Part shown: positions 1-32,000 of the stretch, one piece after another
Numbering within the stretch: the first letter of the stretch is position 1
How the letters are laid out: every line of letters begins with the position of its first letter
NCBI GenBank assembly: GCA_031412735.1
Contig: JANODO010000050.1
Coordinates: 1 to 32,000, forward strand
Length of the DNA stretch: 32,000 nucleotides
Reading direction: 5' to 3'
Source of the DNA: Rariglobus sp.
Lineage (GTDB): Bacteria; Verrucomicrobiota; Verrucomicrobiia; Opitutales; Opitutaceae
Translations under genes and position numbers: made by a program
The notes under the pieces: generated by a model
Databases searched by the model: none
Told to the model about the DNA's origin: nothing
The model's input: only the letters and a program-made list of their open reading frames with translations

Positions 1-117
1 ATCAGCCGCGAGATTGCCCGCGGTAAGTTCCCCAAGCCTGTCAGAATTGGGCGGGTCCTCCGCTTCGCCCTCTCTGATGTCGAAGCCTACGCTGCCGGTC
101 TCCATTCCTCAAAATGA
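1..117 (+). CDS. AlpA/Xis-like helix-turn-helix protein, C-terminal fragment (5' end lies left of the window)
   Basis: Frame 1 is open from the window edge and reads ISREIARGKFPKPVRIGRVLRFALSDVEAYAAGLHSSK. The TGA at 115-117 overlaps the integrase ATG (ATGA). The sequence resembles the small phage/island DNA-binding proteins that precede integrases. Confidence 0.45.
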   Translation: MSREIARGKFPKPVRIGRVLRFALSDVEAYAAGLHSSK

Positions 118-1424
118 ACGCATCGGTATTTCAGCCGATCAGAGGGGGCCGGAAAAACCGTTTCTACTCCGCAAAGATCAAGCTCCCGTCATGGCCTAAG
201 CTTCGCGTGATTTCCCTCGGGGTAACTGACAAGCGGGTCGCCGAGGAGAAGCTTCGGAAAATGGTCTTAGAATTCGAACGCGAGGCCGAGGGCATCCTTG
301 CCCCTCGCCAGATGCGCGAGGGAGTAAACAAGCCCCTTGGTGAGCATCTGGCGGCGTTTCTCGCCGATCTGACAGGGCGAGGGCGTTCGGCAAACACCCT
401 CAAGCGATACCGTAAAAGCATGACACGGCTCTTCACGCTTTGCCGCTGGTCGAAGCTCGCCGACGTCACGCCGCGCAGTTTCAGCGAGTGGCGGGGCCGC
501 TCCGATCTGGCCGCAAAATACGTCAATGACCTGCTCGGCATCCTCTCGACGTTTATGACGTGGCTGGAGCGGGAGGGCGTTATTGTTCAAAATCCGCTCA
601 AACACGTCGGCAAGGCTCGCGTCATAAAGGGGGAGGGGTATCGCCGCGCACTCTCACCGGATGAGCTGCAAAAGCTCGTAAACGCCGCCTCGCCTGAACG
701 TGCCGCCGTTTATCTCTTCATCGCCTTCACCGGCCTTCGTCGTTGCGAGATGAACGGCCTTAAGTGGGAGCATTTCGACCTCGAATCTGCCGAGCCCACC
801 GTTTCCTTGCCTGCCTCGATCACCAAGAACCGGAAGACAGCCAGGCTTCCCCTGGTCCCGCCTGCTGTGGCGGCTCTTCGCCAACTTCGGCCGGATCTGG
901 CCATGCCCTACGAGTGGGCTTTTCGTGGCAAGGTGCCTAGCCCTCGGACGCTGCGGAAAGATCTGACGAGTGCAGGAATTGCACACGTGGACGGCAAGGG
1001 GCGAGTGATTGACGTGCATGCTCTGCGCAAGACGCTCGGCACGATGCTGGCCATTCTTGGCGTCCCTCCGCGTGTGCATATGGCTCTGATGCGTCACAGC
1101 GACATGCGGCTTACGATGGACGACTATGTAACCGAGGACATGCTGCCTATGCGGGCCGCGATGCTGCGTTTGCCTCTCATAACTCTGCCGTCAAGTGATA
1201 CACAAAATGTCTTACCGGAGGCACAAAAAGACGCACTTTCGGGGGTCTTTTTAGGGCTGCAAGAGTCCTGCGCTGTCCCTGTCGGTTCAAGTCTTGCAAA
1301 TTCGCAAGACGCTGAAACAGTCGCTTTTAGACACACGAAATCCGCCTTAGACTCTCTAAGTCCGGAAAAGAAAATGGTCGGGACGGAGAGATTCGAACTC
1401 TCGACCTCTACAACCCGAATGTAG
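114..1424 (+). CDS. tyrosine-type site-specific integrase/recombinase
   Basis: 436-codon ATG ORF. The catalytic set is readable: FTGLRRCEM (Arg), HALRKTLGTML (His-x-x-Arg), LMRHSDMRLTMDDYV (His and Tyr nucleophile). An unusually long tail of about 85 aa follows the Tyr. Its last 50 nt (1375-1424) run antisense through tRNA-Pro. Confidence 0.85.
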   Translation: MNASVFQPIRGGRKNRFYSAKIKLPSWPKLRVISLGVTDKRVAEEKLRKMVLEFEREAEGILAPRQMREGVNKPLGEHLAAFLADLTGRGRSANTLKRYRKSMTRLFTLCRWSKLADVTPRSFSEWRGRSDLAAKYVNDLLGILSTFMTWLEREGVIVQNPLKHVGKARVIKGEGYRRALSPDELQKLVNAASPERAAVYLFIAFTGLRRCEMNGLKWEHFDLESAEPTVSLPASITKNRKTARLPLVPPAVAALRQLRPDLAMPYEWAFRGKVPSPRTLRKDLTSAGIAHVDGKGRVIDVHALRKTLGTMLAILGVPPRVHMALMRHSDMRLTMDDYVTEDMLPMRAAMLRLPLITLPSSDTQNVLPEAQKDALSGVFLGLQESCAVPVGSSLANSQDAETVAFRHTKSALDSLSPEKKMVGTERFELSTSTTRM

Positions 1425-1451
1425 CGCTCTACCAGGCTAAGCTACGTCCCG
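1375..1451 (-). tRNA. tRNA-Pro (anticodon CGG)
   Basis: 77-nt cloverleaf folded by hand on the minus strand. Acceptor CGGGACG/CGTCCCG; D-arm GCTT-AGCCTGGTA-GAGC; anticodon arm CTACA-TTCGGGT-TGTAG; T-arm GAGAG-TTCGAAT-CTCTC; discriminator A and an encoded CCA. Confidence 0.9.
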
Positions 1452-1555
1452 CCGATCCATTTTTCCTGCCGTTACGAGGCAGGACTGAGGAAAGAAGCGG
1501 TCGTTTTTCAGACCTGCAAACAAAATCTTCGGCGCACAGCCGGTGTGGATTTGCA

Positions 1556-1627
1556 GGGAGGGACGAGCTCTGTCTCGTCCGGGTGGGTGCCTTTGTGACA
1601 GCGGACGAGACGGAGCTCGTCCCTCCC
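1556..1627. repeat. REPIN-like inverted doublet (25-nt arms, each arm itself a mini-palindrome)
   Basis: GGGAGGGACGAGCTCTGTCTCGTCC (1556-1580) pairs with GGACGAGACGGAGCTCGTCCCTCCC (1603-1627), 24/25 complementary. Each arm contains GGACGAG-N6-CTCGTCC. Confidence 0.8.
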
Positions 1628-1630
1628 TCG

Positions 1631-1666
1631 GAAACGAAAAGCCGCCCTGCGGTGACGCGGGGCGGC
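1631..1666 (-). terminator. rho-independent terminator candidate downstream of the sigma factor gene
   Basis: The minus strand reads GCCGCCC-CGCGTCACCGCA-GGGCGGC followed by TTTTCGTTTCC, about 40 nt after the stop codon at 1707. Confidence 0.55.
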
Positions 1667-1706
1667 TGGTGTTCGACGACGACACGGGTCGCCTAAACCT
1701 AGGCGC

Positions 1707-2798
1707 TCAATTGCGCTGATCGGCTTCCAGCATCGGCGCGGATGACTTCGAGGCGATGAACTCGCGGATGACTTCGTGGCGGGCCCGGACTTGATCATCG
1801 GATTCAATCTCTTCGGCGGAGCGCTGGTGCTCATGCGTAGCCATGGCTTTGCGCATCTTGGAGAGCGCAATGTTCTGGAGCTGGCGCACGCGCTCGCGGG
1901 TGACTTTGAACTTCGCGCCGACCTCCTCGAGCGTGAGTTCGTCGCGTCCGTCGAGACCGAAACGATACTTAATAATTTCGGCTTCGCGCGGTTCGAGGGA
2001 CGAGATCATTTCGTAGAGATCGGAGTTGCGCGTTTTCTCGCGAAGCGAATCGAAGGGGCTGGTCGCGTTGTCGTCGCCAACGATTTCCCCGAACGTGCCC
2101 GAATCGCCATCGTCGCCGATGGGGGCGTCGAGGGACGCCGGGCGCACGCTCACCGATTTGAGGTGGGCGACCCGGCTGGTGGGCACTTGGAGCTCGATGG
2201 CAATCTCCTCGTCGGTGGGCTCGCGGCCCAGTTCCTCGGTGAGGAGCATGGCGGTCTTGCGCATCTTGGAGATTTTATCAACGAGGTGGACGGGCAGACG
2301 GATGGTCTTCGACTGGTTGGCGAGGGCGCGCTTGATGGACTGTTTGATCCACCAGGCGGCGTAGGTGGAGAGCTTGCCACCCTTGCGGGGGTCGAAGCGC
2401 TCGACGGCTTTAATGAGGCCGATGTTACCCTCGGAGATGAGGTCGAGCAGGGGGAGGCCAAAGTCTTTGTAGTCCATCGCGATTTTCACGACGAGACGGA
2501 GGTTGGCCGAGATCATGTGATCGCGGGCGGCCTTGTCGCCTCGGCGAATGCGGCGGGCGAGTTTCACCTCCTCCTCGATGGTGAGCAGGGGGGTCTTGCC
2601 GATTTCCTGGAGATAGAGCTGAAGGTTGCTGCGCTCGGCCGGCGCGTAATCGCGGGCGACGGCGGGCTCGGATTTTTCGAGGAACGAGGGGGGCGCGTCG
2701 AGTTCAGCGACGGCGACGGAGGGCGCCTCGGGGGTGAGGGTGTCGACTTCATCGGCATCTTTGAACTTGCGGGCGGAGGCTTTCGATTTGACGGCCAT
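1707..2798 (-). CDS. rpoD: RNA polymerase sigma-70 factor, RpoD/SigA family
   Basis: Sigma-70 regions are readable: LYLQEIGKTPLLTIEEEVKLARRI, DHMISANLRLVVKIAMDY, LLDLISEGNIGLIKAVERFDPRKGGKLSTYAAWWIKQSIKRAL, TIRLPVHLVDKISKM, TLEEVGAKFKVTRERVRQLQNIALSKMR. The track start at 2843 is TTG; the first ATG (2798, MAVKSKAS) is used here. Confidence 0.88.
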   Translation of the reverse strand: MAVKSKASARKFKDADEVDTLTPEAPSVAVAELDAPPSFLEKSEPAVARDYAPAERSNLQLYLQEIGKTPLLTIEEEVKLARRIRRGDKAARDHMISANLRLVVKIAMDYKDFGLPLLDLISEGNIGLIKAVERFDPRKGGKLSTYAAWWIKQSIKRALANQSKTIRLPVHLVDKISKMRKTAMLLTEELGREPTDEEIAIELQVPTSRVAHLKSVSVRPASLDAPIGDDGDSGTFGEIVGDDNATSPFDSLREKTRNSDLYEMISSLEPREAEIIKYRFGLDGRDELTLEEVGAKFKVTRERVRQLQNIALSKMRKAMATHEHQRSAEEIESDDQVRARHEVIREFIASKSSAPMLEADQRN

Positions 2799-3012
2799 AA
2801 TGGTTTGAAAGGTTTGGCGGTTAAAACTGAGGTTTCTCGGCAATCCGAGCTAGTAACGGTTGTAAGGTTGAGACTGAGCTTGGCTGGAAACGTTCCACTA
2901 GACAAACGGTCAACGCTGGCAGGTGGATGCATCATTTTGGGGGAAATGTATGAGCCATCGTTCCTCCTCTATAGCGGGTAGGCGGAGCAAAAGGGGCGCT
3001 GGTGACCCCCGA

Positions 3013-3633
3013 TTAGGCGAGAGTGTCGGGGACACTATTCCAGTTGGCGAAGAGCGGGAGGTCTCTCCCGCTAATCGGGAGCGGGGTCAGCGTAGAATCA
3101 GCAACAGCGGACTGGATCAGGGATTGCAGGCGCAGGTGGCGTTTCGCGAGGGCGATCTGGACGGCGGGAAGCCAGGAACGTGGGTAAAGCGCGACCAACG
3201 GTTCGTAACCCTGCGGACCCTGCGGGACGACGCCGGTGCGACCGTTGCCAGCGTCGATGAGGGTTTGCAGGAAGCCGGAGGTGAGGTGGGGCAAATCGAC
3301 GGCGATGATGAGCACCCACGGGTGGCGGGCGGCGGCGAGGATGGCGGCGACTCCGGCCAGCGGGCCGGAGTCGGGCACGGAGTCGATCACCACGCGCGCT
3401 TCGGGAATCGCCAGGGCGTAATGGACGTCGGGGCGGCCGGAGATGACTAGGTCGTGGATGCCGAGGCTGAGCAGGAGGGCGGCTTGGCGGGCGATGAGAG
3501 GCGGGCCGTCGGGCGCGGGGAATGGCAGGAAGGCTTTATCCCGACCCATGCGCGAGGAGCGCCCGCCGGCGAGGATGGCGCCGGTGAGGGGGAATTTATG
3601 GGGGAAGTCGGATGGGTTGCCCACGGAACACAC
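3013..3633 (-). CDS. mobA: molybdenum cofactor guanylyltransferase MobA
   Basis: GAILAGGRSSRMGRDKAFLPF, VIDSVPDSGPLAGVAAIL and LIIAVDLPHLTSGFL match MobA motifs. It is the last gene of the Moco operon. The GTG start at 3633 directly follows the tail of hairpin element A. The first six codons are a solo repeat arm, so the start is uncertain by a few codons. Confidence 0.82.
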   Translation of the reverse strand: MCSVGNPSDFPHKFPLTGAILAGGRSSRMGRDKAFLPFPAPDGPPLIARQAALLLSLGIHDLVISGRPDVHYALAIPEARVVIDSVPDSGPLAGVAAILAAARHPWVLIIAVDLPHLTSGFLQTLIDAGNGRTGVVPQGPQGYEPLVALYPRSWLPAVQIALAKRHLRLQSLIQSAVADSTLTPLPISGRDLPLFANWNSVPDTLA

Positions 3634-3640
3634 GGAGAGG
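3619..3640. repeat. solo arm fragment of a CACGGAA-flavour hairpin element, embedded in the mobA 5' end
   Basis: The minus strand reads CCGTGTGTTCCGTGGGCAA. This is identical to the last 19 nt of the distal arm plus tail start of the element at 4825-5036. No partner arm is present. Confidence 0.7.
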
Positions 3641-3650
3641 CTGAGTTATT

Positions 3651-3735
3651 GCCCACGAAACACACGAAATGACACGAAAGAATCAGAGCAAAGGAGCAGG
3701 GTTTCTTTTCGTGTCATTTCGTGTGTTTCGTGGGC
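3651..3735. repeat. compound hairpin element A (CACGAAA flavour)
   Basis: GCCCACGAAACACACGAAATGACACGAAA (3651-3679) is perfectly complementary (29/29) to 3707-3735, with a 27-nt loop. Each arm is three tandem (A/G)CACGAAA-like units. It sits between the MOSC stop and the mobA start. Confidence 0.95.
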
Positions 3736-4217
3736 TAAACGGTTTGGGGGTTTTCGAGGCGGAGTAGGCCGTCGGTGAGAATTTTGGCTCGGAGGCCGCC
3801 GCGACCTTTGAGGGCGTCTTCGGCTCCGGGGGCGAAGGCCTCGTTCATCCAGTGGCACGGAGAGCACTCGGCGGTGCCGAGGAAGCGGATGTTTTGGAGG
3901 GTGAATTCGACGCCGATCAGCGTGTTCAAATCGACCCCGCGCGTGATGACGTTGCGCCGAAAGGCGGACGGTGCGGGGTGCGCGCCGCTGAGCGGCAAAA
4001 ACGTGGCGCAGAGTTCATCGTAGATCTCACCAGAAAAAAACGTGATCTGCCCCTTGTAGTCGGCTTTGTAATCAAAAAAGCGGTCGCCGCGGATGCCGCG
4101 TCCGGCAACGCATTCGACTTCGGGCACCGGGACGACCGGGTGTTCGCCGGCGGGCTGGTTGTGGTGGCCGAAGTAATTATGGCCGGGAGAAACGTAGAGG
4201 TGTTCGATGCGGATCAT
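3735..4217 (-). CDS. MOSC domain-containing protein
   Basis: MIRIEHLYVSPGHNYFGHH, VECVAGRGIRGDRFF, RRNVITRGVDLNTLIGVEFTLQNIRFLGTAECSPCHWM and LRAKILTDG match the MOSC barrel with its conserved Cys. ATG 4217 is chosen; the 16 extra codons of the track ORF are translated hairpin arm. Confidence 0.8.
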   Translation of the reverse strand: MIRIEHLYVSPGHNYFGHHNQPAGEHPVVPVPEVECVAGRGIRGDRFFDYKADYKGQITFFSGEIYDELCATFLPLSGAHPAPSAFRRNVITRGVDLNTLIGVEFTLQNIRFLGTAECSPCHWMNEAFAPGAEDALKGRGGLRAKILTDGLLRLENPQTV

Positions 4218-4240
4218 CGGAAATAGGAGGCGGAGTTGTT

Positions 4241-4324
4241 GCCCACTAAAGACACGAAAGGACACGAAAGAATGGGAGCGAAAACCACGGTTTCGTTTCG
4301 TGTCATTTCGTGTGTTTCGTGGGC
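4241..4324. repeat. compound hairpin element B (CACGAAA flavour)
   Basis: The left arm GCCCACTAAAGACACGAAAGGACACGAAAG pairs 26/30 with 4295-4324. The right arm is identical to that of element A over about 27 nt. It sits between the mog stop and the MOSC start. Confidence 0.9.
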
Positions 4325-4809
4325 TAACCGCCTTGGAGGTGTTTGAGGCATTCGCGGATCGCGGGGATGAGCGGCGCTAAACACTCGCCGATGGCGCGGG
4401 GGTTGCCGGGGAGGTTGATGATGAGCGTGCGGCCGCGCGTGCCGGCGGTGGCGCGGGACAGGATCGCGGTGGGGACTTTGGCGAAACTCACGGCGCGCAT
4501 GGCTTCGCCGAAGCCGGGAAGTTCGCGTTCGAGCACGTCGCGCGTGGCTTCAGGCGTGACGTCGCGGGGCGCGGGACCGGTGCCGCCGGTGGTGACGATG
4601 AGATCGCAGTGTTCGTCGTCGCAGAGGGAGCGAAGGGTGGACGTGATGGTGGCGCGGTCGTCGGGGATGAGGCGGGTGACGAAGGTGGGCGCGGGTGTGA
4701 AGGCGGTGAGCAGGATGCGCTCGATCTCAGGGCCGGAGAGGTCGGCGTAAACGCCGGCGGAGGCGCGGTCGCTGAGGGTGACGCGGGCGATGAGGAGGGG
4801 AGCGGTCAT
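4324..4809 (-). CDS. mog: molybdopterin adenylyltransferase MogA (MoaB/Mog family)
   Basis: LIVTTGGTGPAPRDVTPEAT and LPGFGEAMRAVSFAKVPTAILSRATAGTRGRTLIINLPGNPRAI match the Mog signature blocks. ATG 4809 is chosen because the track ORF extension is hairpin arm. Confidence 0.85.
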   Translation of the reverse strand: MTAPLLIARVTLSDRASAGVYADLSGPEIERILLTAFTPAPTFVTRLIPDDRATITSTLRSLCDDEHCDLIVTTGGTGPAPRDVTPEATRDVLERELPGFGEAMRAVSFAKVPTAILSRATAGTRGRTLIINLPGNPRAIGECLAPLIPAIRECLKHLQGG

Positions 4810-4824
4810 GGAGACGGAGTTATT

Positions 4825-5036
4825 GCCCACGGAACACACGGAATACACGGAAGAAGTCGGAAACGGAGAAAACGGAGGTCGGGGTTTTAAACACGAATCA
4901 CTAAATACACGAAAATGAAAGCCTCCGATCTAGGTCCGACTTTCGTGTATTTCGTGTGTTTCGTGGTTAACCGGATTGGGAAATCGGTCTCTGTTTTTTG
5001 ATCGATTCTTCCGTGTGATCCGTGTGTTCCGTGGGC
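4825..5036. repeat. compound hairpin element C-outer (CACGGAA flavour) carrying a second element in its loop
   Basis: GCCCACGGAACACACGGAATACACGGAAGA (4825-4854) pairs 28/30 with 5007-5036. It sits between the moaC stop and the mog start. Confidence 0.9.
4887..4970. repeat. compound hairpin element C-inner (CACGAAA flavour, degenerate left arm), nested in the loop of C-outer
   Basis: The right arm TTTCGTGTATTTCGTGTGTTTCGTGGTTAA (4941-4970) is well preserved. The left arm TTAAACACGAATCACTAAATACACGAAAA has substitutions and a 1-nt deletion. Confidence 0.75.
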
Positions 5037-5497
5037 TAAACGGATTGGGGATTGGTTTTGGTTTTGGTGGTCACGCGGACTTCGCTGATGATCATTTTTT
5101 TGTCTACGGCCTTCATCATGTCGTAGAGCGTGAGCGCGGCGACGGCGACGGCGGTGAGGGCTTCCATTTCGACCCCCGTTTTGCCGGTAAGCCGGGCTTC
5201 GGCGGTGATGAGGATGCGGTCGCGTTTCACGGTGAAATCCACGGAAACTTTATCGAGGGCGAGCGGGTGGCAGAGGGGGATGAGGTCAGCGGTTTTTTTG
5301 GCGGCCATGATGCCGGCGAGGCGGGCGCAGGCGAGGACGTCACCTTTGGGGAGCGCCTGTTTTTTGAGGAGACGGAGGGTCGCGGGTGCGCAGCGGAGTT
5401 CGCCGGTGGCGACGGCGCGGCGGAGTTGCGGGGGCTTGGCGCCGACATCGACCATCGTGGCGGTGCCGGCGGCGTCGAGGTGGGAGAAGGTTTTCAT
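5036..5497 (-). CDS. moaC: cyclic pyranopterin monophosphate synthase MoaC
   Basis: [51 protein letters not shown] and [30 protein letters not shown] match MoaC. ATG 5497 overlaps the stop of the decayed toxin gene (ATGA). The track start at 5533 is GTG. Confidence 0.9.
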
Positions 5498-5798
5498 GAT
5501 GAGCGGCGTTTTCGGAGTTGGCGCTTGATCCACGCGGGGTCGCGGCGGCCATCAAGCACGCGTCAGATTTGAATTTCGATGGCGGTGACCCGGTAGTAGA
5601 TCACGTAAGGGAACCGTTTGGAGAGCGCCCGGTAAAAACCGGCGGATTTTCGATGATAACCGGCGTAGAGTCGCAAGGATTCAATATCGGAGAACAACTG
5701 TCCAAAAAATACGCGCCGACATTGGGAGAGCTGCGTTCGTAAAAACTGAAGCCGTCGAGCAGATCGGCTTCGGCCAGGCTGAGAAGCCGTAGATTCAC
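5494..5798 (-). pseudogene. RelE/ParE-family toxin, disrupted by one frameshift and one in-frame TGA
   Basis: From GTG 5798 the gene reads VNLRLLSLAEADLLDGFSFYERSSPNVGAYFLDS. The reading frame then slips near 5694-5698. The +2 frame continues FSDIESLRLYAGYHRKSAGFYRALSKRFPYVIYYRVTAIEIQI, then TGA (5563-5565), then [16 protein letters not shown]. The GTG overlaps the antitoxin stop (GTGA). Confidence 0.65.
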
Positions 5799-6028
5799 GC
5801 CTTTTTTTGGCTTCGGCGTTGAAGGCGGATTTTGGCGTCTGACCAATCCGAGAATGTGGCTTTGCCCGTGCGGACTGCGGCCTCGGTTTCTTGGAGGACA
5901 GCGGCGTGCCACGAAGGCGGTGAGTAAGCTGCTTCGTCGCGGGTTAGATCAACCCAGAGCAGTTCCATGGTCCGCAGTTTCTCGCGCCGTGACAGGTGTT
6001 CGATGGAAAGCGTCGTTGTCATCGGCAT
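5795..6028 (-). CDS. putative addiction-module antitoxin (CHP02574-like)
   Basis: 77 aa: MPMTTTLSIEHLSRREKLRTMELLWVDLTRDEAAYSPPSWHAAVLQETEAAVRTGKATFSDWSDAKIRLQRR. The L-S-x-x-E-(K/R)-L ... LW ... W ... G pattern is typical of this antitoxin family. ATG 6028 is chosen; the track start at 6091 is TTG. Confidence 0.65.
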   Translation of the reverse strand: MPMTTTLSIEHLSRREKLRTMELLWVDLTRDEAAYSPPSWHAAVLQETEAAVRTGKATFSDWSDAKIRLQRRSQKKA

Positions 6029-6068
6029 AGTTTTCTTGTCTGGGAGGGGAAGGCAACAGCCGGTTTTT

Positions 6069-7259
6069 TTAGCGGCAGGGGAGGACTTCAACTTCCGCAG
6101 TCAGCGGTGTGGTGGGGACGCGTAGGAGTCCTTCGGTTTTGGCGAGGAGCGTGAGGTCGGAGGAGTCGCGCCACGGGAGCGGCAGGACCCGGCGGGTGGC
6201 ACCCTCGTCTGACCAGAGGCAAGGCCACCAGGTTTCGCGCGGGTCGGGGCGCAACTCGGCTTCGGGGGCGAGCGTAGCGTGCACGAGCGCGGTGGGTTCG
6301 GTGCCGGCGAGGCGGGCGAGCACGCGTTTCACGAAGAGATGGAAACAGACGAAGTGAGAGAGCGGGTTGCCCGGCAGGCCGAAGGCGAGGCGTCCGTCGC
6401 GCGAGGCGGCGATGAAGGGCTTGCCGGGGCGGCTGGCGACCTTGTCGCAGTGAATTTTGAAGCCCTGGGCGGCGAGCAACGCGCCGGTATGGTCGTGGTC
6501 GCCGACGCTGGCTCCGCCGCTGATGAGGATAATGTCGGCGTCGGTGGAGAGCGCGGCGGCGAGTGCATCGGCGGTGGCGGCACGGGAGTCGGAGACGCGT
6601 TGTTGCCAAATCAGTTCGGCGTGGGCGTCGGCGAGAAGCGCGGCGATGAGCGTGGAGTTGGAATCGCGGATCTGGCCGAAGGCGGGTTGGGCTTCGGGGG
6701 GGACGAGTTCGCCGCCGGTGACGAGGTGGGCGACGCGGGCGCGGCGGGACACGAGCGGCGTGGTTGCGCCGAGGGAGGCGAGGAGGGCGAGTGCGCCAGC
6801 GTTGAGTGGCTGGCCGGTAGCGAGGAGTTGGGCACCGGCGCAGGCTTGAGAGCCGCGGCGGCGGATGTGTTTGGTCGAGGGCGGCTGGAGGAGTTCGAGT
6901 TGGTTTGCGGACGAGCCGACGAGGCGGGTGTCCTCCTGCATGATGAGGGCGGCGGCGGGGTCGGAGGGAAGTGCGCTGCCGGTGAGGATGCGGAGGGCGG
7001 TGCCGACGGGGGGGGCGGCGGCGGGCGCGGGAGAGCCGGGGGCGATGGTCCCGGCGAGGGTGACGGTGCCGGGGAGTTGGGTGGAGTGGACGAGGTAGCC
7101 GTCGATGGCGGAACGGTCGAAGGGCGGCTGGTCTTCGGGCGCGAGGATGGGCTCGCGTAGAATGAGGTTGTGCGTCGAGGCGAGCGGGACGCGCTCGGCA
7201 GGGAGGGGCGACGGAACGAGGGCGTCGAGGCGTATCCAGAGATCGGCGACGGAGATCAT
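6069..7259 (-). CDS. moeA: molybdopterin molybdotransferase MoeA
   Basis: PPFDRSAIDGY, ILISGGASVGDHDH, ASRPGKPF and GLPGNPLSHFVCFHLFV match MoeA. ATG 7259 (MISVADLW) is preferred over TTG 7280; it overlaps the GxxExxY stop as TGATG. Confidence 0.9.
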   Translation of the reverse strand: MISVADLWIRLDALVPSPLPAERVPLASTHNLILREPILAPEDQPPFDRSAIDGYLVHSTQLPGTVTLAGTIAPGSPAPAAAPPVGTALRILTGSALPSDPAAALIMQEDTRLVGSSANQLELLQPPSTKHIRRRGSQACAGAQLLATGQPLNAGALALLASLGATTPLVSRRARVAHLVTGGELVPPEAQPAFGQIRDSNSTLIAALLADAHAELIWQQRVSDSRAATADALAAALSTDADIILISGGASVGDHDHTGALLAAQGFKIHCDKVASRPGKPFIAASRDGRLAFGLPGNPLSHFVCFHLFVKRVLARLAGTEPTALVHATLAPEAELRPDPRETWWPCLWSDEGATRRVLPLPWRDSSDLTLLAKTEGLLRVPTTPLTAEVEVLPCR

Positions 7260-7759
7260 CAAGCGCGGAAAGAAATCCAAGCTACCGAGCTGGCGACTAG
7301 CAGGGTGACAAGCGAGAGCAGTCCTACGCCGGATGATCGTTCGTCTTGAAAAAGTGATCCGCAGGCCACGCGTTTTATTCCCTCTTTCATGACGGGCACG
7401 TTGAAGTTGAGCAGGAGCCCGAGAGACCTACGTTTCAGTTTAAGATAAGTAAGGAGCTGTGCTTGGTGGATCGGCTGGAACGAGTGGATCGATTTCAGTT
7501 CGATGATGAGTTCGTCCTCGACGATAAAATCCAGGCGATAGTCGCAATCGAGCGACACTCCCTTATAAGTAAGCGGGATGTCGCATTGGCGTTCATAACG
7601 CAGACCAGCGTGGGTTAATTCGTATGCGAGTGCCTCTTCATAGGCTGATTCGAGCAAGCCGGGGCCGAGTTCACGGTGCACCTCAATGCACAAGCCGATC
7701 ACACGATGGGAGAGTTGGTTGATGCGTTCTTTCTTAGCTTCGTTTTCTGGCGTCAGCAT
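7259..7759 (-). CDS. GxxExxY protein (PD-(D/E)XK nuclease-like fold) with a hydrophobic C-terminal extension of about 34 aa
   Basis: LSHRVIGLCIEVHRELGPGLLESAYEEALAYEL carries the GxxExxY signature, and YRLDFIVEDELIIELKSI carries a D...ExK core. GLLLNFN and IKRV mark the usual family C-terminus, after which the ORF runs on to 7259. It is visibly AT-richer than its neighbours. ATG 7759 is chosen because the track extension is hairpin arm. Confidence 0.85.
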   Translation of the reverse strand: MLTPENEAKKERINQLSHRVIGLCIEVHRELGPGLLESAYEEALAYELTHAGLRYERQCDIPLTYKGVSLDCDYRLDFIVEDELIIELKSIHSFQPIHQAQLLTYLKLKRRSLGLLLNFNVPVMKEGIKRVACGSLFQDERSSGVGLLSLVTLLVASSVAWISFRA

Positions 7760-7805
7760 AGAGGTGGAGATGTAGGGTGTGTTGGAGTGAAGGCGGGCGG
7801 AGTTT

Positions 7806-7906
7806 TTCACCACAAAGGCACGAAGACACAAAGGTCGGATAGAGAAATCAGCAGGTGAGATTGTGCACTTTATGAGAACTTTGTGTCACTGTGTCTTTGT
7901 GGTTAA
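7806..7906. repeat. compound hairpin element D (CACAAAG flavour)
   Basis: TTCACCACAAAGGCACGAAGACACAAAGGT (7806-7835) pairs 24/30 with 7877-7906 (AACTTTGTGTCACTGTGTCTTTGTGGTTAA). It sits between the moaE stop and the GxxExxY start. Confidence 0.85.
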
Positions 7907-7925
7907 AATCAGCGATGCATTGAGC

Positions 7926-8318
7926 TCATTGCAACGTGTCGGTTTTCCAGATGGGCACGTCTTGTTTGAGGCGGTCCATGAAGGCGGCGAGGAGGGCGAA
8001 GGCGGGGGCGCGGTGCTTGGCTTGGACGGCGATGTGAATGGCGGCCTCGCCCACAGGGATGATGCCGATGCGATGTTGGACGAAGACGGAGTGGCAGGGG
8101 TGCGCGGCGGCGAGTTCGGTGAGTAGGCGGTGCATCACGGTTTCGGCCATCGGTTGGTAGGCTTCGTAAACGAGGGCGGAGATGGGCTGGTCGTTTTCCG
8201 AGCCGCGCACCAGTCCGGTGAACGTCGCGAGGGCACCGATGTCGGGGTTGGCACGCGAAGCGGGCGGGACGATGACGGCGGAGGAAATGAGGATCTCAAT
8301 GTGCACGGCGGATTTCAA
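7926..8318 (-). CDS. moaE: molybdopterin synthase catalytic subunit MoaE
   Basis: ATFTGLVRG, YEAYQPMAE, HRIGIIPVGEAAIHIAVQAKHRAPAF and MDRLKQDVPIWK match MoaE. The start is TTG 8318 or GTG 8306. Confidence 0.88.
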   Translation of the reverse strand: MKSAVHIEILISSAVIVPPASRANPDIGALATFTGLVRGSENDQPISALVYEAYQPMAETVMHRLLTELAAAHPCHSVFVQHRIGIIPVGEAAIHIAVQAKHRAPAFALLAAFMDRLKQDVPIWKTDTLQ

Positions 8319-8358
8319 CCAGGTGGCTCGCGAAGGATACGAAGGGAGCGAAGGTAAA

Positions 8359-8598
8359 TCAGCCTCCCGAGACGGGAGGGATGACGGCGATTTCGTCGTT
8401 GGGTGAAAGGGTGGCGTCGGCGGTGAGGAAGTCGTTGTCGCGGGCGAGGCGGGAAGATGCGCGCAACGAGGCCAGGTCTGGGTGGCGTTGGATAAGTTGG
8501 TCCCAGAAGGCGGCAGTCGAGAGCGGTGTGGAAACCGGGATTTCCTCGGTCGATAGGCCGGTGATGCGGCGGGCGTGGGCGAAGTAGAGAACGGTCAT
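8359..8598 (-). CDS. moaD: molybdopterin synthase sulfur carrier subunit MoaD
   Basis: 79-aa ThiS/MoaD-size protein ending in PPVSGG (C-terminal Gly-Gly), immediately upstream of moaE. Confidence 0.85.
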   Translation of the reverse strand: MTVLYFAHARRITGLSTEEIPVSTPLSTAAFWDQLIQRHPDLASLRASSRLARDNDFLTADATLSPNDEIAVIPPVSGG

Positions 8599-8801
8599 GT
8601 AGTTGCCTGGCTGGGTGTTTGTGGGCGGGACCGTGTGAAGCAGTGGGTGACGTGGATTGGTTTATCCCAGCGGATGAGCGGTGATCAGTCGCGGGCGTTC
8701 ATCGTCCGGGCGGACTTCCCAGACCGTGCGGATGCAGGGATTGCTTTTGTCGGGAGTCGGTAGGTTGCAATCTAGAGTGTATTTGGTGCCGAAGCCTGTG
8801 T

Positions 8802-11800
8802 TCACGGAGACCTCTCCACTTGATTGGCCAGCAGGGTGGCGACTACCGGATTACCGGTCGGTGCCGCCAACTCCACGGCGTAGCCTTTGCCTCCTTCGTA
8901 AATACTTACGACTGCGCCAATGGTGCCGACTGCAAAATCGTGCCCCTCTTCGACGACGGGCACTAGTAAACGCACGCAATCGTGCTCGGCAATGGCGGGC
9001 GCGATGGAGAGTTGGTAGTGGGAATCCAGCTCGGTGTGCAGGGATAGGATCGCGGCGATGCGCCGGACGTGGTGGGTGAACTGCTGCGCCTCGTCACTCG
9101 TAAGGGCGCGACCCAGCAAATCGACCTCGCGGTAGCTGAGCCACTTCTTGAGCACCTGATAGCCGCCGAGGGTGTAACTCCAGACCGCCACGGGAACGTC
9201 TTTCCACCGGGTGGTGGCGTTGAGGTGGATGTCGATAAAGCCGTCGCCGCGCGTGCCGGTGCTTGTCTGGCCGGGGCCGGGCATGGTGACGCCGTTTTGA
9301 CCGGCGTAGCCCCAACGTGCTTTGAGCGAGAGGTCGGGGGTCTTCTCACCCGGTTTGAGGGCGAGTTCACCGAGGCCTTTGAGGTCGACGCGGACTTTGA
9401 GGCTGGTGACGCCTTCGACGGGCGTTTCAGGATCGAGTAGTGCGGCGATTTTGCGGCCAAGGCCGGCTCCTGAGCGGAGAACTTGGGCGGTCTTCGGCAG
9501 GGGCACGCGGGGCCAATCCTGTCTGAGAGCCCCGGCATTTTCTTCCCGATAAAGCGGTGCGTGTAGCACGGCGACGATGTGGAAGAACAGGTCTTCTGGT
9601 CCGGCCTCCAATTCCGCCAGATAGTCCTTCGCGAAATCCGTCAGGTTGGGCTGCGGGCCGCTAGGCCCCGATGATTCGAAGAGATCGGACTGCGGTTCTT
9701 TGGAAGCTGCGTCGTCAGCCGCCGCGTGTAGATAGAGCGGGAAGAAATTGGAAAGCCCGTTGGCGAAGTTATCAGCGAGCAGAGTTGTCACGGTGCCACG
9801 ATCCCAGCCGTCTCGGCTTTCTGACTTCCTTGCCTCAATCCAGAAGTTTCCAGAAAAGACGTGTTTCACATACTCGGGACGTTTCTCGTCGAGGAGTTTT
9901 GTGTGTGGATTCCAATATAGCCAACGGGCATCGAAGGGGCGATAAAGGTAGCGGAAGAAGCGACCACTTTCGATGCCGTGATTTTGCAAATCTCCCCTAA
10001 CCTTCTTCGCATCAAAGCGGCCTGAGTCGTCCTTCAGTCCTGCTAGCCTGCCATCAAGCGATGAGAACGATACCTTTGGGTTGAAGTAGCGTTGCATACG
10101 TTCTTCCAACGCGCCGCGAGCAACGTCTATCAGCGAATCATCGCGACTAGTTTTCACTCCAGGAAAAGACGTGCCTAACAATTCGGGGAGCAGTTGCCAA
10201 TTTTCGTAGTCTTCACGAACGCCTATTGGGATGAACGGCAGCCCGAATTTGAGCGCGGGTTTTAGAGCCTGAGACTGCTTTGGGATTTCCAAAGAGACTT
10301 CCAACTCTGCTCGCTTCAATTTTCCCCACCAATGCCGAAAGTTAAGATCCGCGTGAGGATTGTAGGCAGTCGCATCGGTATCCGCCGCACGCGGCTTGCC
10401 CTTCGGTCTGCGCTCCATGAGCGCGATAGCCGTTCCCACCTGAATGCCTTCGCGATTTTTCTCGGTCGAGAAGACGCTTGGGTCGGGCTGACCATCGGGT
10501 GTCTTTTTGCCGGTCTTGTATTTATCGCCGTTGAGGCAGTCGATGGTGATGGAGTCGAAGACCTCCATGAAGCGCTCGCGCATGCCGGTGTGGGACAGGC
10601 CGTCGAGCCAGGAGTAATTGCTAATGTAGCAGATGATGCCCTTGGCATCGGGACGAGGCCGGCCGGGTTTGTCGTCATCGGACTTCGGCACGCCTTCGGC
10701 GATGCGGCGCTCGGCCATCCGGAAAAAGCGGACGTAAAGATCGTTGAGTCCCTGACCCTGCGGAGCGGCAACCGTCTTCACGTGGCGGTAGGATTCGGAG
10801 AGATTGCGTTCCTCTTCTACGGCCAGGCCGGCGTAGCCGTCGTAGGGAGGGTTGCCGAGGACGACGATGATCTCGGACTTCTGCTTCACGTGGTCGGCGG
10901 CGTCGCGTTCGTCTGAAAACTCGGAGAATAGGACTTGGTCTTTCGGGTGTTTGACGGGCACCCAGCCGGTGAGGGCGTTGGTTAGGAATACCCCGGCGCG
11001 CTCGTCCTTACCGTGGTCGAGCTCGGCGCCCCAGCGGGTGAGCATGAGGTCGATCTGGAGATGGGAGACGACGTAGGGCGCGGGCAGGAGCTCAAAGCCG
11101 TAGAGGCGATGTTTGGCGACTTCGCGGATTTTCAGCGCAGCTTGGGCTTCGCCGTAGCCCTCGACGAGGCGGCGGCGGATGAGTTTGAGCGTCTCGACGA
11201 GGTAGGCACCGGTGCCGCAGCAAGGATCGAGGACGACGACGGAGGGATCGGCGAGGCCATCGGGTAGGTTGAAGTTTTCGCGCAGGGCGCGGTCCACGCT
11301 GCCGACCATGTAGCGGACGATCTCGGGCGGGGTATACCAGACGCCGAAATCCTTGCGCAGCTCGGGGTCGAACTCGGCGAGGAAGGGCTCGTAGAAGTAT
11401 TGCACGGCCTCGCCCATGTCGTAGCGAGCGAAGAAACTGTTGCGCTCCACGCGGGCCAGGCACTCCTCGGTCCAGTCGAGCACCTCTTCAAGGTTGAGCG
11501 CACGGATTTTTTTAGGATCGCTGGCGAGCTGGATGAAGAGCGTGCGCAGGATAGGAAGGCCGAGATGCTGGGCGGAGAGTCGCCACTGGAAACGCTCGCC
11601 GGGTTTGGGGTGGGCTTCGTGCCAGAGCACCCAAGCGGAGAAGATGCCGTAGAAGAGCGTCTGGATGAGCGTGGACTGGAAGAAATGGACGCCCTTCTCG
11701 CCCTCGAAGTGAACGCCAAGAGCGTCGGACAGGGCCTTTTTCACCGGTTCAAGCGTGCCCATCGGGGCCACCTCCACGCGGGCGCGAGCTTCACGGGCAT

Positions 11801-12386
11801 AGCTGGCGAGGTAAGTGGCGAGGTCTTGAGGTGTGGCGATACGTGCGGTGGAGAGCAGGGCGCGGCGGAGGAATTGCCACAGGCGCTCATTCTCGGGGTG
11901 CTGGGGATTCTGGCGGAGGGTGTGAACCTTATCCCAGAATTCGTTTTCGCTGGCGGCGACGATGTAGCGTTCGCCTTGGACCGCCTTGCCGTCTTTCCAT
12001 GACCAGAGCGAGAAGGCGCGGTAGTTGGTAAGGAGGATCTGGCCGTAGTGCTCCAGGTAATTGCGGACCTGCGGGGTCGATTCGAAGGAGGAGAGATCCT
12101 TCTCGATGGGTTTGATTTCGACGACGCCGCGCTCGGGTTTGAGTTGGCCGAAAAGGGAGGCGCGGTCGTCGCCGTATTTCTTGAGTTCTTTGGCGGAGAA
12201 GAGGCCGCCGTCGGGAATACCGGCTCCGCTGTTCGCCGGATGGATTACGGCTGTGATCTTGGGTTTGAGGGTTTCTCCGACCGCGTTGAGCAGTTTGGAG
12301 AGTGCGGGATAGCCGCTGGTCTCCGGCACGCCGATGCCTGAGATGCTATGAAGTTCTACAAGGTAGTCGGCGACGGGGGATGACAT
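8802..12386 (-). CDS. single-chain Type IIG-like N6-adenine DNA methyltransferase (MmeI/YeeA/Type ISP-C-terminal family), possible N-terminal PD-ExK nuclease, C-terminal DUF4926-like domain
   Basis: 1194 aa with an ATG start. YFYEPFLAEFDPELRKDFGVWYTPPEIVRYMV is the block typical of MmeI/PglX/ISP methylases. VVLDPCCGTGAYL is SAM motif I and VVLGNPPYDGYAG is catalytic NPPY motif IV. WSYTLGGYQVLKKWLSYRE matches the conserved C-terminal domain of Type ISP/YeeA enzymes. No helicase or Mrr domain is apparent. The last ~65 aa (VRLLVPVVEEGHDFAVGTIGAVVSIYEGGKGYAVELAAPTGNPVVATLLANQV) look like DUF4926. Confidence 0.85.
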   Translation of the reverse strand: MSSPVADYLVELHSISGIGVPETSGYPALSKLLNAVGETLKPKITAVIHPANSGAGIPDGGLFSAKELKKYGDDRASLFGQLKPERGVVEIKPIEKDLSSFESTPQVRNYLEHYGQILLTNYRAFSLWSWKDGKAVQGERYIVAASENEFWDKVHTLRQNPQHPENERLWQFLRRALLSTARIATPQDLATYLASYAREARARVEVAPMGTLEPVKKALSDALGVHFEGEKGVHFFQSTLIQTLFYGIFSAWVLWHEAHPKPGERFQWRLSAQHLGLPILRTLFIQLASDPKKIRALNLEEVLDWTEECLARVERNSFFARYDMGEAVQYFYEPFLAEFDPELRKDFGVWYTPPEIVRYMVGSVDRALRENFNLPDGLADPSVVVLDPCCGTGAYLVETLKLIRRRLVEGYGEAQAALKIREVAKHRLYGFELLPAPYVVSHLQIDLMLTRWGAELDHGKDERAGVFLTNALTGWVPVKHPKDQVLFSEFSDERDAADHVKQKSEIIVVLGNPPYDGYAGLAVEEERNLSESYRHVKTVAAPQGQGLNDLYVRFFRMAERRIAEGVPKSDDDKPGRPRPDAKGIICYISNYSWLDGLSHTGMRERFMEVFDSITIDCLNGDKYKTGKKTPDGQPDPSVFSTEKNREGIQVGTAIALMERRPKGKPRAADTDATAYNPHADLNFRHWWGKLKRAELEVSLEIPKQSQALKPALKFGLPFIPIGVREDYENWQLLPELLGTSFPGVKTSRDDSLIDVARGALEERMQRYFNPKVSFSSLDGRLAGLKDDSGRFDAKKVRGDLQNHGIESGRFFRYLYRPFDARWLYWNPHTKLLDEKRPEYVKHVFSGNFWIEARKSESRDGWDRGTVTTLLADNFANGLSNFFPLYLHAAADDAASKEPQSDLFESSGPSGPQPNLTDFAKDYLAELEAGPEDLFFHIVAVLHAPLYREENAGALRQDWPRVPLPKTAQVLRSGAGLGRKIAALLDPETPVEGVTSLKVRVDLKGLGELALKPGEKTPDLSLKARWGYAGQNGVTMPGPGQTSTGTRGDGFIDIHLNATTRWKDVPVAVWSYTLGGYQVLKKWLSYREVDLLGRALTSDEAQQFTHHVRRIAAILSLHTELDSHYQLSIAPAIAEHDCVRLLVPVVEEGHDFAVGTIGAVVSIYEGGKGYAVELAAPTGNPVVATLLANQVERSP

Positions 12387-12431
12387 GGGTGATAAAACGG
12401 GTGAGCTGGGGCGCGGTCGGCACCATTTACG

Positions 12432-12698
12432 TTATGCCGCGATCATGTTGACGGCGTCGTTGTAAACCCAGCCCTCGTTGCCGGTGTTGTAGAGCGGGTC
12501 GATGAAGATGCAGTTCACCTGGCCGGCGTAGAGCGGGAGAAGGGTTTTGAGGGCGTGGAGATTGTCGCCCTCGACGAGAAGATTGCCGGAACCGGGGTCG
12601 CCGCAGCCGAGTTCGGGCACGTCGCGGAGCAGCCGGTAGGGGACTTCGCGGTGGTGGTTAGCGACGGCGTCTTTGCCGATCCAGGAAAGCGTGGGCAT
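12432..12698 (-). pseudogene. N-terminal remnant (88 aa) of a Type III Mod-like DNA methyltransferase
   Basis: LSWIGKDAV ... LLVEGDNLHALKTLLPLYAGQVNCIFIDPLYNTGNEGWVYND matches the N-terminal LxWxGK ... GDNLxxLK ... IYIDPPYNTG block of Type III Mod enzymes. The catalytic DPPY reads DPLY, and the ORF stops right after this block, 45 nt before the large methyltransferase. Confidence 0.7.
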
Positions 12699-12824
12699 GG
12701 TTCGTTTTGATCCTGCGAGCCGATGAAGGAACTCTGCAACTACGGGATACGTCCATTTTAGGTCGCCGAGGTGAGCGCGGCCTAGTCCTGCTCCAGCATC
12801 TGGTGTTTTTGGGTTAGGGGATTG

Positions 12825-12945
12825 TTAACCATAAAGACACGGAGGCACAAAGGACTCACAAAGACCGGAAAACTGACGATTACAGCAGAGGGCAATCGAG
12901 GCTGAACTTTGTGAGGCCTTTGTGCCTTGGTGTCTTTGTGGTGAA
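12825..12945. repeat. compound hairpin element E (CACAAAG flavour, 39-nt arms), inverted relative to D
   Basis: TTAACCATAAAGACACGGAGGCACAAAGGACTCACAAAG (12825-12863) pairs 34/39 with 12907-12945. The asymmetric ends are TTAACC on the left and GGTGAA on the right, swapped relative to element D. Confidence 0.88.
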
Positions 12946-13067
12946 TTCGGGATAGCTGATGTTCGGCATATGCCTAATGATTGGGTTTTTATTGCAAAAA
13001 ATCAGAGGCAGCGAGGATTCACGAAAACCGGAAATGTATAACCTTATAGGTAATACTTTGGTTTGGG

Positions 13068-14039
13068 TTAGCCGCCGATGGCGGTCATGGGGCGGTCGGG
13101 GATGTAGTCGGATTGGAAGGTGTGGTCCTTGGGCTTGTTGGCGATGGCTTCGGTGAGCAACGCGTCGAGGTGGGCGTGGCCGGCGCGGACCGGGGCGAGC
13201 AGGTCAATCTCGCCGTGGCGGCCCAAACAGGGGCGGAGCTTGCCGTCGGACGTGAGCCGGAGCTTGTTGCAGGTGCCGCAAAAATCGGGAGTGGTGAGCG
13301 CGCCGATGAAGCCGACGAGGGCACCGTTTTGCGCGCGGGCGTAGCGGGCGGGGCCGTGGCCGGTGCGGTAGTCAGGGAGGGTTTCGAGGGGGCCCAGTTC
13401 GGATTCGATGCGGGCGCGGGCGCCTTCGCAGGAGAGGAAATTTTCGGAGCTGAGGACATCGGTGCGCGTGAGCGGCATCAGCTCGATAAAGCGCACCGGG
13501 GTGCGGTGCTCGGCGGCGAAACGCACGAGGGGCACGAGCTGGTCTTCGTTGACGCCGCGCATAAGCACCACGTTGAGCTTCACGACTTCGAAATCGGCGG
13601 CGAGGGCGGCATGGATTCCGCCGAGGGCGTCGGCGAGGCGGCCGCCGGTCACGCGGCGGTAGGCGTCGGCGTCGAGTGCGTCGAGGGAGACGTTGACGGA
13701 GGTGACGCCGGCGTTGCTGAGGTCGCGGGCGACGGCGGCCAGGCGCGTGCCGTTGGTGGAAAGACCGAGCGAGGCGGTGGTGGGCAACGCGGCGATGCCG
13801 GCGGCGATCGAGACGAGGTCGGGTCGGAGCAGCGGTTCGCCGCCGGTGAGGCGGAATTTGCGGAAGCCGAGCGAAGACGCGGCCGTGGCGATGCGGATGA
13901 GTTCGTCGGCGGTGAGGTGGTCGGGGCGCTGCGCCCAGCCTTTGTAGCCTTCGGGCATGCAGTAGAGGCAGCGCTCGTTGCACCGGTCGGTGACGGAGAT
14001 ACGCAGGTAATCGATGTGGCGTCCGAAGGGATCGGTCAT
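13068..14039 (-). CDS. moaA: GTP 3',8-cyclase MoaA (radical SAM)
   Basis: RISVTDRCNERCLYCMPEG carries the CxxxCxxC radical-SAM cluster. FRLTGGEPLLRPD and the C-terminal cluster CGTCNKLRLTSDGKLRPCL are also present. Confidence 0.95.
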   Translation of the reverse strand: MTDPFGRHIDYLRISVTDRCNERCLYCMPEGYKGWAQRPDHLTADELIRIATAASSLGFRKFRLTGGEPLLRPDLVSIAAGIAALPTTASLGLSTNGTRLAAVARDLSNAGVTSVNVSLDALDADAYRRVTGGRLADALGGIHAALAADFEVVKLNVVLMRGVNEDQLVPLVRFAAEHRTPVRFIELMPLTRTDVLSSENFLSCEGARARIESELGPLETLPDYRTGHGPARYARAQNGALVGFIGALTTPDFCGTCNKLRLTSDGKLRPCLGRHGEIDLLAPVRAGHAHLDALLTEAIANKPKDHTFQSDYIPDRPMTAIGG

Positions 14040-14082
14040 GGGAATTTCAGAGCGTAACCCGTGCTAGACGCGGAGCACGGAC

Positions 14083-14130
14083 AAAAAAGGACGCGACGAA
14101 GGGATATTTTCATGAAACCCATCATCGCGC
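14083..14130 (-). terminator. rho-independent terminator candidate ending the nap/globin transcription unit
   Basis: The minus strand reads GCGCGATGATGGG-(14-nt loop)-CCCTTCGTCGCGT followed by CCTTTTTTG. The stem is 13 bp with one mismatch and two G-U pairs. It lies between the DUF2249 gene and moaA. Confidence 0.4.
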
Positions 14131-14157
14131 CGCGTGATTTTTCAGCGAGCGGGGTGT

Positions 14158-14496
14158 TTAATGGTGGCTGCTTCCGCAGCCGCCGGGAAGCGCACCGGCG
14201 GCGAGGGCGGACATGCTGGCGGGATTAGCGGCGACACGCGTGATGCGGACCGCCGCGAAGTCGTCTTCGTTGACCAGATAATCCCAGCTGAAGCAGCCCG
14301 GGGCAATCGCTTCGAATTGGTAACGCAGGGGCTCGGGCGCGTGGCCGTTGACGAGGACGAAGCTCGCGCCGGTGACGAGTGCATCGGCGCGTTCCAAAAT
14401 GAGCGGGTGCTTGGTGCGGCAAGGAATGTCGCGGGCGTCGAGAAGCTCGGCGGCGGGAACAGTGGCGAGGGCGGGATGAAGTGTGGTGGTGAGCAT
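14158..14496 (-). CDS. DUF2249 domain-containing protein
   Basis: ELLDARDIPCRTKHPLILERADALVTGASFVLVNGHAPEPLRYQFEAIAPGCFSWDYLVNEDDFAAVRITRV fits the DUF2249 pattern (LDVR ... HP ... L ... G ... L ... H.P.PL..Q ... W.Y). ATG 14496 is chosen; the track start at 14577 is GTG. Confidence 0.65.
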   Translation of the reverse strand: MLTTTLHPALATVPAAELLDARDIPCRTKHPLILERADALVTGASFVLVNGHAPEPLRYQFEAIAPGCFSWDYLVNEDDFAAVRITRVAANPASMSALAAGALPGGCGSSHH

Positions 14497-14679
14497 AAAA
14501 AAGAAGGAGAACGTGAAGATAGCAGCGGGAGGCGAGCGGGTGGGGATCAGGCCCCGGGGCCCACGTGGGTTTGTCACCTATTAAGTGACAAACTTGGCTT
14601 GAGGAGGATGGAGCGGGTTGGCGGGGGGGAGGGAGGGGCGAGCGGCGGCGTAGATGGGTGACGCGCGGGGCGGGATCGG

Positions 14680-15096
14680 TCAGGGTTGGGCGGCGCCGGC
14701 TTGCATGGTTTCGGCGAGCAACGTGTAGACGGAGGTCCAGGCTTCTTTGACTTCGGCGGTGAAGGCGGCACCTAAACCTTGGGCGAGGGTCCAGAGGAGG
14801 GCGGCTCCGACCGTCGCGTAATGGGCGGTTTCCACGCCGTAAGCGATGTGGCGTTTGCCCAGACCGCGCACGGCGGGGACGAGGGCGTCGAGGTTATCGA
14901 GTCCGCGCACGGCCATGGTGATCATCGTCATGAGTTTCTTGCCCTGTTCCTTGGGATCGGACGTGAAGAGGGGCTTCAGGGTGGGATCGAGTTCGAAGAG
15001 TTTGCCGTAGAAGAGCGTGGCGGCGGTCTCGGCGATGGGCTCGACTTGGGTCCAGGTGGATTGAACGAGGTGTTTCTGGTGTGCGGTGATGCTCAT
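14680..15096 (-). CDS. single-domain globin (HGbI-like, PF00042-type)
   Basis: LVQSTWTQVEP ... LFYGKLFELDPTLKPLF ... QGKKLMTMITMAVRGLDNLDALVPAVRGLGKRHIAYGVETAHYATVGAALLWTL ... FTAEVKEAWTSVYTLLAETM aligns by eye, nearly block for block, with my recollection of Methylacidiphilum Hell's Gate globin I. Confidence 0.85.
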   Translation of the reverse strand: MSITAHQKHLVQSTWTQVEPIAETAATLFYGKLFELDPTLKPLFTSDPKEQGKKLMTMITMAVRGLDNLDALVPAVRGLGKRHIAYGVETAHYATVGAALLWTLAQGLGAAFTAEVKEAWTSVYTLLAETMQAGAAQP

Positions 15097-15164
15097 GGGT
15101 GGTGGTTAGGGGTTGTGTGTGTCTGCTGCTAAAGGGAGCAGATGCGGGGCTGATGGCGGGACCG

Positions 15165-15500
15165 TTACGGAGCCAGCAAAGTGAGGATAAATGTAGAGGG
15201 CTCGTCGGCCCGGATTGCGTGCGGGAGTTGCGGGGGCATGTGCAACAACGCGCCGGGGCGGAGGGTTTCGGGTTTTCCGTCGAGCGTGAGGTGGAGCGTG
15301 CCGGTGAGGACTTGGATGAGGGCGTGGTTGGGGTTGGTGTGTTCGGTGAGCTCCTGCCCTGCGTCGAAGGCGAACAACACGGCCTTGCCTCCCGTGGTTT
15401 TGAGGAGCGTGCGGCTGGTGATGCCGGCGGTGCTCGGCGTGGCGAGGGGCGCCAGCGGCACGATTGCGCACTGGTCGGGGATGAAAACGGAGAAGGCCAT
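15165..15500 (-). CDS. cupin domain-containing protein
   Basis: 111 aa. The cupin motifs are GQELTEHTNPNHALIQVLTGTLHLTLDG and LRPGALLHMPPQLPHAIRA. Confidence 0.72.
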   Translation of the reverse strand: MAFSVFIPDQCAIVPLAPLATPSTAGITSRTLLKTTGGKAVLFAFDAGQELTEHTNPNHALIQVLTGTLHLTLDGKPETLRPGALLHMPPQLPHAIRADEPSTFILTLLAP

Positions 15501-15511
15501 GGGAGGGAAAG

Positions 15512-15567
15512 GGCTGAAGGACTGAAGGACTGAAGGACTGAAAGGCTGAAGGCCTGAGGGGCTGGAG
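15512..15567. repeat. tandem octamer array, about 7 units of (A/C)CTGAAGG
   Basis: GCTGAAGG ACTGAAGG ACTGAAGG ACTGAAAGG CTGAAGG CCTGAGGGG CTGGAGG, in the 96-nt gap between the CopD-like gene and the cupin gene. No inverted partner is present. Confidence 0.85.
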
Positions 15568-15596
15568 GTCGGTTATCGTGTGACGGACGGGATTCG

Positions 15597-16046
15597 TCAG
15601 GGCAGCGCGAGGCCGCCGAAGCGGAAGCGGAGGCCGACGTAAACCAAGGCGACCGAGAGGACCGTCACGGGAACGATGTGCCAGGCGAGGGCGTGGAGGT
15701 TATGGCGTCCGAGCTTGGGGATGATGCGCAGGCGCGCATCGAGGGCCAGGGCGACCGTGAGCAGGAGTAGCGCGATTTTGGCGAGTGCGGCGACGGCGAT
15801 GGGGTTGTCGAAGTTGAGCAGGCCTTCAAAGCCCGGAAAATAACGCCGCGTGAGCTCCAAACCGGTGAGCAGTTGGGCACCCAGTGCGACCAGGCCGACG
15901 GGTTCGTAACGGTCTTTAAAGGACTGAATGAGCGCGGGGTCGCGTCGGCGCAGGGCGAGCGGGAGCACGCCGAGGGCGAGCACGAGGTGACCGCCGGTCC
16001 AAATGGCGGCGCCGAGCAGGTGAACGAAGAGGAGCCAGAAATGCAT
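15597..16046 (-). CDS. CopD-like integral membrane protein (4 predicted TM helices)
   Basis: MHFWLLFVHLLGAAIWTGGHLVLAL and three further hydrophobic segments. The pattern resembles small CopD-family membrane proteins. The assignment is tentative. Confidence 0.5.
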   Translation of the reverse strand: MHFWLLFVHLLGAAIWTGGHLVLALGVLPLALRRRDPALIQSFKDRYEPVGLVALGAQLLTGLELTRRYFPGFEGLLNFDNPIAVAALAKIALLLLTVALALDARLRIIPKLGRHNLHALAWHIVPVTVLSVALVYVGLRFRFGGLALP

Positions 16047-16061
16047 GGTCGGGTGTGCGGG

Positions 16062-16481
16062 TTAACGGGCCGGGTCGGCGGATGGATTGGCGGAAGGTGG
16101 AGCGGCCTGAGCGATGATCTGCCGCAGGCGTTGGCCGATGGTCTCGGCGACGGCGATGAGGTCGGTGGCTTCGGTCGGCGCGAGGTGGGCGTGGCAATGA
16201 CGCGACCAGAGGCCGAGCCAGGCGGAGAAGTGGCGTTCTTCGAGTCGAAGGGGCACGTGTTTCCACGGCATGCCGCCGTTGTAGAGCCGGGGTCCGCCGG
16301 TGATGCCGGACCAGAAATCGGCGATCTTTTCGAGATGTGACGGCCAGTGCTCGATGTTCGCCGCGAAGATGGGGGCGATCTCGTTGTGTTGCCGGACGTC
16401 GGCGTAGAAATAACGCAGCAAGTTGAGCAAAGCGGGGCGGCCGCCGATGCGTTCGTAGAGGGGGGCGGACGGTTCGCTCAT
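16062..16481 (-). CDS. truncated haemoglobin (group III / Ctb-like; group II not excluded)
   Basis: LYERIGGRPALLNLLRYFYADVRQHNEIAPIF ... KIADFWSGITGGPRLYNGGMPWKHVPLRLEERHFSAWLGLW fits the trHb 2-on-2 pattern. ATG 16481 overlaps the upstream stop (ATGA). Confidence 0.78.
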   Translation of the reverse strand: MSEPSAPLYERIGGRPALLNLLRYFYADVRQHNEIAPIFAANIEHWPSHLEKIADFWSGITGGPRLYNGGMPWKHVPLRLEERHFSAWLGLWSRHCHAHLAPTEATDLIAVAETIGQRLRQIIAQAAPPSANPSADPAR

Positions 16482-16954
16482 GAGGAGGCCGGGGCGATGG
16501 GTTCGATGGTGGCAACGATATCCGCTTCGCGGATACGCACCAAGGTGAGGCCGGCGGGCCGGCGCAGGAGCGTGTCGCACCAGGTGTGTCCGTCGTAGCT
16601 GTAGCGGATCTGCACGCCGAGCAGCAGGCCGGCGGCGAGGCGGGTGCGGGCGGTTTCGAGCGTAATGGTATCGGTGCCGGTGTGGCTGCGGGCGGCGTGT
16701 TTGGGGATAACCGCGTGGACGGTGGTGCAGGCGGCCAGGTCGCGGAAAAGGGCGTCCGTCGTCGCGACATCGAGGAGGGTTTGCTGGAGCGGCGGGAGGC
16801 GCAGGGGCTGATCGGAGGAGGTGACCGGGGCGGGGGCGGTGGGAGCGGTGGGAGAGCGTGTCGTCATGAGGGTGGGCGGAGGCGCTGGCTGCCGGAGTGA
16901 ATGCGGCAGGAGTCGGGTGAAGAACTCGCGGCGATTGAGGGTGGGAGCGGGCAT
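16478..16954 (-). CDS. hypothetical protein (158 aa) with an N-terminal NRREFF motif but no hydrophobic signal core
   Basis: ATG 16954 lies 13 nt after the cytochrome stop, and the stop overlaps the trHb ATG, so the gene is locked into the operon. I recognise no family. The long N-terminal extension of the track ORF is an Arg/Pro-rich overlap with the cytochrome gene and is discarded. Confidence 0.5.
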   Translation of the reverse strand: MPAPTLNRREFFTRLLPHSLRQPAPPPTLMTTRSPTAPTAPAPVTSSDQPLRLPPLQQTLLDVATTDALFRDLAACTTVHAVIPKHAARSHTGTDTITLETARTRLAAGLLLGVQIRYSYDGHTWCDTLLRRPAGLTLVRIREADIVATIEPIAPASS

Positions 16955-16967
16955 CGGCGGGGGAAGA

Positions 16968-17783
16968 TCAGTCCGATCTGGCTGGTTGGGCGGATCGGAC
17001 GGATCCGATGACCGACAGTGGCGGCAGGGTCTCGCGGACGGCGTCGAGCGCGTGGCATTGCAGGCAGTTTTGACGCTGCGGGTGGGTCGTCTTGACGACG
17101 CTGGAGCCACCCGGACCGTGGCAGCTGACGCAGTTTTGGCGCATTGCAGTGGTGTGCGGCATGGTCGGCGGGGCACCGGTGAAGGCGCGCGTGCCGCCGG
17201 CGGGCGCGGGGAGTCCGTTGAAGGCGTTGGCGAGGACGGGCGTGGCTTGCGCGAGTGGGGGTGACGTAAGCGCGGAGCCCGGCCCGGCGGAGGGCGCATG
17301 GCATTGGATGCAACTGGTGTAGGCCGGGTGGCTCATCTGGGGCACGTCGATGCGGTCGATGCGCGTGGGCAGGCCGTGGCAGGCGAGGCAGGAGGTGGAT
17401 TTGTGTTGGTCGATCGGATGCGGGACGGTGGGCGGCGCGCCGGCGTAGGCGCGGCGGGCAGCGCGGCGGGTGAGCAGGGCGACCATTTCCTCAGAGGTGG
17501 GGCGCGGTGTGGCGGCGTTAAAGGCCGGGGCGGGCGGGAGTGTCGCGAGGTCGCTGTGCCAGGCGTGGTTGGGCTGGCGGGTGCGGTCGGCCAAGTCGGC
17601 GTAGTGAGGGGCTTCGGGCGCGGACAAAATCGCCTCGGTGGAGGGTTCCGCGACGAGCGGGCCGCGCCGGTATTCGGCGGCGGAGCGGTCAGTCTGAAGC
17701 AGGCCCATGAAGTAGCCGCTCACGCCGGTGGTGAAGGCGATGAGGGCGGCGACAACCGCGAGCTTGCGCATCGGGATCTTCAT
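16968..17783 (-). CDS. membrane-anchored tetrahaem cytochrome c built from two NapB-like dihaem repeats
   Basis: There are four CxxCH motifs (CLACH, CIQCH, CVSCH, CLQCH). Each pair is preceded by the NapB-type motif APPT(V/M)PH. The N-terminal TM segment is LAVVAALIAFTTGVSGYFMGLL. ATG 17783 overlaps the napA stop (ATGA). Confidence 0.7.
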   Translation of the reverse strand: MKIPMRKLAVVAALIAFTTGVSGYFMGLLQTDRSAAEYRRGPLVAEPSTEAILSAPEAPHYADLADRTRQPNHAWHSDLATLPPAPAFNAATPRPTSEEMVALLTRRAARRAYAGAPPTVPHPIDQHKSTSCLACHGLPTRIDRIDVPQMSHPAYTSCIQCHAPSAGPGSALTSPPLAQATPVLANAFNGLPAPAGGTRAFTGAPPTMPHTTAMRQNCVSCHGPGGSSVVKTTHPQRQNCLQCHALDAVRETLPPLSVIGSVRSAQPARSD

Positions 17784-20200
17784 GACGCGGCCGTGCGGCG
17801 GATGATGCGCACGGCGCACTTTTTGTAATCAGGCTCCTTGGAGATCGGGCAGACGTCGCCGAGAGTGATGGTGTTGATCAGAAAATTTTGATCGAAGAAC
17901 GGCACGAAGACGGAGCCGCGCGGGGGTTGGCTGCGGCCGTTGAGCCAGACGGGGAGGGCGAGGCGACCGCGGCGGGTTTCCAGCGTAGCCATGTCGCCGT
18001 TGCGCAAGTCGAGCGCGGCGGCGTCGGCGGGATTGAGTTCGACGTAGGCGTTGGGCATGGAGCCGCGCAGTTGCGGCACGCGCATGGTCATCGTGCCGCT
18101 GTGCCAGTGCTCGATGACGCGACCCGTGCAGAGCCAGAACGGGTAATCGGCGTCGGGTTCCTCGGTGGCGGGCTCGTAGGGGTTGAACCAGATGAGGGCG
18201 CGGTCGTCCTTGGTGACGGAGTGGTAGAACTGGATGCCGGCGCCTTTTTTGACGAACGGGTCGCTGAACTCCATGAAGCGGAAACGCGTTTCTTTGAAGG
18301 AGCCGTCGGCTTGTTCGACCACCGGCCAGCGCAGGCCGCGGGTCTTCACCAGCTCGTCGTAGGGGGCGAGGTGTTTGTGTTTATGGTAGGTGAAACGCCG
18401 ATACTCCTCGAAGAGCGCGCGGTCGGTGTTGATCTCGTAGTAGCGGGCGAAGTCCCAAGCGGGCACCTCGCGTCCCTCGGCGTCGTGAAACGTGAAGAGG
18501 AACTTGCCGTCTTTGTCCTGCATGCCCGGGTGACCGAGTTCGAACAGGCGACGGGCGAGGGCGATGGTCATCCAAGCGTCGGGACGCGCCTGACCGGGCG
18601 GATCGACCTGCTTGAACCATTGTTGGGTGCGTCGCTCGGAGTTGCCGTAGACGCCGTTCTTTTCGACCCAGAGCGCGGCCGGGAGAACCAAGTCGGCGAG
18701 CGCGGTGGTGGCGGTGGGGTAAACGTCGGAGACGATGAGGAACTTGTCGGCGAGACCGGCCTTGCCGTTGAACGTGCGGGCGAGGTCGGGGAGCGTTTGG
18801 CCCGGGTTGGTGACCTGGACGAAGATCGTGTGGATGTCGCCTCCCTTGTCGGTGGGCGTGCAGAACTTCTCCCAGAGCTGGATCGTGTGGTAGCCCGGCT
18901 TGGGGTTGATGCGGCCGGCGGGGACATGCCAGAGCTCCTCGCACTCGGCGCGGTGCTCGGGGTTGGCGACGAGCAGGCCGCCGGGAAGGGCGTGGCACAA
19001 CGTGCCGACCTCGCGGGCGGTGCCGCAGGCGGACGGTTGGCCGGTGAGCGAGGTGGGCGCGTCGCCGGGGCGGCCCCAGTGTCCGGACAGCAAGTGGATG
19101 CCGTGAACCAGGCGGTTGATGGCGGTGCCTCGCGTGTGCTGGTTCATGCCCATGCACCACAGGCTGGTGATGCGCAGTGACGGATTTCCAAAGAGATCGC
19201 CGAGCAGGCGTATCTTTTCCTCGGATACGCCGGAGAGTTTGGAGACGTAGGCGGGGGTGTAGAGAGCGAGCGCCTCACGGTAGGCCTCGAACGTCATGGG
19301 CTGGCCGTTGAGCGAGACGGGCGCGGTGTCCTGGCGGAAGTTGCAGTGTTTCTCGACGAACGCGCGGTTCCAGGTGCCGTTGGCGAGGAGCAGGTGGGCG
19401 ATGCCGTTAGCGATGGCGAGGTCGGTTTGCGGGCGGAACTCCAGGTAGTGGTCCGCGTATTCGGTGGTGCGGGTGCGGCGCGTGCCCAGGTCGATGAGTG
19501 TGACCTTTTCGCCGCGCGTGCGGCGGTCGATGAAACGAGAAAAGAGGACCGGGTGCATCTCGGCGGGGTTGTTGCCCCAGAGGATAATCACATCGGCCGC
19601 GTCGAGGTCGTCGTAGCAACCGGCGGGTTCGTCCACGCCGTAAACCGAGATGTAGCCGGTGACGGCGGACGACATACACAGGCGGGCGTTGGGCTCGATG
19701 TGGTTGTTGGCGAGGCCGGCTTTCATGAACTTCTGCGCGGCGTAACCCTCGGGGATCGTCCATTGTCCGCTGCCGTAGAAACCGAAGCCGGCGGGTCTCT
19801 GCATGATGCGGCGGGCCATGACGTCGATGGCTTCCTCCCACGTGATGTTTTCGAGCTGCCCGTTGCGGCGGAGTTGCGGGGTGGTGAGGCGGTCTTGGCC
19901 GTAGAGAATGCCGCCGACGTGGTAGCCCTTCAAGCAGAGCAGGCCTTTGTTCACCTCGGCCTGTGGATCTCCTTGGATGGCGACGACACGGCCGTCTTTG
20001 ACGCCGACACGCACATGGCAGCCGGTGCCGCAGAAGCGGCAAGGAGCTTTGTCCCAGCGCACGCCGTCGGCGGTGACGGTGGCGGTCGGTGAGGTGGCGA
20101 AGGCGGGTTCACCGGGCGCGGGGGCCGCGCCGAGTCTGCGAGCGATGACGGCGCTGGCGGCGGCGAGGGCGGTCGTGCGAAGGAAGTCGCGGCGTTGCAT
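17780..20200 (-). CDS. napA: periplasmic nitrate reductase catalytic subunit NapA
   Basis: Twin-arginine signal MQRRDFLRTTALAAASAVIARRLGA and N-terminal FeS motif CRFCGTGCHVRV ... LCLKG. It is an 806-aa Mo-bisMGD enzyme with NapA-like length and blocks, flanked by NapD-like and NapB-like genes. Confidence 0.93.
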   Translation of the reverse strand: MQRRDFLRTTALAAASAVIARRLGAAPAPGEPAFATSPTATVTADGVRWDKAPCRFCGTGCHVRVGVKDGRVVAIQGDPQAEVNKGLLCLKGYHVGGILYGQDRLTTPQLRRNGQLENITWEEAIDVMARRIMQRPAGFGFYGSGQWTIPEGYAAQKFMKAGLANNHIEPNARLCMSSAVTGYISVYGVDEPAGCYDDLDAADVIILWGNNPAEMHPVLFSRFIDRRTRGEKVTLIDLGTRRTRTTEYADHYLEFRPQTDLAIANGIAHLLLANGTWNRAFVEKHCNFRQDTAPVSLNGQPMTFEAYREALALYTPAYVSKLSGVSEEKIRLLGDLFGNPSLRITSLWCMGMNQHTRGTAINRLVHGIHLLSGHWGRPGDAPTSLTGQPSACGTAREVGTLCHALPGGLLVANPEHRAECEELWHVPAGRINPKPGYHTIQLWEKFCTPTDKGGDIHTIFVQVTNPGQTLPDLARTFNGKAGLADKFLIVSDVYPTATTALADLVLPAALWVEKNGVYGNSERRTQQWFKQVDPPGQARPDAWMTIALARRLFELGHPGMQDKDGKFLFTFHDAEGREVPAWDFARYYEINTDRALFEEYRRFTYHKHKHLAPYDELVKTRGLRWPVVEQADGSFKETRFRFMEFSDPFVKKGAGIQFYHSVTKDDRALIWFNPYEPATEEPDADYPFWLCTGRVIEHWHSGTMTMRVPQLRGSMPNAYVELNPADAAALDLRNGDMATLETRRGRLALPVWLNGRSQPPRGSVFVPFFDQNFLINTITLGDVCPISKEPDYKKCAVRIIRRTAAS

Positions 20201-20236
20201 GGGTGGGTAATAAACGAAGACGAGGGAAACGCGGAG

Positions 20237-20494
20237 TTAGCCGGCGGTGGCGGGGAGCTCGACGAAGACGACTTCGACCAGCTCGACGCCGGGGACGGCT
20301 TCGATGGCCCGGAACGCTCCGTAAGGATCGTCCGAGGTGAGGACGGCGGGCAGCCAGTGCTCTTGCGCGAGACCCAGATCGAGCCCGGGATTGCGTGACA
20401 ACTGGAGCAACCCCGCGGCTCGAAGCTCGGGCAGTTTGGATAGGGTGATGATGAGCGAACTCAGGCCGGGCTCAGTCGTAAAATTGGCTTCCAT
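20237..20494 (-). CDS. napD: NapD-like chaperone
   Basis: 85 aa directly upstream of napA. LSSLIITL ... LPAVLTSDDPYGAFRAIEAVPGVELVEVVFVE follows the NapD pattern (ISSLVV ... VVxxE ... I ... GV ... LVY). Confidence 0.65.
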   Translation of the reverse strand: MEANFTTEPGLSSLIITLSKLPELRAAGLLQLSRNPGLDLGLAQEHWLPAVLTSDDPYGAFRAIEAVPGVELVEVVFVELPATAG

Positions 20495-20587
20495 CGATAT
20501 ACCCTAAAAGGCAGGAGACGTTTATACCAGAATAAAAGATAAAGAACTCTTGTATTGGTGGCACTCTTTCGCCTTTTTTTGGACAAG
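20495..20587. promoter_or_regulatory. AT-rich divergent control region between napD and the cytochrome/NrfCD operon
   Basis: This is the only strongly AT-rich stretch in this part of the window. It contains two direct TATACC copies (20498-20503 and 20523-20528) and AAGAACTCTT. No promoter or operator could be assigned with confidence. Confidence 0.3.
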
Positions 20588-21277
20588 ATGAAGGGCCGCT
20601 TAATCCTGTTACCCCTGGCAAGCGTGGTATTGCTGGCGCTCGGCGGGCAATGGCTCCTCGGCGAGGCGAAGCTCGGGGGAGCCCGTGAGTTCTCCGCCGA
20701 GGTGGTTTCGGTGGGGCAGCCCGCCAAGCCCACCAAGCCCGCCGCTCGCGCTGAAGTGCCGCCGCACCGTCCGGCGGGTTATCAGCCGAAAGTCGCGACG
20801 GGCCTGATCGACCATCATGGCAACGCGGTCGGTGTCGCCTGCATGACCTGTCATGCGACCAAGACGCCGAATCTCGAGGCTGGTCGCGAGGGTAGGGTGC
20901 CGGCGGAGTTCCATCAGAAGCTGGTGTATGCGCACGGAGAGCAGAGCTGCTTGAGTTGCCACAACAGCGAGGACTACGACGCGCTGCGGCTGGCGGACGG
21001 CCGCAAGCTGGCTTTCGCCGACGCGCAAAAGCTGTGTCAGCAATGCCATGGTCCGCAGACGCGCGACTACCTCCACGGTTCGCATGGCGGCATGAGAGGT
21101 TACTGGGACAAAACCAAGGGCGAACGCACCCGGCTTACCTGCACCGATTGCCATGATGCGCATGCGCCGGCCTACCCCGCGTGGACGCCGGTCTTCGCGC
21201 CGAAGGACGGCGGGGCGCTCCAGCAGAAAGCCCGCGAGGAAAAGTCCAACCACTCCACCACCACCCATGATCAATAA
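20588..21277 (+). CDS. tetrahaem c-type cytochrome (periplasmic or anchored), first gene of a cytochrome-NrfC-NrfD module
   Basis: Four CxxCH motifs (CMTCH, CLSCH, CQQCH, CTDCH). The N-terminal hydrophobic segment is MKGRLILLPLASVVLLALGG. The track start at 20555 is TTG; ATG 20588 is used. Confidence 0.8.
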   Translation: MKGRLILLPLASVVLLALGGQWLLGEAKLGGAREFSAEVVSVGQPAKPTKPAARAEVPPHRPAGYQPKVATGLIDHHGNAVGVACMTCHATKTPNLEAGREGRVPAEFHQKLVYAHGEQSCLSCHNSEDYDALRLADGRKLAFADAQKLCQQCHGPQTRDYLHGSHGGMRGYWDKTKGERTRLTCTDCHDAHAPAYPAWTPVFAPKDGGALQQKAREEKSNHSTTTHDQ

Positions 21278-22223
21278 TACCCCCCCAGCCGGTCCCGCGT
21301 CCGCGCCCGAAGCCGAGCCGGCCGGCGGCATGACGCGGCGCACGGCGATCAAAGCGCTCGGTGCCACGCTCGGCGCGGCGGCCTTCGCGCAAGCCATCGC
21401 CCCGCTCACCGAGTGGGCGGAGAACATGTCGCTCGACGAGTATCTACAAAAGCACTACCGCGAGCTTTCACCTTTTGATCTCGGCGTGGTCATGGCCCGC
21501 ATGGAGCAAATCACCAAGGAGGAGACCGGCGTGGACGTGCACATCGGCGACTATCGCCCGCAGCCCGGGGTGAAGTTCGGCTACGCGCTGAACCTGTCCG
21601 TGTGCGTGGGCTGCCGCCGCTGTGCCAAGGCGTGTCACATCGAGAACAACCACGACCGCCCCTCCGGCAATAGCTACATCCGCGTTTTGGAAATGGAGAA
21701 AGGCTCACTCGATCTTGCGAAGGGGCGCGTCAACTACGACAAGCCGGTGCCCCACCCCGACAAGTTCTACATGCCGGTGCAGTGCCAGCAGTGCGACAAA
21801 CCACCGTGCGTCTCGGTCTGCCCGGTCGAGGCGACCTGGAAGGAATCCGACGGCATCGTGGTCGTGGACTACAACTGGTGCATCGGCTGCCGCTACTGCG
21901 AGGCGGCCTGCCCGTATCATGCGCGCCGCTTCAACTGGACAAAGCCGCAGGTGCCGGCGGCGGAGATCAATCCCGACCAGGGTTACTTGTCGAACCGCCT
22001 GCGTCCGCAAGGTGTGATGGAGAAGTGCACGTTCTGCCTGCACCGCTCGCGCCAGGGTAAGTTACCCGCCTGTCTCGAAGCCTGCCCGACGGGCGCGCGC
22101 GTGTTTGGCAACCTGCTCGATCCCGAGTCGGAGATCCGCTGGGTGCTGAAAAACAAGCGCGTGTTTGTCCTCAAGGAAGAGGTCGGCACGCAGCCCAGCT
22201 TCTTCTACTTCTTCGATGAATAA
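21267..22223 (+). CDS. 4Fe-4S ferredoxin-type subunit, NrfC/PsrB/DmsB family, with Tat signal
   Basis: Tat motif MTRRTAIKALGATLGAAAFAQA. Four cluster motifs: CVGCRRCAKAC, CQQCDKPPCVSVCP, CIGCRYCEAACP, CTFC ... CLEACP. The start overlaps the cytochrome gene end. Confidence 0.85.
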   Translation: MINNTPPAGPASAPEAEPAGGMTRRTAIKALGATLGAAAFAQAIAPLTEWAENMSLDEYLQKHYRELSPFDLGVVMARMEQITKEETGVDVHIGDYRPQPGVKFGYALNLSVCVGCRRCAKACHIENNHDRPSGNSYIRVLEMEKGSLDLAKGRVNYDKPVPHPDKFYMPVQCQQCDKPPCVSVCPVEATWKESDGIVVVDYNWCIGCRYCEAACPYHARRFNWTKPQVPAAEINPDQGYLSNRLRPQGVMEKCTFCLHRSRQGKLPACLEACPTGARVFGNLLDPESEIRWVLKNKRVFVLKEEVGTQPSFFYFFDE

Positions 22224-23511
22224 CGCCCGCGTCGCCGAACAGTTCACCAGCTACTGCCGTTTCCTCTGGAAGGCCGTCTGCGACGCCACCGACGGCTCGT
22301 GGTGGTTCTACGCATGGATGATCCTGCTCACCGCGCTCTCGCTTACGGGATTGCACGCGTGGGCGGTGCAGGTGCGCGACGGCCTCATCGTCACCGGGAT
22401 GAGCGATCATGTGTCGTGGGGGCTGTATATCGCCAATTTCACGTTCATGGTCGGCCTCGCGGCGGGTGGCGTGATGATGGTGATCCCGGCGTATCTGTAT
22501 CACGACCACGAGATGCACGACCTGACCATCGTGGGCGAGTTGCTGGCGGTGGCGGCCATCGTGATGAGCATCTGTTTCGTCGTGGTCGATATGGGCCGGC
22601 CGGAGCGGTTCTGGCACATGTTCCCTATCGTGGGGCGCTTCAACTGGCCGGTCTCAATGCTCACGTGGGACGTGCTGGTGTTGAACGGCTACCTCGGCCT
22701 CAACCTGCACATCTGCGGTTATCTCCTCTACAAGCGGTTTCGCTGCGAACGGCCGAACTCGAAGTGGTATGTGCCCTTCGTGTATCTCTCGATTTTTTGG
22801 GCGATCTCCATCCACACGGTGACGGCGTTTCTTTATTCGGGTCTTGGGGGGCGTCCGCTGTGGAATACCGCGTTGCTGGCGCCGCGCTTCCTGGTGACCG
22901 CGTTTATTGCGGGGCCGGCGTTTATCATCGTGCTGCTCTTTATCCTGCGACGCTTCGGGGGCGTGCCGATTGCGGCGAGACCGGTGCAGGTGCTGGTGAA
23001 TATCGTGCGGGTGACGCTGCTTATCAATTTGCTCATGGTGGCGTCGGAGTTGTTCACCGAATTGTATGCGGGCGGGGCGCATACCGCGTCGTCGCATTAT
23101 TTGTTTTTCGGGCTTCACGGGGCCAATGCGCTGGTGCCGTGGATTTGGAGTGCGGTGGCGATGGGTATCATCGCTACGGTGATGTTCCTGCGGCCTGGCG
23201 TGGCGGGGCGTCCGGTGTGGCTCACGTTGGCCTGCGTGTTGGCGTTTGCCGGCATCTGGATTGAAAAAGGCATGGGCTTGATTGTGCCGGCGTTCATCCC
23301 CTCGACGTTGCATGAGATCGTGGAGTATTTCCCGAGTTTGGTGGAGTGGCAGATCATGGCGGGCATCTGGGCCTGGGGCCTGCTCATCCTCACCGTGATG
23401 CTAAAAATCGCGCTGCCCATCCTGCGCCAGCCGCATCCCGAGGAGAATTTCCCAACGAGGGTTTGCGCCACTTCGCCGGCCGGTAACACTGGAGGCCATT
23501 CGCATTTATGA
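22216..23511 (+). CDS. NrfD/PsrC-family polytopic membrane quinol-interacting subunit
   Basis: 431 aa with about 10 hydrophobic helices (WMILLTALSLTGLHAW, GLYIANFTFMVGLAAGGVMMVIPAY, and others). It is translationally overlapped with the FeS gene upstream and with the Rrf2 gene downstream. Confidence 0.82.
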   Translation: MNNARVAEQFTSYCRFLWKAVCDATDGSWWFYAWMILLTALSLTGLHAWAVQVRDGLIVTGMSDHVSWGLYIANFTFMVGLAAGGVMMVIPAYLYHDHEMHDLTIVGELLAVAAIVMSICFVVVDMGRPERFWHMFPIVGRFNWPVSMLTWDVLVLNGYLGLNLHICGYLLYKRFRCERPNSKWYVPFVYLSIFWAISIHTVTAFLYSGLGGRPLWNTALLAPRFLVTAFIAGPAFIIVLLFILRRFGGVPIAARPVQVLVNIVRVTLLINLLMVASELFTELYAGGAHTASSHYLFFGLHGANALVPWIWSAVAMGIIATVMFLRPGVAGRPVWLTLACVLAFAGIWIEKGMGLIVPAFIPSTLHEIVEYFPSLVEWQIMAGIWAWGLLILTVMLKIALPILRQPHPEENFPTRVCATSPAGNTGGHSHL

Positions 23512-23933
23512 TCCGCTTCGGTAAAACCGCCCAGACCGCCATCTCCGCCATGAGCTTGCTCGCGGAGGTTTACGACGGTGGGAAAACCAAGTTGAGTTCG
23601 CTGGAGATTGCGGAACGGCGCGGGTTGCCGCAGCCCGTGGTCGCCAAGGTTCTCACGATCGTCTCCTCGCTCGGGTTGGTGGACGGCACGCGTGGACCGG
23701 GCGGCGGTTATTGGTTGCGCAAGCCGCCGGAGAAAATTGCGTTACTCGACATCGTGGAGGAATTCGAACGGCAGGACAGCCGTATCATGTGTCCCTTTGG
23801 GCCGGATTGGTGTGGGCATGGCGCGCCGTGTCCGATGCACGACTCGCTGGCGCGGATGGACAACGAGTGGACGACTTACCTTCGCGATACGCGGTTGAGT
23901 GTGTTTCAGAAAACGGCTGCGGCTAAACGCTGA
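23508..23933 (+). CDS. Rrf2-family transcriptional regulator (NsrR/IscR-like, three C-terminal Cys)
   Basis: The N-terminal wHTH is AISAMSLLAEVYDGGKTKLSSLEIAERRGLPQPVVAKVLTIVSSLGLVDGTRGPGGGYWL. The Cys ligand region is CPFGPDWCGHGAPCPMH. The ATG overlaps the NrfD-like stop (ATGA). Confidence 0.85.
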   Translation: MIRFGKTAQTAISAMSLLAEVYDGGKTKLSSLEIAERRGLPQPVVAKVLTIVSSLGLVDGTRGPGGGYWLRKPPEKIALLDIVEEFERQDSRIMCPFGPDWCGHGAPCPMHDSLARMDNEWTTYLRDTRLSVFQKTAAAKR

Positions 23934-23950
23934 AGCGAAACCGAGGCGCT

Positions 23951-24622
23951 TTATTCGGGGTGGGCGTGGGTGCGCAGTAATTTTTCCCCTGTCCAGACTG
24001 CGATAAAAGCGAGCAGGGCGGAGATAGCGACCATGACGAGTGCGGGGCCGTCTTGCCCGAGTTGCACGTGATGATAGATGCCGAGCGCGAGCGTGACCGT
24101 TTGGCCCGGGATGAAGCCGGCGACCATCACCGTGGCGCCAAATTCGCCGAGTGCACGGGCAAAGGCCAACACCCCGCCGGCGACCAAGCCGCGCGCGGCC
24201 AGCGGCAGGGTGATGCGCAAAAACACCTGCCAGGAACCCGCTCCGAGGGTGCGCGCGGATTCTTCGACATGGCGCGGGACCTCTTCCAAGGCGACGCGGG
24301 CGGTGCGCACAAATAACGGCAGCGCCATCGCCGCGGTGGCGAGCACCACGGCTTTCCACGTGAAGATGATGTCGGTCTCGAAGACATCGTGGAGTAACGA
24401 GCCAAAGGGTCCCTGCCGGCCAAAGAGTTTGAGGAGAACCAGACCGGTTGCGACCGGGGGAATCACCAGCGGGAGGGCGATTACCGTTTCGATTACTGCT
24501 TTGCCCGGCCAGGTGCGCCTCGCGAGCAACCAGGCGAGGGCTAATCCGGGAGGTAACACCAGCAATGTGCCGAGCGCGGCGACACCAAGCGTGAACAGCG
24601 TGATGGCAGCGACGTCTTCCAT
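23951..24622 (-). CDS. modB: molybdate ABC transporter permease ModB
   Basis: LPLVIPPVATGLVLL and the EAA-loop region EESARTLGAGSWQVFLRITLPLAARGL ... ALGEFGATVMVAG match ModB. ATG 24622 overlaps the modA stop. Confidence 0.9.
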   Translation of the reverse strand: MEDVAAITLFTLGVAALGTLLVLPPGLALAWLLARRTWPGKAVIETVIALPLVIPPVATGLVLLKLFGRQGPFGSLLHDVFETDIIFTWKAVVLATAAMALPLFVRTARVALEEVPRHVEESARTLGAGSWQVFLRITLPLAARGLVAGGVLAFARALGEFGATVMVAGFIPGQTVTLALGIYHHVQLGQDGPALVMVAISALLAFIAVWTGEKLLRTHAHPE

Positions 24623-25371
24623 CAGGGGACGGACAAAAACCCATGTCGGACAAAAACCGCCTGAGCCTCGGAAGCTGCGAGCCACTCCACGAAGTGCCGG
24701 GCGGTGTCCGCGGCAGCGGTGGAATTGATCACCGCGATCGGATACGTTATGACGGGACCTTCGGAGCGGGGGATTTCGAGACCGATCGTCACTTTGGAGG
24801 AGGCAAGGGCGTCAGTTTTGTAAACAAAGCCGGCATCCGCGTTGCCGGTCTCGACGGCTGCAAGCACGGCGCGGACGTTGTCGAGTTGGACGAATTTGGG
24901 CTGGAGGGTGTCCCACAATTTGATCTTCCGGAGATATTCACTGGCATAGGTGCCCGCCGGCACAGTGGCGGGAATGCCCAGTGCGATACGCCGGGTGGCG
25001 GGTTGGGTGAGCGCGTCCAGCGAGGGGAGGGGTGGGGCGTCGGCCCCAACGACCACGACCAAGGTGTTGGCCAGGAGGATGCGGCGGGTGCCGGGGAGGA
25101 GGAGACCGGCCTCGTCGAGTTGATTAAGGCGTAATGCATCGGCCGATACGAGAATGTCGGCGGGCGCACCCTCTTTGATTTGGCGAGCGAGCACGCCGGA
25201 AGCGCCAAAATTGAAACGCAGGGTATGGCCCGAGGTTTTCGCATAAAGCGGGGTGAGCTCCTTAAGAGCATCCGTGAGACTGGCGGCGGCGTAAACGGTA
25301 AGCTCCGCAGCGGAGGCGGGAATCAGGCCGAGCAAAAGAGTGATGAGCCCGCAGAGGGCGCGTGGTTTCAT
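24622..25371 (-). CDS. modA: molybdate ABC transporter substrate-binding protein ModA
   Basis: Signal peptide MKPRALCGLITLLLGLIPASA, then LTVYAAASLTDALKEL ... FNFGASGVLARQIKEGAPADILVSAD ... GFVYKTDA, typical of ModA. Confidence 0.9.
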   Translation of the reverse strand: MKPRALCGLITLLLGLIPASAAELTVYAAASLTDALKELTPLYAKTSGHTLRFNFGASGVLARQIKEGAPADILVSADALRLNQLDEAGLLLPGTRRILLANTLVVVVGADAPPLPSLDALTQPATRRIALGIPATVPAGTYASEYLRKIKLWDTLQPKFVQLDNVRAVLAAVETGNADAGFVYKTDALASSKVTIGLEIPRSEGPVITYPIAVINSTAAADTARHFVEWLAASEAQAVFVRHGFLSVP

Positions 25372-25395
25372 CGGCGTCGAGGTTTTGGTGCGCAG

Positions 25396-25421
25396 CCGTT
25401 ATATTCAATTAAATATAACGG
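25396..25421. promoter_or_regulatory. ModE-type operator palindrome upstream of modA
   Basis: CCGTTATATT-CAATTA-AATATAACGG has perfect 10-bp inverted arms, 25 nt upstream of the modA ATG. It reads CGT-TATAT-N7-AATAT-AACG, matching my recollection of the E. coli modA operator architecture (CGTTATAT ... ATAACG, TATAT-N7-TAYAT). Confidence 0.6.
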
Positions 25422-25440
25422 ATTATGCTTTGGTTGCGGC

Positions 25441-25794
25441 TCACGGCTTGAGCAGCCGCGCAAAGCCACGGGTGGATTTTTCGCAGGCCGACTGGGCGGC
25501 GGACTCCATTTCCCGGTAGAGCCGGAGAACTTCGCGGCCGGTGGCGGAGAGGGTGGCCCCGCCCTTGGTTTTACCGCCGCGGGCTTTGAGGACGAGGGGC
25601 TCGGCGAAGGCGGTGTCGAGGCTCTTCACGATCTGCCAGGCGCGCATGTAGGACATCTCCATCGTCTTGGCGGCTTCGCTGATGGAGCCGGTGGCGTCGA
25701 TGCGTGCGAGGAGCTCGGCCTTGCCCGGGCCGAAGGCGAAGCGGCGGCCGGCGTTGAGGCGAATCCTGGCTTCGACCGTGAGAGGGGCTGACAT
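25441..25794 (-). CDS. ModE N-terminal-domain-like winged-helix regulator (no Mop/TOBE domains)
   Basis: 117 aa. FGPGKAELLARIDATGSISEAAKTMEMSYMRAWQIVKSLDTAFAEPLVLKARGGKTKGGATLSATGREVLRLY matches the ModE/LysR-type HTH N-domain. It is immediately upstream of modAB. Confidence 0.72.
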   Translation of the reverse strand: MSAPLTVEARIRLNAGRRFAFGPGKAELLARIDATGSISEAAKTMEMSYMRAWQIVKSLDTAFAEPLVLKARGGKTKGGATLSATGREVLRLYREMESAAQSACEKSTRGFARLLKP

Positions 25795-25915
25795 AAAAGT
25801 CAGGGTGGGGATCGCGGAGCGCACCTGCAAGCAGGCGGCCTACGGATTGGGAGACATACGCACGGCGCAGGCTTTGTAATACCAGTTATAGCATGAAATG
25901 AGACTTTCGTCTGGT

Positions 25916-25973
25916 GTAGGCCCGACCGGTGGTCGGGCGTCTCCTAGAAACCCCGACCACCGGTCGGGGCTAC
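25916..25973. repeat. REPIN-like inverted doublet of a GTAG-headed REP (CCCGACCGGTGGTCGGG core)
   Basis: GTAGGCCCGACCGGTGGTCGGG (25916-25937) faces CCCCGACCACCGGTCGGGGCTAC (25951-25973). Each unit is itself a hairpin, CCCGACC-GGT-GGTCGGG. Confidence 0.85.
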
Positions 25974-26032
25974 ATCGGGGCATGCTAAAGTCCGGCGCGA
26001 GTGCGGGTTGAGTGCGGGAACGCCTGCGTCGT

Positions 26033-26647
26033 TCAGCAGCGCACGGGTATCACCATCTGTGCGCGCCGCAGCCAGCTGATCATCATCGGCGTGGCCACCA
26101 AGGCGGTGTCAACGCCCAGCCAAGGGCTCGTATTGAGGAAAAGAAAGCCAAGCACCGCTGTCACCATCGCGGCAACCAGGTAGCCGGCGCCGAAACTACT
26201 GAAAGCCACCGCGGCCGTAACGCCGATAACGATGGCGGACAGCGCCACGATCCACGGTAGCAGGGCCAGCATCATACCGGCCAAAAATCCCGAAGGAGAC
26301 AGGCACTCCCCATCCTTGCTGCCGCGGGCTGTCTGCACCCAGAGCATCACGAAGAGGATAAAGAAGGTTGCGATTAAACAAAGAATCCGTTGCGGCGCGG
26401 CTGCACCTGGAGCGGTCGAAAACGCGTCACGAATCAAGAAGGCGGCCACGAAGCCCCGCACCGGATCAATCCATACCAAGGGTAGTTTCCACCAGCGGCG
26501 ACGGCGCTGAGCGGGTTTGTCCCTTGGGAACAGGCGCTGGAGCAACCCTTCCAGGTCGAGATAGCGACACTCGCTATTGAGCAAAAGCTTGGGCGGTATT
26601 AACCCGAAAAAAAGGCCGCAGAGCAGGGGAAGCCAATTGATAATCAT
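26033..26647 (-). CDS. hypothetical integral membrane protein
   Basis: 204-aa ATG ORF with several hydrophobic helices and a basic loop (QRRRRWWKLP). Lower GC than the surroundings. No family recognised. Confidence 0.5.
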   Translation of the reverse strand: MIINWLPLLCGLFFGLIPPKLLLNSECRYLDLEGLLQRLFPRDKPAQRRRRWWKLPLVWIDPVRGFVAAFLIRDAFSTAPGAAAPQRILCLIATFFILFVMLWVQTARGSKDGECLSPSGFLAGMMLALLPWIVALSAIVIGVTAAVAFSSFGAGYLVAAMVTAVLGFLFLNTSPWLGVDTALVATPMMISWLRRAQMVIPVRC

Positions 26648-26819
26648 GTCGAGGATGCCGGTCCAAAGAACCAGTGTGAAAGCGCGGTTTCATTCCGTAG
26701 GCAAGGATTCATTGGCGGCTGCGACGGTTAGGCTAGTCCGCCAAAGCTCCGTTACTCCCCGAGCGTGCGAATGGAGGACCGACGATCTCGTCGGGCCTTT
26801 GTGCTGAGAGGCCTCGGGG

Positions 26820-27755
26820 CTACACGGCAGCCAAGGATTTGTCCCGCGCGCCCAATTTAGCCGTCGCCTGCTGGCACAGTCTCTTAAACGTGCGGAGAGC
26901 GAGGTTGGGAACCGTCCACTGCGTGTGCACGAAGGCCCACGTGCGCTCAAGCCGGAGACCCTCAATCGGCCGGGTGACAAGCATGCCATTGTTCGGCACA
27001 TGCTCCAGAACCCAGTCCGGCATGAGGGCGACGCCTTGGCCGAGTTTCACCATCTCACACACGGCCGCCGTGCTGCCGACCTCCACGCAGTCGCTGAACT
27101 CGACGCCCTTCCGGCTCATCTGCTGCTGCAGCGCCTTGGTGGTGTGGCTCTGCGCACGAGCCACCAGCAGCGTCTTGGACGACAGGCTGCGCAAGGGAAT
27201 CAGATCGAGCGACGCCTGCGGATTGCGCACGTTGATCAGGAGCTTCAGCTCGTCGTCGAAAAGTTTCTGGTAGGTGTATTCGTGGCCGTCGTCCGGTGGT
27301 TCGACGATCACGGCGGCGTCCACCTCACGCTCCCAGAGAAGCTGCAAACTCGCGTCGCGTTCCGCCGCGCGGATGCTGATGTTCACGTGAGGGAAGCACT
27401 CGTTGAATTCACGGACCACGTCGGGCGCGATGTAGCTGAGAAAATTAAACCCGACGGCGATCTTCAGCGTGGTGCGGTCGGCGAGATCCTCACCGGAAAG
27501 CGAGGCGCGGATGTTATCCATGCGGGCGACGAGCGGCAGTGCTTTACGATAAAGCAGGGTGCCTTTTTCGGTGAGCACGAGGCCCTTGCCGGAGCGATGA
27601 AACAGCTGGACGCCGAGGTTTTCTTCGAGGCTGGTGATGGCGTGGCTGACCGCTGAATTGGTGAGAGACAGTTCGGGTGCGGCCGATTTTAGGCTACCCT
27701 TTTGCGCGAGGCAGAGGAAAATCTGCAGTTTGCGACTATCGATTGGTTCTTTCAC
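26820..27755 (-). CDS. LysR-family transcriptional regulator
   Basis: The N-terminal HTH is KLQIFLCLAQKGSLKSAAPELSLTNSAVSHAITSLEENLGVQLFHRSGKGLVLTEKG, followed by a typical LTTR effector domain of about 200 aa. GTG start. Confidence 0.9.
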   Translation of the reverse strand: MKEPIDSRKLQIFLCLAQKGSLKSAAPELSLTNSAVSHAITSLEENLGVQLFHRSGKGLVLTEKGTLLYRKALPLVARMDNIRASLSGEDLADRTTLKIAVGFNFLSYIAPDVVREFNECFPHVNISIRAAERDASLQLLWEREVDAAVIVEPPDDGHEYTYQKLFDDELKLLINVRNPQASLDLIPLRSLSSKTLLVARAQSHTTKALQQQMSRKGVEFSDCVEVGSTAAVCEMVKLGQGVALMPDWVLEHVPNNGMLVTRPIEGLRLERTWAFVHTQWTVPNLALRTFKRLCQQATAKLGARDKSLAAV

Positions 27756-27829
27756 GGTGGTGGACCACGTTTGGTATGTCCTGTGCTAGCATGTTAGGTG
27801 CCATATTTTTCAACGGCTCCTTCATCGGG

Positions 27830-28798
27830 ATGAAAAAAATCCACCTTAATATCGGGCACATTGGTTTATTGGACGCAGCTCCCTTATTGATCGCTCACGA
27901 AAGGGGATTCTTTGAGGCGGAGGGTTTGAGCGTCTCTCTCTCGTGTGAGCTCGGGCTCGCGACGGTGTTTGGCAAACTTGCAGAAACGCGGTTGGACGGA
28001 GCCTGTATGCCGGTGCAGATGCCGCTGCTCTTGTCGTCGGGCGCGGGCGTCCCGCGCGTATCAATGCAGGCTGCGGTCATCACGTCGTATCAGGGGACGG
28101 GAATCGTGATGTCCAAAGCCAAGCCCGCGTCGCGGGCCGGTGGGGCCGGCCTTCGTATCGGCGTGATCGCTCCGGGATCGTCGGCGCGCCTGTTTTTGCA
28201 TCGGCATCAACAGCTGAATCCAGCCGGCGTTCTGGCGGACGCGACTCTGGTGCCGGTGGTGGCGAGTCAGCTTATTGATTTTTTTCGGGACGGGATGTTC
28301 GATGGATTTTGCGGGATCGACCCGCTGCCAACGCTGGCCGCGTTGCGCTCCGACGTCGTGTGTGTTGCCAACAGCGCGGACCTTTTCCCGATGCATCCCG
28401 GTGGTGTGGTGGCGCTGCGCGCCGAGGTGGTTGAGCGCAATCCCGAGGTGGCGGCGGCGTGGGCGCGCGCGTTGAGGCGCGGCTGCGACGAATGCGCCGA
28501 ACCCGCCCATCAGGCGGAAGTGTGGCGCGTGGTGCTTTCGCAGGGGCCTTACCTGGAGCTCGATGCGGAGTCCCGGAAGGCGTTGTCCCGCGTGCCGGGC
28601 GAGAACGGACCCGGCGGATCAAGTATTCGATTTAAAACTACGGCGAACGAGGCGACGCGGGTGACGGAGCCCGAGGGGTTCATCGACGCGGCGTGTCGGA
28701 GTGCGTTGGGCTCGAGCCTGCGAGGTTTGGACCTCAAGGCGGAGATTGCGCGCGCGTATTTGCTGAAGACCGCGCGAGTGGCTGCGGGTGCACGTTGA
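27830..28798 (+). CDS. NrtA/NasS-like (NMT1/THI5-fold) substrate-binding domain protein without signal peptide
   Basis: MKKIHLNIGHIGLLDAAPLLIAHERGFFEAEGLSV matches the N-terminal block of NrtA/CmpA/NasS proteins (IG.I.L.DAAPL..A.E.GFF...GL). It starts directly with the mature-type fold, which implies a cytoplasmic location. Confidence 0.65.
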   Translation: MKKIHLNIGHIGLLDAAPLLIAHERGFFEAEGLSVSLSCELGLATVFGKLAETRLDGACMPVQMPLLLSSGAGVPRVSMQAAVITSYQGTGIVMSKAKPASRAGGAGLRIGVIAPGSSARLFLHRHQQLNPAGVLADATLVPVVASQLIDFFRDGMFDGFCGIDPLPTLAALRSDVVCVANSADLFPMHPGGVVALRAEVVERNPEVAAAWARALRRGCDECAEPAHQAEVWRVVLSQGPYLELDAESRKALSRVPGENGPGGSSIRFKTTANEATRVTEPEGFIDAACRSALGSSLRGLDLKAEIARAYLLKTARVAAGAR

Positions 28799-28842
28799 CC
28801 GGGGGGGCGGAAGGTGCAGACGCCGGTTCCGGTGAGGGAGCT

Positions 28843-28868
28843 TAGGCCGGACCGGTGGTCAGGCTACA
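28843..28868. repeat. single degenerate copy of the GTAG-headed CCGACCGGTGG REP
   Basis: The minus strand reads GTAGCCTGACCACCGGTCCGGCCTAA, related to the doublet at 25916-25973. Confidence 0.6.
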
Positions 28869-29060
28869 ATCAAGGGATGAGCCCGACCCGCGTTCGGGTT
28901 GATATTGAAACGCGTTCCGATGGGGGGAGTGATACCAACTACGGTTTGCTTTGAGACCATCCGGCCCCGAGCCGAAACCGCTCCGCGACTCCGCTACGTT
29001 CGGCGGCTGCAGCGGAACGGCAGGGCCGTTTCTAAAGTCTTAATTCAAGTCGAACTTTGT

Positions 29061-29108
29061 ATGAGCTTGCTCACGAGAACCGATCATCGCGAGCAAGCTC
29101 GCTCCCAC
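29061..29108. repeat. palindromic GAGCTTGCTC/GAGCAAGCTC element
   Basis: GAGCTTGCTC (29063-29072) and GAGCAAGCTC (29091-29100) are perfect inverted copies, followed by GCTCCCAC. The minus strand reads GTGGGAGCGAGCTTGCTCGCGATG. Confidence 0.75.
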
Positions 29109-29168
29109 GTTAGGAACAGGGGCACCGACCGGGCTAGAACTACAACAATCGAGATCCCTTTCGCGAAG

Positions 29169-29222
29169 GTAGGCAGCCTGCTTGCAGGCGCGGTTCGGAG
29201 CGCGAGCGAACGCGCGGCCTAC
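29169..29222. repeat. GTAGGC ... GCCTAC bounded REP-like element with two internal mini-hairpins
   Basis: GTAGGCAGCCTGCTTGCAGGCG-CGGTTCGGAGCGCGAGCGAACGCGCGGCCTAC. The GCCTGC-TT-GCAGGC core recurs at 25824-25843 (CCTGCAAGCAGGCGGCCTAC) and partly at 30737-30756. Confidence 0.7.
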
Positions 29223-29268
29223 GTGATGATAGCAGTTTAAAAAATTAGAACTTAAGACCCCGGCGGTG

Positions 29269-30702
29269 TTATGACTTCGGGGCGAGGGCGGTGAAGGCCG
29301 ACTGAGCCGGGTCGCGCGTGACCGGGCCGCCCATGGCGCGATGGAGCGCAATGCGGAGGGTGGTCAAACGGCGATTTTCGCGGATGGAGCGTTGCTCGAC
29401 GGAGTAGAGCTGCTGGGTGGCGGACAACACGGGCAGGTAATCGGTGAGACCGGCGTCGTAGCGACTGCGCGCCTGCTTGATCGTGCTTTCGAGAATGGAG
29501 CGCCGGCGGGCGAGCGCCTCGAGCAGTTCACGTTGCCGGGATTCGTTGCGCACCAGCGCCTCAACCTCCCAAGCGGCTTGCAGGAAATCTTGAGAGAACG
29601 TGGCGAGTCGTTCGCGGTAGACAGCCTTGGTTCTCACCCATTCTTGACGGCGTAATCCCCAGTCGAGGAGCGGCTGGACGAGGCCGCCGCCGAGTGAAAC
29701 GACCGTGGTGGCGGGCGAACGCCCTTCGACGTGGAGCGCCTCGGCGGTCAGCGTGAGTTGAGGTAGCCGGTCGGCGAGCGCGCGACCGGTTTCCGCATCG
29801 GCGGCCACCAAGGAGGCACGCGATGCCTTGAGATCGGGACGGCGCTGGAGGAGTTCGTCGATGCGTTCCAAGCGGGCCAGCGGGCCGATCACGGGGAGTG
29901 GAGCGCCTTCACCCACCGTGGTCACGAATGGGTCGCCCGGCGTGGCGCCCAACAATGCGCCGAGTGCGTTTTGCAAATCTTCCAGCGTCGCTTTGGCGAC
30001 CGGAATCTGGCTCTCCAATTCGGCGACTTGTGATTGTTGTTGGAGGACGTCGAGGTTGGAGATCAACCCTTCTTCGTAACGTTGCCCGATGATGCGAAGG
30101 AGCTCGTTGGCGGTGCCGCGTTGTTCTTCAAGCAAGGTGAGCAACCAGCGTTGTTCGATGATACTGAAGTAGACGTCGGCCACGCTGGCACTGAGGGCCA
30201 AGCGGAAGTTTTCGGTTTCGTAGATCCGCACCCACGTGTCCGCAGCCCGGGCCTTGGCAGTGCCGCTCTGGCGACCGAAAAGATCGGGCGCCCAGCGCGC
30301 ATTGGCACCGGCGCTCCATTGCGTGGCACGGCGGTCGCGCCCGCGGGCGAAAACTTCGTCGGTAATGTCGCCGTCCACGTCGAGGGTCGGGAACAGGCCG
30401 GCGCGTCCCCGTTGGTAAACGGCGATCGCTTGATTGATGCGTTCGCGGGAGGCGGTCGCATCAAGGTTTTCGTGCAAGGCGCGTCGGATGAGTGAATCCA
30501 AGCCGGAGCTATCAAAGTGCGACCACCAAGGCGGAGCGGGGGTTGAGGGAGCTTCGCCGACCGGATAGGCCTGCCCACCTTTGAGTGGCGCAGGGGATAG
30601 ATTTGCCCGGTGCAGCGAACACCCGGTTGTCGCGGAGAGCGCGACGGCGGCGAGCACCCACGGGATCATTTGTTGCGAAGTGCTGCGAAGGGCGGAGGAC
30701 AT
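29269..30702 (-). CDS. efflux transporter outer membrane factor lipoprotein, NodT family
   Basis: Lipobox LSATTGCS after a signal peptide. 477 aa with the two OEP/TolC-type repeats (for example LDVLQQQSQVAELESQIPVAKA and YDAGLTDYLPVLSATQQLYSVEQ). Confidence 0.88.
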   Translation of the reverse strand: MSSALRSTSQQMIPWVLAAVALSATTGCSLHRANLSPAPLKGGQAYPVGEAPSTPAPPWWSHFDSSGLDSLIRRALHENLDATASRERINQAIAVYQRGRAGLFPTLDVDGDITDEVFARGRDRRATQWSAGANARWAPDLFGRQSGTAKARAADTWVRIYETENFRLALSASVADVYFSIIEQRWLLTLLEEQRGTANELLRIIGQRYEEGLISNLDVLQQQSQVAELESQIPVAKATLEDLQNALGALLGATPGDPFVTTVGEGAPLPVIGPLARLERIDELLQRRPDLKASRASLVAADAETGRALADRLPQLTLTAEALHVEGRSPATTVVSLGGGLVQPLLDWGLRRQEWVRTKAVYRERLATFSQDFLQAAWEVEALVRNESRQRELLEALARRRSILESTIKQARSRYDAGLTDYLPVLSATQQLYSVEQRSIRENRRLTTLRIALHRAMGGPVTRDPAQSAFTALAPKS

Positions 30703-30849
30703 GAGAGGACCAGATTGCGGGAAACAGAGTCCCTCCGCGAGCAGGCGGCCTGACGGTAAGGCTTCGCGTTTTGTGCGAGACGAAGCGTTACGCGGCCACT
30801 GTTACCTGAGGAGTGCGGCCTGGTGGGGCCGCACTGCGGAGAGCTGGAA

Positions 30850-31368
30850 TCAGAGCTTTCCAGCGTCGGCGGTGAGCGTGGTGGTGCCGCCCTTGCGGGC
30901 GATCATCTCAACCAGACGTTGGATTTCGAGCTCGGTGGCGCGTTTGGTAATGCGGGCCTTTTCAATTTCGATTTCAAAATCGAGATTGGCCTGAGTGATG
31001 GTTTCCTTGGATGCACGCACGGCGGCGAGGCGGGCGGTGAGCGCCTTGAACTCGGCTTCGTTTTTGGCGGCTTGAGCGATGTAGGTGGCCGTGTCGGCGG
31101 CAATGGCGTCTCCGGCAGCCTGCCACTTGGCGCGCTTCTCGTCTTCTTTGCGTTTTTCTTCAGCGATGCGTTCGGCGGTGCGCTTTTCGGCATCGACCGT
31201 GGCTTGACGTTCGGCCTCTTGCTTTTTGGCAAGCGTTTCGGCCGCAGTCTTCTCGGCGACGATCTGTTCCTGGGCTTTCTTCTCCTTGGCATCCACGACG
31301 TGGACGTAGTAGAGGCCGGTGAAGCCGAGCGTGAGGACGAGCGGGATGATGTAGGTGCTTTTGTTCAT
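30850..31368 (-). CDS. hypothetical membrane-anchored coiled-coil protein (Lys/Glu/Ala-rich), paralog 1
   Basis: N-terminal TM IIPLVLTLGFTGLYYV, then a heptad-like KEKKAQEQIVAEKTAAETLAKKQEAERQ region. Same size and architecture as the adjacent gene. Confidence 0.55.
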   Translation of the reverse strand: MNKSTYIIPLVLTLGFTGLYYVHVVDAKEKKAQEQIVAEKTAAETLAKKQEAERQATVDAEKRTAERIAEEKRKEDEKRAKWQAAGDAIAADTATYIAQAAKNEAEFKALTARLAAVRASKETITQANLDFEIEIEKARITKRATELEIQRLVEMIARKGGTTTLTADAGKL

Positions 31369-31388
31369 GGCGGACGGCTCGATCTGAA

Positions 31389-31904
31389 TTATTTGGCGGC
31401 GACGGGTGCGGGTGCAGGTGCGGGGATCGCTAGGTTGGTGAGGACGGTCTGGAGGGTCTTCACGTTGGTTTGGGCCTTGGCGTTTAGCTCGACGAGGAAC
31501 TGGCGTTCCGTTTCGGATTCTTTGCGGGCGGCGGTGAGCTTGGTGATGGCGGCCTCTTCCACCTCGATGTCTTTCTTCAACCGTTCGAGTTGCTTGGTGA
31601 CGCGGTCTTGGTCGCGGAACGCTTTGTCACGGGCGTCGATGGCGGCTTGGCGGGCCTCTTTCTCGGCTTTGTCCTTGGCGTCCTTGGCCTCTTTTTCCGC
31701 TTTGCGGACCTCGGCGGCTTTGATGGCGTCGGCCATCGCAGTTTTACGGGCAAGGAGCTCGGCGTCGTTCTTTGCTTTGAGGTCGGAGGCGACGCGGGCG
31801 ACTTCGATGGCGTTACGTTCCTTCTGTCCTTTTTGGTGAACGGAATAGAAGCAGATGAAAACGATGAGGGCTAGGACGGGTGCGATGAAACTGACTTTTT
31901 TCAT
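31389..31904 (-). CDS. hypothetical membrane-anchored coiled-coil protein (Lys/Glu/Ala-rich), paralog 2
   Basis: N-terminal TM FIAPVLALIVFICFYSV, then a charged coiled-coil region and a C-terminal PAPAPAPVAAK tail. 171 aa versus 172 aa for the neighbour. Confidence 0.55.
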   Translation of the reverse strand: MKKVSFIAPVLALIVFICFYSVHQKGQKERNAIEVARVASDLKAKNDAELLARKTAMADAIKAAEVRKAEKEAKDAKDKAEKEARQAAIDARDKAFRDQDRVTKQLERLKKDIEVEEAAITKLTAARKESETERQFLVELNAKAQTNVKTLQTVLTNLAIPAPAPAPVAAK

Positions 31905-31930
31905 TTTGAATGATCCTTGAAAGGTAAAGT

Positions 31931-32000
31931 TTAGCTGCGGGTAAGGGACTCGCGGGCGCGGAGGGAATCGGCGACGGCTTTAGAGATTTGATCGATGGTG
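31931..32000 (-). CDS. 3' end of an unidentified gene (start outside window)
   Basis: The minus frame is open to the window edge and reads TIDQISKAVADSLRARESLTRS, then TAA at 31931-31933. It is too short to identify. Confidence 0.25.
   Translation of the reverse strand, partial: TIDQISKAVADSLRARESLTRS

Follow-up and report, generated by a model that had tools for sequence, protein, structure and literature searches.

Phased-heptamer hairpins at gene junctions of an Opitutaceae moa operon as candidate miniatures of a GxxExxY cassette

The Correia/NEMIS elements of Neisseria and the ERIC/IRU elements of enterobacteria are MITEs of 80–200 bp with terminal inverted repeats and no ORF, which lie between genes and are co-transcribed as hairpins; RNase III cuts those of the Correia type. 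In 23S rRNA intervening sequences with an ORF (PF05635, "23S rRNA-intervening sequence protein"), a long stem surrounds a reading frame of ~120 aa, and these stems too are removed by RNase III. Integron attC sites lie behind ORFs as imperfect hairpins; conservation is concentrated at the ends, and it is the folded DNA that is recognised. The stoperators and start-associated sequences of mycobacteriophages are short asymmetric repeats in one orientation that occupy many small intergenic gaps of the phage genome. The REP/REPIN–RAYT systems (REPtrons), which are old and widespread, place short palindromic repeats within operons and at the ends of genes. Doublets of these repeats in inverted orientation fold into long hairpins, and besides the many gene-less copies there is a small gene with such repeats on either side. 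A REP is defined as an imperfect palindrome of 20–40 bp, one end of which bears an unpaired GTAG or CGTC tag (PMC3733652). The hairpins analysed here, from a 32,000-nt stretch of Rariglobus DNA (the window), and their wider family resemble REPtrons in their position, their inverted doublets, their gene-less copies and the small gene flanked by the repeats, and resemble the two MITE groups in size, terminal inverted repeats, absence of an ORF from the short form and location between genes. With the intervening sequences the gene-bearing form shares a long stem around a small ORF, and with attC sites the family shares the imperfect hairpins after ORFs and the conservation mainly at the ends.

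Hairpins between the cistrons of the operon

A preliminary description of the window had reported a solo arm and six hairpins, not recognised as a named family, at almost every junction of a minus-strand Moco operon. Inverted-repeat detection, the sequence itself and folding recover all seven, as listed here together with two further features.

3619..3640, minus strand: solo arm of the CACGGAA flavour, GCCCACGGAACACACGGAGAGG (pattern match 3622–3637)
3651..3735, minus strand: hairpin E1, MOSC–mobA junction; arms 3651–3679 and 3707–3735; CACGAAA flavour; 29/29 stem and 27-nt loop
4241..4324, minus strand: hairpin E2, moaB–MOSC junction; arms 4241–4269 and 4296–4324; CACGAAA flavour; arms 90% complementary
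4825..5036, minus strand: hairpin E3 (outer), moaC–moaB junction; arms 4825–4855 and 5006–5036; CACGGAA flavour; 31-nt arms, 94% complementary
4887..4970, minus strand: hairpin E4, nested in E3's loop and oriented like E3; CACGAAA flavour; placed from the sequence and the fold of 4800–5050
7259..7759, minus strand: GxxExxY/PDDEXK_3 gene of 166 aa (PF13366, TIGR04256), beside E5
7804..7908, minus strand: hairpin E5, junction of moaE and the GxxExxY gene; arms 7804–7844 and 7868–7908; CACAAAG flavour; 78% complementary over 41 nt
~8330..8357, minus strand: possible decayed solo R-type arm, of low certainty, moaD–moaE junction; CCTTCGCTCCCTTCGTATCCTTCGCG on the minus strand
12825..12945, minus strand: hairpin E6, junction of moaA with an inserted restriction-modification block; arms 12825–12863 and 12907–12945; CACAAAG flavour; four units per arm, 34/39 paired (87% over 39 nt)

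The copies do lie at cistron junctions of the minus-strand operon and, as the preliminary description had it, nowhere else in the window (a general arm detector found none outside 3.6–13 kb); "almost every junction" was too generous, with hairpins at about five of about ten. They measure 84–212 bp, with inverted arms of 29–41 nt and loops that hold no ORF. The conserved outer flanks of E1 reach ~3643 and ~3750, and the TAG stop of the MOSC gene (3735–3737) shares base 3735 with its right arm, the rest being flank; two relatives (L121 and L206) carry near-identical E1 copies. The solo arm is probably the remnant of a second hairpin in tandem with E1, and a remnant of this kind (..GTGTGTTCCGTGGGCAACCCATCC) also follows the hairpin in the relative L209. 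E4 has its own flanks on the minus strand, CCAATCCGGTTAAC... and ...TTTAAAACCCCGACCTCC, and a similar nested pair occurs in L046. The outer ends of E5 on the plus strand, TTTTCACCACAAAG ... CTTTGTGGTTAAAA, are of the TTCAC/TTAAC type that is usual at the ends of GxxExxY cassettes. At the moaD–moaE junction, recognisable solo arms are found in relatives (L206, 9411–9436; L124, 8397–8421).

That the arms are tandem units within inverted repeats is confirmed: each consists of three to four phased heptamers of the form CRCNRAR with a period of 8–10. Allowing at most one mismatch, CACGRAANNCACGRAA matches the window 12 times, against 0.03 matches expected from shuffles. The general detector (at least three units of C[AG]C.[AG]A[AGT], period 8–11) returns 11 arms, against 0.01 in shuffles; ten are the reported arms, and the eleventh (11112–11137, within the restriction-enzyme ORF) looks like chance. 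Both arms of every window copy share a flavour, as had been noted, but the agreement is not the simple pairing covariation that had been read into it. In 133 elements from across the family, the heptamers of either arm hardly vary, unit position 4 is 68–85% complementary, and the spacers are only 54–58% complementary (null 33–39%), while A–C mismatches are not rarer than G–U pairs (27 vs 14 in the loaded elements). Given such heptamers and spacers, and given that solo arms and same-orientation arrays are common, the constraint on the heptamer sequence is at least as strong as that on the stem.

As minus-strand RNA, the hairpins have predicted folding energies of −57.6, −42.7, −34.4, −55.8 and −97.9 kcal/mol (z from −5 to −14), of which the first belongs to E1 (z −14), the fourth to E6 (z −11) and the last to E3 with E4 (z −9.9). 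No long hairpin was called as an intrinsic terminator with a GC-rich stem and a U run; the tails read GGGCAAYAACTCC, and the region holds 7 terminator-like sites, against 10.7 in shuffles. In an Rfam search of the window a tRNA alone passed the gathering threshold and the hairpins matched no family, the best match under a loose filter being a plant miRNA precursor (37.7 bits, threshold 100). We found neither an Rfam family nor a paper describing these repeats, and, in line with the preliminary description, no named family came up.

Turnover in relatives and spread across phyla

The same junctions differ among close relatives in every case. E2 is an insertion relative to L121, L206 and L124, in which the moaB–MOSC junction is a stop codon, 2 nt and an ATG (alignment A2), and at the moaC–moaB junction L206 and L209 have a CACGAAA hairpin, L121 has one of the CACAAAG flavour and L124 has none. 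Between the hairpin copies of relatives, loops are flipped and solo-arm remnants are present. Rariglobus hedericola has the same operon with overlapping genes and without hairpins, and the gene order of the biosynthetic operon is that of relatives lacking them. The preliminary description had argued for selection on the hairpin or its templated copying; presence, absence and change of flavour at the moa junctions, as far as these sequences go, are more easily explained by insertion and turnover than by a regulatory device that has been conserved. Neither the alignment of empty and filled sites nor 50 cassette ends show a consistent direct repeat, the relatives being too diverged to fix the boundaries.

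These comparisons bear on the view, put forward in the preliminary description, that the host retains the hairpins as RNA devices in the polycistronic mRNA, where they would serve as RNase III sites, exonuclease barriers or translation decouplers or couplers. In its favour, the stems are predicted to be very stable, they lie exactly between stop and start codons, all ~10 copies of the lineage have the same orientation relative to transcription, the upstream gene stops at the element's own in-frame TAG or TAA in 8 of 9 cases in this lineage, and in several copies the next ATG lies 0–10 nt beyond the 3′ tail. However, we consider this view unlikely in light of the hairpin-free operon of R. hedericola, the change at every junction, the poorly complementary spacers, the A–C mismatches that are no rarer than G–U pairs, the many solo arms and the lack of an Rfam match. 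RNase III processing and mRNA stabilisation are plausible as side effects of the predicted 25–40 bp stems. The conserved flanks are asymmetric in this lineage, which, together with the use of the element's own stop codon, suggests that the element is copied through recombination or that selection acts on translation, and not cut-and-paste.

The elements are confined neither to the Moco operon nor to this genome: the same architecture recurs in over ten phyla as well as in viral contigs. Three exact CACGRAA units occur at at least 120 genome loci, against ~9 expected by our own estimate, in more than ten phyla (Verrucomicrobia, Planctomycetes, Methylococcaceae, Gallionella, Acidobacteria, Desulfobacterales, Spirochaetia, Chloroflexi and others among the taxa), and on at least 120 viral contigs. 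An inverted partner arm, which was not part of the query pattern, is present at 78 of the 163 arm matches in genome loci; in viral contigs, solo arms number 209 and hairpins 29. Three viral contigs (L265, L275 and L244) carry five to six solo arms each in one orientation, and an array of solo arms in L070 alternates.

GxxExxY genes and the cassette reading

The preliminary description was right that the family is real and missed its link to the GxxExxY gene, the sole ORF family that recurs within long loops (L048, L052 and L084). The reverse test took 74 metagenomic GxxExxY genes (PF13366/TIGR04256, PD-(D/E)XK) with usable flanks: 48 have an arm on both sides, 3 adjoin a complete hairpin, a single arm lies beside 19, and 4 lack arms altogether. 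Arm density beside the gene is 5.5 per kb, against 0.5 per kb elsewhere, and loop lengths are bimodal, either below 150 nt or 350–450 nt. Arm flavour follows the protein subfamily as well, with GTCCACGAAA arms on all three genes picked solely for similarity to the L052 protein, against A-ending flavours in 1 of 46 from the other subfamily (p ~2e-4). Cassettes lie within operons in the stop-to-start position at L188, L333 and L334, and the one at L188, with a 36/36 inverted repeat, separates the two halves of a transhydrogenase alpha subunit (pntAA and pntAB by our reading). To judge from these sequence associations, gene and arms travel together.

The window's own GxxExxY gene matches PF13366 at 144 bits (cut-off 22, 3e-42) and TIGR04256 at 147 bits (cut-off 35, 2e-43). 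It retains D77, E87 and K89, the D...ExK catalytic residues, all invariant in alignment A4; in alignment A5 E87 and K89 are invariant and D77 nearly so. The ~10 codons at its start and the ~15 at its end resemble decayed F and R arms that are translated, the A5 consensus MNHxDTEAQR at the N-terminus matching translated AACCACAAAGACACAGAG... and LLCASVxLWF at the C-terminus matching translated CTCTGTGCCTCTGTG... The AlphaFold model of this protein has a pLDDT of 87; the fold of the ~125-aa GxxExxY protein gives weak matches, to generic nucleases only. The function of PF13366 is listed as unknown, and to our knowledge a PD-(D/E)XK protein of 125 aa is no known transposase.

A second possibility is that the phased heptamers are arrays of duplex-DNA sites for a regulator, a partition-like or nucleoid protein or a "stoperator"-type phage repressor, with the hairpin a by-product of paired sites. 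Cross-phylum conservation that is stronger for the heptamers than for pairing, a 9–10 bp phasing that places sites near one helix face, the single-orientation solo arms of the three viral contigs and the alternating array would all suit it. Against it stand the gain and loss of sites at the same junction between close relatives, the way the arms tightly enclose a single gene family, which is typical of element ends, and the genes beside the arms, among which only GxxExxY recurs and no candidate regulator does; we regard this possibility as rather improbable.

The reading that we favour, and think probably correct, is that the hairpins are gene-less, MITE-like miniatures of a selfish DNA cassette that carries the GxxExxY gene. 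In the full form, a pair of inverted arms fits closely around one small gene, which encodes a predicted PD-(D/E)XK nuclease of ~125 aa, each end being an arm of three to four tandem CRCNRAR heptamers 8–10 bases apart; the miniature has the arms and a short loop alone. Both forms occupy short gaps at gene ends, often exactly stop-to-start in operons; in this Opitutaceae lineage the miniatures would have multiplied and turned over at the moa junctions, and the three flavours (CACGAAA, CACGGAA and CACAAAG) would belong to at least two cassette lineages. The nuclease may bind the phased heptamers, cut the arms or the DNA close to them, whether as duplex, cruciform or hairpin, and so move or copy the element, while miniatures might be mobilised in trans or copied via recombination. 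Co-transcribed with the operon, the miniatures should fold into 25–40 bp stems in the mRNA and may affect it.

What we see directly is the architecture, the gene–arm link, the bimodal loops, the nesting, the presence or absence at the same sites in relatives and the spread across phyla and into viral contigs. Both the nesting of E4 within E3 (and of the pair in L046) and the window's GxxExxY gene beside E5, with its decayed arms, count for the cassette reading. The excess of solo arms in viral contigs and the same-orientation arrays count against it, as a simple terminal-repeat model does not predict them, and the direction could be the reverse, with genes inserted into pre-existing hairpins. 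Also against it are the asymmetric flanks with their element-borne stop codons and a protein that is no known transposase, and neither the aligned sites nor the cassette ends revealed a transposition event, a target-site duplication or an exact boundary. More tentatively, GxxExxY proteins may be the mobility nucleases of a so far unrecognised class of cross-phylum mobile elements with phased-heptamer inverted repeats as ends, whose gene-less hairpin offspring would insert into operons in one orientation from stop to start, with their own stop at the 5′ foot and the next start at the 3′ foot, such that translational coupling survives.

If GxxExxY genes are the cargo of a hairpin-ended cassette that gives rise to MITE-like offspring, the family gains a testable role, as a nuclease acting on phased-heptamer ends, and a common unannotated class of intergenic repeats in Verrucomicrobia, Planctomycetes, methanotrophs, Acidobacteria and others, apparently undescribed and widespread across many phyla, would be explained. 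Arms are often translated in gene calls as false N- or C-terminal extensions (HRDTE..., ...LCASVSLW), and long stems within operons would be expected to affect mRNA processing and the translational coupling between genes.

Relation to described repeat systems

Integron attC sites raise a further rival, in which the hairpins would be attC-type sites and the operon junctions cassette boundaries for an integron integrase. Each ORF is followed by a hairpin, some ends (TTAAC...GTTAA) resemble RYYYAAC/GTTRRRY, and taxa with such hairpins overlap those with chromosomal integrons. However, the window ends are GCCCAC/GTGGGC and TT(C/A)ACC/GGT(G/T)AA, not the attC core consensus; the genes form a fixed, conserved biosynthetic operon in the order of hairpin-less relatives; and no integron integrase or attI adjoins the array, the sole integrase ORF (114–1424) overlaps a tRNA gene, and the first hairpin lies over 2 kb away from this ORF, beyond a sigma-factor gene. 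We consider this rival highly improbable.

The 23S rRNA intervening sequences interrupt rRNA helices, whereas the present elements lie in mRNA operons; their arm sequences differ, and PF05635 proteins are four-helix bundles, unlike the PD-(D/E)XK fold of GxxExxY. Inverted repeats also flank one PF05635 gene (L150, 1400–1756). The solo arms of L265, L275 and L244 resemble mycobacteriophage stoperators; no repressor was identified here, and the bacterial copies are mostly inverted pairs.

With MITEs the window copies have in common terminal inverted repeats, small size and the lack of coding capacity. A full-length partner whose ends are of this kind exists; it encodes a predicted nuclease and not a DDE transposase. 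In contrast to Correia/NEMIS and ERIC/IRU elements, the arms are phased heptamers, the spread is over many phyla and not one genus, and no duplication of TA or another target was seen in the diverged relatives and the 50 cassette ends.

Identity with REPs is rejected on two counts: no GTAG or CGTC tag is present on the arms, which are heptamers in direct repetition with the ends GCC/AAC/CAC-CAC..., not palindromes, and the gene that they flank is a PF13366 GxxExxY PD-(D/E)XK gene, not an IS200/IS605-like Y1 HUH RAYT transposase. A true GTAG palindrome lies elsewhere in the window (25915–25974), and no RAYT gene was noticed among those window ORFs, a part of the total, that were scanned against Pfam. 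Compared with REP–RAYT, the GxxExxY family (PF13366) is very large, with 21,504 clusters at 50% identity, and many genomes probably carry several of its genes, whereas RAYT genes typically number only a few in each genome. If the cassette reading is true, these hairpins would represent a second system, besides REP–RAYT, that pairs a small enzyme gene with thousands of co-evolving short palindromes.

Hairpins at the gene junctions of the Moco operon

The hairpins of the minus-strand Moco operon are best supported as gene-less miniatures of a cassette, in which a gene of the GxxExxY family (small predicted PD-(D/E)XK nucleases; PF13366/TIGR04256) lies between two inverted arms. They occupy five junctions of the operon, namely mobA/MOSC, MOSC/moaB, moaB/moaC, GxxExxY/moaE, and the junction between the restriction block and moaA.

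Genes of the operon, in minus-strand order
13068-14039, minus: moaA
12432-12698, minus: Type III methylase, 88-aa N-terminal fragment
8802-12386, minus: Type IIG/ISP restriction enzyme (restriction-methylase ORF); last ~60 residues match DUF4926
8662-8805, minus: DUF6883 fragment
8359-8598, minus: moaD
7926-8318, minus: moaE
7259-7759, minus: GxxExxY/PDDEXK_3 gene
6069-7280, minus: moeA
5601-6028, minus: antitoxin-like gene (PF09720, 5795-6028) with overlapping 103-aa partner ORF (5601-5912)
5036-5533, minus: moaC
4324-4848, minus: moaB ORF (likely ATG start 4810)
3735-4265, minus: MOSC-domain ORF (likely ATG start 4217)
3013-3633, minus: mobA

Hairpins and solo arm (by inverted-repeat search unless stated)
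3651-3735: arms 29/29 complementary, 27-nt loop
4241-4324: arms 90% complementary
4825-5036: arms 94% complementary
4887-4970: nested within the loop of 4825-5036 (seen in sequence and fold)
7804-7908: arms 78% complementary over 41 nt
12825-12945: arms 87% complementary over 39 nt
3619-3640: solo arm (pattern search)

The hairpins and solo arm noted in the preliminary description were confirmed by an inverted-repeat search, by shuffles and by RNA folding. Each arm in the window repeats the unit CAC(G/A)(A/G)A(A/G) three or four times at a spacing of 8-10 bases, and a chance origin is rejected, as a two-unit pattern gave 12 matches in the window versus 0.03 in shuffles and a general arm detector gave 11 arms versus 0.01. 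Run over the whole window, this detector found no convincing arms outside 3.6-13 kb. As minus-strand RNA, the elements are predicted to fold at -34 to -98 kcal/mol (z -5 to -14). The stems were rejected as intrinsic terminators by a terminator search, the hairpins were also rejected as attC sites, and no Rfam family matched the elements, whether gathering thresholds or loose filters were applied. Asymmetric conserved flanks prolong the element: read along the minus strand, its 5' flank is CCnCAAnCCGTTTAG and its 3' flank is GGGCAAYAACTCCGYCTCC, after which comes the next ATG; the nested hairpin has flanks of this kind too. The TAG stops of the MOSC gene, moaB and moaC (3735, 4324 and 5036) overlap the last base of the right arm and run into the flank.

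Other features of the window were noted in passing. Between moaA and moaD lies an inserted defence block (8662-12698), which L206, L121 and L124 (Rariglobus hedericola), three relatives carrying the operon, do not have; the antitoxin-like pair separates moeA from moaC, which directly adjoin in L206 and L121. A phage-type integrase ORF (114-1424, plus) overlaps a tRNA gene (1378-1451, minus) and is followed at 1555-1628 by a strong hairpin unlike those of the operon (27-nt arms, 96%, AGGGAGGGACGAGCTC...); together these may mark the border of an integrated element. A GTAG-tagged REP-like palindrome at 25915-25974 (TGTAGGCCCGACCGGTGGTCGGG / CCCGACCACCGGTCGGGGCTACA) belongs to a repeat family separate from the hairpins, of a kind reported to be abundant in Opitutus terrae (PMC3733652).

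The arms and the GxxExxY gene

GxxExxY is the only ORF family that recurs within long loops (loci L048, L052 and L084), and in L052 it takes up the whole loop, with its ATG overlapping the last heptamer. Other cargo was seen in single cases only, a DUF4926-like ORF (L046) and PRiA4_ORF3 (L055). Loop lengths in 143 pairs are bimodal, either below 150 nt or 350-450 nt. In a reverse test, 80 GxxExxY genes were taken from metagenomes, and among the 74 with usable flanks, 48 showed the arm-gene-arm layout, 3 adjoined a complete hairpin, 19 had a single detectable arm, and 4 had no arm by a strict rule, although two of these carried variant units. Arm density was 5.5 per kb adjoining the gene versus 0.5 per kb in the rest of these loci. 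The heptamer variants, or flavours, around these genes were CACAGAG, CGCAGAG, CGCCGAG, CACGGAG, CACGAAG, CGCAAAG and CACAAAG, and the outer ends of the cassettes were TTCAC-C or TTAAC-C, end types that also occur at 7804-7908 and 12825-12945 in the window. A perfect 36/36 inverted repeat surrounds the gene in L188, where the cassette sits between the stop codon of one half of a transhydrogenase alpha subunit and the start codon of the other, probably pntAA and pntAB from their ORF translations. Opitutaceae TAV5 (L333) and L150 carry hairpin-gene-hairpin arrangements within operons.

The arms also enter the protein. In a 166-aa subfamily that includes the window gene, the N-terminal consensus MNHxDTEAQR is one arm translated and the C-terminal consensus LLCASVxLWF is the other; both termini are present in the window gene as decayed versions. 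Arms of the form GTCCACGAAA...TTTCGTGGAC were found at 3/3 genes selected solely by similarity to the L052 protein, versus an A-ending flavour at 1/46 genes of the other subfamily (hypergeometric p ~2e-4). Gene and arms thus form a single evolving unit. Protein identity gave no signal for the CAC/CGC flavour (0.569 vs 0.563); its signal for A- versus G-ending units was initially confounded by locus choice and later supported by these three independently selected genes. The CACGAAA/CACGGAA hairpins and the CACAAAG hairpins of the window belong to different cassette lineages.

The confident AlphaFold model of the GxxExxY protein (pLDDT 87) shows the PD-(D/E)XK nuclease alpha-beta core, and alignments show little or no variation at D77, E87 and K89. 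Fold matches to Cas4 (SSO0001), lambda exonuclease, the Hjc resolvase and the homing endonuclease I-Bth0305I (TM 0.3-0.45), together with a sequence match to T7 endonuclease I at E 0.13, are weak and show a generic nuclease fold only. The family is very large, at 21,504 clusters at 50% identity, and the single survey to include it lists its function as unknown. Some members (P0241-P0249 and others) are two-domain proteins of 263-295 aa with two matched stretches each, which are tandem fusions or else neighbouring cassettes read as a single gene.

Two further loci deserve mention. The L046 hairpin (5063-5467, CACGAAA) has a 291-nt loop with the DUF4926-like 79-aa ORF (below the Pfam cut-off) and is itself nested inside an outer CACGAAG arm pair; this is the only non-GxxExxY cargo tied to the window, where the restriction ORF ends DUF4926-like. 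At L150 1380-1790, a PF05635 ("23S rRNA-intervening sequence protein") gene lies between inverted repeats that are AT-rich and have AATTAATAATT-like units; its contig also carries a GxxExxY gene with a heptamer hairpin on either side. The PF05635 gene may represent a second small-gene family using the gene-in-a-hairpin layout.

Distribution and turnover

A scan of one genome per species (185,579 species) with the pattern CACGRAA N2-3 CACGRAA N2-3 CACGRAA gave at least 120 loci, against about 9 expected by chance by our own estimate, and viral contigs gave at least 120 more, mainly solo arms (209 solo arms vs 29 hairpins among the viral loci listed); the architecture is therefore peculiar neither to the Moco operon nor to this organism. 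Taxa among the matches listed include Verrucomicrobia, Planctomycetes, Kiritimatiellia, Lentisphaeria, Methylococcaceae, Gallionella, Rhodocyclus, Acidobacteria, Gemmatimonadota, Desulfobacterales, Spirochaetia, Chloroflexi, Nitrospirota and Cloacimonadota, among others. An inverted partner arm (at least 72%), which the search did not demand, was present at 78 of the 163 arm matches listed.

Some loci depart from the hairpin form. Three viral contigs (L265, L275 and L244, ~68% G+C) carry five or six solo arms each in a single orientation, each reading GGAGGAG(G/T)TGCC-CACGGAACACACGGAAGACACGGAA-GCCGGAG and lying in short inter-ORF gaps. L070 contains a tandem array (4980-5120 and 7240-7610) of a ~115-nt module, a C/T-rich tract with a CACGGAA-type and a CGCGAAT-type solo arm, in one orientation throughout and without an inverted partner.

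By its MoaC protein, the window falls in Opitutaceae, near Rariglobus. The operon of R. hedericola is the same, its genes overlap, and it is free of hairpins from moaC to mobA; L121, L206 and L209 (a fourth relative) each have a different hairpin set. The moaC/moaB junction holds CACGGAA with a nested CACGAAA in the window, CACGAAA in L206 and L209, and CACAAAG in L121. The moaB/MOSC junction is filled in the window and L209 and consists of stop, 2 nt and ATG in L121, L206 and L124, a clean empty site. The moaE/moeA junction of L121 has a CGCAAAA-flavour hairpin without the GxxExxY gene. Solo arms at several junctions are taken to be hairpin remnants. The loop at L121 11562-11588 is the reverse complement of L206 12182-12208 and window 3680-3706 between identical arms, with the outer flanks not inverted, which points to an inversion of the segment between the arms or to copying by way of a hairpin intermediate. 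From these comparisons, the junction differences appear to mark insertion, replacement and decay, and not a conserved regulatory site. Our own gene calling was too noisy for intergenic position and solo-arm orientation, as 26 of 68 hairpins fell "inside" ORFs and the orientation biases were opposite in bacterial and viral loci, so both are drawn solely from the annotated relatives.

Arm pairing and relation to known systems

Across 133 distinct elements, the two arms match at fixed unit positions 90-100% of the time. At the variable position 4, complementarity is seen in 85% of short-loop elements, against a null of 64%, and in 68% of loaded elements, against a null of 39%; for the 2-3 nt spacers the figures are only 58% (null 33%) and 54% (null 39%), respectively. 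A-C mismatches are no rarer than G-U mismatches. The arms are thus related beyond chance, and the heptamers are preserved more faithfully than pairing. The window copies, 3651-3735 above all, stand at the well-paired, and presumably the young, end of the range. Hence the earlier argument from arm-arm covariation, for selection on or templated copying of the hairpin, holds only locally.

Several features fit poorly with plain cut-and-paste movement. Alignment of empty and filled sites and listing of cassette ends found no target-site duplication and no exact boundaries, and the asymmetric flanks are conserved. The ~10 copies of the lineage all face the same way with respect to transcription, 8 of 9 upstream genes terminate at the in-frame stop of the element itself (events that are not all independent), and solo arms are plentiful in viral contigs. 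These misfits leave room for copying by recombination, for selection of translation-preserving insertions, or for a separate protein-binding role of the arms.

We found no description of the elements in Rfam or the searchable literature (repeat strings, GxxExxY, PF13366, DUF4926, PF05635 and REP surveys), and the families in one REP survey (PMC3733652) are others. What is undescribed is the variant, with its phased heptamer arms, PD-(D/E)XK partner, cross-phylum range and stop-to-start position in operons. The kind is known, short palindromic repeats accompanied by a small enzyme gene, and on the best-supported reading the window hairpins would relate to the GxxExxY cassette as REPINs do to RAYT genes or as MITEs do to insertion sequences.

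Follow-up and report, generated by a model that had tools for sequence, protein, structure and literature searches.

In a Moco operon of Rariglobus sp. the junctions moaC/mog, mog/MOSC and MOSC/mobA, all on the minus strand, are filled by hairpins with a dG of -52 to -98 kcal/mol. We consider it likely that the elements recognized here (A, B, C-outer, C-inner and D) are short, cargo-less members of a MITE-like palindromic family that resides in the sense orientation at boundaries between co-directional genes. In the Rariglobus-clade lineage such an element is polar, with a non-palindromic 5' head, (AAY) CCN CAA NCC GKT TAR, that places its stop codon against the stem, and a G-poor tail, AAYAACTCCGYCTCC, on its 3' side. 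As the ancestral junctions overlap or abut (ATGA etc.), an inserted element must both terminate the upstream reading frame and restore a start for the downstream one; the former is accomplished by the head, and the latter by the tail, by a GTG in the foot of the stem or by a new ATG.

Elements in the window and the gene ends they supply

The window, i.e. the entire 32,000-nucleotide stretch of DNA that was analyzed, holds six element copies or relics (Table 1), and the coordinates and sequences of hairpins, stops, starts and tails given in the original prediction were recovered as described. Ten matches to the arm motif occur in the window where 0.5 would be expected, while the head motif CCCAAWCCGKTTAR and the tail motif AAYAACTCMGYCTC have three exact matches each, all of them at elements; shuffled sequences yield about one match to these motifs at two or fewer mismatches. 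The folding energies are -57.6 (A), -52.2 (B), -97.9 (whole C) and -35.9 kcal/mol (D), with z-scores of -4 to -10 relative to shuffles. Scanning the whole window with the Rfam covariance models at an E-value limit of 1 recovered only a tRNA and a chance snoRNA match, and no match at an element.

Table 1. Elements, element parts and associated features in the window
Feature	Position	Strand	Description
Solo 3' arm of older CACGGAA-type element	3617..3636	-	TCCGTGTGTTCCGTGGGCAA; spans first six mobA codons
Element A tail	3634..3650	-	AATAACTCAGCCTCTCC; then GTG 3633
Element A hairpin	3651..3735	-	arms 3651-3679 and 3707-3735, 29 nt, 100% complementary, built of CACGAAA units; loop 27 nt
Element A head	3735..3752	-	AAC CCC CAA ACC GTT TAG = last 5 MOSC codons and stop
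Element B tail	4218..4240	-	AACAACTCCGCCTCC and 8 nt TATTTCCG; then native MOSC ATG 4215-4217
Element B hairpin	4241..4324	-	arms 4241-4269 and 4296-4324, 90% complementary
mog TAG stop at element B stem base	4324..4326	-	CAA GGC GGT ahead of TAG = native mog
C-outer tail	4810..4824	-	AATAACTCCGTCTCC; then mog ATG 4807-4809, no gap
C-outer hairpin	4825..5036	-	CACGGAA-type arms 5006-5036 and 4825-4855, 94% complementary
C-inner, inside C-outer loop	4873..4980	-	hairpin ~4889-4968; CACGAAA-type arms, 3' arm degenerate; head CCCAATCCGGTTAA (4967-4980) and tail-like AAAACCCCGACCTCCG
C-outer head	5036..5053	-	AAT CCC CAA TCC GTT TAG = last 5 MoaC codons and stop
PDDEXK_3 / GxxExxY gene	7259..7759	-	C-terminal ~30 codons = degenerate 3' arm, overlapping moeA start 7280
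Element D	7792..7908	-	CACAAAG-type hairpin 7804-7908 and tail AAAAACTCCGCCCGCC 7792-7807; between moaE and PDDEXK_3 gene
moaD/moaE spacer	8307..8358	-	degenerate solo 3' arm (CTTCGCG units) and tail-like TTGAAATCCGCC; moaE GTG 8304-8306 directly after
Element E	12825..12945	opposite to others	CACAAAG-type hairpin

The TAG stops of MOSC (3735-3737), mog (4324-4326) and moaC (5036-5038) each provide, with their G, the first base of a stem. The proteins MOSC and MoaC end in ...ENPQTV and ...TNPQSV, and comparison of C-termini bears out the proposal that these NPQxV ends are element-derived, for they are absent from element-free orthologues. The parallel claim for the terminal QGG of Mog fails: the relative L215 has CAA GGC GGG TGA at this point without an element, and hence the QGG is native, the position of element B coincides with, or immediately follows, the native stop, and what looks like the head of B consists largely of mog codons. 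Nor does element D donate a stop, since the TGA of moaE already lies 20 nt upstream of it.

The head is identical or near-identical at MOSC (the window and L204) and at MoaC (the window, L122, L124, L204, L206 and L208); it also precedes the non-coding, nested C-inner, and is found ahead of both CACGAAA-type and CACAAAG-type arms. The ancestral MoaC is 148 aa in length, derived versions being extended by QTV or by (S/T)(N/D)P(Q/K)xx, and in read-through variants, which end in ...DPQTVLPTKHTK or ...PQTVLPTKHTK, the head runs directly into a translated arm. All 119 arm-bearing blocks of other genomes lack the head, which was seen only in Moco operons of the Rariglobus clade, apart from a loosely similar sequence in Opitutaceae bacterium TAV5 (L210). 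With the head known only from these operons, spread within the operon and genome-wide mobility cannot be told apart. The head can be likened to the native 3' end of mog (CCTCAACGGTT vs CCTCAAACCGGTT), and it could represent captured flanking sequence or else a sign of target preference.

On the 3' side, the next start in the window lies 15-23 nt beyond the stem. The tail proposed to be shared by element D is indeed seen there (GTGGTG-AAAAACTCCGCC); it recurs behind five arm types, and is also present in an unrelated PqqD-PDDEXK_3-VKOR operon of another genome (L211), as well as in L118 and L075. That the elements supply start codons holds for mobA and for the new ATG of Mog, which with the next four codons is confined to element-bearing genomes, but not for MOSC, whose ATG is native. 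The first six codons of mobA do correspond to a solo arm, matching the 3' arm of C-outer over 19-20 nt. Beyond the TAA at 3646-3648 no in-frame starts exist other than GTG 3631-3633 and GTG 3622-3624, both of which lie within this arm. The same solo-arm layout is seen at the moaC/mog junction of L122 and in L206. Shine-Dalgarno sequences are absent from the downstream starts as claimed, but this is not specific to the elements: a mere 5 of the 62 starts called in related Opitutaceae loci have one. The normal leaders of these relatives are G-poor, as is the tail, which looks like an ordinary Shine-Dalgarno-less leader of the lineage. The notion of portable stop-hairpin-start cassettes is borne out in part, for the MoaC and MOSC stops and the mobA and mog starts, but not for the mog end, the MOSC ATG, the stop at element D or element E. 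The last of these is located where moaA and a Type ISP restriction-modification-like gene are separated by 680 nt, and it touches no codon. Together with hairpins found between divergent genes (L001, L048, L103 and L110), it does not fit a purely intercistronic picture.

Element-free relatives and states of insertion and loss

In Rariglobus hedericola (L120) the element-free junctions comprise an ATGA overlap of moaC and mog, a TAA-cg-ATG arrangement following mog and an 8-nt overlap of MOSC and mobA; this genome also has an orthologous relic in the moaD/moaE spacer. The junctions of L215, which lacks the elements, overlap too. MoaC ends in ...KEKK in both L120 and L215, and element-free MOSC orthologues end in ...SPASSISTHA, ...VSPFPP or, as in L215, ...RVDVP. 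Alignment of all four proteins with their orthologues ties the changes in MoaC, in MOSC, at the N-terminus of Mog and at the mobA start to the elements. Given that the element-free junctions lack NPQxV, the five additional residues of MoaC, the new tail of MOSC, the four N-terminal residues of Mog and the mobA start came with the elements.

Orthologous junctions are filled or empty among the relatives, and further states are also preserved. In L204 an element is situated about nine codons ahead of the native MOSC stop, with the old 3' end still recognizable downstream, while in L206 the hairpin core is gone and the head, tail and a solo arm are kept, the scar being translated as a 17-aa MOSC tail. 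Nested or half-deleted states are seen in element C and at mobA in the window, and at the moaC/mog junction of L122. We infer that the elements nest in one another's loops, and that recombination between directly repeated heads or tails would remove the outer arm; solo 3' arms would be left behind, and arm types would turn over with head and tail persisting. No clear target-site duplication was detected. Copies of the GCCCAC type lack a direct repeat, and TTAA is present at both feet of the TTAA-type copies, yet it also extends the palindrome.

Arm structure, distribution and the PDDEXK_3 cargo

Within each arm a unit of 8-9 nt, (N)CACGAAA, is repeated three times in tandem, its variants being CACGGAA, CACAAAG, CACAGAG and CGCAAAG. 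The elements are 85-245 nt long, i.e. below ~500 bp, with no coding capacity of their own, and their terminal inverted repeats, the arms, measure 26-31 nt, are 79-100% complementary and enclose loops of 24-150 nt. The sequence adjoining the stem feet is TTAG, TTAA or TTGC, and dispersed copies differ in their presence or absence among related genomes. Across 37 elements, the share of paired cells is 93%, compared with 74.5% in shuffles, and 30 additional Watson-Crick pair types are counted over the 24 pairs. Between genomes the arms are 93-100% identical, the flanking genes 60-91% identical and the loops unalignable, a combination better explained by selection on the sequence of the arms than by recent copying. 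Arms are present in at least 119 genome blocks and 90 viral stretches. Solo arms are frequent in phage-like contigs, and several are placed directly upstream of consecutive genes, which suggests that an arm may be functional by itself.

The only gene that recurrently neighbors, or is enclosed by, the elements codes for a PDDEXK_3 protein. The version in the window scores 144.6 bits against Pfam PF13366 (cut-off 22) and 148 bits against TIGR04256 (cut-off 35), and its predicted structure displays a nuclease fold (pLDDT 91), matches in the PDB being weak. The gene lies between arms in 7 of 119 sampled loci, and full-length relatives bearing it occur in several phyla, co-oriented within operons. 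All eight PDDEXK_3 cassettes are located between co-directional genes; in every one of these cargo elements the stop of the upstream ORF is separated from the 5' foot by 1-18 nt, and the start of the following ORF is found at -4 to +34 nt relative to the 3' foot. The hairpins of the window represent empty forms of a palindromic cassette that spans phyla and has an optional PDDEXK_3 gene in its loop. A widespread palindromic cassette with this gene was not found in Rfam or the searchable literature. The family would be selfish and mobile, possibly by means of the PDDEXK_3 nuclease-fold protein, for which such a role is putative.

More tentatively, the PDDEXK_3 cassette and its empty derivatives might form an undescribed, cross-phylum class of operon-riding selfish elements, a proposal that we put forward with considerable reservation. 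Members of this class would target cistron boundaries specifically, integrate there in the sense orientation, have their cargo expressed by host transcription and carry their own junction kit, allowing re-initiation across the stem base. The head of this kit would contribute the stop, the stem would set that stop next to the following start, and the tail would contribute a leader or the start itself; the element would thereby be harmless in Shine-Dalgarno-less, overlap-coupled operons, where terminating ribosomes could re-initiate across the base of the stem.

Relationship to known repeats

GTAG/CGTC-tagged REPs are extragenic palindromes, located for the most part in the intervals between genes that run in the same direction or converge; their termini often supply the TAG stop of a flanking ORF, and the verrucomicrobium Opitutus terrae is rich in them (Di Nocera et al. 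2013, PMC3733652). Their stems measure 20-40 bp in all, bear a GTAG or CGTC tag and are linked to RAYT tyrosine transposases (PMC3733652). The window elements resemble them in being palindromes between unidirectional genes that furnish TAG stops. However, their arms alone span 26-31 nt in three tandem 8-9-nt units around loops of 24-150 nt, their tag is TTAG/TTAA, placed after ~12 further conserved bases, they possess a separate conserved 3' tail, and the associated gene is PDDEXK_3, inside the loop. We accordingly rejected an identity with REPs or REPINs on the grounds of arm length and of the stem-adjacent TTAG, TTAA or TTGC in place of GTAG/CGTC. For Coxiella QMITE1/2, Correia/NEMIS, ERIC and Rickettsia RPE, copies that overlap the 3' ends of genes by 1-50 bp have been described, and C-terminal extensions (e.g. 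of EnhC) and in-frame fusions are on record for bacterial MITEs (PMC5896051, PMC2229807). The window elements are similarly short, non-autonomous inverted repeats with long stems and nested and partial copies. Known MITEs, in contrast, are related to IS transposases and usually have target-site duplications, and neither a transposase nor a clear target-site duplication was identified here. Reports of MITEs do not include the donation of start codons, or a polar head and tail that systematically replace overlapping stop/start junctions.

Integron attC sites place an imperfect palindrome at each cassette boundary, the outer core of which often holds the upstream stop and lies near the next start. 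The core motifs RYYYAAC/GTTRRRY are absent from the window elements, whose ends are GTTTAGCCCAC...GTGGGCAATAAC, and the order moaC-mog-MOSC-mobA is kept in element-free relatives, ruling out an attC/gene cassette identity; as this syntenic housekeeping operon also exists without elements, the flanked genes are not mobile cassettes. Intervening sequences of 23S rRNA have terminal inverted repeats that form a long stem around a small ORF within the host transcript. The host of the present elements is instead an mRNA operon, and the cargo is PDDEXK_3 rather than the four-helix-bundle IVS protein. In E. coli, a REP within ~15 nt of a stop codon reportedly stalls terminating ribosomes and lowers upstream expression via trans-translation. 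In the window elements the stop overlaps the stem itself; next to so stable a stem (-50 to -100 kcal/mol) it probably uncouples translation and may slow termination. As stop-donating repeats are already known among GTAG REPs and Coxiella MITEs, the window elements extend rather than overturn the understanding of REPs and MITEs.

Alternative explanations

It is possible, though doubtful, that the hairpins are retained by the host as regulators at the RNA level, such as 3'-exonuclease barriers, RNase III sites or translation-ratio devices, with which a mobile origin would still be compatible. In one form of this explanation the stem is a coupling adaptor that sets the stop beside the next start for the terminating ribosome to re-initiate. 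The sense orientation of all operon copies is consistent with such a role, as are the conservation of the arms (93-100%) with drifting loops, a stop touching the stem with a start 7-24 nt past it, and the setting in a lineage without Shine-Dalgarno sequences whose genes are normally coupled by overlap. REPs, moreover, are transcribed and prefer the spaces between unidirectional ORFs (PMC3733652). However, close relatives do without the elements, which are therefore dispensable; across the family the spacing varies (stem-to-start 7-24 nt, stop-to-stem 0-25 nt), the stem mismatches in B and D show no preference for G-U in the sense strand, and hairpins also exist between divergent genes.

We regard it as unlikely that the arms are primarily protein-binding arrays, i.e. 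three direct 9-bp repeats on one helix face, recognized by a putative binder such as the PDDEXK_3 product or a regulator, with the solo arm as the functional unit and the palindrome secondary. Conservation of the arm sequence itself, beyond pairing, over many phyla speaks for this, as does the excess of solo over paired arms in phage-like contigs (91 vs 26 occurrences). In L239, L225 and L234 as many as five solo arms, oriented alike and accompanied by tails, have starts -4 to +45 nt downstream, and the commonest context of a solo arm is a gene start leaving its foot (54 of 150). Yet compensatory changes preserve arm complementarity over the arm types, the gene-start enrichment, which was obtained with crude ORF calls, is modest, and no PDDEXK_3 gene was present in the viral stretches examined.

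Equally improbable in our estimate is that head and tail are not borne by the hairpin at all, but are pre-existing target or junction sequences gene-converted within the operon, into which only the core inserts and from which it is lost. The head-tail join without a core in L206 (GTTTGGCCC joined to AATAAATCCGAGTCC) is readable as an empty site, the head is known only from Moco operons, and the native Mog end resembles it. This would nevertheless demand a head of ~15 nt and a tail of 15 nt beforehand at three junctions and in the loop hosting C-inner, whereas the ATGA overlaps of element-free relatives have no such sequence; the tail, furthermore, occurs in the unrelated L211 operon and in L118 and L075, and the L206 scar keeps a downstream solo arm in the register of the window, as deletion of a palindrome predicts. 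Despite their stable, G+C-containing stems after stop codons, it is scarcely credible that the hairpins are intrinsic terminators or attenuators within the operon, as no U-tract follows any stem on either strand, a scan of 2800-8500 flags no element stem, and the elements sit among genes of one biosynthetic pathway whose ancestral junctions overlap.

Biological significance

If a mobile palindromic family is indeed involved, these junctions offer a view, at single-nucleotide level, of how a repeat element enters an overlapping, translationally coupled operon without destroying it. Protein ends are rewritten in the process: MoaC is lengthened by 5 aa and Mog, at its N-terminus, by 4 aa, MOSC receives a new tail (in one relative of 17 aa, derived from a scar), and the start codon of MobA is placed within a repeat arm. 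There are also consequences for annotation, in that gene callers stretch ORFs into arms, and many GxxExxY proteins in the databases start with MNHKDTEAQR and end with LLCASVSLWF, which are translated arms. The operon furthermore lends itself to tests of how translation is initiated and coupled in Verrucomicrobiota that lack Shine-Dalgarno sequences.

Hairpin elements at the junctions of the Moco operon

The moaC/mog, mog/MOSC and MOSC/mobA junctions of the Moco operon in the window are each occupied by a long hairpin, here termed elements C, B and A, respectively. The 29-nt arms of A are perfectly complementary and those of B 90% complementary, while C is a compound structure with one hairpin (C-inner) nested within the loop of another (C-outer, arms 94% complementary). 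A further element, D, lies in the spacer between moaE and the PDDEXK_3 gene. The predicted folding energies of A, B and C range from -52 to -98 kcal/mol, and none of the shuffled sequences folds equally well. The window contains 10 occurrences of the arm motif versus 0.5 expected. All element copies in the operon are in the sense orientation. None of the elements had a match in Rfam at E <= 1. The possibility that they are intrinsic terminators was discarded, as they have no U-tract.

Genes of the Moco operon in the window
Feature	Coordinates	Strand	Remark
moaA	13068-14039	minus	first in the listed operon order
Type ISP restriction-modification-like gene	8802-12386	minus	after moaA
moaD	8359-8598	minus	
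moaE	7926 to about 8306	minus	
PDDEXK_3/GxxExxY gene	7259-7759	minus	
moeA	6069-7280	minus	
antitoxin and toxin remnant		minus	between moeA and moaC
moaC	5036-5497	minus	
mog	4324-4809	minus	
MOSC-domain gene	3735-4217	minus	
mobA	3013-3633	minus	

The operon also carries other inserts. The Type ISP-like gene, inserted between moaA and moaD, encodes a protein of 1194 aa with N6_Mtase, MmeI_Mtase and Type_ISP_C domains, and is absent from the related operons compared. The moeA/moaC insert (5565-6025), which is likewise present in the Opitutaceae locus L206, combines an Unstab_antitox antitoxin gene (5795-6025) with an adjoining ParE-like toxin region; the latter may be a pseudogene, since its translations contained a stop codon. 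Elsewhere in the window there are two palindromes unrelated to the elements: a 27-nt inverted repeat of 96% complementarity at 1555-1628 (AGGGAGGGACGAGCTCTGTCTCGTCCG), some 100 nt away from the tRNA gene at 1378-1451, and a strong palindrome at 25915-25974 (TGTAGGCCCGACCGGTGGTCGGG and its complement; arms of 23 nt, 96% complementary, with a 14-nt loop).

Comparison with element-free operons

MoaC homologues place the window within the Rariglobus clade of Opitutaceae. Among six related operons compared, two, namely those of R. hedericola (L120) and L215, lack elements at the moaC/mog, mog/MOSC and MOSC/mobA junctions. R. hedericola has an ATGA overlap between moaC and mog, the sequence TAA-cg-ATG at the mog/MOSC junction and an 8-nt overlap of MOSC with mobA; L215 is just as compact at all three of these junctions. 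In both of these operons MoaC ends in KEKK followed directly by the stop, and the terminal residues of MOSC are unrelated to the NPQ-containing ends. In the element-bearing genomes MoaC has an extra end of the form (S/T)(N/D)P(Q/K)x(V/G) or QTV, MOSC terminates in (EN/A)PQ(T/A)V, Mog begins with MTAPL(L/R)IARV in place of MKIARV, and the N-terminus of MobA starts inside a repeat arm. Certain database entries for MoaC go further and end in DPQTVLPTKHTK before the stop, which is the head, i.e. the conserved 5' side of the element, followed by the arm translated up to its own TGA; in these read-through copies the TTAG of the head reads TTTG.

These comparisons bear directly on the original prediction, in which the hairpins were portable cassettes supplying a stop, a stem and a start. 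Its sequence details are all present in the window: the TAG on the first base of the stem, the NPQ(T/S)V ends, the tails (including that of D) with the starts that follow them, and the solo, i.e. unpaired, arm that makes up the first six codons of mobA. The proposed origin of the MoaC and MOSC ends in the element withstands the comparison, as the orthologues in L120 and L215 have no such ends, and a start of mobA within a repeat arm is likewise confined to element-bearing genomes. Hence, the elements were inserted at junctions that formerly overlapped, and donated the stop and terminal codons of MoaC and MOSC and the start codon of mobA; the start codon of mog was probably also donated. The terminal QGG of Mog, which had been attributed to the element too, is native, since in L215 mog ends CTG CAA GGC GGG TGA with no element present; B thus merely sits at the mog stop codon. 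The ATG of MOSC is also native.

The original prediction also pointed to the absence of a Shine-Dalgarno sequence at the downstream starts. Of 62 called starts in the Opitutaceae loci L120, L204, L206, L208, L210 and L211, only 5 have such a motif, native leaders in these loci are G-poor and C/T-rich, and many of the genes are joined by ATGA overlaps. The tail, i.e. the conserved G-poor 3' side of the element, is therefore a typical leader of this lineage, and its want of a Shine-Dalgarno sequence is unremarkable. In sum, the observation is confirmed and the interpretation partly supported: the intercistronic-cassette reading holds for MoaC, MOSC, mobA and probably the mog start, fails for the QGG end and the significance of the missing Shine-Dalgarno sequence, and does not extend to element D or to element E (12825-12945).

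The head and tail as probable parts of the element

The head has the consensus CAAnCCG(G/T)TTA(A/G), usually preceded by AAYCCN. MOSC carries it in the window and L204, and MoaC in six genomes, where it precedes CACGAAA-, CACGGAA- and CACAAAG-type arms; it also stands before C-inner, inside a non-coding loop. In L204 the element lies about 9 codons ahead of the old MOSC stop, and the spacer downstream can still be aligned with the old MOSC 3' end, including the ATGA overlap with mobA. The tail AAYAACTCCGYCTCC is found behind five different arm types, ahead of mog, MOSC, moeA and moaE starts in various genomes, and also between a PDDEXK_3 gene and a VKOR gene in L211, as well as in L118 and L075. 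Further arm types were seen in the same operons: the moaE/moeA junctions of L204 (3705-3828) and L206 (3141-3248) hold one of CGCAAAG/CGCAAAA units with the same tail, reading (T)AAACCTCCG-ATG and TTAAAACTCCGTCTCCG-ATG, and the moaD/moaE junction of L206 holds yet another, of CATCCGTG units.

Among the matches listed from other genomes (at least 119 blocks), no head adjoins the arms, with a loose resemblance in Opitutaceae bacterium TAV5 only; viral contigs contain no exact match to the head-plus-arm pattern, and a protein search with the translated element as query gave no matches. It is possible that the spread of the head was confined to the Moco operon, or that the head was captured from the 3' end of mog, whose native sequence is similar.

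Proposed turnover by nesting and deletion

Junctions occupied by elements are found in three states. The nested state is represented by element C of the window. A half-deleted state is seen at moaC/mog of L122, where the head is followed by a GAAA-type hairpin, a tail, a solo GGAA-type 3' arm, a second tail and the ATG, the layout also found at the MOSC/mobA junction of the window. A scar state is seen at MOSC/mobA of L206, where the head is joined to the tail, the hairpin core is lost and the solo arm is in register with that of the window; here MOSC has a 17-residue read-through of the scar ending at the TAA of GTGGTTAA, in which the MOSC stop and the called mobA start (GTG) overlap. The moaD/moaE spacer of the window (8307-8358) contains a degenerate CGCGAAG-type solo 3' arm with a tail-like TTGAAATCCGCC before the moaE GTG, and a better preserved orthologous relic is present in R. 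hedericola (L120 3392-3444), a genome otherwise free of elements. Turnover would proceed by recombination between the directly repeated heads or tails of a nested pair. Since heads and tails constitute direct repeats in such a pair, products of just these kinds would be expected, and so would arm types that differ among relatives at one junction while head and tail persist.

An arm family widespread in genomes and viruses

The 17-nt arm CCACGRAACACACGRAA is not lineage-specific: it occurs in at least 119 genome blocks from Verrucomicrobiota, Acidobacteriota, Planctomycetota, Desulfobacterota, Kiritimatiellia, Hydrogenedentota, Cloacimonadota and others (with one archaeal MAG, and no block of the source genome, among the matches listed), and in at least 90 stretches of viral contigs. 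In the viral stretches partnerless arms outnumber partnered ones (91 versus 26). In four IMG/VR contigs (L239, L225, L234 and L253; GC 0.65-0.69) tailed solo 3' arms, up to five per contig, share a single orientation and are spaced by 670-1600 nt, each shortly upstream of a gene start (e.g. GGGCACCTTCTAAAAAAA-ATG) and with no partner arm.

In a set of 37 elements the two arms pair at 93% of their positions, versus 74.5% with shuffled partners, and compensatory changes between arm types are numerous; these counts were made on ungapped arms, because MAFFT misplaced the arm types relative to the pairing register. The arm sequence is conserved as well: arms share 93-100% identity where the flanking genes of the same genomes share 60-91%, and the loops are unalignable. 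At least 10 of 44 hairpins overall lie in tight tandem junctions, with a tightness like that of elements bearing a gene in the loop. At one orthologous site in L001, L048, L103 and L110 a hairpin separates divergent SpoU-type and RumA-like methyltransferase genes, both starting within about 15 nt of a stem foot, one apparently at the GTG of the foot. In a number of cases (L112 (truA), L110, L206 at 5567 and 6628, L211 at 2682) the GTG of the 3' foot (CGTGG-TTAA or CGTGG-GC) is the first start codon open to the downstream gene, or the one called for it.

A PDDEXK_3 gene carried in the loop

At least 7 of the genome blocks listed (at least 119) have a PDDEXK_3 gene of about 125 aa enclosed by the arms. 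In Opitutaceae (window 7259-7355; P0132-P0240; L210, L211, L216) the reading frame usually continues through both arms and reaches 166 aa, with an N-terminus MNH(E/K)DTEAQR and a C-terminus LLCASVSLWF that are translated arms; 139-aa forms stop ahead of the 3' arm. The copy in the window ends in a degenerate arm and overlaps the moeA start. In all eight cargo elements examined, the 5' foot follows 1-18 nt after the stop of a co-directional ORF of at least 100 codons, and the next ORF starts -4 to +34 nt past the 3' foot. Two long-loop hairpins (L107 and L127) have no recognizable cargo. The predicted model of the protein is confident (pLDDT 91) but gives only weak Foldseek matches to nuclease folds (TM about 0.4-0.47), such as lambda exonuclease, Cas4 and Bax1, and its sequence has no match among PDB sequences. 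The function of PDDEXK_3 is listed as unknown (PMC3424549).

Relationship to known repeats and implications

REP termini are reported to supply the TAG stop of flanking ORFs, and O. terrae to be REP-rich (PMC3733652); in Coxiella, MITEs reach 1-50 bp into the 3' ends of genes and have extended EnhC (PMC5896051), and MITE-ORF fusions have been reviewed (PMC2229807). The principle that repeats remake gene ends is thus already known. Unlike REPs, the elements described here have no GTAG or CGTC tag and hence fall outside the REP definition. They differ from known REPs and MITEs in that their arms consist of three tandem units, in their polar head and tail, in systematically replacing overlapping junctions with donation of start codons included, in their probable turnover by nesting and deletion, and in their link across phyla to a loop-borne PDDEXK_3 gene. 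Searches of the literature on the arm sequence, GxxExxY and PDDEXK_3 yielded no description of a hairpin cassette.

A fixed stop-stem-start geometry was rejected, given stop-to-stem distances varying over 0-25 nt and stem-to-start distances over 7-24 nt. The elements provide stops in more than one way: the head has one in one frame, the arm has its TGA, and a TAA in another frame comes from the tail (GGGCAATAA). Translation of the two cistrons should be uncoupled by a stop codon in the foot of so stable a stem, and termination may be slowed. The stem may also aid re-initiation by placing the stop and start side by side, serve as an RNase III cleavage site or bind a protein. We consider it rather doubtful that the elements form a class of operon-riding, self-insulating cassettes that support re-initiation across the stem. 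The elements are probably selfish and MITE-like, and survival in such operons would be limited to copies that soon end the upstream reading frame and provide the next gene with an unstructured leader.

Follow-up and report, generated by a model that had tools for sequence, protein, structure and literature searches.

Nested hairpin elements between moaC and mog, probably gene-less relatives of GxxExxY cassettes

How does one hairpin come to lie in the loop of another between two genes of a molybdenum cofactor operon, and are such sequences inserted elements or structures that evolved in place? This question is raised by the moaC-mog junction in the window, by which we mean the whole 32,000-nt stretch of Rariglobus sp. 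DNA that was analysed. Both genes are read from the minus strand, as are the elements and other genes described below. MoaC (5036-5497, 153 aa) was taken from the open reading frame list, and its 100% match P0001 carries PF01967; mog, encoding molybdopterin adenylyltransferase (4324-4809), was assigned by NCBIfam NF006932 and by junction comparison. Between them, positions 4825-5036 form a two-tier hairpin, in which a complete hairpin of CACGAAA units lies inside the loop of a hairpin of CACGGAA units. The arms of the outer inverted repeat (4825-4855 and 5006-5036) are 31 nt long, 94% complementary and 150 nt apart.

In the mRNA sense, the outer element begins with its head (5037-5051, ccccaatccgtttag), which holds the last five codons of moaC and its TAG stop (NPQSV*). 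It is followed by the outer 5' arm (5006-5036, GCCCACGGAACACACGGATCACACGGAAGAA), identified from inverted repeat I1 and from the fold. The 5' part of the outer loop (4983-5005) is weakly complementary to 4856-4880, and the folds and arm alignment place a middle tier here, with four of its five arm mismatches being transitions. The inner element then opens with its own head (4969-4982, ttcccaatccggtt, then TTAA at the stem foot) and its 5' arm (4941-4968, AACCACGAAACACACGAAATACACGAAA), which is the right arm on the plus strand and is an intact half of its inverted repeat. The inner loop (4915-4940), delimited by sequence and fold, leads to the inner 3' arm (4889-4914), the left arm on the plus strand, which the arm alignment shows to be decayed by a 2-nt deletion and three transversions. 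Next come the inner tail together with the 3' part of the outer loop (4856-4888, taaaaccccgacctccgttttctccgtttccgacttc), for which an alignment gives a homologous segment in the related loci L219 and L220, and the outer 3' arm (4825-4855), which stands as an orphan in the same two loci. The outer tail (4810-4824, aataactccgtctcc) ends at the mog start codon, and the same tail follows other copies. The 251-nt region is predicted to fold into two tiers on either strand, at -97.1 kcal/mol (z = -9.0) for the sense and -111.4 kcal/mol (z = -7.6) for the antisense strand. The window contains 12 occurrences of a 16-nt arm motif, as compared with 0.03 expected. The inverted repeats and folds thus bear out the nesting proposed in the first-pass annotation of this DNA, and the decay of the inner left arm that it reported is seen as well. 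Its proposal that this arm decayed once buried in a loop is no more than a possibility; the inner hairpins of L219 and L220 are nearly perfect despite sitting in the same composite.

Both tiers share their anatomy with a larger family. Read along the mRNA strand, a copy has first a head rich in C (CCnCAAnCCGkTTAr), which contains the TAG or TAA that terminates the upstream gene. Then come two arms in inverted orientation with a short loop between them, each arm an array of three C[A/G]CnnAr heptamers with a period of 9-10 nt, and finally a CT-rich tail (AAyAACTCCGnCTCC) that reaches the start codon of the next gene. The arms are 27-31 nt long and 87-100% complementary, and the elements measure 85-130 nt, or 212 nt if nested, without a conserved ORF. 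Among cassettes found via their protein, conservation covers heptamer positions 1-7, and position 8 varies freely. A family pattern of TTrnC-CAC...GTG-GnyAA feet and at least three heptamers fits both tiers of 4825-5036 as well as two single elements in the window, E1 and E2. E2 (4241-4324, CACGAAA units) lies between mog and the MOSC gene, with the mog TAG stop at its foot. E1 (3651-3750; inverted repeat I2, 100%) lies between the MOSC gene and mobA; its 29-nt arms (3651-3679 and 3707-3735) are perfect, and its head (3736-3750) provides the ...NPQTV* end of the MOSC protein. Directly after E1 in the mRNA sense stands an orphan arm of the CACGGAA type (3619-3637), giving 3619-3735 the layout of hairpin and orphan outer arm that is also found in L219 and L220. 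Two hairpins of CACAAAG units lie farther away, one at 7805-7905 between moaE and a GxxExxY gene and the other at 12825-12945 (inverted repeat I1, 39 nt, 87%) between moaA and a type ISP restriction-modification gene. The window also holds a true GTAG-type palindrome elsewhere, at 25915-25974. Beyond the window, the family architecture recurs in at least 120 metagenome loci and in gene-carrying cassettes, and arms with three C[A/G]CGAAA heptamers are widespread in metagenomes.

The state of the same junctions in relatives bears on whether the hairpins were inserted. A genome-collection scan gave three close relatives among the matches listed. At moaC-mog, L002 and L003 are empty, with stop and start codons overlapping as ATGA. 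Six relatives carry a single hairpin there, built of CACAAAG units in L001, L081 and L086 and of CACGAAA units in L084, L218 and L224, the latter being the commonest state in relatives. L219 and L220 contain the inner hairpin, the inner tail and the orphan outer right arm. The mog-MOSC and MOSC-mobA junctions vary likewise, with an element in some relatives and none in others. MoaC homologues end either in the ancestral ...KEKK (148 aa) or in the head-derived ...NPQ[ST][VG] (153 aa), some reading through into the arm to end in ...LPTKHTK, and the Mog N-terminus is usually extended at filled junctions (MTAPLL-IARV here) as compared with MK-IARV at empty ones. The first-pass annotation had held that these sequences are or were mobile rather than locally evolved, and had pointed to an empty or single-element moaC-mog state in relatives as a check; both states are present (n = 2 and n = 6), and together with the intermediate forms they argue for insertion over evolution in place. 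From presence and absence among species-level relatives, we infer that the hairpin family is, or was, mobile. Because unit types differ at one and the same junction (CACAAAG, CACGAAA, CACGGAA), repeated insertion or conversion between copies is needed to account for them. The moaC and mog gene trees, consulted for the order of these states, are star-like and disagree with each other.

Longer relatives with the same arms carry a gene. The GxxExxY gene of the window (7259-7757; TIGR04256, 1.4e-43; PF13366, 2.1e-42) encodes a protein assigned to the PD-(D/E)XK fold, with D77, E87 and K89 conserved in the alignment and a structure model of pLDDT 94.7. It is located next to a hairpin rather than within one. 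In L213, L214/L215, L210/L171, L139, L208, L221 and L223, the GxxExxY gene lies between the arms, and such bracketing extends over Opitutaceae, Hydrogenedentes and other contigs. The inner arm of the window, taken with its TTAA foot, is identical at 31/31 positions to the left cassette arm of Actomonas aquatica (L213). All five GxxExxY genes in 2 Mb of sequence adjoin arms, and the 1.3 Mb of control loci contain no such gene. About 8 of 22 N-terminally extended GxxExxY homologues have arm-encoded starts (MNHExHExHE or TKHTK). The search of viral contigs for GxxExxY contexts gave two loci, one of them useful. Since full-length relatives with the same arms bracket the GxxExxY gene, we read the short hairpins as miniature cassettes. 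The arms can also enclose other genes, one RhuM-like and one for an ATPase, and GxxExxY may therefore be carried as cargo and not be the engine. Comparison of the GxxExxY sequence with solved structures gave no match; the protein is a 125-aa nuclease core, and the closest folds in the fold search, of the Cas4/RecB type (Cas4, the AddAB/AdnAB nuclease domains and lambda exonuclease), match it only weakly (E at least 3e-3, TM about 0.4). In the literature searched, PF13366 is listed as 'unknown', the arm sequence was not found, mentions of GxxExxY are not about repeats, and no description of a link between heptamer arms and GxxExxY was found.

What, then, is the repeated sequence at the two right ends? 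The two 18-mers, GGTTAACCGGATTGGGAA (4965-4982) and GGCTAAACGGATTGGGGA (5034-5051), are identical at 15/18 positions as the first-pass annotation stated, the end of the first being 4982 rather than 4981. They stand as direct repeats behind the right ends of the two hairpins, the second overlaps the moaC stop codon and C-terminus, and their similarity continues upstream to about 27 nt, all of which would suit a target-site duplication produced by two successive transposon-like insertions. The same sequence, however, also borders copies that are not nested, both at further junctions and in other genomes. At up to 3 mismatches, the 18-mer occurs three times in the window, as compared with 0.02 expected by chance, and the third occurrence (3733-3750), beside the separate, non-nested E1, matches the outer head at 16/18 positions, better than the inner head does (15/18). 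The head pattern precedes non-nested copies at the MOSC-mobA junction in the window, in L081 and in L218, where 11507-11522 match the degenerate pattern exactly, and it precedes copies in L084, L219, L220 and L179 and the inner copy of L173. It flanks each element on one side only; the two flanks are head and tail and differ from each other, and filled and empty junctions compared at three gene boundaries gave no consistent flanking direct repeat. Target duplication is thus very improbable, and the finding that the 18 nt are integral to the element is the outcome that the annotation itself had named as speaking against it. As judged by the presence of the same head at non-nested copies, the 'duplicated junction' of 18 nt is nothing more than the heads of the two tiers. 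A different objection would deny mobility altogether and regard the hairpins as RNA structures selected locally in the moa transcript as processing or stability signals. The six window copies are indeed co-oriented and lie between co-directional genes, single-copy stems are predicted at -41 to -58 kcal/mol, and several genera have retained the arms of the orthologous GxxExxY cassette. Such selection is hard to reconcile with close relatives whose junctions are empty with overlapping stop and start codons, or with the same arms in unrelated contexts and phyla. Arm mismatches comprise 26 transversions and 33 transitions, so that transversions are about as frequent as transitions, and G-U pairs within arms are not enriched in the sense strand (11 sense versus 22 antisense, many copies being orthologous); on these counts, arm decay looks neutral. 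In 17 of 18 elements the fold of the antisense strand is the better one, which we attribute mostly to the G+U-rich loops and flanks of that strand. A known RNA family was rejected for the elements, as Rfam 15 at gathering score returned only a tRNA in the whole window and nothing in eight metagenome loci, and a scan with relaxed thresholds added nothing but sub-threshold hits to models of plant microRNA precursors, which stand for generic long hairpins. Terminator or promoter function was rejected because the signals were not above chance; for intrinsic terminators, 3500-5300 gave two weak pattern matches against 2.0 expected, and none at the long-stem feet. We consider local RNA selection quite unlikely as the origin of the hairpins, which may have a secondary use at the RNA level.

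If the hairpins are inserted elements with their own heads, it can still be asked whether one element entered the loop of the other. A composite already formed elsewhere in the genome may instead have been copied over a resident single hairpin by gene conversion or template switching through head, tail and arm homology, or palindrome-completing template switches may have built the outer arms around the resident hairpin. The single CACGAAA hairpin is the commonest form in relatives (L224, L218, L084) and an outer-alone CACGGAA element is absent from the moaC-mog junctions of the relatives compared, so that insertion of the inner element into a resident outer one is a putative order of events. 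Copying would also suit the mixture of unit types across the gene trees, the recurrence of composites of the same layout (L173; window 3619-3735) and the two sides of the middle tier, which differ almost solely by transitions. On the other hand, each tier has a complete head and tail of its own, as in an inserted unit. Nested composites are also seen in L173 and L163, with the order of unit types in L163 the reverse of that seen here. Furthermore, entire genes are found between the same arms at other loci, which shows that loops do accept inserts. We regard copying as unlikely, though deserving of consideration. That the nesting is a chimeric join of repeat copies made during assembly is scarcely credible. 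Short repeats can mislead assemblers, the evidence comes from one metagenome contig, and the left half of the composite (the outer left arm and the second head) is seen in this contig only. The right half, comprising the inner right arm, inner tail, outer right arm and outer tail, is nevertheless present in the independent assemblies L219 and L220, the nested composite of L173 is independent too, and the neighbouring genes are intact and keep their frame.

The reading that we hold to be probable is that the composite consists of two gene-less, nested copies of an inserted hairpin family, with the head as an integral part and with kinship to the GxxExxY cassettes. An element landing where the moaC stop and the mog start overlapped would have uncoupled the two genes and given both new termini. 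The loops of existing copies would be preferred landing sites, whether for a hairpin or for a gene. The two heads of a composite, being direct repeats, could then mediate later deletions that leave a hairpin and an orphan outer arm, a form also found in L171 and L172; the feet of L219, outer-type on the left (tttaGCCCAC) and inner-type on the right (GTGGttaaaa), are counted in support of this head-mediated deletion model. The heptamers would be binding sites of a sequence-specific protein, possibly the GxxExxY nuclease. Taken alone, the mechanism of mobilisation is tentative. It is a possibility, to be held with similar reserve, that GxxExxY proteins (PF13366/TIGR04256), which form a widespread family, are the nucleases of an undescribed selfish cassette and recognise the inverted C[A/G]CGAAA arrays at its ends, with the abundant hairpins, this nested pair among them, as non-autonomous miniatures that home preferentially to loops of existing copies.

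Several known systems resemble these elements in part. REP sequences, REPINs and BIME clusters are mobilised by RAYT tyrosine transposases (Di Nocera et al. 2013, PMC3733652, citing Bertels & Rainey 2011), and Opitutus terrae is reported there to be rich in REP-type elements. Like the present elements, REPs and REPINs are short palindromic intergenic repeats that lie mostly downstream of genes; their termini often give a TAG stop, paired units form one long hairpin, and in some genomes dimers lie within longer palindromes (PMC3733652). The present family differs in that it has no GTAG/CGTC tag, its feet being TTAG-CCCAC, TTAA-CCAC, GTGGGC-AA or GTGG-TTAA, and in that its arms are direct heptamer arrays of 27-31 nt that are not self-complementary, in contrast with the imperfect palindrome of 20-40 bp that makes up a REP. 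The gene between its arms encodes a PD-(D/E)XK protein and not an HUH/Y1 transposase, and no RAYT (IS200/IS605-like Y1) was found among the scanned window ORFs or the called genes of the loci compared. MITE-type bacterial elements include Correia of Neisseria and ERIC of enterobacteria, and ERIC copies with internal insertions are known. The likeness to MITEs lies in the size (85-212 nt), the long terminal inverted repeats, the non-coding nature, co-transcription in operons, presence or absence among relatives, and a longer partner with the same ends and an internal gene. The present elements are different in being without target-site duplication and polar, the unpaired head and the tail lying on opposite sides, in their heptamer-array arms, and in that the partner gene, GxxExxY, is a predicted nuclease and not a known transposase. 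In intervening sequences of 23S rRNA, too, inverted flanks form a long stem inside a host transcript, with a loop that is either empty or occupied by a small gene that looks selfish; the host here is an mRNA operon or intergenic DNA, and this identity was rejected because the arms tested have no neighbouring rRNA. The ORFs in those intervening sequences belong to PF05635, a family different from GxxExxY. I-Ssp6803I and I-Bth0305I are free-standing or intron-borne homing endonucleases of the PD-(D/E)XK type and, like GxxExxY, come as a small nuclease gene inserted between host genes with a patchy distribution. The GxxExxY cassettes differ by being without intron or intein, and their cleavage and homing are putative; I-Bth0305I appeared in the GxxExxY fold search as a weak match at rank 31 (E = 0.34). 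Rickettsia palindromic elements (mentioned in PMC3733652) insert within coding regions or at their ends and thereby give host proteins extra residues. The present repeats share this addition of residues, yet they sit at gene ends and give stop codons instead of in-frame internal peptides, and the sequences are unrelated.

For the host, these results mean that a translationally coupled moaC/mog/MOSC/mobA operon, in which stop and start codons overlap or abut in relatives, has been split by inserted hairpins that alter protein ends and put stems of 40-100 kcal/mol predicted stability into the transcript. For annotation, heads, arms and tails yield spurious ORFs and wrong start and stop calls, as in MoaC proteins ending in ...LPTKHTK and GxxExxY proteins starting with MNHExHE. 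For the family as a whole, the arms link a very common type of intergenic hairpin, found across phyla, to a large nuclease family, and they offer a testable hypothesis for both.

The genes at the locus lie on the minus strand, namely moeA (6069-7280), moaC (5036-5497), mog (4324-4809), a MOSC-domain gene (3735-4217) and mobA (3013-3633), and the MoaC homologues place the contig in Opitutaceae, near Rariglobus. The nested hairpins reported between moaC and mog were found. An outer inverted repeat of 31 nt (4825-4855 / 5006-5036; 94% complementary, arms 150 nt apart), built of CACGGAA units, encloses a second hairpin of CACGAAA units. On the plus strand, the right arm of the inner hairpin (4941-4968) is intact and the left arm (4889-4914) has lost 2 nt by deletion and shows three transversions. 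Folding of the 251-nt region predicted a two-tier hairpin on both strands, at -97.1 kcal/mol (z = -9.0) for the mRNA-sense strand and -111.4 kcal/mol (z = -7.6) for the opposite strand. The inner loop (4915-4940), reading ctccgatctaggtccgac on the plus strand, resembles the 3' loop ends of other copies on the mRNA strand (ctccatccgac) and may have been flipped when its own arms recombined with each other. In the window the arm motif has 12 occurrences, where chance would give 0.03. Six such hairpins are present, all within 3.6-13 kb and all in gene direction: E1 at the MOSC-mobA junction (3651-3735; perfect 29-nt arms), the single hairpin E2 at the mog-MOSC junction (4241-4324), the nested pair (4825-5036; inverted repeats and fold) and two of CACAAAG units (7805-7905 and 12825-12945). 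There is also an orphan arm (3619-3637).

The first-pass annotation had read the 18-mers that follow the inner and outer right ends as a possible target duplication. The match of 15/18 is as stated, and the first copy does start at 4965 but ends at 4982, not 4981. The duplication itself did not hold up: the 18-mer is the element's own head, found also at the non-nested E1 and at loci fetched from other genomes, and a comparison of filled and empty junctions gave no consistent flanking duplication. Copies of this subfamily, read along the mRNA strand, all consist of the head CCnCAAnCCGkTTAr, a stem that starts (G)CCCAC or CCAC, and a CT-rich tail, AAyAACTCCGnCTCC, which does not pair with the head. 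With up to 3 mismatches the 18-mer occurs three times in the window versus 0.02 expected; the third copy (3733-3750), part of the separate element E1, has 2 mismatches to the outer head, fewer than the 3 between the inner head and the outer one. The same head precedes copies in L081, L084, L218, L219 and L220, the inner copy of L173 and two copies in L179.

The head is translated in the window, where MoaC ends ...TNPQSV* and the MOSC protein ...ENPQTV*. C-termini across 120 MoaC homologues are ...NPQ[ST][VG] (153 aa) or ...TKQTV (150 aa) in the close ones and ...KEKK or ...EKTKI (148 aa) in the more distant; a few have lost the stop and read into the arm (...LPTKHTK). Repeat-derived MoaC ends (...SPTKHTK or ...LPTKHTK) were seen in P0007, P0008, P0012, P0041, P0049, P0050 and P0054. 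Proteins of the GxxExxY family (PF13366/TIGR04256) show repeat-derived starts, MNHExHExHE or TKHTK (P0138, P0141, P0154, P0172, P0194, P0201, P0207 and P0224), and of 22 homologues annotated with N-terminal extensions about eight start with such arm-encoded sequence. The arms give rise to these residues, whether through misannotation or as real extensions of the proteins.

The mobility proposed for these hairpins was supported in relatives, where both empty and single-hairpin moaC-mog junctions were found. Five states were seen among the relatives compared: empty, with the moaC stop overlapping the mog start as ATGA (L002, L003); a single CACAAAG-unit hairpin (L001, L081, L086); a single CACGAAA-unit hairpin (L084, L218, L224); the inner hairpin with its tail and an orphan outer right arm (L219, L220); and the nested state, in the window only. 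The entire right half of the composite is common to the window, L219 and L220 almost base for base (alignment A2) and is therefore confirmed by independent assemblies. An element occupies the mog-MOSC junction of the window and of L084, and L081 and L002 have that junction empty; the MOSC-mobA junction holds one in the window, L081 and L218 and none in L003 and L084. At filled moaC-mog junctions the Mog N-terminus is usually new too (MTAPLL... versus MK...). The hairpin elements are insertions. A stemless form stands at the MOSC-mobA junction of L086, where head and tail are joined directly at 11590-11625 (ccccaggccgtttgGCCCAataaatccgagtcc), so that the MOSC ORF reads on. Either a hairpin was lost there by deletion at a 2-nt microhomology, or this is a bare landing site. 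At the mog-MOSC junction, where the window has E2, L003 (10915-10965) and L086 (11050-11090) carry a direct run of 4-5 CTACTCG heptamers that has no inverted counterpart and closes with TTTCCG ahead of the ATG; L003 also retains a TTAGCC foot.

How would the composite have arisen? The inner element may have inserted into the loop of the outer one, with deletions later. Each tier has its own head and tail, and the segment ahead of the outer right arm resembles the 3' end of an ordinary loop, both of which favor this order. L219 has a left foot of outer type (tttaGCCCAC) and a right foot of inner type (GTGGttaaaa), exactly the mixture that a deletion between the two heads, acting as direct repeats, would predict. 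E1 of the window, L171 and L172 likewise show a hairpin accompanied by an orphan outer arm. A serious rival is that a pre-formed composite was copied over a resident hairpin, because no outer-alone element was found at the moaC-mog junction among the relatives compared, the single CACGAAA hairpin is the commonest state there, and the gene trees are star-like with unit types mixed, the sole pairing being that of the window and L219 on mog only. Nesting recurs elsewhere: in L173 CACGGAA units surround CACGAAA units (z = -14.4), and in L163 the order is reversed.

No RNA-level function emerged from the mismatches, G-U pairs, Rfam or terminators. Arm-to-arm mismatches comprise 26 transversions and 33 transitions, about equally frequent; the mRNA strand shows no enrichment of G-U pairs, and neither an Rfam match nor a terminator signal was found. 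The antisense strand folds better than the mRNA-sense strand, which we read as mostly an effect of G+U-rich loops and flanks. Arms are perfect in E1, L218, L220, L173 and L213 and decayed in the window inner copy and L001, which fits birth and decay, or homogenisation between copies.

The molybdenum-cofactor cluster has gathered many inserts: hairpins, a GxxExxY gene, a toxin-antitoxin pair and a type ISP restriction-modification enzyme (8802-12386, minus; 1194 aa; Type_ISP_C, N6_Mtase, MmeI_Mtase), which lies between moaA (13068-14039) and the moaD/moaE region. Between moeA and moaC (5563-6091, minus) are two small ORFs with no NCBIfam match, where L086/L087 have an Unstab_antitox and ParE-toxin pair; the ParE-toxin frame looks split in the window (5563-5697 and 5601-5912, in different frames), and the module is missing from L081, L084, L218 and L224. 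Elsewhere (114-1451), a phage-type integrase ORF (114-1424, plus) abuts and overlaps a tRNA gene (1378-1451, minus), an arrangement typical of the boundary of an integrated element.

A metagenome scan by arm pattern gave at least 120 loci of very diverse base composition. Among the matches listed, most are simple hairpins with feet TTrnC-CAC...GTG-GnyAA and some are long tandem arrays or arm stacks. Direct arrays (with over 10 repeats of CACGGAATA in L105), same-direction arm stacks and serial orphan right arms of two unit types (L105 2754-2860, L094 96-221, L098 1077-1180, L081 3380-3440 and 5730-5800) indicate that the units expand and contract like a minisatellite.

Of the systems described so far, REP/REPIN elements and bacterial MITEs come closest. 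According to Di Nocera et al. (PMC3733652), TAG stops are often supplied by REP termini, REP dimers can lie within longer palindromes, and GTAG repeats are abundant in Opitutus terrae. Unlike REP elements, those of the window carry neither a GTAG or CGTC tag nor a 20-40 bp unit that is palindromic in itself, and RAYT genes were not seen among the window ORFs scanned or the called genes of the fetched loci. Like MITEs, they are small, have inverted ends and have a partner that carries a gene between the same ends, but they lack the target duplication. We file them with the palindromic-repeat/MITE kind, the GxxExxY nuclease gene being an unusual partner. The initial observation is confirmed and its interpretation partly supported, for mobility and nesting but not for target duplication. 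A palindrome at 25915-25974 (TGTAGGCCCGACCGGTGGTCGGG / CCCGACCACCGGTCGGGGCTACA) does have GTAG/CTAC ends, as in the GTAG-tagged REP dimers of O. terrae; a 27-nt inverted repeat beside the tRNA (1555-1628; 96%) is of a different kind.

The window GxxExxY copy (7259-7757) matches TIGR04256 at 1.4e-43 and PF13366 at 2.1e-42. All 35 sequences aligned share D77, E87 and K89, the PD-(D/E)XK motif. The structure model is confident (pLDDT 94.7), and its best solved-structure neighbours, Cas4 SSO0001, the AdnAB/AddAB nuclease domains and lambda exonuclease, are all weak (E >= 3e-3, TM about 0.4); sequence search gave no solved-structure match. One survey lists the family, with function unknown (PMC3424549). 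A GxxExxY gene adjoins an arm in 3 of the at least 120 metagenome loci listed. All five GxxExxY genes in the 2 Mb examined lie beside arms, and 1.3 Mb of unrelated control loci contained no such gene. The reverse search, from protein to DNA context, found the gene enclosed by inverted heptamer arms. In Actomonas aquatica (L213) the cassette runs arm, 9 nt, ATG, then stop, 4 nt, other arm, and the window inner arm with its TTAA foot is identical to the cassette arm at 31/31 positions. Such arms also enclose the gene in the orthologous L214/L215 and L210/L171, in L139, in the Hydrogenedentes contig L221, in L208 (CGCGAAA units) and in L223 (left arm decayed). The cassettes found from the protein side conserve positions 1-7 of the heptamer, vary freely at position 8 and mostly have A at position 9, a pattern which suggests that the heptamers are read as sequence and not by pairing alone. 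Other genes occur between or beside matching arms, namely a RhuM-like ORF common to L092 and L098 (L098 1071-2220), a 141-aa ORF in L098 and a 493-aa ATPase-like ORF in L180; since the RhuM-like ORF and the ATPase also lie between arms, GxxExxY may be the commonest cargo rather than the engine. The most interesting outcome, outside the coordinates first annotated, is this link between heptamer-arm hairpins and the GxxExxY family, an association for which we infer the mechanism.

Follow-up and report, generated by a model that had tools for sequence, protein, structure and literature searches.

A predicted GxxExxY PD-(D/E)XK nuclease gene between moaE and moeA of Rariglobus sp., and the hairpin cassette from which it probably descends

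Intervening sequences (IVSs) of 23S rRNA are regarded as selfish elements, and their origin and mobility are unexplained (PMC4990558, PMC2672173). [quoted passage not shown] Judged by layout, the ORF-bearing 23S rRNA IVS is the closest known relative of the cassette that we describe here. Homing endonuclease genes, whether free-standing or borne by introns or inteins, include PD-(D/E)XK representatives such as I-Ssp6803I, and the Correia/NEMIS elements of Neisseria are MITEs. For REPIN/RAYT systems, published accounts describe a small enzyme gene flanked by inverted repeat copies, a repeat that also forms ~100 bp dispersed intergenic hairpins behaving as non-autonomous mobile DNA, and an enzyme gene that can be inherited vertically under purifying selection (PMC3116915, PMC3337134, PMC5581495). 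In the literature on PF13366 and TIGR04256, the families treated here, we found incidental mentions only and no known function, no biochemical study of any GxxExxY family member, and no paper describing the present layout with the arm sequences, GxxExxY, TIGR04256 or PF13366. At E<=1e-10 the PF13366/TIGR04256 family comprises at least 8000 candidates.

The window, by which we mean the whole 32,000-nt stretch of Rariglobus sp. DNA that was analysed, carries an operon in which moaE (7926..8318, minus strand; PF02391, E=1.5e-28) lies upstream and moeA (6069..7259, minus strand; MoeA_N and MoCF_biosynth domains) lies downstream of a GxxExxY / PD-(D/E)XK gene at 7259..7759. A first-pass annotation had reported a complete GxxExxY ORF of low G+C within this operon, and both observations were borne out. 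The gene, which like the operon is on the minus strand, encodes 166 aa plus a stop, and its product matches Pfam PF13366 PDDEXK_3 (E=3e-42, 144.1 bits against a cut-off of 22; the sole Pfam match at E <= 0.01) and NCBIfam TIGR04256 GxxExxY (E=2e-43, 147.4 bits against a cut-off of 35); G+C is 0.48-0.55 over 7300-7900 compared with 0.65-0.75 in the adjoining genes. The ORF listing spans 7259..7831 (minus strand), the realistic start being the ATG at 7759 (MLTPENEAKK...). The GxxExxY motif (G34-L-L-E37-S-A-Y40) and the catalytic residues D77, E87 and K89, which lie in RLDFIVEDELIIELK, are intact in the window protein and invariant across the aligned family members (alignment A2). An AF2 model of the protein (pLDDT 82.5) has an alpha-beta core and a C-terminal tail of low confidence. 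Searching the PDB by sequence returned no relative, whereas Foldseek gave best but weak matches to Cas4 SSO0001 and lambda exonuclease (E ~5e-3, probability 0.93-0.97, TM 0.33-0.38); PADLOC yielded a weak Cas4 match only, and a PHROGs search with the window protein gave no match. Comparison with the orthologues in loci L001 and L005 gave a dN/dS of ~0.04 for the core at a core dS of 0.64-0.87, so strong purifying selection acts on the predicted nuclease core. The gene is best explained as a functional GxxExxY gene for a predicted PD-(D/E)XK nuclease. As for signals of its own, a promoter search returned one weak sigma-70-like match inside the upstream hairpin, no more than shuffled sequences gave, and no terminator was found.

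Insertion of this gene between moaE and moeA, also proposed in the first-pass annotation, is confirmed by empty sites in relatives: in Rariglobus hedericola (L085) and in L086 and L088, an ATGA overlap joins moaE directly to moeA (...GCATGAT...). The proposed stop/start overlap with moeA is likewise real in the window sequence, where the TGA of the GxxExxY gene (7261-7259) and the ATG of moeA (7259-7257) share a TGATG (7257..7261, minus strand) that couples the stop to the moeA start. The ATGA at the end of moaE (7926..7929, minus strand) would, by comparison with the empty sites (alignment A5), be a relic of the ancestral overlap between moaE stop and moeA start, and a second ATGA (7256-7259, minus strand) closes the insertion on the moeA side. 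Comparison of filled and empty sites gives no clean target-site duplication, only ATGA on both sides, and ATGA at both ends is also needed to keep moaE and moeA both intact. The layout moaE-[hairpin]-GxxExxY-moeA is common to L001, L005, L298, L299 and L300, the GxxExxY stop lying 7 nt before the moeA ATG in L001 and L005 and 8-11 nt before it in L298-L300. Because carriers of an occupied junction reach down to 54% MoeA identity, while an empty ATGA is found elsewhere and the core dN/dS is so low, the insertion is old. On the MoeA tree the carriers were monophyletic in 0/200 bootstraps, the pattern of occupied and empty sites requires three losses or three gains, and the GxxExxY distances are only mildly incongruent with those of MoeA. 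A search for recent transposition found two proteins on several contigs, always in identical context.

Upstream of the gene stands hairpin D (7804..7908, minus strand), a ~101-nt dispersed element of the CACAAAG flavour with arms (7804-7844 and 7868-7908) that are 78% complementary. Read on the minus strand, its purine-rich 5' arm is 7879-7908 and its 3' arm 7804-7833, and the folding energy of its RNA is -34.4 kcal/mol (z = -4.9; 0/200 shuffles fold as well). A hairpin bearing the family tail had been placed about 45 nt upstream of the ORF, and the tail AAAAACTCCGCC is indeed an exact match at 7796..7807 (minus strand), with a spacer of ~45 nt (7760..7803, minus strand), overlapping the tail at its 5' end, between hairpin D and the start codon. 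The further suggestion that this hairpin is the gene's own did not hold up, as the 101-nt element of which it is a copy is dispersed and turns up where there is no GxxExxY gene, for example at another junction of L005 (about 12156-12257), where the copy is 82% identical to hairpin D with the loop included. Related tails (AAYAACTCCGNCTCC) stand 3' of other operon hairpins, directly before the ATG of the next gene, and such tails are part of the inserted DNA; the tail AAAAACTCCGCC is a property of the short hairpin element generally and not of the GxxExxY gene.

Most junctions of the window's operon are occupied by hairpins. A short hairpin of the same family as hairpin D, with the CACGAAA flavour, lies between the MOSC gene and mobA (3649..3735, minus strand), a short hairpin with a tail lies between moaB and the MOSC gene (4226..4327, minus strand; a junction that is empty in L001, alignment A3), and a hairpin of the CACGGAA flavour lies between moaC and moaB (4823..5036, minus strand), with a second hairpin, of the CACGAAA flavour, nested in its loop (about 4886-4972, minus strand). 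Outside the operon, a CACAAAG-flavour hairpin at 12825..12945 (no strand assigned) has four octamers per arm. Turnover is evident from filled and empty junctions and from differing flavours at one junction among close relatives, hairpins are found nested within hairpin loops, and several flavours coexist within one genome. At gathering thresholds Rfam identified only a tRNA in the window, and at E<=1 it added only sub-threshold generic hairpin (miRNA-precursor) matches.

The physical linkage of hairpins and GxxExxY genes, suggested in the first place by this locus alone, proved to be non-chance and stronger than first proposed, since a gene-spanning inverted repeat scoring >=15 surrounds 54/81 GxxExxY genes sampled from many phyla but 0/400 random control positions. 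Since these gene-spanning repeats recur both in isolates and in metagenome-assembled genomes of diverse origin, they are unlikely to be artefacts of assembly or annotation. The bracketing arms are of the same octamer-repeat type as the intergenic hairpins of the window, are 91% complementary around the genes, and consist of three tandem octamers with the consensus TT[C/A]ACC-RCRRAG-RCRCNRAG. In 39 units from many phyla the first octamer has four invariant bases (C, C, A, G), and these extend from Verrucomicrobia to cyanobacteria and archaea. Roughly two thirds to three quarters of the sampled family members keep the bracket; 38 clean brackets enclose 373-681 nt between the arms, with one of 1318 nt. 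In 20/26 units the ORF opens after the 5' arm; its stop comes before the 3' arm in 25/33, and in 8/33 it reads through that arm. The typical order is 5' arm, start codon, ORF of ~125 aa, stop, and reverse-complement 3' arm within ~450-500 bp. This compact hairpin cassette is the usual genomic form of the GxxExxY family in bacteria and some archaea. An intact Opitutaceae example (L305), wedged between gspE and gspF, has arms that are 28/28 complementary and are read as the N- and C-termini of the protein, and it ends TGAcATG before gspF. Short hairpins with the same arms are present in the same loci as cassettes, and two GxxExxY copies occur within 20 kb in L011, L033, L046 and L057. PF05635 genes of these genomes also stand between inverted tandem 7-8-mers, but the repeats are unrelated in sequence, which speaks for a specific octamer arm motif. 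No conserved rRNA motif was found in any of about 300 loci, and no arms surround the toxin-antitoxin insertion at 5540-6076 of the window.

The first-pass annotation had described the ORF as running on past the usual family C-terminus (IKRV). The extension itself is real, as the profile ends at ...GIKRV and 35 further residues follow in the window protein, but it is no local read-through event, the tail being common to the whole 166-aa Opitutaceae subfamily. Proteins of this subfamily begin with the translated 5' arm (MNHKDTE...) and finish with the translated 3' arm (...LLCASVSLWFK); in intact copies LLCASVSLWFK is encoded by the arm sequence CTTTGTGCCTCTGTGTCTTTGTGGTTCAAA. The tail of the window protein (7259..7360, minus strand; codons 134-166 plus stop) is a translated relic of the cassette's pyrimidine-rich 3' arm. 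No gene-spanning inverted repeat was detected around the window copy (score 9, z 1.7), and its tail now pairs with nothing; dN/dS in the tail is 0.4-0.8, and its dS is only 0.16-0.20 against a core dS of 0.64-0.87.

On the reading that we favor, and consider overall somewhat more probable than not, segment 7259-7908 is an old insertion that comprises hairpin D and a GxxExxY gene descended from a hairpin cassette. The segment would have been inserted at the former moaE/moeA overlap (ATGA), one piece being a copy of the ~101-nt dispersed hairpin element with its 3' tail (hairpin D) and the other a GxxExxY gene derived from the compact cassette form, and the intergenic hairpins of the window are ORF-less structures built from the same arms as cassettes. 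In the Opitutaceae subfamily the ORF reads through both arms, and it therefore fills the element and ends next to the start of the downstream gene; insertion at an intercistronic junction would then retain translational coupling. In the lineage of the window the cassette's own arms would have decayed at the DNA level, while the ex-arm tail was kept open to the moeA ATG. Having lost its own arms, the window copy is probably immobile. With no arms there to act on, its locus has no need of any activity directed at them, and a role in the host may account for how strongly the gene is conserved.

More broadly, the cassette and the short hairpins may be, or may once have been, selfish DNA that moves and comes to rest at gene junctions. 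A cis-acting site could be formed by the paired arms, either as an RNase III-type RNA stem like that of IVSs or as a DNA hairpin or cruciform, and the GxxExxY nuclease might recognise the conserved CRCRRAG octamers and, much as in homing, help its own cassette to spread or be retained. We infer, with corresponding caution, that the nuclease may act on the arms and that the hairpins may be substrates or non-autonomous relatives of GxxExxY units. The fuller claim, that GxxExxY proteins are the enzymes behind mobility or retention in a widespread hairpin-cassette class related to the 23S rRNA IVSs, with the octamer recognised and the ORF-less hairpins as targets or non-autonomous forms, we regard as rather unlikely.

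Several comparisons bear on a relationship between arms and nuclease. Arms are far more numerous than GxxExxY genes; a GxxExxY gene was present in 3/120 arm-bearing metagenome loci and in 0/89 arm-bearing viral contigs, and other cargo is occasionally bracketed (a DUF433/DUF5615 pair, a MUG113/T5orf172 protein, and small zinc-ribbon or other small ORFs). A correlation of hairpin flavour with GxxExxY clade, raised as a check in the first-pass annotation, was barely discernible (59.3% vs 58.4% identity), and protein similarity rises by only 0.9-1.5 percentage points within a flavour, too slight a co-divergence of protein and arm to argue for flavour-specific recognition. An origin of the short hairpins from cassettes by internal deletion found no support, as the loops of 25 Verrucomicrobia hairpins, aligned to the cassette interiors beside the arms, gave a mean z of 0.15. 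Selection for an RNA helix on the sense strand was likewise not supported in 38 gene-spanning arm pairs, where G.U and A.C mismatches numbered 28 and 38 (p=0.27, a weak test), with G.U in no excess over A.C. Complete short hairpins beside Verrucomicrobia GxxExxY genes reach 2.9 per kb, 13-fold the whole-locus rate (P=3e-7), but the excess is largely gone once the confinement of hairpins to intergenic DNA is allowed for, and complete short hairpins beside GxxExxY genes are not clearly commoner than intergenic DNA in these genomes would lead one to expect. Integron attC sites were rejected by inspection, the ends reading TT[C/A]ACC...GGT[G/T]AA and not RYYYAAC...GTTRRRY; in addition, each arm contains internal repeats, and the units stand alone within operons instead of in arrays.

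Among described systems, the 23S rRNA IVSs of Coxiella, Leptospira and Haemophilus match the GxxExxY cassette in size (428-444 nt vs ~450-500 bp), in terminal inverted repeats that form a stem of ~28 bp (present in the GxxExxY family and missing from the window copy), in arms built from 7-8-nt units, three in tandem, immediately ahead of the start codon, in a single small ORF of ~120 aa in the loop, and in the existence of short ORF-less versions, such as the ~100-nt Salmonella IVSs. Both are inserted in highly transcribed DNA with survival of the host function, and PF05635 genes outside rRNA show the same bracket in the loci that we studied. The two differ in that the IVS ORF is an S23p / PF05635 four-helix bundle whereas GxxExxY is a predicted PD-(D/E)XK nuclease of PF13366, and in that IVSs occupy helix 25 or 45 of 23S rRNA whereas GxxExxY cassettes occupy intercistronic junctions of protein-coding operons; furthermore, the Coxiella repeat is GACAGAT and not the conserved CRCRRAG octamer, and IVSs are excised by RNase III whereas mismatches in the GxxExxY arms carry no sense-strand G.U bias. 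Homing endonuclease genes share with the GxxExxY gene its small size, predicted nuclease product and low G+C, as well as a host site that is filled or cleanly empty in a pattern that may depart from the host tree, the insertion being tolerated because host gene expression is preserved. Unlike them, GxxExxY genes have no intron or intein, occupy many insertion sites instead of one cognate site, and are bracketed by arms that have no counterpart in classical homing genes; their cleavage of a target is hypothetical. The short hairpins resemble the Correia/NEMIS MITEs as hairpin-forming elements of ~100-150 bp with terminal inverted repeats, intergenic or intercistronic in position, co-transcribed with their neighbours, and found as nested and partial copies, but they have no definable target-site duplication and no known DDE transposase partner, and each of their arms is itself a repeat array (three or four octamers).

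For the window alone, chance may have made neighbours of hairpin D and the GxxExxY gene, as both kinds of element settle at intercistronic junctions and either may have arrived first. This is a possibility to which we give real though lesser weight, given that the hairpin D element is present elsewhere without the gene, that hairpins occupy most junctions of this operon, and that a hairpin density of 2.9 per kb is about what intergenic DNA alone gives. It fits less easily with the finding that wherever the moaE/moeA insertion occurs (6/6 carriers, with MoeA identity as low as 54%), a CACAAAG-flavour hairpin has been retained in the same position. In L001, L005, L298, L299 and L300 the arms of this junction hairpin are conserved and its loop has diverged, and the combination of constant position, conserved arms and diverged loop suggests either that hairpin and gene were inserted together or that the hairpin is selected at this junction.

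The remaining readings concern the family. The arms could mark the ends of cassettes in general or serve in RNA processing, their RNase III stem insulating the insert from the host transcript; they would be moved by other machinery or by recombination between hairpins, with GxxExxY as their commonest cargo and the nuclease serving elsewhere (in defence, as a toxin-like protein, or in repair). Consistent with this, unrelated cargo is also bracketed by arms, PF05635 genes share the layout with other repeats, rRNA IVSs operate in this way (PMC4990558), strong conservation persists in the window copy despite its lack of arms, and the GxxExxY protein has weak similarity to Cas4; but a need for a stem alone predicts drifting arms, as seen for PF05635, whereas GxxExxY arms keep invariant bases across phyla, the bracket is retained by most sampled members, and the sense strand is without G.U bias, and we consider this reading somewhat unlikely. 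A RAYT/REPIN-like arrangement, the strong form of the first-pass suggestion, in which GxxExxY would act in trans to copy the short hairpins genome-wide from a gene flanked by its own substrate, appears quite unlikely to us. The candidate enzyme is a predicted ~125-aa PD-(D/E)XK nuclease without known strand-transfer chemistry, whereas the RAYT enzyme is an HuH/Y1 (IS200-like) transposase; its gene is multi-copy and patchy and not one per genome (two within 20 kb at four loci); and its arms, which abut or overlap the ORF ends and bracket other cargo too, are three-octamer arrays in place of a single REP tagged with GTAG or CGTC. Arm flavour is, moreover, almost independent of protein clade, several flavours occur in one genome, phage-like contigs with arms are without the gene, and hairpin loops are unrelated to cassette interiors. 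What speaks for such an arrangement is that a repeat that forms dispersed hairpins stands, in inverted copies, on either side of the gene, that these hairpins behave as mobile DNA, that the arm motif is conserved across phyla, unlike the PF05635 arms in the same genomes, and that the window copy is vertically inherited under strong purifying selection, as are domesticated RAYTs (PMC5581495).

The bracket gives the very large PF13366/TIGR04256 family its first concrete candidate substrate, the arms, and the intergenic hairpins of these genomes are now linked to a protein family. For annotation, the low-complexity extensions MNHKDTE... and ...LCASVSLWFK of GxxExxY proteins are translated hairpin arms. 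The IVS layout, a tandem-repeat stem around one small ORF, emerges as a general cassette design outside rRNA in at least two gene families, which reopens the question of how IVSs arose and moved. If the mobility-enzyme reading is true, it would bear on the origin and spread of the 23S IVSs, which have been unexplained for ~30 years.

The insertion occupies the moaE/moeA junction on the minus strand of the window, where the order along transcription is moaD, moaE (7926-8318), a hairpin designated hairpin D (7804-7908), a spacer of ~45 nt, a 166-aa ORF (ATG at 7759, stop TGA at 7261-7259) and moeA (ATG at 7259-7257, end at 6069). The ORF matches both profiles of the GxxExxY family (PF13366, E=3e-42; TIGR04256, E=2e-43), and the D77/E87/K89 triad and the GxxExxY motif are intact in the window protein and invariant among relatives. 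The inserted DNA has a G+C content of 0.48-0.55 compared with 0.65-0.75 in the neighboring genes, and an exact copy of the tail AAAAACTCCGCC comes after hairpin D, whose folding energy is -34.4 kcal/mol (z -4.9). The first-pass annotation had described a low-G+C GxxExxY gene inside the operon, preceded at about 45 nt by a hairpin with this tail, and each of these points is confirmed, the presence of an insertion also by empty sites in relatives. In Rariglobus hedericola (locus L085) and two further relatives (L086 and L088), the two genes adjoin without any insert and share an ATGA overlap, another relative (L087) carries just two hairpin half-arms at this junction, and the ATGA is retained at both sides of the inserted DNA in the window. 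Assignment of the hairpin to the gene itself did not hold: hairpin D and a copy at a different junction in the related locus L005 share 82% identity, counting the loop, and hairpin D is, therefore, a member of a dispersed hairpin family rather than the gene's own.

The GxxExxY insertion is old. The same moaE-[hairpin]-GxxExxY-moeA layout is found in L005 and a second close relative, L001, with 90-92% GxxExxY identity, and an identical arrangement recurs in the far more distant loci L298, L299 and L300, where GxxExxY identity is 71-75% and MoeA identity only 54-70%. Carriers were monophyletic on the MoeA tree in 0 of 200 bootstraps, with the non-carriers L085, L086 and L087 nearer to the window than carriers L298-L300 are; thus, either exact loss of the insert or its gain at this one site must have happened about three times. 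Among the window, L001 and L005, the GxxExxY core (codons 1-133) displays a dN/dS of ~0.04 at a dS of 0.64-0.87, which shows a functional protein that has been maintained over a long time. The tail (codons 134-166) shows a dN/dS of 0.4-0.8, but its dS is as low as 0.16-0.20, a pattern that suggests constraint acting on the nucleotides and not on the reading frame. The distance from the GxxExxY stop to the moeA ATG does not exceed 11 nt in any carrier; only the window has the TGATG overlap, which arose by a 7-nt loss between TGATCTCC repeats.

Other features of the window surround this locus. A gene for a 1194-aa Type ISP / MmeI-like restriction-modification protein (8802-12386, minus strand; Type_ISP_C, N6_Mtase and MmeI_Mtase with a C-terminal DUF4926) lies directly upstream of the operon, with a hairpin of the family (12825-12945) beyond it. 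A second lineage-specific operon insertion (5540-6076, minus strand) between moeA and moaC, missing from L001 and L005, is likewise low in G+C and carries an antitoxin gene (Unstab_antitox, PF09720) and, after it, an apparently frameshifted ParE/RelE-like toxin ORF; no hairpin arms surround this insertion. A phage-type integrase-like ORF (114-1424, plus strand) abuts or overlaps a tRNA gene (1378-1451, minus strand), and this region (114-1451) is a typical island integration site. Two strong G+C-rich palindromes (1555-1628 and 25915-25974; arms of 27 and 23 nt, 96% complementary) fall outside the octamer-repeat family.

The physical link between hairpins and GxxExxY genes proposed in the first-pass annotation proved stronger and more general than suggested there. 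Scanning one genome per species yielded 80 GxxExxY loci from Verrucomicrobia, Planctomycetes, Acidobacteria, Chloroflexi, Cyanobacteria, Bacteroidota, Alpha-, Beta-, Gamma- and Deltaproteobacteria, Lentisphaerae and methanogenic archaea, and 195 nt around each gene start were compared with the reverse complement of 270 nt around the gene end. A bracket score of at least 15 was reached by 54 of 81 GxxExxY genes and by none of 400 random control positions; at a threshold of 13 the counts were 61/81 and 3/400. The inverted-arm bracket is a property of the whole family, conserved across many phyla. Over 39 units the arm consensus is nnTTT[C/A]ACC-R-C-R-R-A-G-R-C-R-C-N-R-A-G..., three tandem octamers with four invariant bases (C, C, A, G) in the first, and the variable purines define arm flavors (CAC or CGC; AGAG, AAAG, GGAG or GAAG). 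The paired arms of one unit are 91% complementary. The canonical cassette runs 5' arm, start codon, ORF, stop, 3' arm: the start codon follows the 5' arm in 20 of 26 units, and the stop, 4-16 nt beyond the profile end, precedes the 3' arm in 25 of 33, the ORF being read through the 3' arm in the other eight, as in Opitutaceae.

This read-through accounts for the C-terminal extension, which is a translated hairpin arm. Both family profiles stop at ...GIKRV, leaving 35 residues of the window protein beyond the usual family end, which the first-pass annotation had taken for a local read-through; most of the best 120 homologues, however, are ~166 aa long, and their alignments cover 95-100% of the query with its tail. 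In intact copies the N-terminus MNHKDTEAQR is encoded by ATGAACCACAAAGACACAGAGGCACAAAG and the C-terminus LLLCASVSLWFK by CTTTGTGCCTCTGTGTCTTTGTGGTTCAAA, the exact reverse complement of the N-terminal-coding arm. In one such copy (L305) the arms are complementary at 28 of 28 positions and a 501-nt ORF spans the whole element, which has gspE on one side (stop 9 nt upstream) and gspF on the other (TGAcATG). L006, L007, L008 and L009 share this layout. Further copies are placed between PqqD and a VKOR gene or, in TAV5, between genes for hydrogenase/complex-I-type subunits. The Opitutaceae version is seated specifically at operon junctions in a manner that preserves coupling. No gene-spanning repeat was detected in the window, L001 or L005 (score 8-9, z 0.4-1.9), and the window copy no longer has arms of its own and is presumably immobile. 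Some Opitutaceae also have short hairpins (L008 1515-1625 and similar) that start with ATGAACCAC and can be read as element-spanning mini-ORFs, for example MNHEDTETPRK...FVPLWLNRD followed by a stop, so that ORF-less elements might also keep translational coupling.

In their behavior the short hairpins resemble mobile DNA, and they are not tied to the GxxExxY gene. Those of the window (3649-3735, 4239-4324, 4823-5036, 7804-7908 and 12825-12945) have arms as in GxxExxY cassettes and loops of 25-70 nt, and their turnover is directly visible between relatives. The moaB/MOSC junction holds a hairpin in the window and is empty in L001; in L005 (12740-12800) the place of the window's CACGAAA hairpin is taken by a perfect palindrome of another sequence (GATGCACAACTGTGTTCCGGCCGGAACACAGTTGTGCATC). 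The moaC/moaB junction exists in three versions, CACGGAA[CACGAAA] nested in the window, CACGAAA in L001 and CACAAAG in L005, and the corresponding operon of R. hedericola has no short hairpins. The tail AAYAACTCCGNCTCC belongs to the inserted hairpin element and abuts the ATG of the next gene. Nesting of a hairpin in a loop, seen at window 4823-5036 (a CACGAAA hairpin at about 4886-4972 inside a CACGGAA loop), recurs in L087 (8095-8244), L248 and L267, which suggests that loops are preferred insertion targets. In unbiased arm samples the majority of elements are short hairpins or degenerate halves; the GxxExxY gene occurred in 3 of 120 arm-bearing metagenome loci, always directly beside an arm, and in 0 of 89 arm-bearing IMG/VR contigs. 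A few CRCRRAG-type arm pairs enclose other small genes: a DUF433/DUF5615 (PIN-like) pair (L014 1848-3024), a MUG113/T5orf172 protein (L068 3246-4071), a 60-aa zinc-ribbon ORF (L126 2816-3073) and two unknown ~115-aa ORFs from IMG/VR contigs (L112 849-1254 and 9165-9573). Upstream of a membrane-protein gene, L191 (2520-2730) carries six tandem 5'-type arms in which GAACCACAGAG... and TTCACCACGAAG... units alternate, and complementary arms were not found within ~970 nt downstream.

A putative mechanism would have the GxxExxY nuclease recognize the octamer arrays, as a DNA hairpin or cruciform or as an RNA stem, and thereby promote homing-like spread or retention of the cassette, the ORF-less hairpins being its targets or non-autonomous relatives. 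We put this combined reading forward tentatively, judging it somewhat less than probable as a whole. Against it stand the rarity of the gene relative to the arms, the enclosure of other cargo, and the near absence of coupling between arm flavor and protein clade. Furthermore, arm mismatches lack a G.U bias on the sense strand, hairpin loops and cassette interiors are unrelated, and no recent movement was caught. In favor of sequence-specific recognition, beyond the need for any stem, argues the CRCRRAG repeat, which keeps its sequence from phylum to phylum and is specific to GxxExxY cassettes. The best match among known systems is the 23S rRNA intervening sequence of the ORF-bearing kind. The Coxiella version, a selfish element of 428-444 nt, has terminal inverted repeats forming a 28-bp stem and three tandem heptamers (GACAGAT) immediately ahead of a ~120-aa ORF (S23p, PF05635); RNase III cuts the element out, and its origin and mobility are unknown (PMC4990558). 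Eight PF05635-like ORFs, four verified against Pfam, were present among the examined loci, none of them within rRNA, and inverted arrays of short tandem repeats, mostly 7-8-mers, enclose five or six of them (among these L015 975-1334, L055 11829-12206, L054 5998-6375 and L188 8586-9125; one has six copies of GGGTATA upstream and ten of TATACCC downstream). The bracket design is alike, but the repeats (GGGTATA; GACGAGGGACAAGGGGCGAGT; GCAGAAG...; CACTGAA) are quite unlike GxxExxY arms, even where the genome also has a GxxExxY cassette (L015, L055). REPIN/RAYT, in which an enzyme gene is flanked by a repeat that forms dispersed hairpins, is the closest functional analogy, although enzyme class and repeat anatomy differ. 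Our literature search found no paper on the GxxExxY bracket or with the arm sequences, no Rfam family and no solved structure were identified, and Foldseek returned only weak PD-(D/E)XK matches (Cas4 SSO0001 and lambda exonuclease).

We class the system as an intervening-sequence-like or REPIN-like hairpin cassette with a PD-(D/E)XK nuclease gene. These cassettes are of fairly high interest because a large orphan family gains a testable candidate substrate and because they generalize the intervening-sequence design.

What the first reader, a model, noticed from the sequence alone, without database searches (positions are those of the whole stretch)
8802..12945. A restriction-modification-like cassette (giant single-chain methyltransferase, Mod remnant and hairpin E) splits moaA from moaD-moaE
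moaA and moaDE belong to the same pathway and are both on the minus strand, yet they are separated by about 4.3 kb. This interval contains hairpin element E, an 88-aa Type III Mod N-terminal remnant and a 1194-aa MmeI/YeeA/ISP-C-terminal-type N6-adenine methyltransferase. The large protein has no helicase or Mrr domain, so it is not a canonical Type ISP enzyme. It has no visible partner genes (no Res, and no BREX or DISARM components). It is therefore either a self-contained Type IIG/IIL restriction-modification enzyme or an orphan methylase. Being wedged in a Moco operon, it is probably co-transcribed with it.
Basis: partly seen in the sequence, partly recalled or inferred. Interest (0 to 1): 0.7.

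Follow-up and report, generated by a model that had tools for sequence, protein, structure and literature searches.

The report
Restriction enzyme gene splitting Moco operon
About 4.4 kb of foreign DNA lies between two molybdenum-cofactor genes of an Opitutaceae bacterium; it carries a one-protein restriction-modification enzyme (DrdV/MmeI-like, Type IIL) plus gene debris, and it is an ordinary member of a large known enzyme family.

Summary
On the minus strand, moaA (13068-14039) and moaD (8359-8598) are 4,469 bp apart. The gap holds a strong hairpin (12825-12945), an 88-aa Type III Mod N-terminal pseudogene (12432-12698) and a 1194-aa ORF (8802-12386).

The large protein has the layout of a Type IIL single-chain R-M enzyme. 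A helical spacer follows, then a gamma-class m6A methyltransferase (DPCCGTG, NPPY) and a DrdV/Type-ISP-type target-recognition domain. DrdV is the best sequence and fold match. There is no helicase or Mrr domain, and 84 related loci share no conserved partner gene.

Close relatives have moaA and moaD 4-57 bp apart, so the segment is a lineage-specific insertion.

Three points are new:
- The last 66 residues are an in-frame fused DUF4926 (toxin-immunity) domain.
- A DUF6883 toxin fragment follows the ORF.
- Hairpin E belongs to a hairpin repeat type also found in related genomes, not to the cassette.

Enzyme activity and co-transcription are untested. Verdict: new member of a known kind, low to moderate interest.

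The parts
12825..12945 (-). Hairpin E. A 39-nt-arm inverted repeat built from CACAAAG-type units with a 43-nt loop. It is a hairpin repeat type shared with related genomes (the same type precedes GxxExxY genes there), not a cassette-specific element.
   Evidence: I1, 87% complementary. (-56.4 kcal/mol, z = -7.8). Searches show related hairpins at 7806-7906 and upstream of GxxExxY genes in L175 and L174.
12432..12698 (-). Type III Mod methyltransferase N-terminal remnant. An 88-aa pseudogene in which DPPY has become DPLY and which is truncated after about residue 84.
   Evidence: PADLOC MTase_III 5e-41, profile positions 1-84 of 542. (70-88% identity to Mod N-termini; alignment shows the P-to-L change and the break after YNDAVN).
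11907..12386 (-). Large protein residues 1-160: PD-(D/E)XK endonuclease domain. D59 is at 12210-12212 and E90-x-K92 at 12111-12119.
   Evidence: D59, E90 and K92 invariant in 37 sequences. (model pLDDT 85.6, alpha-beta-beta-beta-alpha-beta core). (top PDB fold hits are all PD-(D/E)XK nucleases, including the BpuSI N-domain; probability 0.90-0.96, E 7e-3 to 4e-2). (coordinates checked).
11397..11906 (-). Residues 161-330: all-helical spacer (connector) between the nuclease and methyltransferase domains.
   Evidence: helices 164-347. The layout matches the MmeI and DrdV descriptions.
10407..11396 (-). Residues about 331-660: gamma-class N6-adenine methyltransferase domain. Motif I DPCCGTG is at 11208-11228 and motif IV NPPY at 10842-10853.
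   Evidence: N6_Mtase, MmeI_Mtase. (both motifs invariant). (DrdV 1.5e-28 and 5.7e-43)..
9003..10406 (-). Residues about 661-1128: target-recognition domain of DrdV/Type ISP type plus C-terminal helices. This is the most variable part of the family.
   Evidence: Type_ISP_C 1.3e-41, residues 738-1093. (identity 0.34-0.56 over residues 641-920, against 0.6-0.85 elsewhere). (DNA homology to L083 and L096 is interrupted here).
8802..9002 (-). Residues 1129-1194 plus stop: an in-frame fused DUF4926 domain. DUF4926 is the predicted immunity partner of DUF6883/BECR-Tox3 RNase toxins. The fusion is unique to this copy.
   Evidence: all homologs stop after HYxxS[VI]. (DUF4926 30.4 bits against cutoff 29.1). 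(gene-to-gene DNA homology ends at 9015). (literature). The AF2 model is poor here, pLDDT below 50.
8662..8805 (-). 47-aa ORF whose GTG start overlaps the stop of the large gene. It is the C-terminal fragment of a DUF6883 (BECR-Tox3) toxin and lacks the N-terminal 64 profile positions.
   Evidence: PF21814 2e-10, profile positions 65-109 of 110. (translation).
8600..13028 (-). Extent of the lineage-specific inserted segment between moaA and moaD, about 4.43 kb.
   Evidence: homology to L004 ends at 13029; homology to the relatives resumes at 8598-8599, or 8591 for L003. (the first ~40 nt after the moaA stop are shared with L004). (L171 has moaA stop, TGTC, moaD ATG). (GC 0.593 against 0.628).

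Best explanation
The interval holds horizontally acquired DNA whose only intact gene encodes a self-contained, single-polypeptide Type IIL (Type IIG-class) restriction-modification enzyme of the DrdV branch.

Inferred mechanism, by analogy with DrdV and MmeI:
- The C-terminal target-recognition domain reads a short asymmetric DNA site.
- The gamma-class methyltransferase flips one adenine in that site and N6-methylates it, on one strand only. This marks host DNA as self.
- When several enzyme molecules are bound to unmodified sites, as on incoming phage or plasmid DNA, they oligomerise. [quoted passage not shown] No ATP and no partner proteins are needed.

The rest of the interval is debris from a defence or mobile-element neighbourhood:
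- a truncated Type III mod gene upstream;
- a DUF4926 immunity gene that lost its start and became fused in frame to the end of the R-M gene;
- a 5'-truncated DUF6883 toxin gene downstream.

The segment landed in the moaA|moaD junction of a long same-strand Moco/nitrate-reductase gene array, in one Opitutaceae lineage only.

What is shown: domain architecture, intact catalytic motifs, solitary gene context and insertion status. What is inferred: enzymatic activity, recognition site, hemi-methylation, oligomeric cleavage and the transcription pattern.
For: Architecture:
- Pfam gives Type_ISP_C, N6_Mtase and MmeI_Mtase.
- PADLOC REase_MTase_IIG models match at 1e-73 and 8e-66. The second covers residues 111-1093.
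- DrdV (7lo5) is the best PDB sequence hit, at 1.5e-28 for the single sequence and 5.7e-43 for the profile.
- DrdV is also the best fold hit to the full-length model: E 3e-35 over about 1215 aligned columns, ahead of the Type ISP enzymes LlaBIII and LlaGI, then CamA, BrxX/PglX and BpuSI.

Nuclease domain:
- P58-D59-G60, E90 and K92 are invariant in 37 sequences spanning 52-82% identity.
- The N-domain model (pLDDT 85.6) has an alpha-beta-beta-beta-alpha-beta core. D59 lies just before the second strand (60-64) and E90 in the third (88-91), with K92 immediately after it.
- Its top PDB matches are all PD-(D/E)XK nucleases: 9y1l, 1wdj, 6okh and the BpuSI N-domain.

Methyltransferase: DPCCGTG and NPPY are invariant.

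Family behaviour:
- The layout equals the published MmeI and DrdV layout.
- The TRD is the most variable region, as expected for specificity switching.
- The gene is solitary. In 84 distinct related loci the commonest neighbour, Mrr, occurs in only 5. DNA homology between loci is confined to the ORF.
- More than 8000 homologs exist. The N-domain alone has about 1000 clusters at 50% identity.

Insertion:
- Sites lacking this cassette occur in L171 (4 nt), L003, L004 and L005 (10, 57 and 7 bp), and other lineages carry different inserts at the same junction.
- Composition is mildly lower in GC.
Against: - No enzymatic or methylome data exist, so activity is inferred.
- Fold support for the isolated N-domain is only marginal by E-value (7e-3 to 4e-2). 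No Pfam nuclease model, including the MmeI N-terminal family, matches residues 1-346 even at E <= 10.
- The D-to-ExK spacing is 30 residues, longer than I recall for MmeI.
- The 66-aa C-terminal DUF4926 fusion is unique to this copy and is modelled with pLDDT below 50. It might impair the enzyme, or it might be an assembly or sequencing artefact in a MAG contig.
- In the closest subclade (74-80% identity) the gene is followed by an Mrr gene in 3 of 4 contexts, and that gene is missing here. A functional link is therefore not excluded.
- The full-length model is of moderate quality: pLDDT 72.9, pTM 0.58.
Confidence: 0.8

Rival explanations
1. The gene is a functionally orphan methyltransferase or a decaying R-M gene. 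It still methylates, but restriction has been lost through the C-terminal DUF4926 fusion or through subtle changes. The cassette is then on its way to pseudogenisation, like its neighbours.
For: - Everything around the gene is degraded: the Mod remnant and the DUF6883 fragment.
- The normal stop codon has been lost and 66 foreign residues are appended.
- That extension is modelled poorly.
- Single-chain R-M enzymes can tolerate loss of cleavage because methylation alone is harmless to the host.
Against: - The 3.4-kb core ORF is uninterrupted.
- It keeps every column that is invariant across the 37-sequence family alignment, including D59/E90/K92, DPCCGTG and NPPY.
- Identity to the nearest homolog is 80% along the whole core.
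- The fusion lies after the terminal helices of the family, not inside a domain.
Confidence: 0.13
2. The protein is the methyltransferase/recognition subunit of a multi-gene defence system, such as BREX, DISARM, MADS, or a split Type-ISP-like system with an Mrr nuclease in trans. Its partners lie elsewhere in the genome or have been deleted.
For: - There are weak PADLOC hits to mad2 (3e-9), PglX (2e-4) and DrmMI (2e-3).
- BrxX/PglX appear among the fold hits.
- In the closest subclade an Mrr_N+Mrr_cat gene follows the homolog directly or after 2 genes (L088, L086, L083).
- Type ISP enzymes use an Mrr-like nuclease domain.
Against: - Those hits cover only the shared methyltransferase core and score far below the Type IIG models (1e-73).
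- The protein has its own conserved nuclease motif.
- Mrr is absent from all but 5 of the 84 related loci (64 of which have more than 1.5 kb of downstream sequence), and no other neighbour recurs.
- There is no Mrr, helicase, PglZ, BrxC or DrmA-like ORF in the 32-kb window.
Confidence: 0.05
3. The large gene is an ancestral, resident part of the Moco operon region rather than an insertion.
For: It lies on the same strand as the operon. GC3 (0.73) is only marginally below the host range. There is no integrase, transposase or target-site duplication at the borders.
Against: - Four close relatives have moaA and moaD 4-57 bp apart.
- Others carry unrelated inserts at the same junction.
- The gene occurs in unrelated contexts in Planctomycetota, Vicinamibacterales, Caulobacteraceae and other groups.
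Confidence: 0.01

Closest known systems
DrdV (Deinococcus wulumuqiensis), a Type IIL R-M enzyme; PDB 7LO5/7LVV
   Same: - Single chain with an N-terminal endonuclease, a helical connector, a gamma-class m6A methyltransferase and a TRD of the Type ISP kind, with no ATPase.
- Best sequence hit (5.7e-43 with the family profile) and best fold hit (E 3e-35, full length).
- The published domain order is identical.
   Different: - Only 18-19% identity in the structural alignment.
- The N-terminal 320 residues do not align by sequence.
- The window protein is about 100 residues longer in its core (1128 against 1029 aa) and carries an extra DUF4926 domain.
- The recognition site and cleavage offset are unknown.
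MmeI family (Type IIL sensu stricto); PDB 5HR4
   Same: - The same five-part layout: PD-(D/E)XK domain at about 1-155, helical spacer, gamma-class methyltransferase, TRD and C-terminal helices.
- The gene is solitary.
- The TRD is variable.
- Expected to protect the host by single-strand methylation.
   Different: Only the MmeI_Mtase Pfam model matches, and barely (27.6 bits against cutoff 27). The only Pfam hits are Type_ISP_C, N6_Mtase, MmeI_Mtase, DUF4926 and Eco57I, so no other MmeI-specific domain model matched. The TRD is of Type_ISP_C type instead.
[quoted passage not shown]
   Same: The methyltransferase and TRD are homologous: 2.8e-31 with the profile, fold E about 1e-28, and Pfam Type_ISP_C 1.3e-41.
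   Different: There is no N-terminal Mrr-like nuclease and no SF2 helicase-like ATPase motor. A small PD-(D/E)XK domain and a helical spacer take their place. NCBI's name for homologs, 'type ISP restriction/modification enzyme', therefore overstates the relationship.
BpuSI (Type IIG); PDB 3S1S
   Same: Single-chain nuclease-methyltransferase-TRD enzyme. Its N-terminal nuclease domain is among the top fold hits for residues 1-165: 155 aligned columns, TM 0.43 normalised to the query.
   Different: The overall match is much weaker (E 4.5e-10, 11% identity), and the TRD is of a different type.
BREX PglX/BrxX methyltransferase
   Same: Shares the methyltransferase and TRD fold.
   Different: PglX has no nuclease domain of its own and works only with BrxA, BrxB, BrxC, PglZ and BrxL. 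None of these is present here, and the PADLOC PglX score is only 2e-4.

Membership tests
Type IIL / Type IIG single-chain R-M enzymes (DrdV branch) | N-terminal PD-(D/E)XK endonuclease domain with a catalytic D...(D/E)xK motif | tested here: met
   D59, E90 and K92 are invariant in 37 homologs. The model has an alpha-beta-beta-beta-alpha-beta core at pLDDT 85.6. The top fold hits are all PD-(D/E)XK nucleases, but with marginal E-values of 7e-3 to 4e-2. No Pfam model matches.
Type IIL / Type IIG single-chain R-M enzymes (DrdV branch) | Gamma-class N6-adenine methyltransferase domain: SAM motif I precedes the catalytic NPPY | tested here: met
   DPCCGTG (387-393) and NPPY (512-515) are both invariant. 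N6_Mtase and MmeI_Mtase match. The region aligns with the DrdV methyltransferase.
Type IIL / Type IIG single-chain R-M enzymes (DrdV branch) | One C-terminal TRD in the same chain, shared by both activities | tested here: met
   Type_ISP_C matches at 1.3e-41 over residues 738-1093. The region aligns with the DrdV TRD. It is the most variable region of the family.
Type IIL / Type IIG single-chain R-M enzymes (DrdV branch) | No ATPase or translocase, and no separate M, S or R subunits (solitary gene) | tested here: met
   No helicase or ATPase domain is found. No conserved neighbour occurs in 84 loci. No partner is present in the window.
Type IIL / Type IIG single-chain R-M enzymes (DrdV branch) | Methylates one strand of an asymmetric site and cleaves at a fixed distance when several sites are bound | not testable with these tools
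   This needs a methylome and biochemistry. The behaviour is described for MmeI and DrdV.
Type ISP (LlaGI/LlaBIII) | N-terminal Mrr-family nuclease domain | tested here: not met
   There is no Mrr_cat hit. The LlaGI and LlaBIII alignments start at query residue 325 or later.
Type ISP (LlaGI/LlaBIII) | SF2 helicase-like ATPase motor and coupler | tested here: not met
   There is no helicase or ATPase Pfam hit. Residues 161-330 are an all-helical spacer.
MmeI family sensu stricto | Matches to MmeI-specific domain models beyond the methyltransferase | tested here: not met
   Only MmeI_Mtase matches, at 27.6 bits against cutoff 27. Residues 1-346 give no MmeI-related hit even at E <= 10. The TRD matches Type_ISP_C instead.
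BREX (PglX) / DISARM (DrmMI) / MADS (mad2) | Strong match to the system's methyltransferase model, plus the system's other genes nearby | tested here: not met
   PglX scores 2e-4, DrmMI 2e-3 and mad2 3e-9, all over the methyltransferase core only. NCBIfam MAD2 scores 28 bits against cutoff 720. No partner genes are present.
Type III Mod methyltransferase (the 88-aa ORF) | Full-length beta-class methyltransferase (about 540-650 aa) with a DPPY catalytic motif, a SAM-binding motif and a TRD | tested here: not met
   Only profile positions 1-84 of 542 are present. DPPY reads DPLY, and the sequence diverges after YNDAVN and stops. The large gene starts 45 nt downstream, so this is a pseudogene remnant. 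No res gene is present.
DUF6883 (BECR-Tox3) / DUF4926 toxin-immunity pair | Complete toxin gene followed by a separate downstream DUF4926 immunity gene | tested here: not met
   DUF4926 is fused to the R-M gene and lies upstream of the toxin fragment. The toxin keeps only profile positions 65-109 of 110. The usual order is taken from bioRxiv 10.64898/2026.08.28.747851.

The most novel reading that the evidence does not exclude
The CACAAAG-arm hairpin next to the cassette (hairpin E) may be the footprint of a 'hairpin + GxxExxY nuclease' element. That unit repeatedly occupies intergenic junctions of operons in Opitutaceae: moaE|moeA here and in L171 and L175, and between nuo genes in strain TAV5. 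On this reading, such hairpins make operon junctions into capture sites for foreign defence genes, and the R-M cassette was taken up at one of them. A second, independent possibility is that the in-frame DUF4926 immunity domain is functional. The protein would then be a bifunctional R-M enzyme that also neutralises BECR-Tox3 RNase effectors.
Probability: 0.08. Interest if true: 0.55.

Novelty: new member of a known kind. Interest (0 to 1): 0.22.

Why it matters
- **Annotation.** Database names for homologs are 'type ISP restriction/modification enzyme' or 'N-6 DNA methylase'. The architecture is that of a DrdV-like Type IIL enzyme with its own nuclease domain. This applies to a very large, mostly uncultured family: more than 8000 homologs, and about 1000 clusters at 50% identity for the N-domain alone.
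- **Enzyme engineering.** Type IIL enzymes are of practical interest because specificity for cutting and methylation changes together. A well-populated DrdV-type branch with a hypervariable TRD is a source of new specificities.
- **This organism.** A defence gene sits inside an essential cofactor operon on the same strand. This may tie its expression to Moco and nitrate-reductase expression. It also shows that the moaA|moaD junction is a recurrent insertion point in this clade.

None of this is conceptually new.

Tried and rejected
- **Source contig of the exact protein (P0001).** Not on record, so the source genome could not be inspected beyond the window.
- **Mod remnant, DUF4926 and DUF6883 pieces against 168 fetched loci (tblastn).** No hits. 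The debris is not a regular companion of the R-M gene.
- **Mrr as an obligatory partner.** Found only in the closest subclade and in 5 of 84 loci, and absent from the window. Rejected as a defining component.
- **Rfam scan of the whole window.** Only a tRNA was found. There is no family for the hairpins and no Moco riboswitch.
- **Promoter and terminator consensus scan of 7200-14300.** Nothing above shuffle expectation, so it says nothing about co-transcription.
- **Pfam on residues 1-346 at E <= 10.** No nuclease family matched. Support for the nuclease domain rests on motif conservation and fold.
- **Composition as evidence of foreignness.** Only a mild deviation, not decisive alone.
- **Database hits to the Mod remnant.** All of the top 120 are 154 aa or shorter. 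I considered a conserved 'mini-Mod' gene family. The alignment shows differently truncated or frameshifted fragments of ordinary Mod genes, so I treat them as fragments or pseudogenes, possibly combined with a length bias in the search.
- **GxxExxY homologs in the first 170 loci.** None found. They were found only after a dedicated protein search.
- **Apparent long match in L135.** This is a frameshifted homolog, not an insertion.

Full report
**1. What is in the sequence**

On the minus strand the window carries a long same-strand gene array. In order it holds:
- a NapA-like molybdopterin oxidoreductase (17780-20200) and cytochromes;
- cupin, globin and DUF2249 genes;
- moaA (13068-14039);
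- the interval in question;
- moaD (8359-8598) and moaE (7926-8318);
- a GxxExxY/PDDEXK_3 gene (7259-7759);
- moeA (6069-7280), moaC, a MoCF_biosynth-domain (MoaB/Mog-type) gene, a MOSC gene and mobA.

The moaA-moaD gap is 4,469 bp.
- Hairpin E has arms at 12825-12863 and 12907-12945, 39 nt each and 87% complementary. It folds at -56.4 kcal/mol with z = -7.8.
- An 88-aa ORF lies at 12432-12698.
- A 1194-aa ORF lies at 8802-12386.

**2. The 88-aa ORF**

It matches the first 84 positions of PADLOC Type III methyltransferase models, with PDLC03644 at 5e-41. It is 70-88% identical to Mod N-termini in the protein database. In the alignment the catalytic DPPY reads DPLY. The sequence departs from the family after YNDAVN and stops four codons later. 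The large gene starts 45 nt downstream. This ORF is therefore a dead 5' stump of a Type III mod gene. There is no res gene.

**3. The 1194-aa protein**

Pfam finds Type_ISP_C (residues 738-1093, 1.3e-41), N6_Mtase and a borderline MmeI_Mtase. It finds no helicase or Mrr domain. PADLOC's Type IIG enzyme-methyltransferase models match at 1e-73 and 8e-66. PglX, DrmMI and mad2 match only weakly, over the methyltransferase core.

A 37-sequence alignment spanning 52-82% identity shows these as invariant (coordinates checked):
- P58-D59-G60, E90 and K92;
- DPCCGTG (387-393);
- NPPY (512-515).

The full-length AlphaFold model has pLDDT 72.9. Its best PDB match is DrdV, a Type IIL enzyme (7lo5), at E 3e-35 over about 1215 aligned columns. 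The Type ISP enzymes LlaBIII and LlaGI follow, then CamA, BrxX/PglX and BpuSI. By sequence, DrdV is also first, at 1.5e-28 for the single sequence and 5.7e-43 for the family profile over residues 320-960.

Residues 1-165 modelled alone reach pLDDT 85.6. They form an alpha-beta-beta-beta-alpha-beta core, with D59 just before the second strand, E90 in the third and K92 immediately after it. Their top PDB matches are all PD-(D/E)XK nucleases: 9y1l, TT1808 (1wdj), 6okh and the N-domain of the Type IIG enzyme BpuSI. Probabilities are 0.90-0.96, but E-values are only 7e-3 to 4e-2.

The order of parts is nuclease (about 1-160), helical spacer (about 161-330), gamma-class methyltransferase, TRD and terminal helices. 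This is the published order for MmeI and DrdV. The DrdV paper also states that its methyltransferase and TRD are highly similar to those of Type ISP enzymes. That explains the Type_ISP_C hit and the database name 'type ISP restriction/modification enzyme' carried by homologs.

The TRD stretch 641-920 is the least conserved part of the family. This is expected for enzymes that diversify specificity.

**4. Solitary gene**

I examined homologs at 74-80% identity and 80 further metagenomic loci at 45-60% identity. DNA similarity to the window is confined to the ORF, 12391 to 9015. Clustering all flanking ORFs of 84 distinct loci gives no conserved neighbour. The most frequent is an Mrr-type nuclease gene, in 5 loci. 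The window has no Mrr and no other defence partner.

Together with the protein's own nuclease motif, this favours a self-contained R-M enzyme over an orphan methylase or a subunit of a larger system.

**5.

- All homologs stop right after '...HYxxS[VI]', which corresponds to query residue 1128. The window protein runs on for 66 residues. Scanned alone, these pass the Pfam threshold for DUF4926.
- Overlapping the stop codon, a 47-aa ORF (8662-8805) matches only the last 45 positions of DUF6883.
- A 2026 preprint classifies DUF6883 as the BECR-Tox3 RNase toxin, with DUF4926 as its usual downstream immunity gene.

The R-M gene has therefore been fused in frame to an immunity-gene remnant and is followed by a truncated toxin gene. 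The order is reversed relative to the usual pair. I cannot tell whether the fusion is harmless, harmful or an assembly artefact. The model is poor there.

**6. Insertion status**

MoaA places the window in Opitutaceae, at 91% identity to a Rariglobus MAG and 88% to an Opitutus MAG.

- The gap between moaA and moaD is 10, 57 and 7 bp in L003, L004 and L005.
- L171 shares the GxxExxY gene at 94% identity in the same position. There the moaA stop is followed by TGTC and then the moaD ATG.
- Homology with relatives ends at 13029/13070 and resumes at 8599. The insert therefore spans about 8600-13028.
- Other lineages carry unrelated inserts at the same junction: a small secreted-protein ORF in L001, a reverse-strand sensor-like gene in L002, and a DUF1275 membrane protein in L175, with a similar membrane-protein ORF in L006. 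The junction is therefore a recurrent insertion point.
- Composition is only mildly different. GC is 0.593 against 0.628. GC3 is 0.73 against 0.74-0.88 for the host genes measured in the same operon/gene array, mobA to the NapA-like gene.

**7. Hairpin E**

It is not specific to the cassette. Hairpins with arms made of CACGAAA or CACAAAG units occupy four other intergenic gaps of this operon: 3651-3735, 4241-4324, a nested pair at 4825-5036, and 7806-7906. They recur at the corresponding places in L002 and L171.

The CACAAAG subtype (hairpins D and E) is the type that precedes GxxExxY genes here. It also precedes them in L175 (-62.6 kcal/mol) and in Opitutaceae TAV5 between nuo genes (-47.5 kcal/mol). 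Hairpin E is such a hairpin without a GxxExxY gene. Rfam has no family for it.

**8. Co-transcription**

The cassette is on the operon strand. The consensus scans find no promoter or terminator above chance. A small terminator-like stem sits in the loop of hairpin E. This does not settle the question, which remains untested.

**9. Verdict**

The interval is a lineage-specific insertion. Its one intact gene encodes a DrdV-like Type IIL single-chain R-M enzyme with intact nuclease and methyltransferase motifs. It is flanked by a dead mod stump and toxin-immunity debris, one piece of which is fused to its C-terminus.

The family is large and its kind is known, so this is a new member of a known kind. 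The remaining curiosities are modest: the DUF4926 fusion, the recurrent use of the moaA|moaD junction, and the hairpin-GxxExxY association.

Noticed in passing
window 3651-3735, 4241-4324, 4825-5036 (nested double hairpin), 7806-7906, 12825-12945; also L002 6321-7047 and L171 5150-6296: A family of long, very stable hairpins (-34 to -96 kcal/mol) whose arms are built from 3-4 tandem CACGAAA or CACAAAG units. They fill five of the intergenic gaps of the Moco operon and recur at the corresponding positions in related Opitutaceae contigs. Rfam has no match. They look like a lineage-specific REP/MITE-like element with unknown effect on operon expression.
   Followed up: partly
window 7259-7906; L175 2838-3507; L174 2834-3501 (Opitutaceae TAV5); L171 2905-3501: A GxxExxY (PDDEXK_3) gene preceded by a CACAAAG-arm hairpin sits between moaE and moeA, here and in two relatives. 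A homolog with the same kind of hairpin sits between nuo genes in strain TAV5. 'Hairpin + GxxExxY' may be a unit that inserts between operon genes. Many homologs lie on ~1-kb contigs, as repeats do. There is almost no literature on it.
   Followed up: partly
moaA|moaD junction: L001 7342-7890, L002 2881-4068, L006 9036-9729, L175 1529-2209: The same junction holds different unrelated genes in different Opitutaceae lineages: a small secreted-protein ORF in L001, a reverse-strand sensor-like gene in L002, and a DUF1275 membrane protein in L175, with a similar membrane-protein ORF in L006. It is empty in others. It is a recurrent insertion point.
   Followed up: partly
L088 11397-12317; L086 9485-10396; L083 15373-16285: In the closest subclade of the R-M gene (74-80% identity), an Mrr_N+Mrr_cat Type IV-like nuclease gene follows it. 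It comes either directly or after a small module: a DUF433/DUF5615 pair in one case, an AAA_15/21 ATPase plus a 201-aa gene in another. The Mrr genes of two different contexts are 90% identical, which suggests a co-travelling mini defence island. The window copy lacks it.
   Followed up: partly
window 8662-9002: The DUF4926 (immunity) and DUF6883 (toxin) remnants are in the reverse of the usual toxin-then-immunity order. The toxin fragment starts exactly at the stop codon of the fused gene (GTGA overlap). The rearrangement history is unexplained.
   Followed up: no
proteins P0121-P0240; L169 8001-8309: All of the 120 best database matches to the Mod stump are themselves 154 aa or shorter, and several lie on contigs of 100 kb to 1 Mb. 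The alignment shows varied truncations and frameshifts. One of them (P0143) breaks at almost the same residue as the window copy and lies in a mobile element with an integrase, a resolvase and a Prim-Pol gene. This may reflect frequent decay of this Mod family, long-read frameshift errors, or a length bias of the search.
   Followed up: partly
window 114-1451: A tyrosine-recombinase (Phage_integrase) gene at 114-1424(+) overlaps the 3' side of a tRNA gene at 1378-1451(-). This is the usual signature of the edge of an integrated element. It is 7 kb from the cassette and separated from it by housekeeping genes.
   Followed up: no
window 13029-13067 and L004 10970-11012: The first ~40 nt after the moaA stop, including a small stem (GTATTACC/GGTTATAC), are conserved with L004. 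They appear to be the native moaA 3' end that was retained upstream of the insertion.
   Followed up: no

Follow-up and report, generated by a model that had tools for sequence, protein, structure and literature searches.

Textbook accounts give two routes by which electrons pass from quinol to the periplasmic nitrate reductase Nap, one through NapC and the other through NapGH. The canonical operons (napEDABC in Paracoccus and Rhodobacter, napAGHBFLD in Wolinella, and napFDAGHBC in E. coli) share with the locus described here the NapA core, NapD, and a NapB-type haem domain. They differ from it in the remaining components: here, searches for NapC, NapG, NapH, and NapF found none, the NapB protein is a membrane-anchored tandem, the oxidation of quinol is assigned to a cytochrome/FeS/NrfD trio, and a dedicated Rrf2-family regulator is present. 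The architecture of this trio is similar to that of Geobacter Cbc4 (CbcSTU, GSU0068-0070).

Among the described relatives of the trio, the alternative complex III (ACIII, ActABCDEF; 6F0K, 6BTM, and 8K9E) displays the same core: a multihaem cytochrome anchored in the membrane, an FeS domain with four clusters, and a quinol-oxidising NrfD subunit with 10 helices. ActB, however, is a protein of ~1000 residues harboring a molybdopterin-like domain, whereas the FeS protein of the trio is 297 residues long and has none. Furthermore, ActD, ActE, and ActF have no counterparts here, the gene following nrfD being rrf2, and the cytochrome is tetrahaem instead of pentahaem. The sequence similarity between the NrfD-like subunit and ActC is marginal (E ~1e-8). 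An assignment of the trio as an ACIII was rejected because the Mo-like ActB domain and ActDEF are absent. E. coli NrfBCD follows the same plan, with a periplasmic multihaem cytochrome, an NrfC-type FeS protein, and NrfD delivering electrons from quinol to a soluble nitrogen-oxide reductase of the periplasm. In contrast to the trio, it possesses five haems instead of four, an NrfD of eight helices instead of ~10, and NrfA as a partner instead of NapAB. The trio scores far below the cut-offs of all the NrfB, NrfC, and NrfD equivalog models (18.6-23.8 bits for the NrfB models, with cut-offs of 167-184, and 123 bits for NrfC TIGR03149, with a cut-off of 378). The NrfBCD identity was rejected on account of these scores, and of an NrfA served in this genome by its own NrfH.

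A module of closely similar composition, termed DsrOhPh-tetrahaem, has been documented in cable bacteria, some Desulfobulbales, and Gamma- and Betaproteobacteria (BMC Genomics 2026, PMC13047784). It associates a tetrahaem bis-His cytochrome with DsrO-like and DsrP-like proteins outside dsr operons, and the trio resembles it in composition. In the available part of that article, its function is given as unknown, with a speculation on quinol-to-periplasm transfer, and no link between the module and nap is made; the trio adjoins napA both in the window and in 74 other loci. The pairing itself has been touched upon for the planctomycete Lacipirellula parvula PX69, in one sentence reporting an operon in which NapA is accompanied by an iron-sulfur and an NrfD-like membrane subunit (Dedysh et al. 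2020, PMC6995999). This purely descriptive remark mentions neither the cytochrome nor the tandem NapB, and it is silent on the regulator, the distribution, and the lack of NapC and NapGH. Adhaeretor mobilis, from the same family (Lacipirellulaceae), carries the locus type described here. Functional work on the pairing of the trio with Nap was not found in the literature searched, which yielded only this type of passing sentence, once. Deferrivibrio, Thermosulfurimonas, and Caldithrix are wired differently, by NapGH, NapM, or Rieske/cytochrome b.

The locus lies in a 32,000-nucleotide stretch of DNA (the window) from Rariglobus sp., a member of the Opitutaceae, on contig C50 of a metagenome-assembled genome of 250 contigs that is 95% complete. 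Quite probably, it is a unit for nitrate respiration in the periplasm that is complete in itself and represents a third type of wiring, in which the trio would replace NapC or NapGH. Each of its redox subunits has full cofactor motifs, as well as a signal directing it to the periplasm or an anchor. The genes named in a preliminary description of this DNA (napD, napA, a NapB-like gene, and those of the cytochrome, the FeS protein, and the NrfD-like protein) are all present where it had placed them.

The nap operon occupies the minus strand. napA (17780-20200) encodes the catalytic subunit of the reductase, with Mo-bisPGD and a [4Fe-4S] cluster and with a Tat signal (motif RRDFL). At full-length coverage, it narrowly misses the cut-offs of the two NapA family models (878.2 bits against 904 for NCBIfam NF010055, and 854.4 bits against 930.55 for TIGR01706). 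Solved NapAB-type enzymes (3ML1, 2NYA, and 1OGY) align to it over its full length, the best being 3ML1 (E 2.5e-225, residues 46-801). The cluster cysteines (CRFCGTGC) are conserved with E. coli NapA (2NYA), and the Mo-ligand cysteine stands in NARLCMSSAV, which aligns to NARHCMASAV of the same E. coli protein. Directly upstream, napD (20237-20494, minus strand) encodes a divergent form of the small, ferredoxin-fold chaperone that proofreads NapA for Tat. A profile search of the window's own NapD returned no Pfam match; PF03927 is matched by 16 of 35 positional orthologues. Its AF2 model (pLDDT 90.6) retrieves E. coli NapD (2PQ4 and 2JSX) as the top two Foldseek matches.

The third gene of the operon, napB2 (16968-17783, minus strand), starts within the napA stop (ATGA overlap). 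It had been described as a NapB-like cytochrome, which is correct but too modest: the protein is a tandem of two NapB-like units, each with two CXXCH motifs, so that it harbors four haems. The motifs are at residues 132, 158, 218, and 240, and are accompanied by four invariant distal histidines. An APPxxPH motif occurs twice and is invariant across 46 orthologues, and the PF03892 NapB profile is matched with 34.2 bits (cut-off 25.1). While canonical NapB is soluble, this tandem duplicate is anchored to the membrane by an N-terminal transmembrane (TM) helix (residues 8-26).

On the plus strand, the trio had been read as a tetrahaem cytochrome c, a Tat-dependent four-cluster FeS protein, and an NrfD-type membrane protein, a reading that motif and profile analysis upholds. 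The cytochrome (20588-21277) is anchored by an N-terminal TM helix (residues 5-23). Its four CXXCH motifs, as well as His109, His116, His166, and His192, are invariant in 46 orthologues. It has only weak multihaem Pfam matches, and the NrfB and NapC/NirT models remain below their cut-offs. The FeS protein (21330-22223, plus strand), of the NrfC/DsrO/PsrB type, is Tat-exported (motif TRRTAI) and possesses 16 cysteines in four cluster motifs, for four [4Fe-4S] clusters; its frame could also begin at 21267, in which case it would overlap the stop codon of the cytochrome gene. It matches PF13247 (E 6e-21), contains Fer4 domains only, and scores 181.9 bits against the DsrO model NF045797 (cut-off 200). 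PsrB (2VPW), the FeS domain of ActB, and ArrB are its solved relatives.

The NrfD-like protein (22216-23511, plus strand) is a DsrP-like integral membrane subunit of the NrfD family with ~10 TM helices. It matches PF03916 (E 8e-38, 131 bits, cut-off 25.8) and exceeds the cut-off of the DsrP equivalog NF045798 (412.6 bits, cut-off 350). Its AF2 model (pLDDT 90.6) is closest in Foldseek to ActC chains (TM 0.71-0.76), followed by ActF and PsrC. The quinol site of the trio is presumed to reside in this subunit, and the tetrahaem cytochrome would form the electron exit.

The plus-strand unit had been taken to comprise three genes. It in fact comprises four, the last one (23508-23933, plus strand) encoding an Rrf2-family regulator (PF02082, 84.8 bits). 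Its start overlaps the nrfD stop by ATGA, in a translational coupling, and the feature therefore extends past 23511. The regulator possesses three cysteines (Cx6Cx5C) and is probably FeS-sensing; it scores 26.9 bits against the NsrR equivalog (cut-off 182) and 39.4 bits against that of IscR (cut-off 208). In related loci, rrf2 directly follows nrfD in 29 cases out of 88.

Both operons diverge from a common control region of 93 bp (20495-20587), AT-rich as had been noted, with 38.7% GC compared with 62.3% in the window. A sigma-70 consensus scan of these 93 bp revealed no promoter, and a search for exact inverted repeats found none. Comparison of orthologous promoters, by which alone it could be detected, reveals a conserved palindrome, CAAGAAT-N12-ATTCTTG, of which the window holds a slightly degenerate copy, CCAGAAT-N12-ACTCTTG (20527-20552). 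Across 1.49 Mb of related loci, 24 of the 35 matches to the pattern fall in the 450 nt that precede the cytochrome gene. Where rrf2 is adjacent, 17 of 29 loci possess the palindrome; where it is not, 5 of 59 do. This enrichment makes the copy at 20527-20552 a probable operator of the Rrf2 regulator.

The link between the trio and napA, first proposed from this single locus, is borne out in related genomes. NapA is found in 9 of 401 Verrucomicrobiota genomes, and in all nine the NrfD-like orthologue and its trio are located within 5 kb of napA. The search was extended, with a close alignment of 11 sequences as query, to species-representative genomes. Among the 80 best related loci, belonging to at least five phyla (Verrucomicrobiota, Planctomycetota, Myxococcota, Methylomirabilota, and Sumerlaeia), 74 display a NapA of 64-91% identity beside the trio, and the remaining six are cut by contig ends just upstream of it. 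Three gene orders are observed among the Nap-linked loci, including the single operons napA-napB-cyt-FeS-nrfD, co-directional in three Verrucomicrobiota genomes, and cyt-FeS-nrfD-napA-napB. In the phylogeny of NrfD, members of different phyla are intermingled in the main clade linked to Nap (41 of 41 rows, SH-aLRT 99), and a second, separate Nap-linked clade contains four rows.

Carriers include aerobic Myxococcota and Planctomycetota, as well as cultured strains with closed genomes such as Sorangium cellulosum So ce56 and Adhaeretor mobilis. The same locus type is present in a genome congeneric with Poriferisphaera heterotrophicis, a species that consumes nitrate and in which napAB is induced by nitrate (PMC10945688). 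In ten other genomes with the same Nap type, no NapH reaching the family cut-off was found. In genome G370, a frame resembling NapH but scoring below the threshold (115.6 bits, cut-off 213) is located ~6.5 kb from napA, beside a second molybdoenzyme. Beside nap, these ten genomes have no NapC/NirT member except for an NrfH accompanied by NrfA in one Gemmatales MAG, and G138, a complete genome with this Nap type, has no NapC/NirT member at all.

The possibility that the trio accompanies another terminal enzyme had also been raised, and one qualification applies here. Within the Nap clades, the trio is linked to napA. In more distant relatives (36-62% identity), the genes of the cytochrome, the FeS protein, and NrfD retain their order in the absence of napA, beside large multihaem cytochromes, haem-biosynthesis genes, or a protein with a cupredoxin domain. 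These distant trios indicate that the module serves generally in quinol-to-periplasm transfer, and that certain branches of its family are dedicated to Nap. They also lend some weight to a different explanation, in which the trio would be a general-purpose quinol:periplasmic-cytochrome oxidoreductase, a sort of miniature ACIII serving several acceptors. Nap would then be one client among others, or a mere neighbor under a common nitrate- or NO-responsive regulator. The generic quinol-to-periplasm role speculated for DsrOhPh-tetrahaem (PMC13047784) points the same way. We nevertheless regard this explanation as improbable, since the linkage to napA is complete (100%) in the Nap-linked clades wherever the flank is readable, and persists across several phyla, gene orders, and operon fusions; besides, NrfA has its own NrfH in the same genome. 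Such strict co-inheritance of the trio and napA argues for a dedicated partner.

The absence of NapC and NapGH, as initially reported, holds at the locus; for the genome it becomes a statement on what the 95%-complete assembly contains. The sole member of the NapC/NirT family (PF03264) in that assembly is NrfH (TIGR03153, 163 bits, cut-off 134), encoded beside NrfA on contig C104. NapH was not found there, the best TIGR02163 match reaching 18.8 bits (cut-off 213). TIGR00397 (NapG) gave no match in the assembly, and neither NarG nor NapF was found. No canonical napC or napGH thus appears elsewhere in the assembled genome, although in a MAG of 250 contigs and this completeness one might be missing.

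An actA-actB-actC cluster of an alternative complex III, at the end of contig C211, could feed periplasmic cytochromes. It might be argued from this cluster that ACIII, or another quinol:cytochrome c oxidoreductase, supplies NapAB via soluble cytochromes, leaving the trio to an unrelated task, such as nitrite or NO handling or a Qrc-like reverse input to the quinone pool. NrfD-type modules can indeed run in the quinone-reducing direction, Qrc being an example (PMC6303296). This arrangement is, however, quite unlikely: the ACIII cluster and nap are on different contigs (C211 and C50), NapB is here membrane-anchored and not a client of soluble cytochromes, the trio has no catalytic subunit of its own, and its synteny with napA, in the Verrucomicrobiota genomes as in the 80 loci, speaks against it.

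A last alternative, which follows the NCBI annotation rule, would make the products of the FeS and membrane genes the DsrO and DsrP subunits of DsrMKJOP, the complex of sulfite reduction. It is favored by the DsrP score above its cut-off, the DsrO score near its own, and the DsrP name given to several orthologues in NCBI records. Its probability is negligible and it was rejected, since the genome has no match to DsrA, dsrM, dsrK, and dsrJ are not adjacent, nap genes are the neighbors in every readable locus, the cytochrome has four haems versus three in DsrJ, and aerobic bacteria are among the carriers.

The comparative evidence thus favors the role first suggested for the trio, that of a quinol dehydrogenase which very probably feeds NapAB with electrons. 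In the path that we propose from gene content and synteny, (mena)quinol would be oxidised by the 10-helix NrfD/DsrP-like subunit, at a site on its periplasmic side. The electrons would then travel via the four [4Fe-4S] clusters in the FeS subunit to the tetrahaem cytochrome, and from there to the four haems of the membrane-anchored tandem NapB and to NapA, which would reduce nitrate to nitrite. NapD would act as a proofreader when NapA is exported by the Tat system. The Rrf2 regulator, which is probably FeS-based, would bind the palindrome in the 93-bp region and co-regulate both operons. The nitrite may be taken on by the NrfHA encoded elsewhere in the genome, resulting in nitrate ammonification.

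A more far-reaching proposal is that the trio represents a third class of Nap quinol dehydrogenase that, unlike NapC, is proton-motive, its NrfD-type subunit coupling quinol oxidation to charge separation. Verrucomicrobiota, Planctomycetota, Myxococcota, and members of other phyla would then conserve energy when they reduce nitrate in the periplasm. This proposal is a tentative one, and we hold it to be rather less probable than its opposite.

Genomes in which napAB stands alone are commonly regarded as incomplete, or their electron donor as unknown, and the trio provides, in at least five phyla, a specific and testable candidate for the Nap donor. The "DsrP" name applied by NCBI is misleading in this context and could yield false sulfur-cycling calls in metagenomes. 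The role proposed here, if true, would also give a function to DsrOhPh-tetrahaem, a module whose function is stated to be unknown in PMC13047784. Finally, should the NrfD subunit prove electrogenic, a revision would be called for in the energy yield currently attributed to Nap-based nitrate ammonification in soils and sediments.

The locus lies on contig JANODO010000050.1 of a MAG of 250 contigs with a completeness of 95%, and the closest protein relatives of the window belong to the Opitutaceae (Verrucomicrobiota). NapA (17780-20200, minus strand) scores 878 bits on the NCBIfam NapA model, slightly below the cut-off of 904. Over its whole length it can be aligned with the solved enzymes of the heterodimeric type from C. 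necator, E. coli and R. sphaeroides, and its Tat motif, Mo-ligand cysteine and cluster motif CRFCGTGC are all retained. Upstream of napA, an 85-residue napD-like ORF (20237-20494, minus strand) has no Pfam match of its own; PF03927 (NapD) is matched by 16 of its 35 positional orthologues, and the two best PDB matches of its AF2 model (pLDDT 90.6) are E. coli NapD. The Nap genes named in the preliminary description are thereby all present, the NapB-like cytochrome being in fact duplicated and anchored. Its gene (16968-17783, minus strand), the start of which overlaps the napA stop, encodes two APPxxPH...CxxCH...CxxCH units after a single N-terminal TM helix, with four haem motifs and four distal His all invariant among 46 orthologues. 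In the record of Aeoliella sp. SH292, a 251-residue tblastn match to this tandem NapB (L005:2345-3070, minus strand) coincides with short ORF calls only, and napB2 seems to have been missed or wrongly called in the annotation. Within window positions 2001-18000, the plus-strand GC skew is very strongly positive (0.2-0.33 in 1-kb windows), hence the coding strand of the nap genes located there, on the minus strand, is C-rich.

The plus strand carries the trio that had been described as a three-gene unit; the tightly packed genes are four, a regulator included. They encode a membrane-anchored tetrahaem cytochrome c (20588-21277), in which all four CXXCH motifs are invariant, as are four additional His, an FeS protein exported through Tat whose four cluster motifs comprise 16 Cys (21330-22223), a membrane protein matching the NrfD family (22216-23511), and an Rrf2 regulator (23508-23933), the start of which overlaps the nrfD stop by ATGA. 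Among solved structures, the FeS subunit is related to PsrB, to the ActB FeS domain and to ArrB. By sequence, the NrfD-like protein lacks a close relative of solved structure (ActC, E about 1e-8). Its AF2 model (pLDDT 90.6) superimposes on ActC of alternative complex III (ACIII) with a TM-score of 0.71-0.76 over about 430 residues, ActF and the 8-helix PsrC being lower-ranked structural matches. ActC is the quinol-oxidising 10-helix subunit of ACIII. From these sequence and structure relatives, the trio is therefore a minimal quinol:cytochrome module, ACIII-like or NrfBCD-like, devoid of a catalytic subunit. The NrfD-like protein also scores above the cut-off of the NCBI DsrP equivalog model, a name that is misleading here, since no DsrA was detected in this genome and no dsrMKJ genes adjoin.

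Association with napA was surveyed in 401 Verrucomicrobiota genomes (NrfD-like relative at E <= 1e-60, NapA at E <= 1e-100). An NrfD-like relative occurs in 15 of them and NapA in nine, all within these 15, and the proposed pairing holds in every NapA-bearing genome, napA and nrfD lying within 5 kb of each other in 9/9. The layout is divergent with Rrf2 (n=5), divergent without it (n=1) or co-directional (n=3); in the latter (G302, G352, G370), a single operon reads napA-napB-cyt-FeS-nrfD. The sole other sampled genome of the same genus lacks both napA and the NrfD-like gene, and the cluster is therefore gained or lost as a unit. A scan of species-representative genomes across phyla brought up relatives in at least 597 stretches. 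The 80 best-matching loci, with 60-86% identity, belong to Verrucomicrobiota, Planctomycetota, Myxococcota (including Sorangium cellulosum So ce56 and Archangium violaceum), Methylomirabilota and Sumerlaeia. By tblastn with the window's proteins, NapA (64-91% identity) adjoins the trio in 74 of these 80; in each of the six others, a contig end truncates the locus no more than about 500 bases upstream of the trio. Almost all of the loci have a NapB2-like frame after napA. Gene order varies (divergent, trio then napA-napB, or napA-napB then trio), as would be expected if the genes were functionally coupled and not neighbours by chance.

The AT-rich common control region that had been proposed is borne out by the 93-bp spacer between the two gene groups (38.7% GC vs 62.3% for the window). 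A palindrome, CAAGAAT-N12-ATTCTTG, emerged when the napD/cytochrome spacers from orthologous loci were aligned, and a slightly degenerate copy of it lies at 20527-20552. When each arm may contain one mismatch, 35 matches occur across 1.49 Mb of related loci, and 24 of these fall no further than 450 nt upstream of the cytochrome gene. The palindrome occurs in 17/29 loci with rrf2 after nrfD vs 5/59 without, and at least two of these five have an Rrf2 gene elsewhere in the locus. The Rrf2 protein, with three Cys spaced Cx6Cx5C, is by model scores neither an NsrR nor an IscR equivalog; we infer that it binds the palindrome and controls both operons. Just upstream of the cytochrome start codon, within the divergent control region, a terminator-like hairpin, GGTGGCACTCTTTCGCC, is followed by a T-run, TTTTTTTGGA (20557-20583). 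It could be an attenuator, or a chance occurrence (shuffles give a mean of 0.4 terminator-like sites).

The reported lack of NapC and NapGH extends to the 95%-complete assembly, in which NapG and NarG were not found and the best NapH match reaches 18.8 bits vs a cut-off of 213. Its sole NapC/NirT-family gene is nrfH (TIGR03153, 163 bits, above cut-off), immediately upstream of nrfA on contig C104. As no NarG was found, Nap is the only respiratory nitrate reductase found in the genome, and NrfHA is the likely consumer of nitrite. Together with Nap, the NrfH-NrfA genes (L001:1384-3416) make up a complete nitrate-to-ammonium route. The NrfD family has a single other member in the genome, actC, which is part of an actABC cluster at one end of contig C211. 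This cluster (L102:5065-10390), with a multihaem actA-like gene, a 1137-residue actB-like gene and an actC-like gene cut by the contig end, looks like an alternative complex III.

Ten further genomes that carry this Nap type were searched for NapC/NirT and NapH; a NapC/NirT member lies beside nap in one Gemmatales MAG only, and it is NrfH followed by NrfA. There, nrfH-nrfA (L074:13094-14915) directly follows the rrf2 of the nap-trio locus, forming one nitrate-ammonification island. In Archangium, NrfH-NrfA is on another contig than nap, and the NapC/NirT family is entirely absent from G138 (100% complete). NapH stays below its cut-off throughout the ten; the one near-miss is a NapH-like gene of G370 (115.6 bits), about 6.5 kb from napA. 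It follows a second molybdoenzyme, 27% identical to NapA and about 3 kb from the nap-trio operon (L015:17521-19776 and G370:C1:2700981-2701658), and the two may form a periplasmic reductase system of another kind. The tandem napB of Poriferisphaera sp. WC338 has, two genes further downstream, a gene for a nitrite/sulfite reductase of the NIR_SIR (assimilatory) type (L006:537-2072), for which reason this Nap type may feed nitrate assimilation and not respiration in some lineages.

The trio family is not confined to Nap. In relatives at 36-62% identity, the order cytochrome-FeS-NrfD is preserved and napA is absent; their neighbours are large multihaem cytochromes, a cupredoxin-domain protein or haem-biosynthesis genes. 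In three Opitutaceae genomes that lack NapA, the paralogous NrfD subunit (L008:10008-11702, L009:2799-4508, L010:7751-9493) has a ~160-residue insertion between query residues 246 and 252; these trios adjoin large multihaem cytochromes, and one of the latter (L010:206-2404) forms a fusion with a domain of the cytochrome b561 type. In a quick maximum-likelihood NrfD tree, with SH-aLRT as sole support measure, a long outgroup branch and half of the close rows omitted, the main Nap-linked clade (41/41 sampled rows, SH-aLRT 99) mixes phyla, and the whole cluster would therefore have moved horizontally. Four Verrucomicrobiota make up a second Nap-linked clade, set apart from the first by non-Nap trios that branch between the two; two distinct branches of the family would thus be wired to NapA.

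The comparative evidence for a functional link between trio and Nap is strong, and the trio is very probably Nap's quinol dehydrogenase, as judged from gene content and conservation. Quinol would be oxidised at the NrfD site, from which electrons would pass through the four [4Fe-4S] clusters to the tetrahaem cytochrome, then via the tandem NapB to NapA, reducing nitrate to nitrite; NrfHA would convert the latter to ammonium. It is rather doubtful that the NrfD subunit renders the reaction electrogenic; ion pathways are ascribed to the NrfD family in general in the review by Calisto and Pereira, whose catalogue of NrfD complexes nowhere mentions Nap. The description of Lacipirellula parvula (PMC6995999) devotes one sentence to an operon in which NapA is accompanied by an FeS and an NrfD-like subunit. 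In the available portion of a 2026 cable-bacteria paper (PMC13047784), a 'DsrOhPh-tetrahaem' locus of identical composition to the trio is listed with unknown function and quinol-to-periplasm transfer is speculated, a nap link not being made there. In P. heterotrophicis, napAB is induced by nitrate, the trio not being discussed (PMC10945688). Full-text literature searches found no functional study of the pairing. Given the gene content and motifs found at the locus, the preliminary description is confirmed overall, once NapB is read as duplicated and anchored and the regulator is added to the unit. The locus is a real and conserved Nap variant, apparently uncharacterised, in which enzyme and module are each of a known kind but are combined in a way not found in textbooks.
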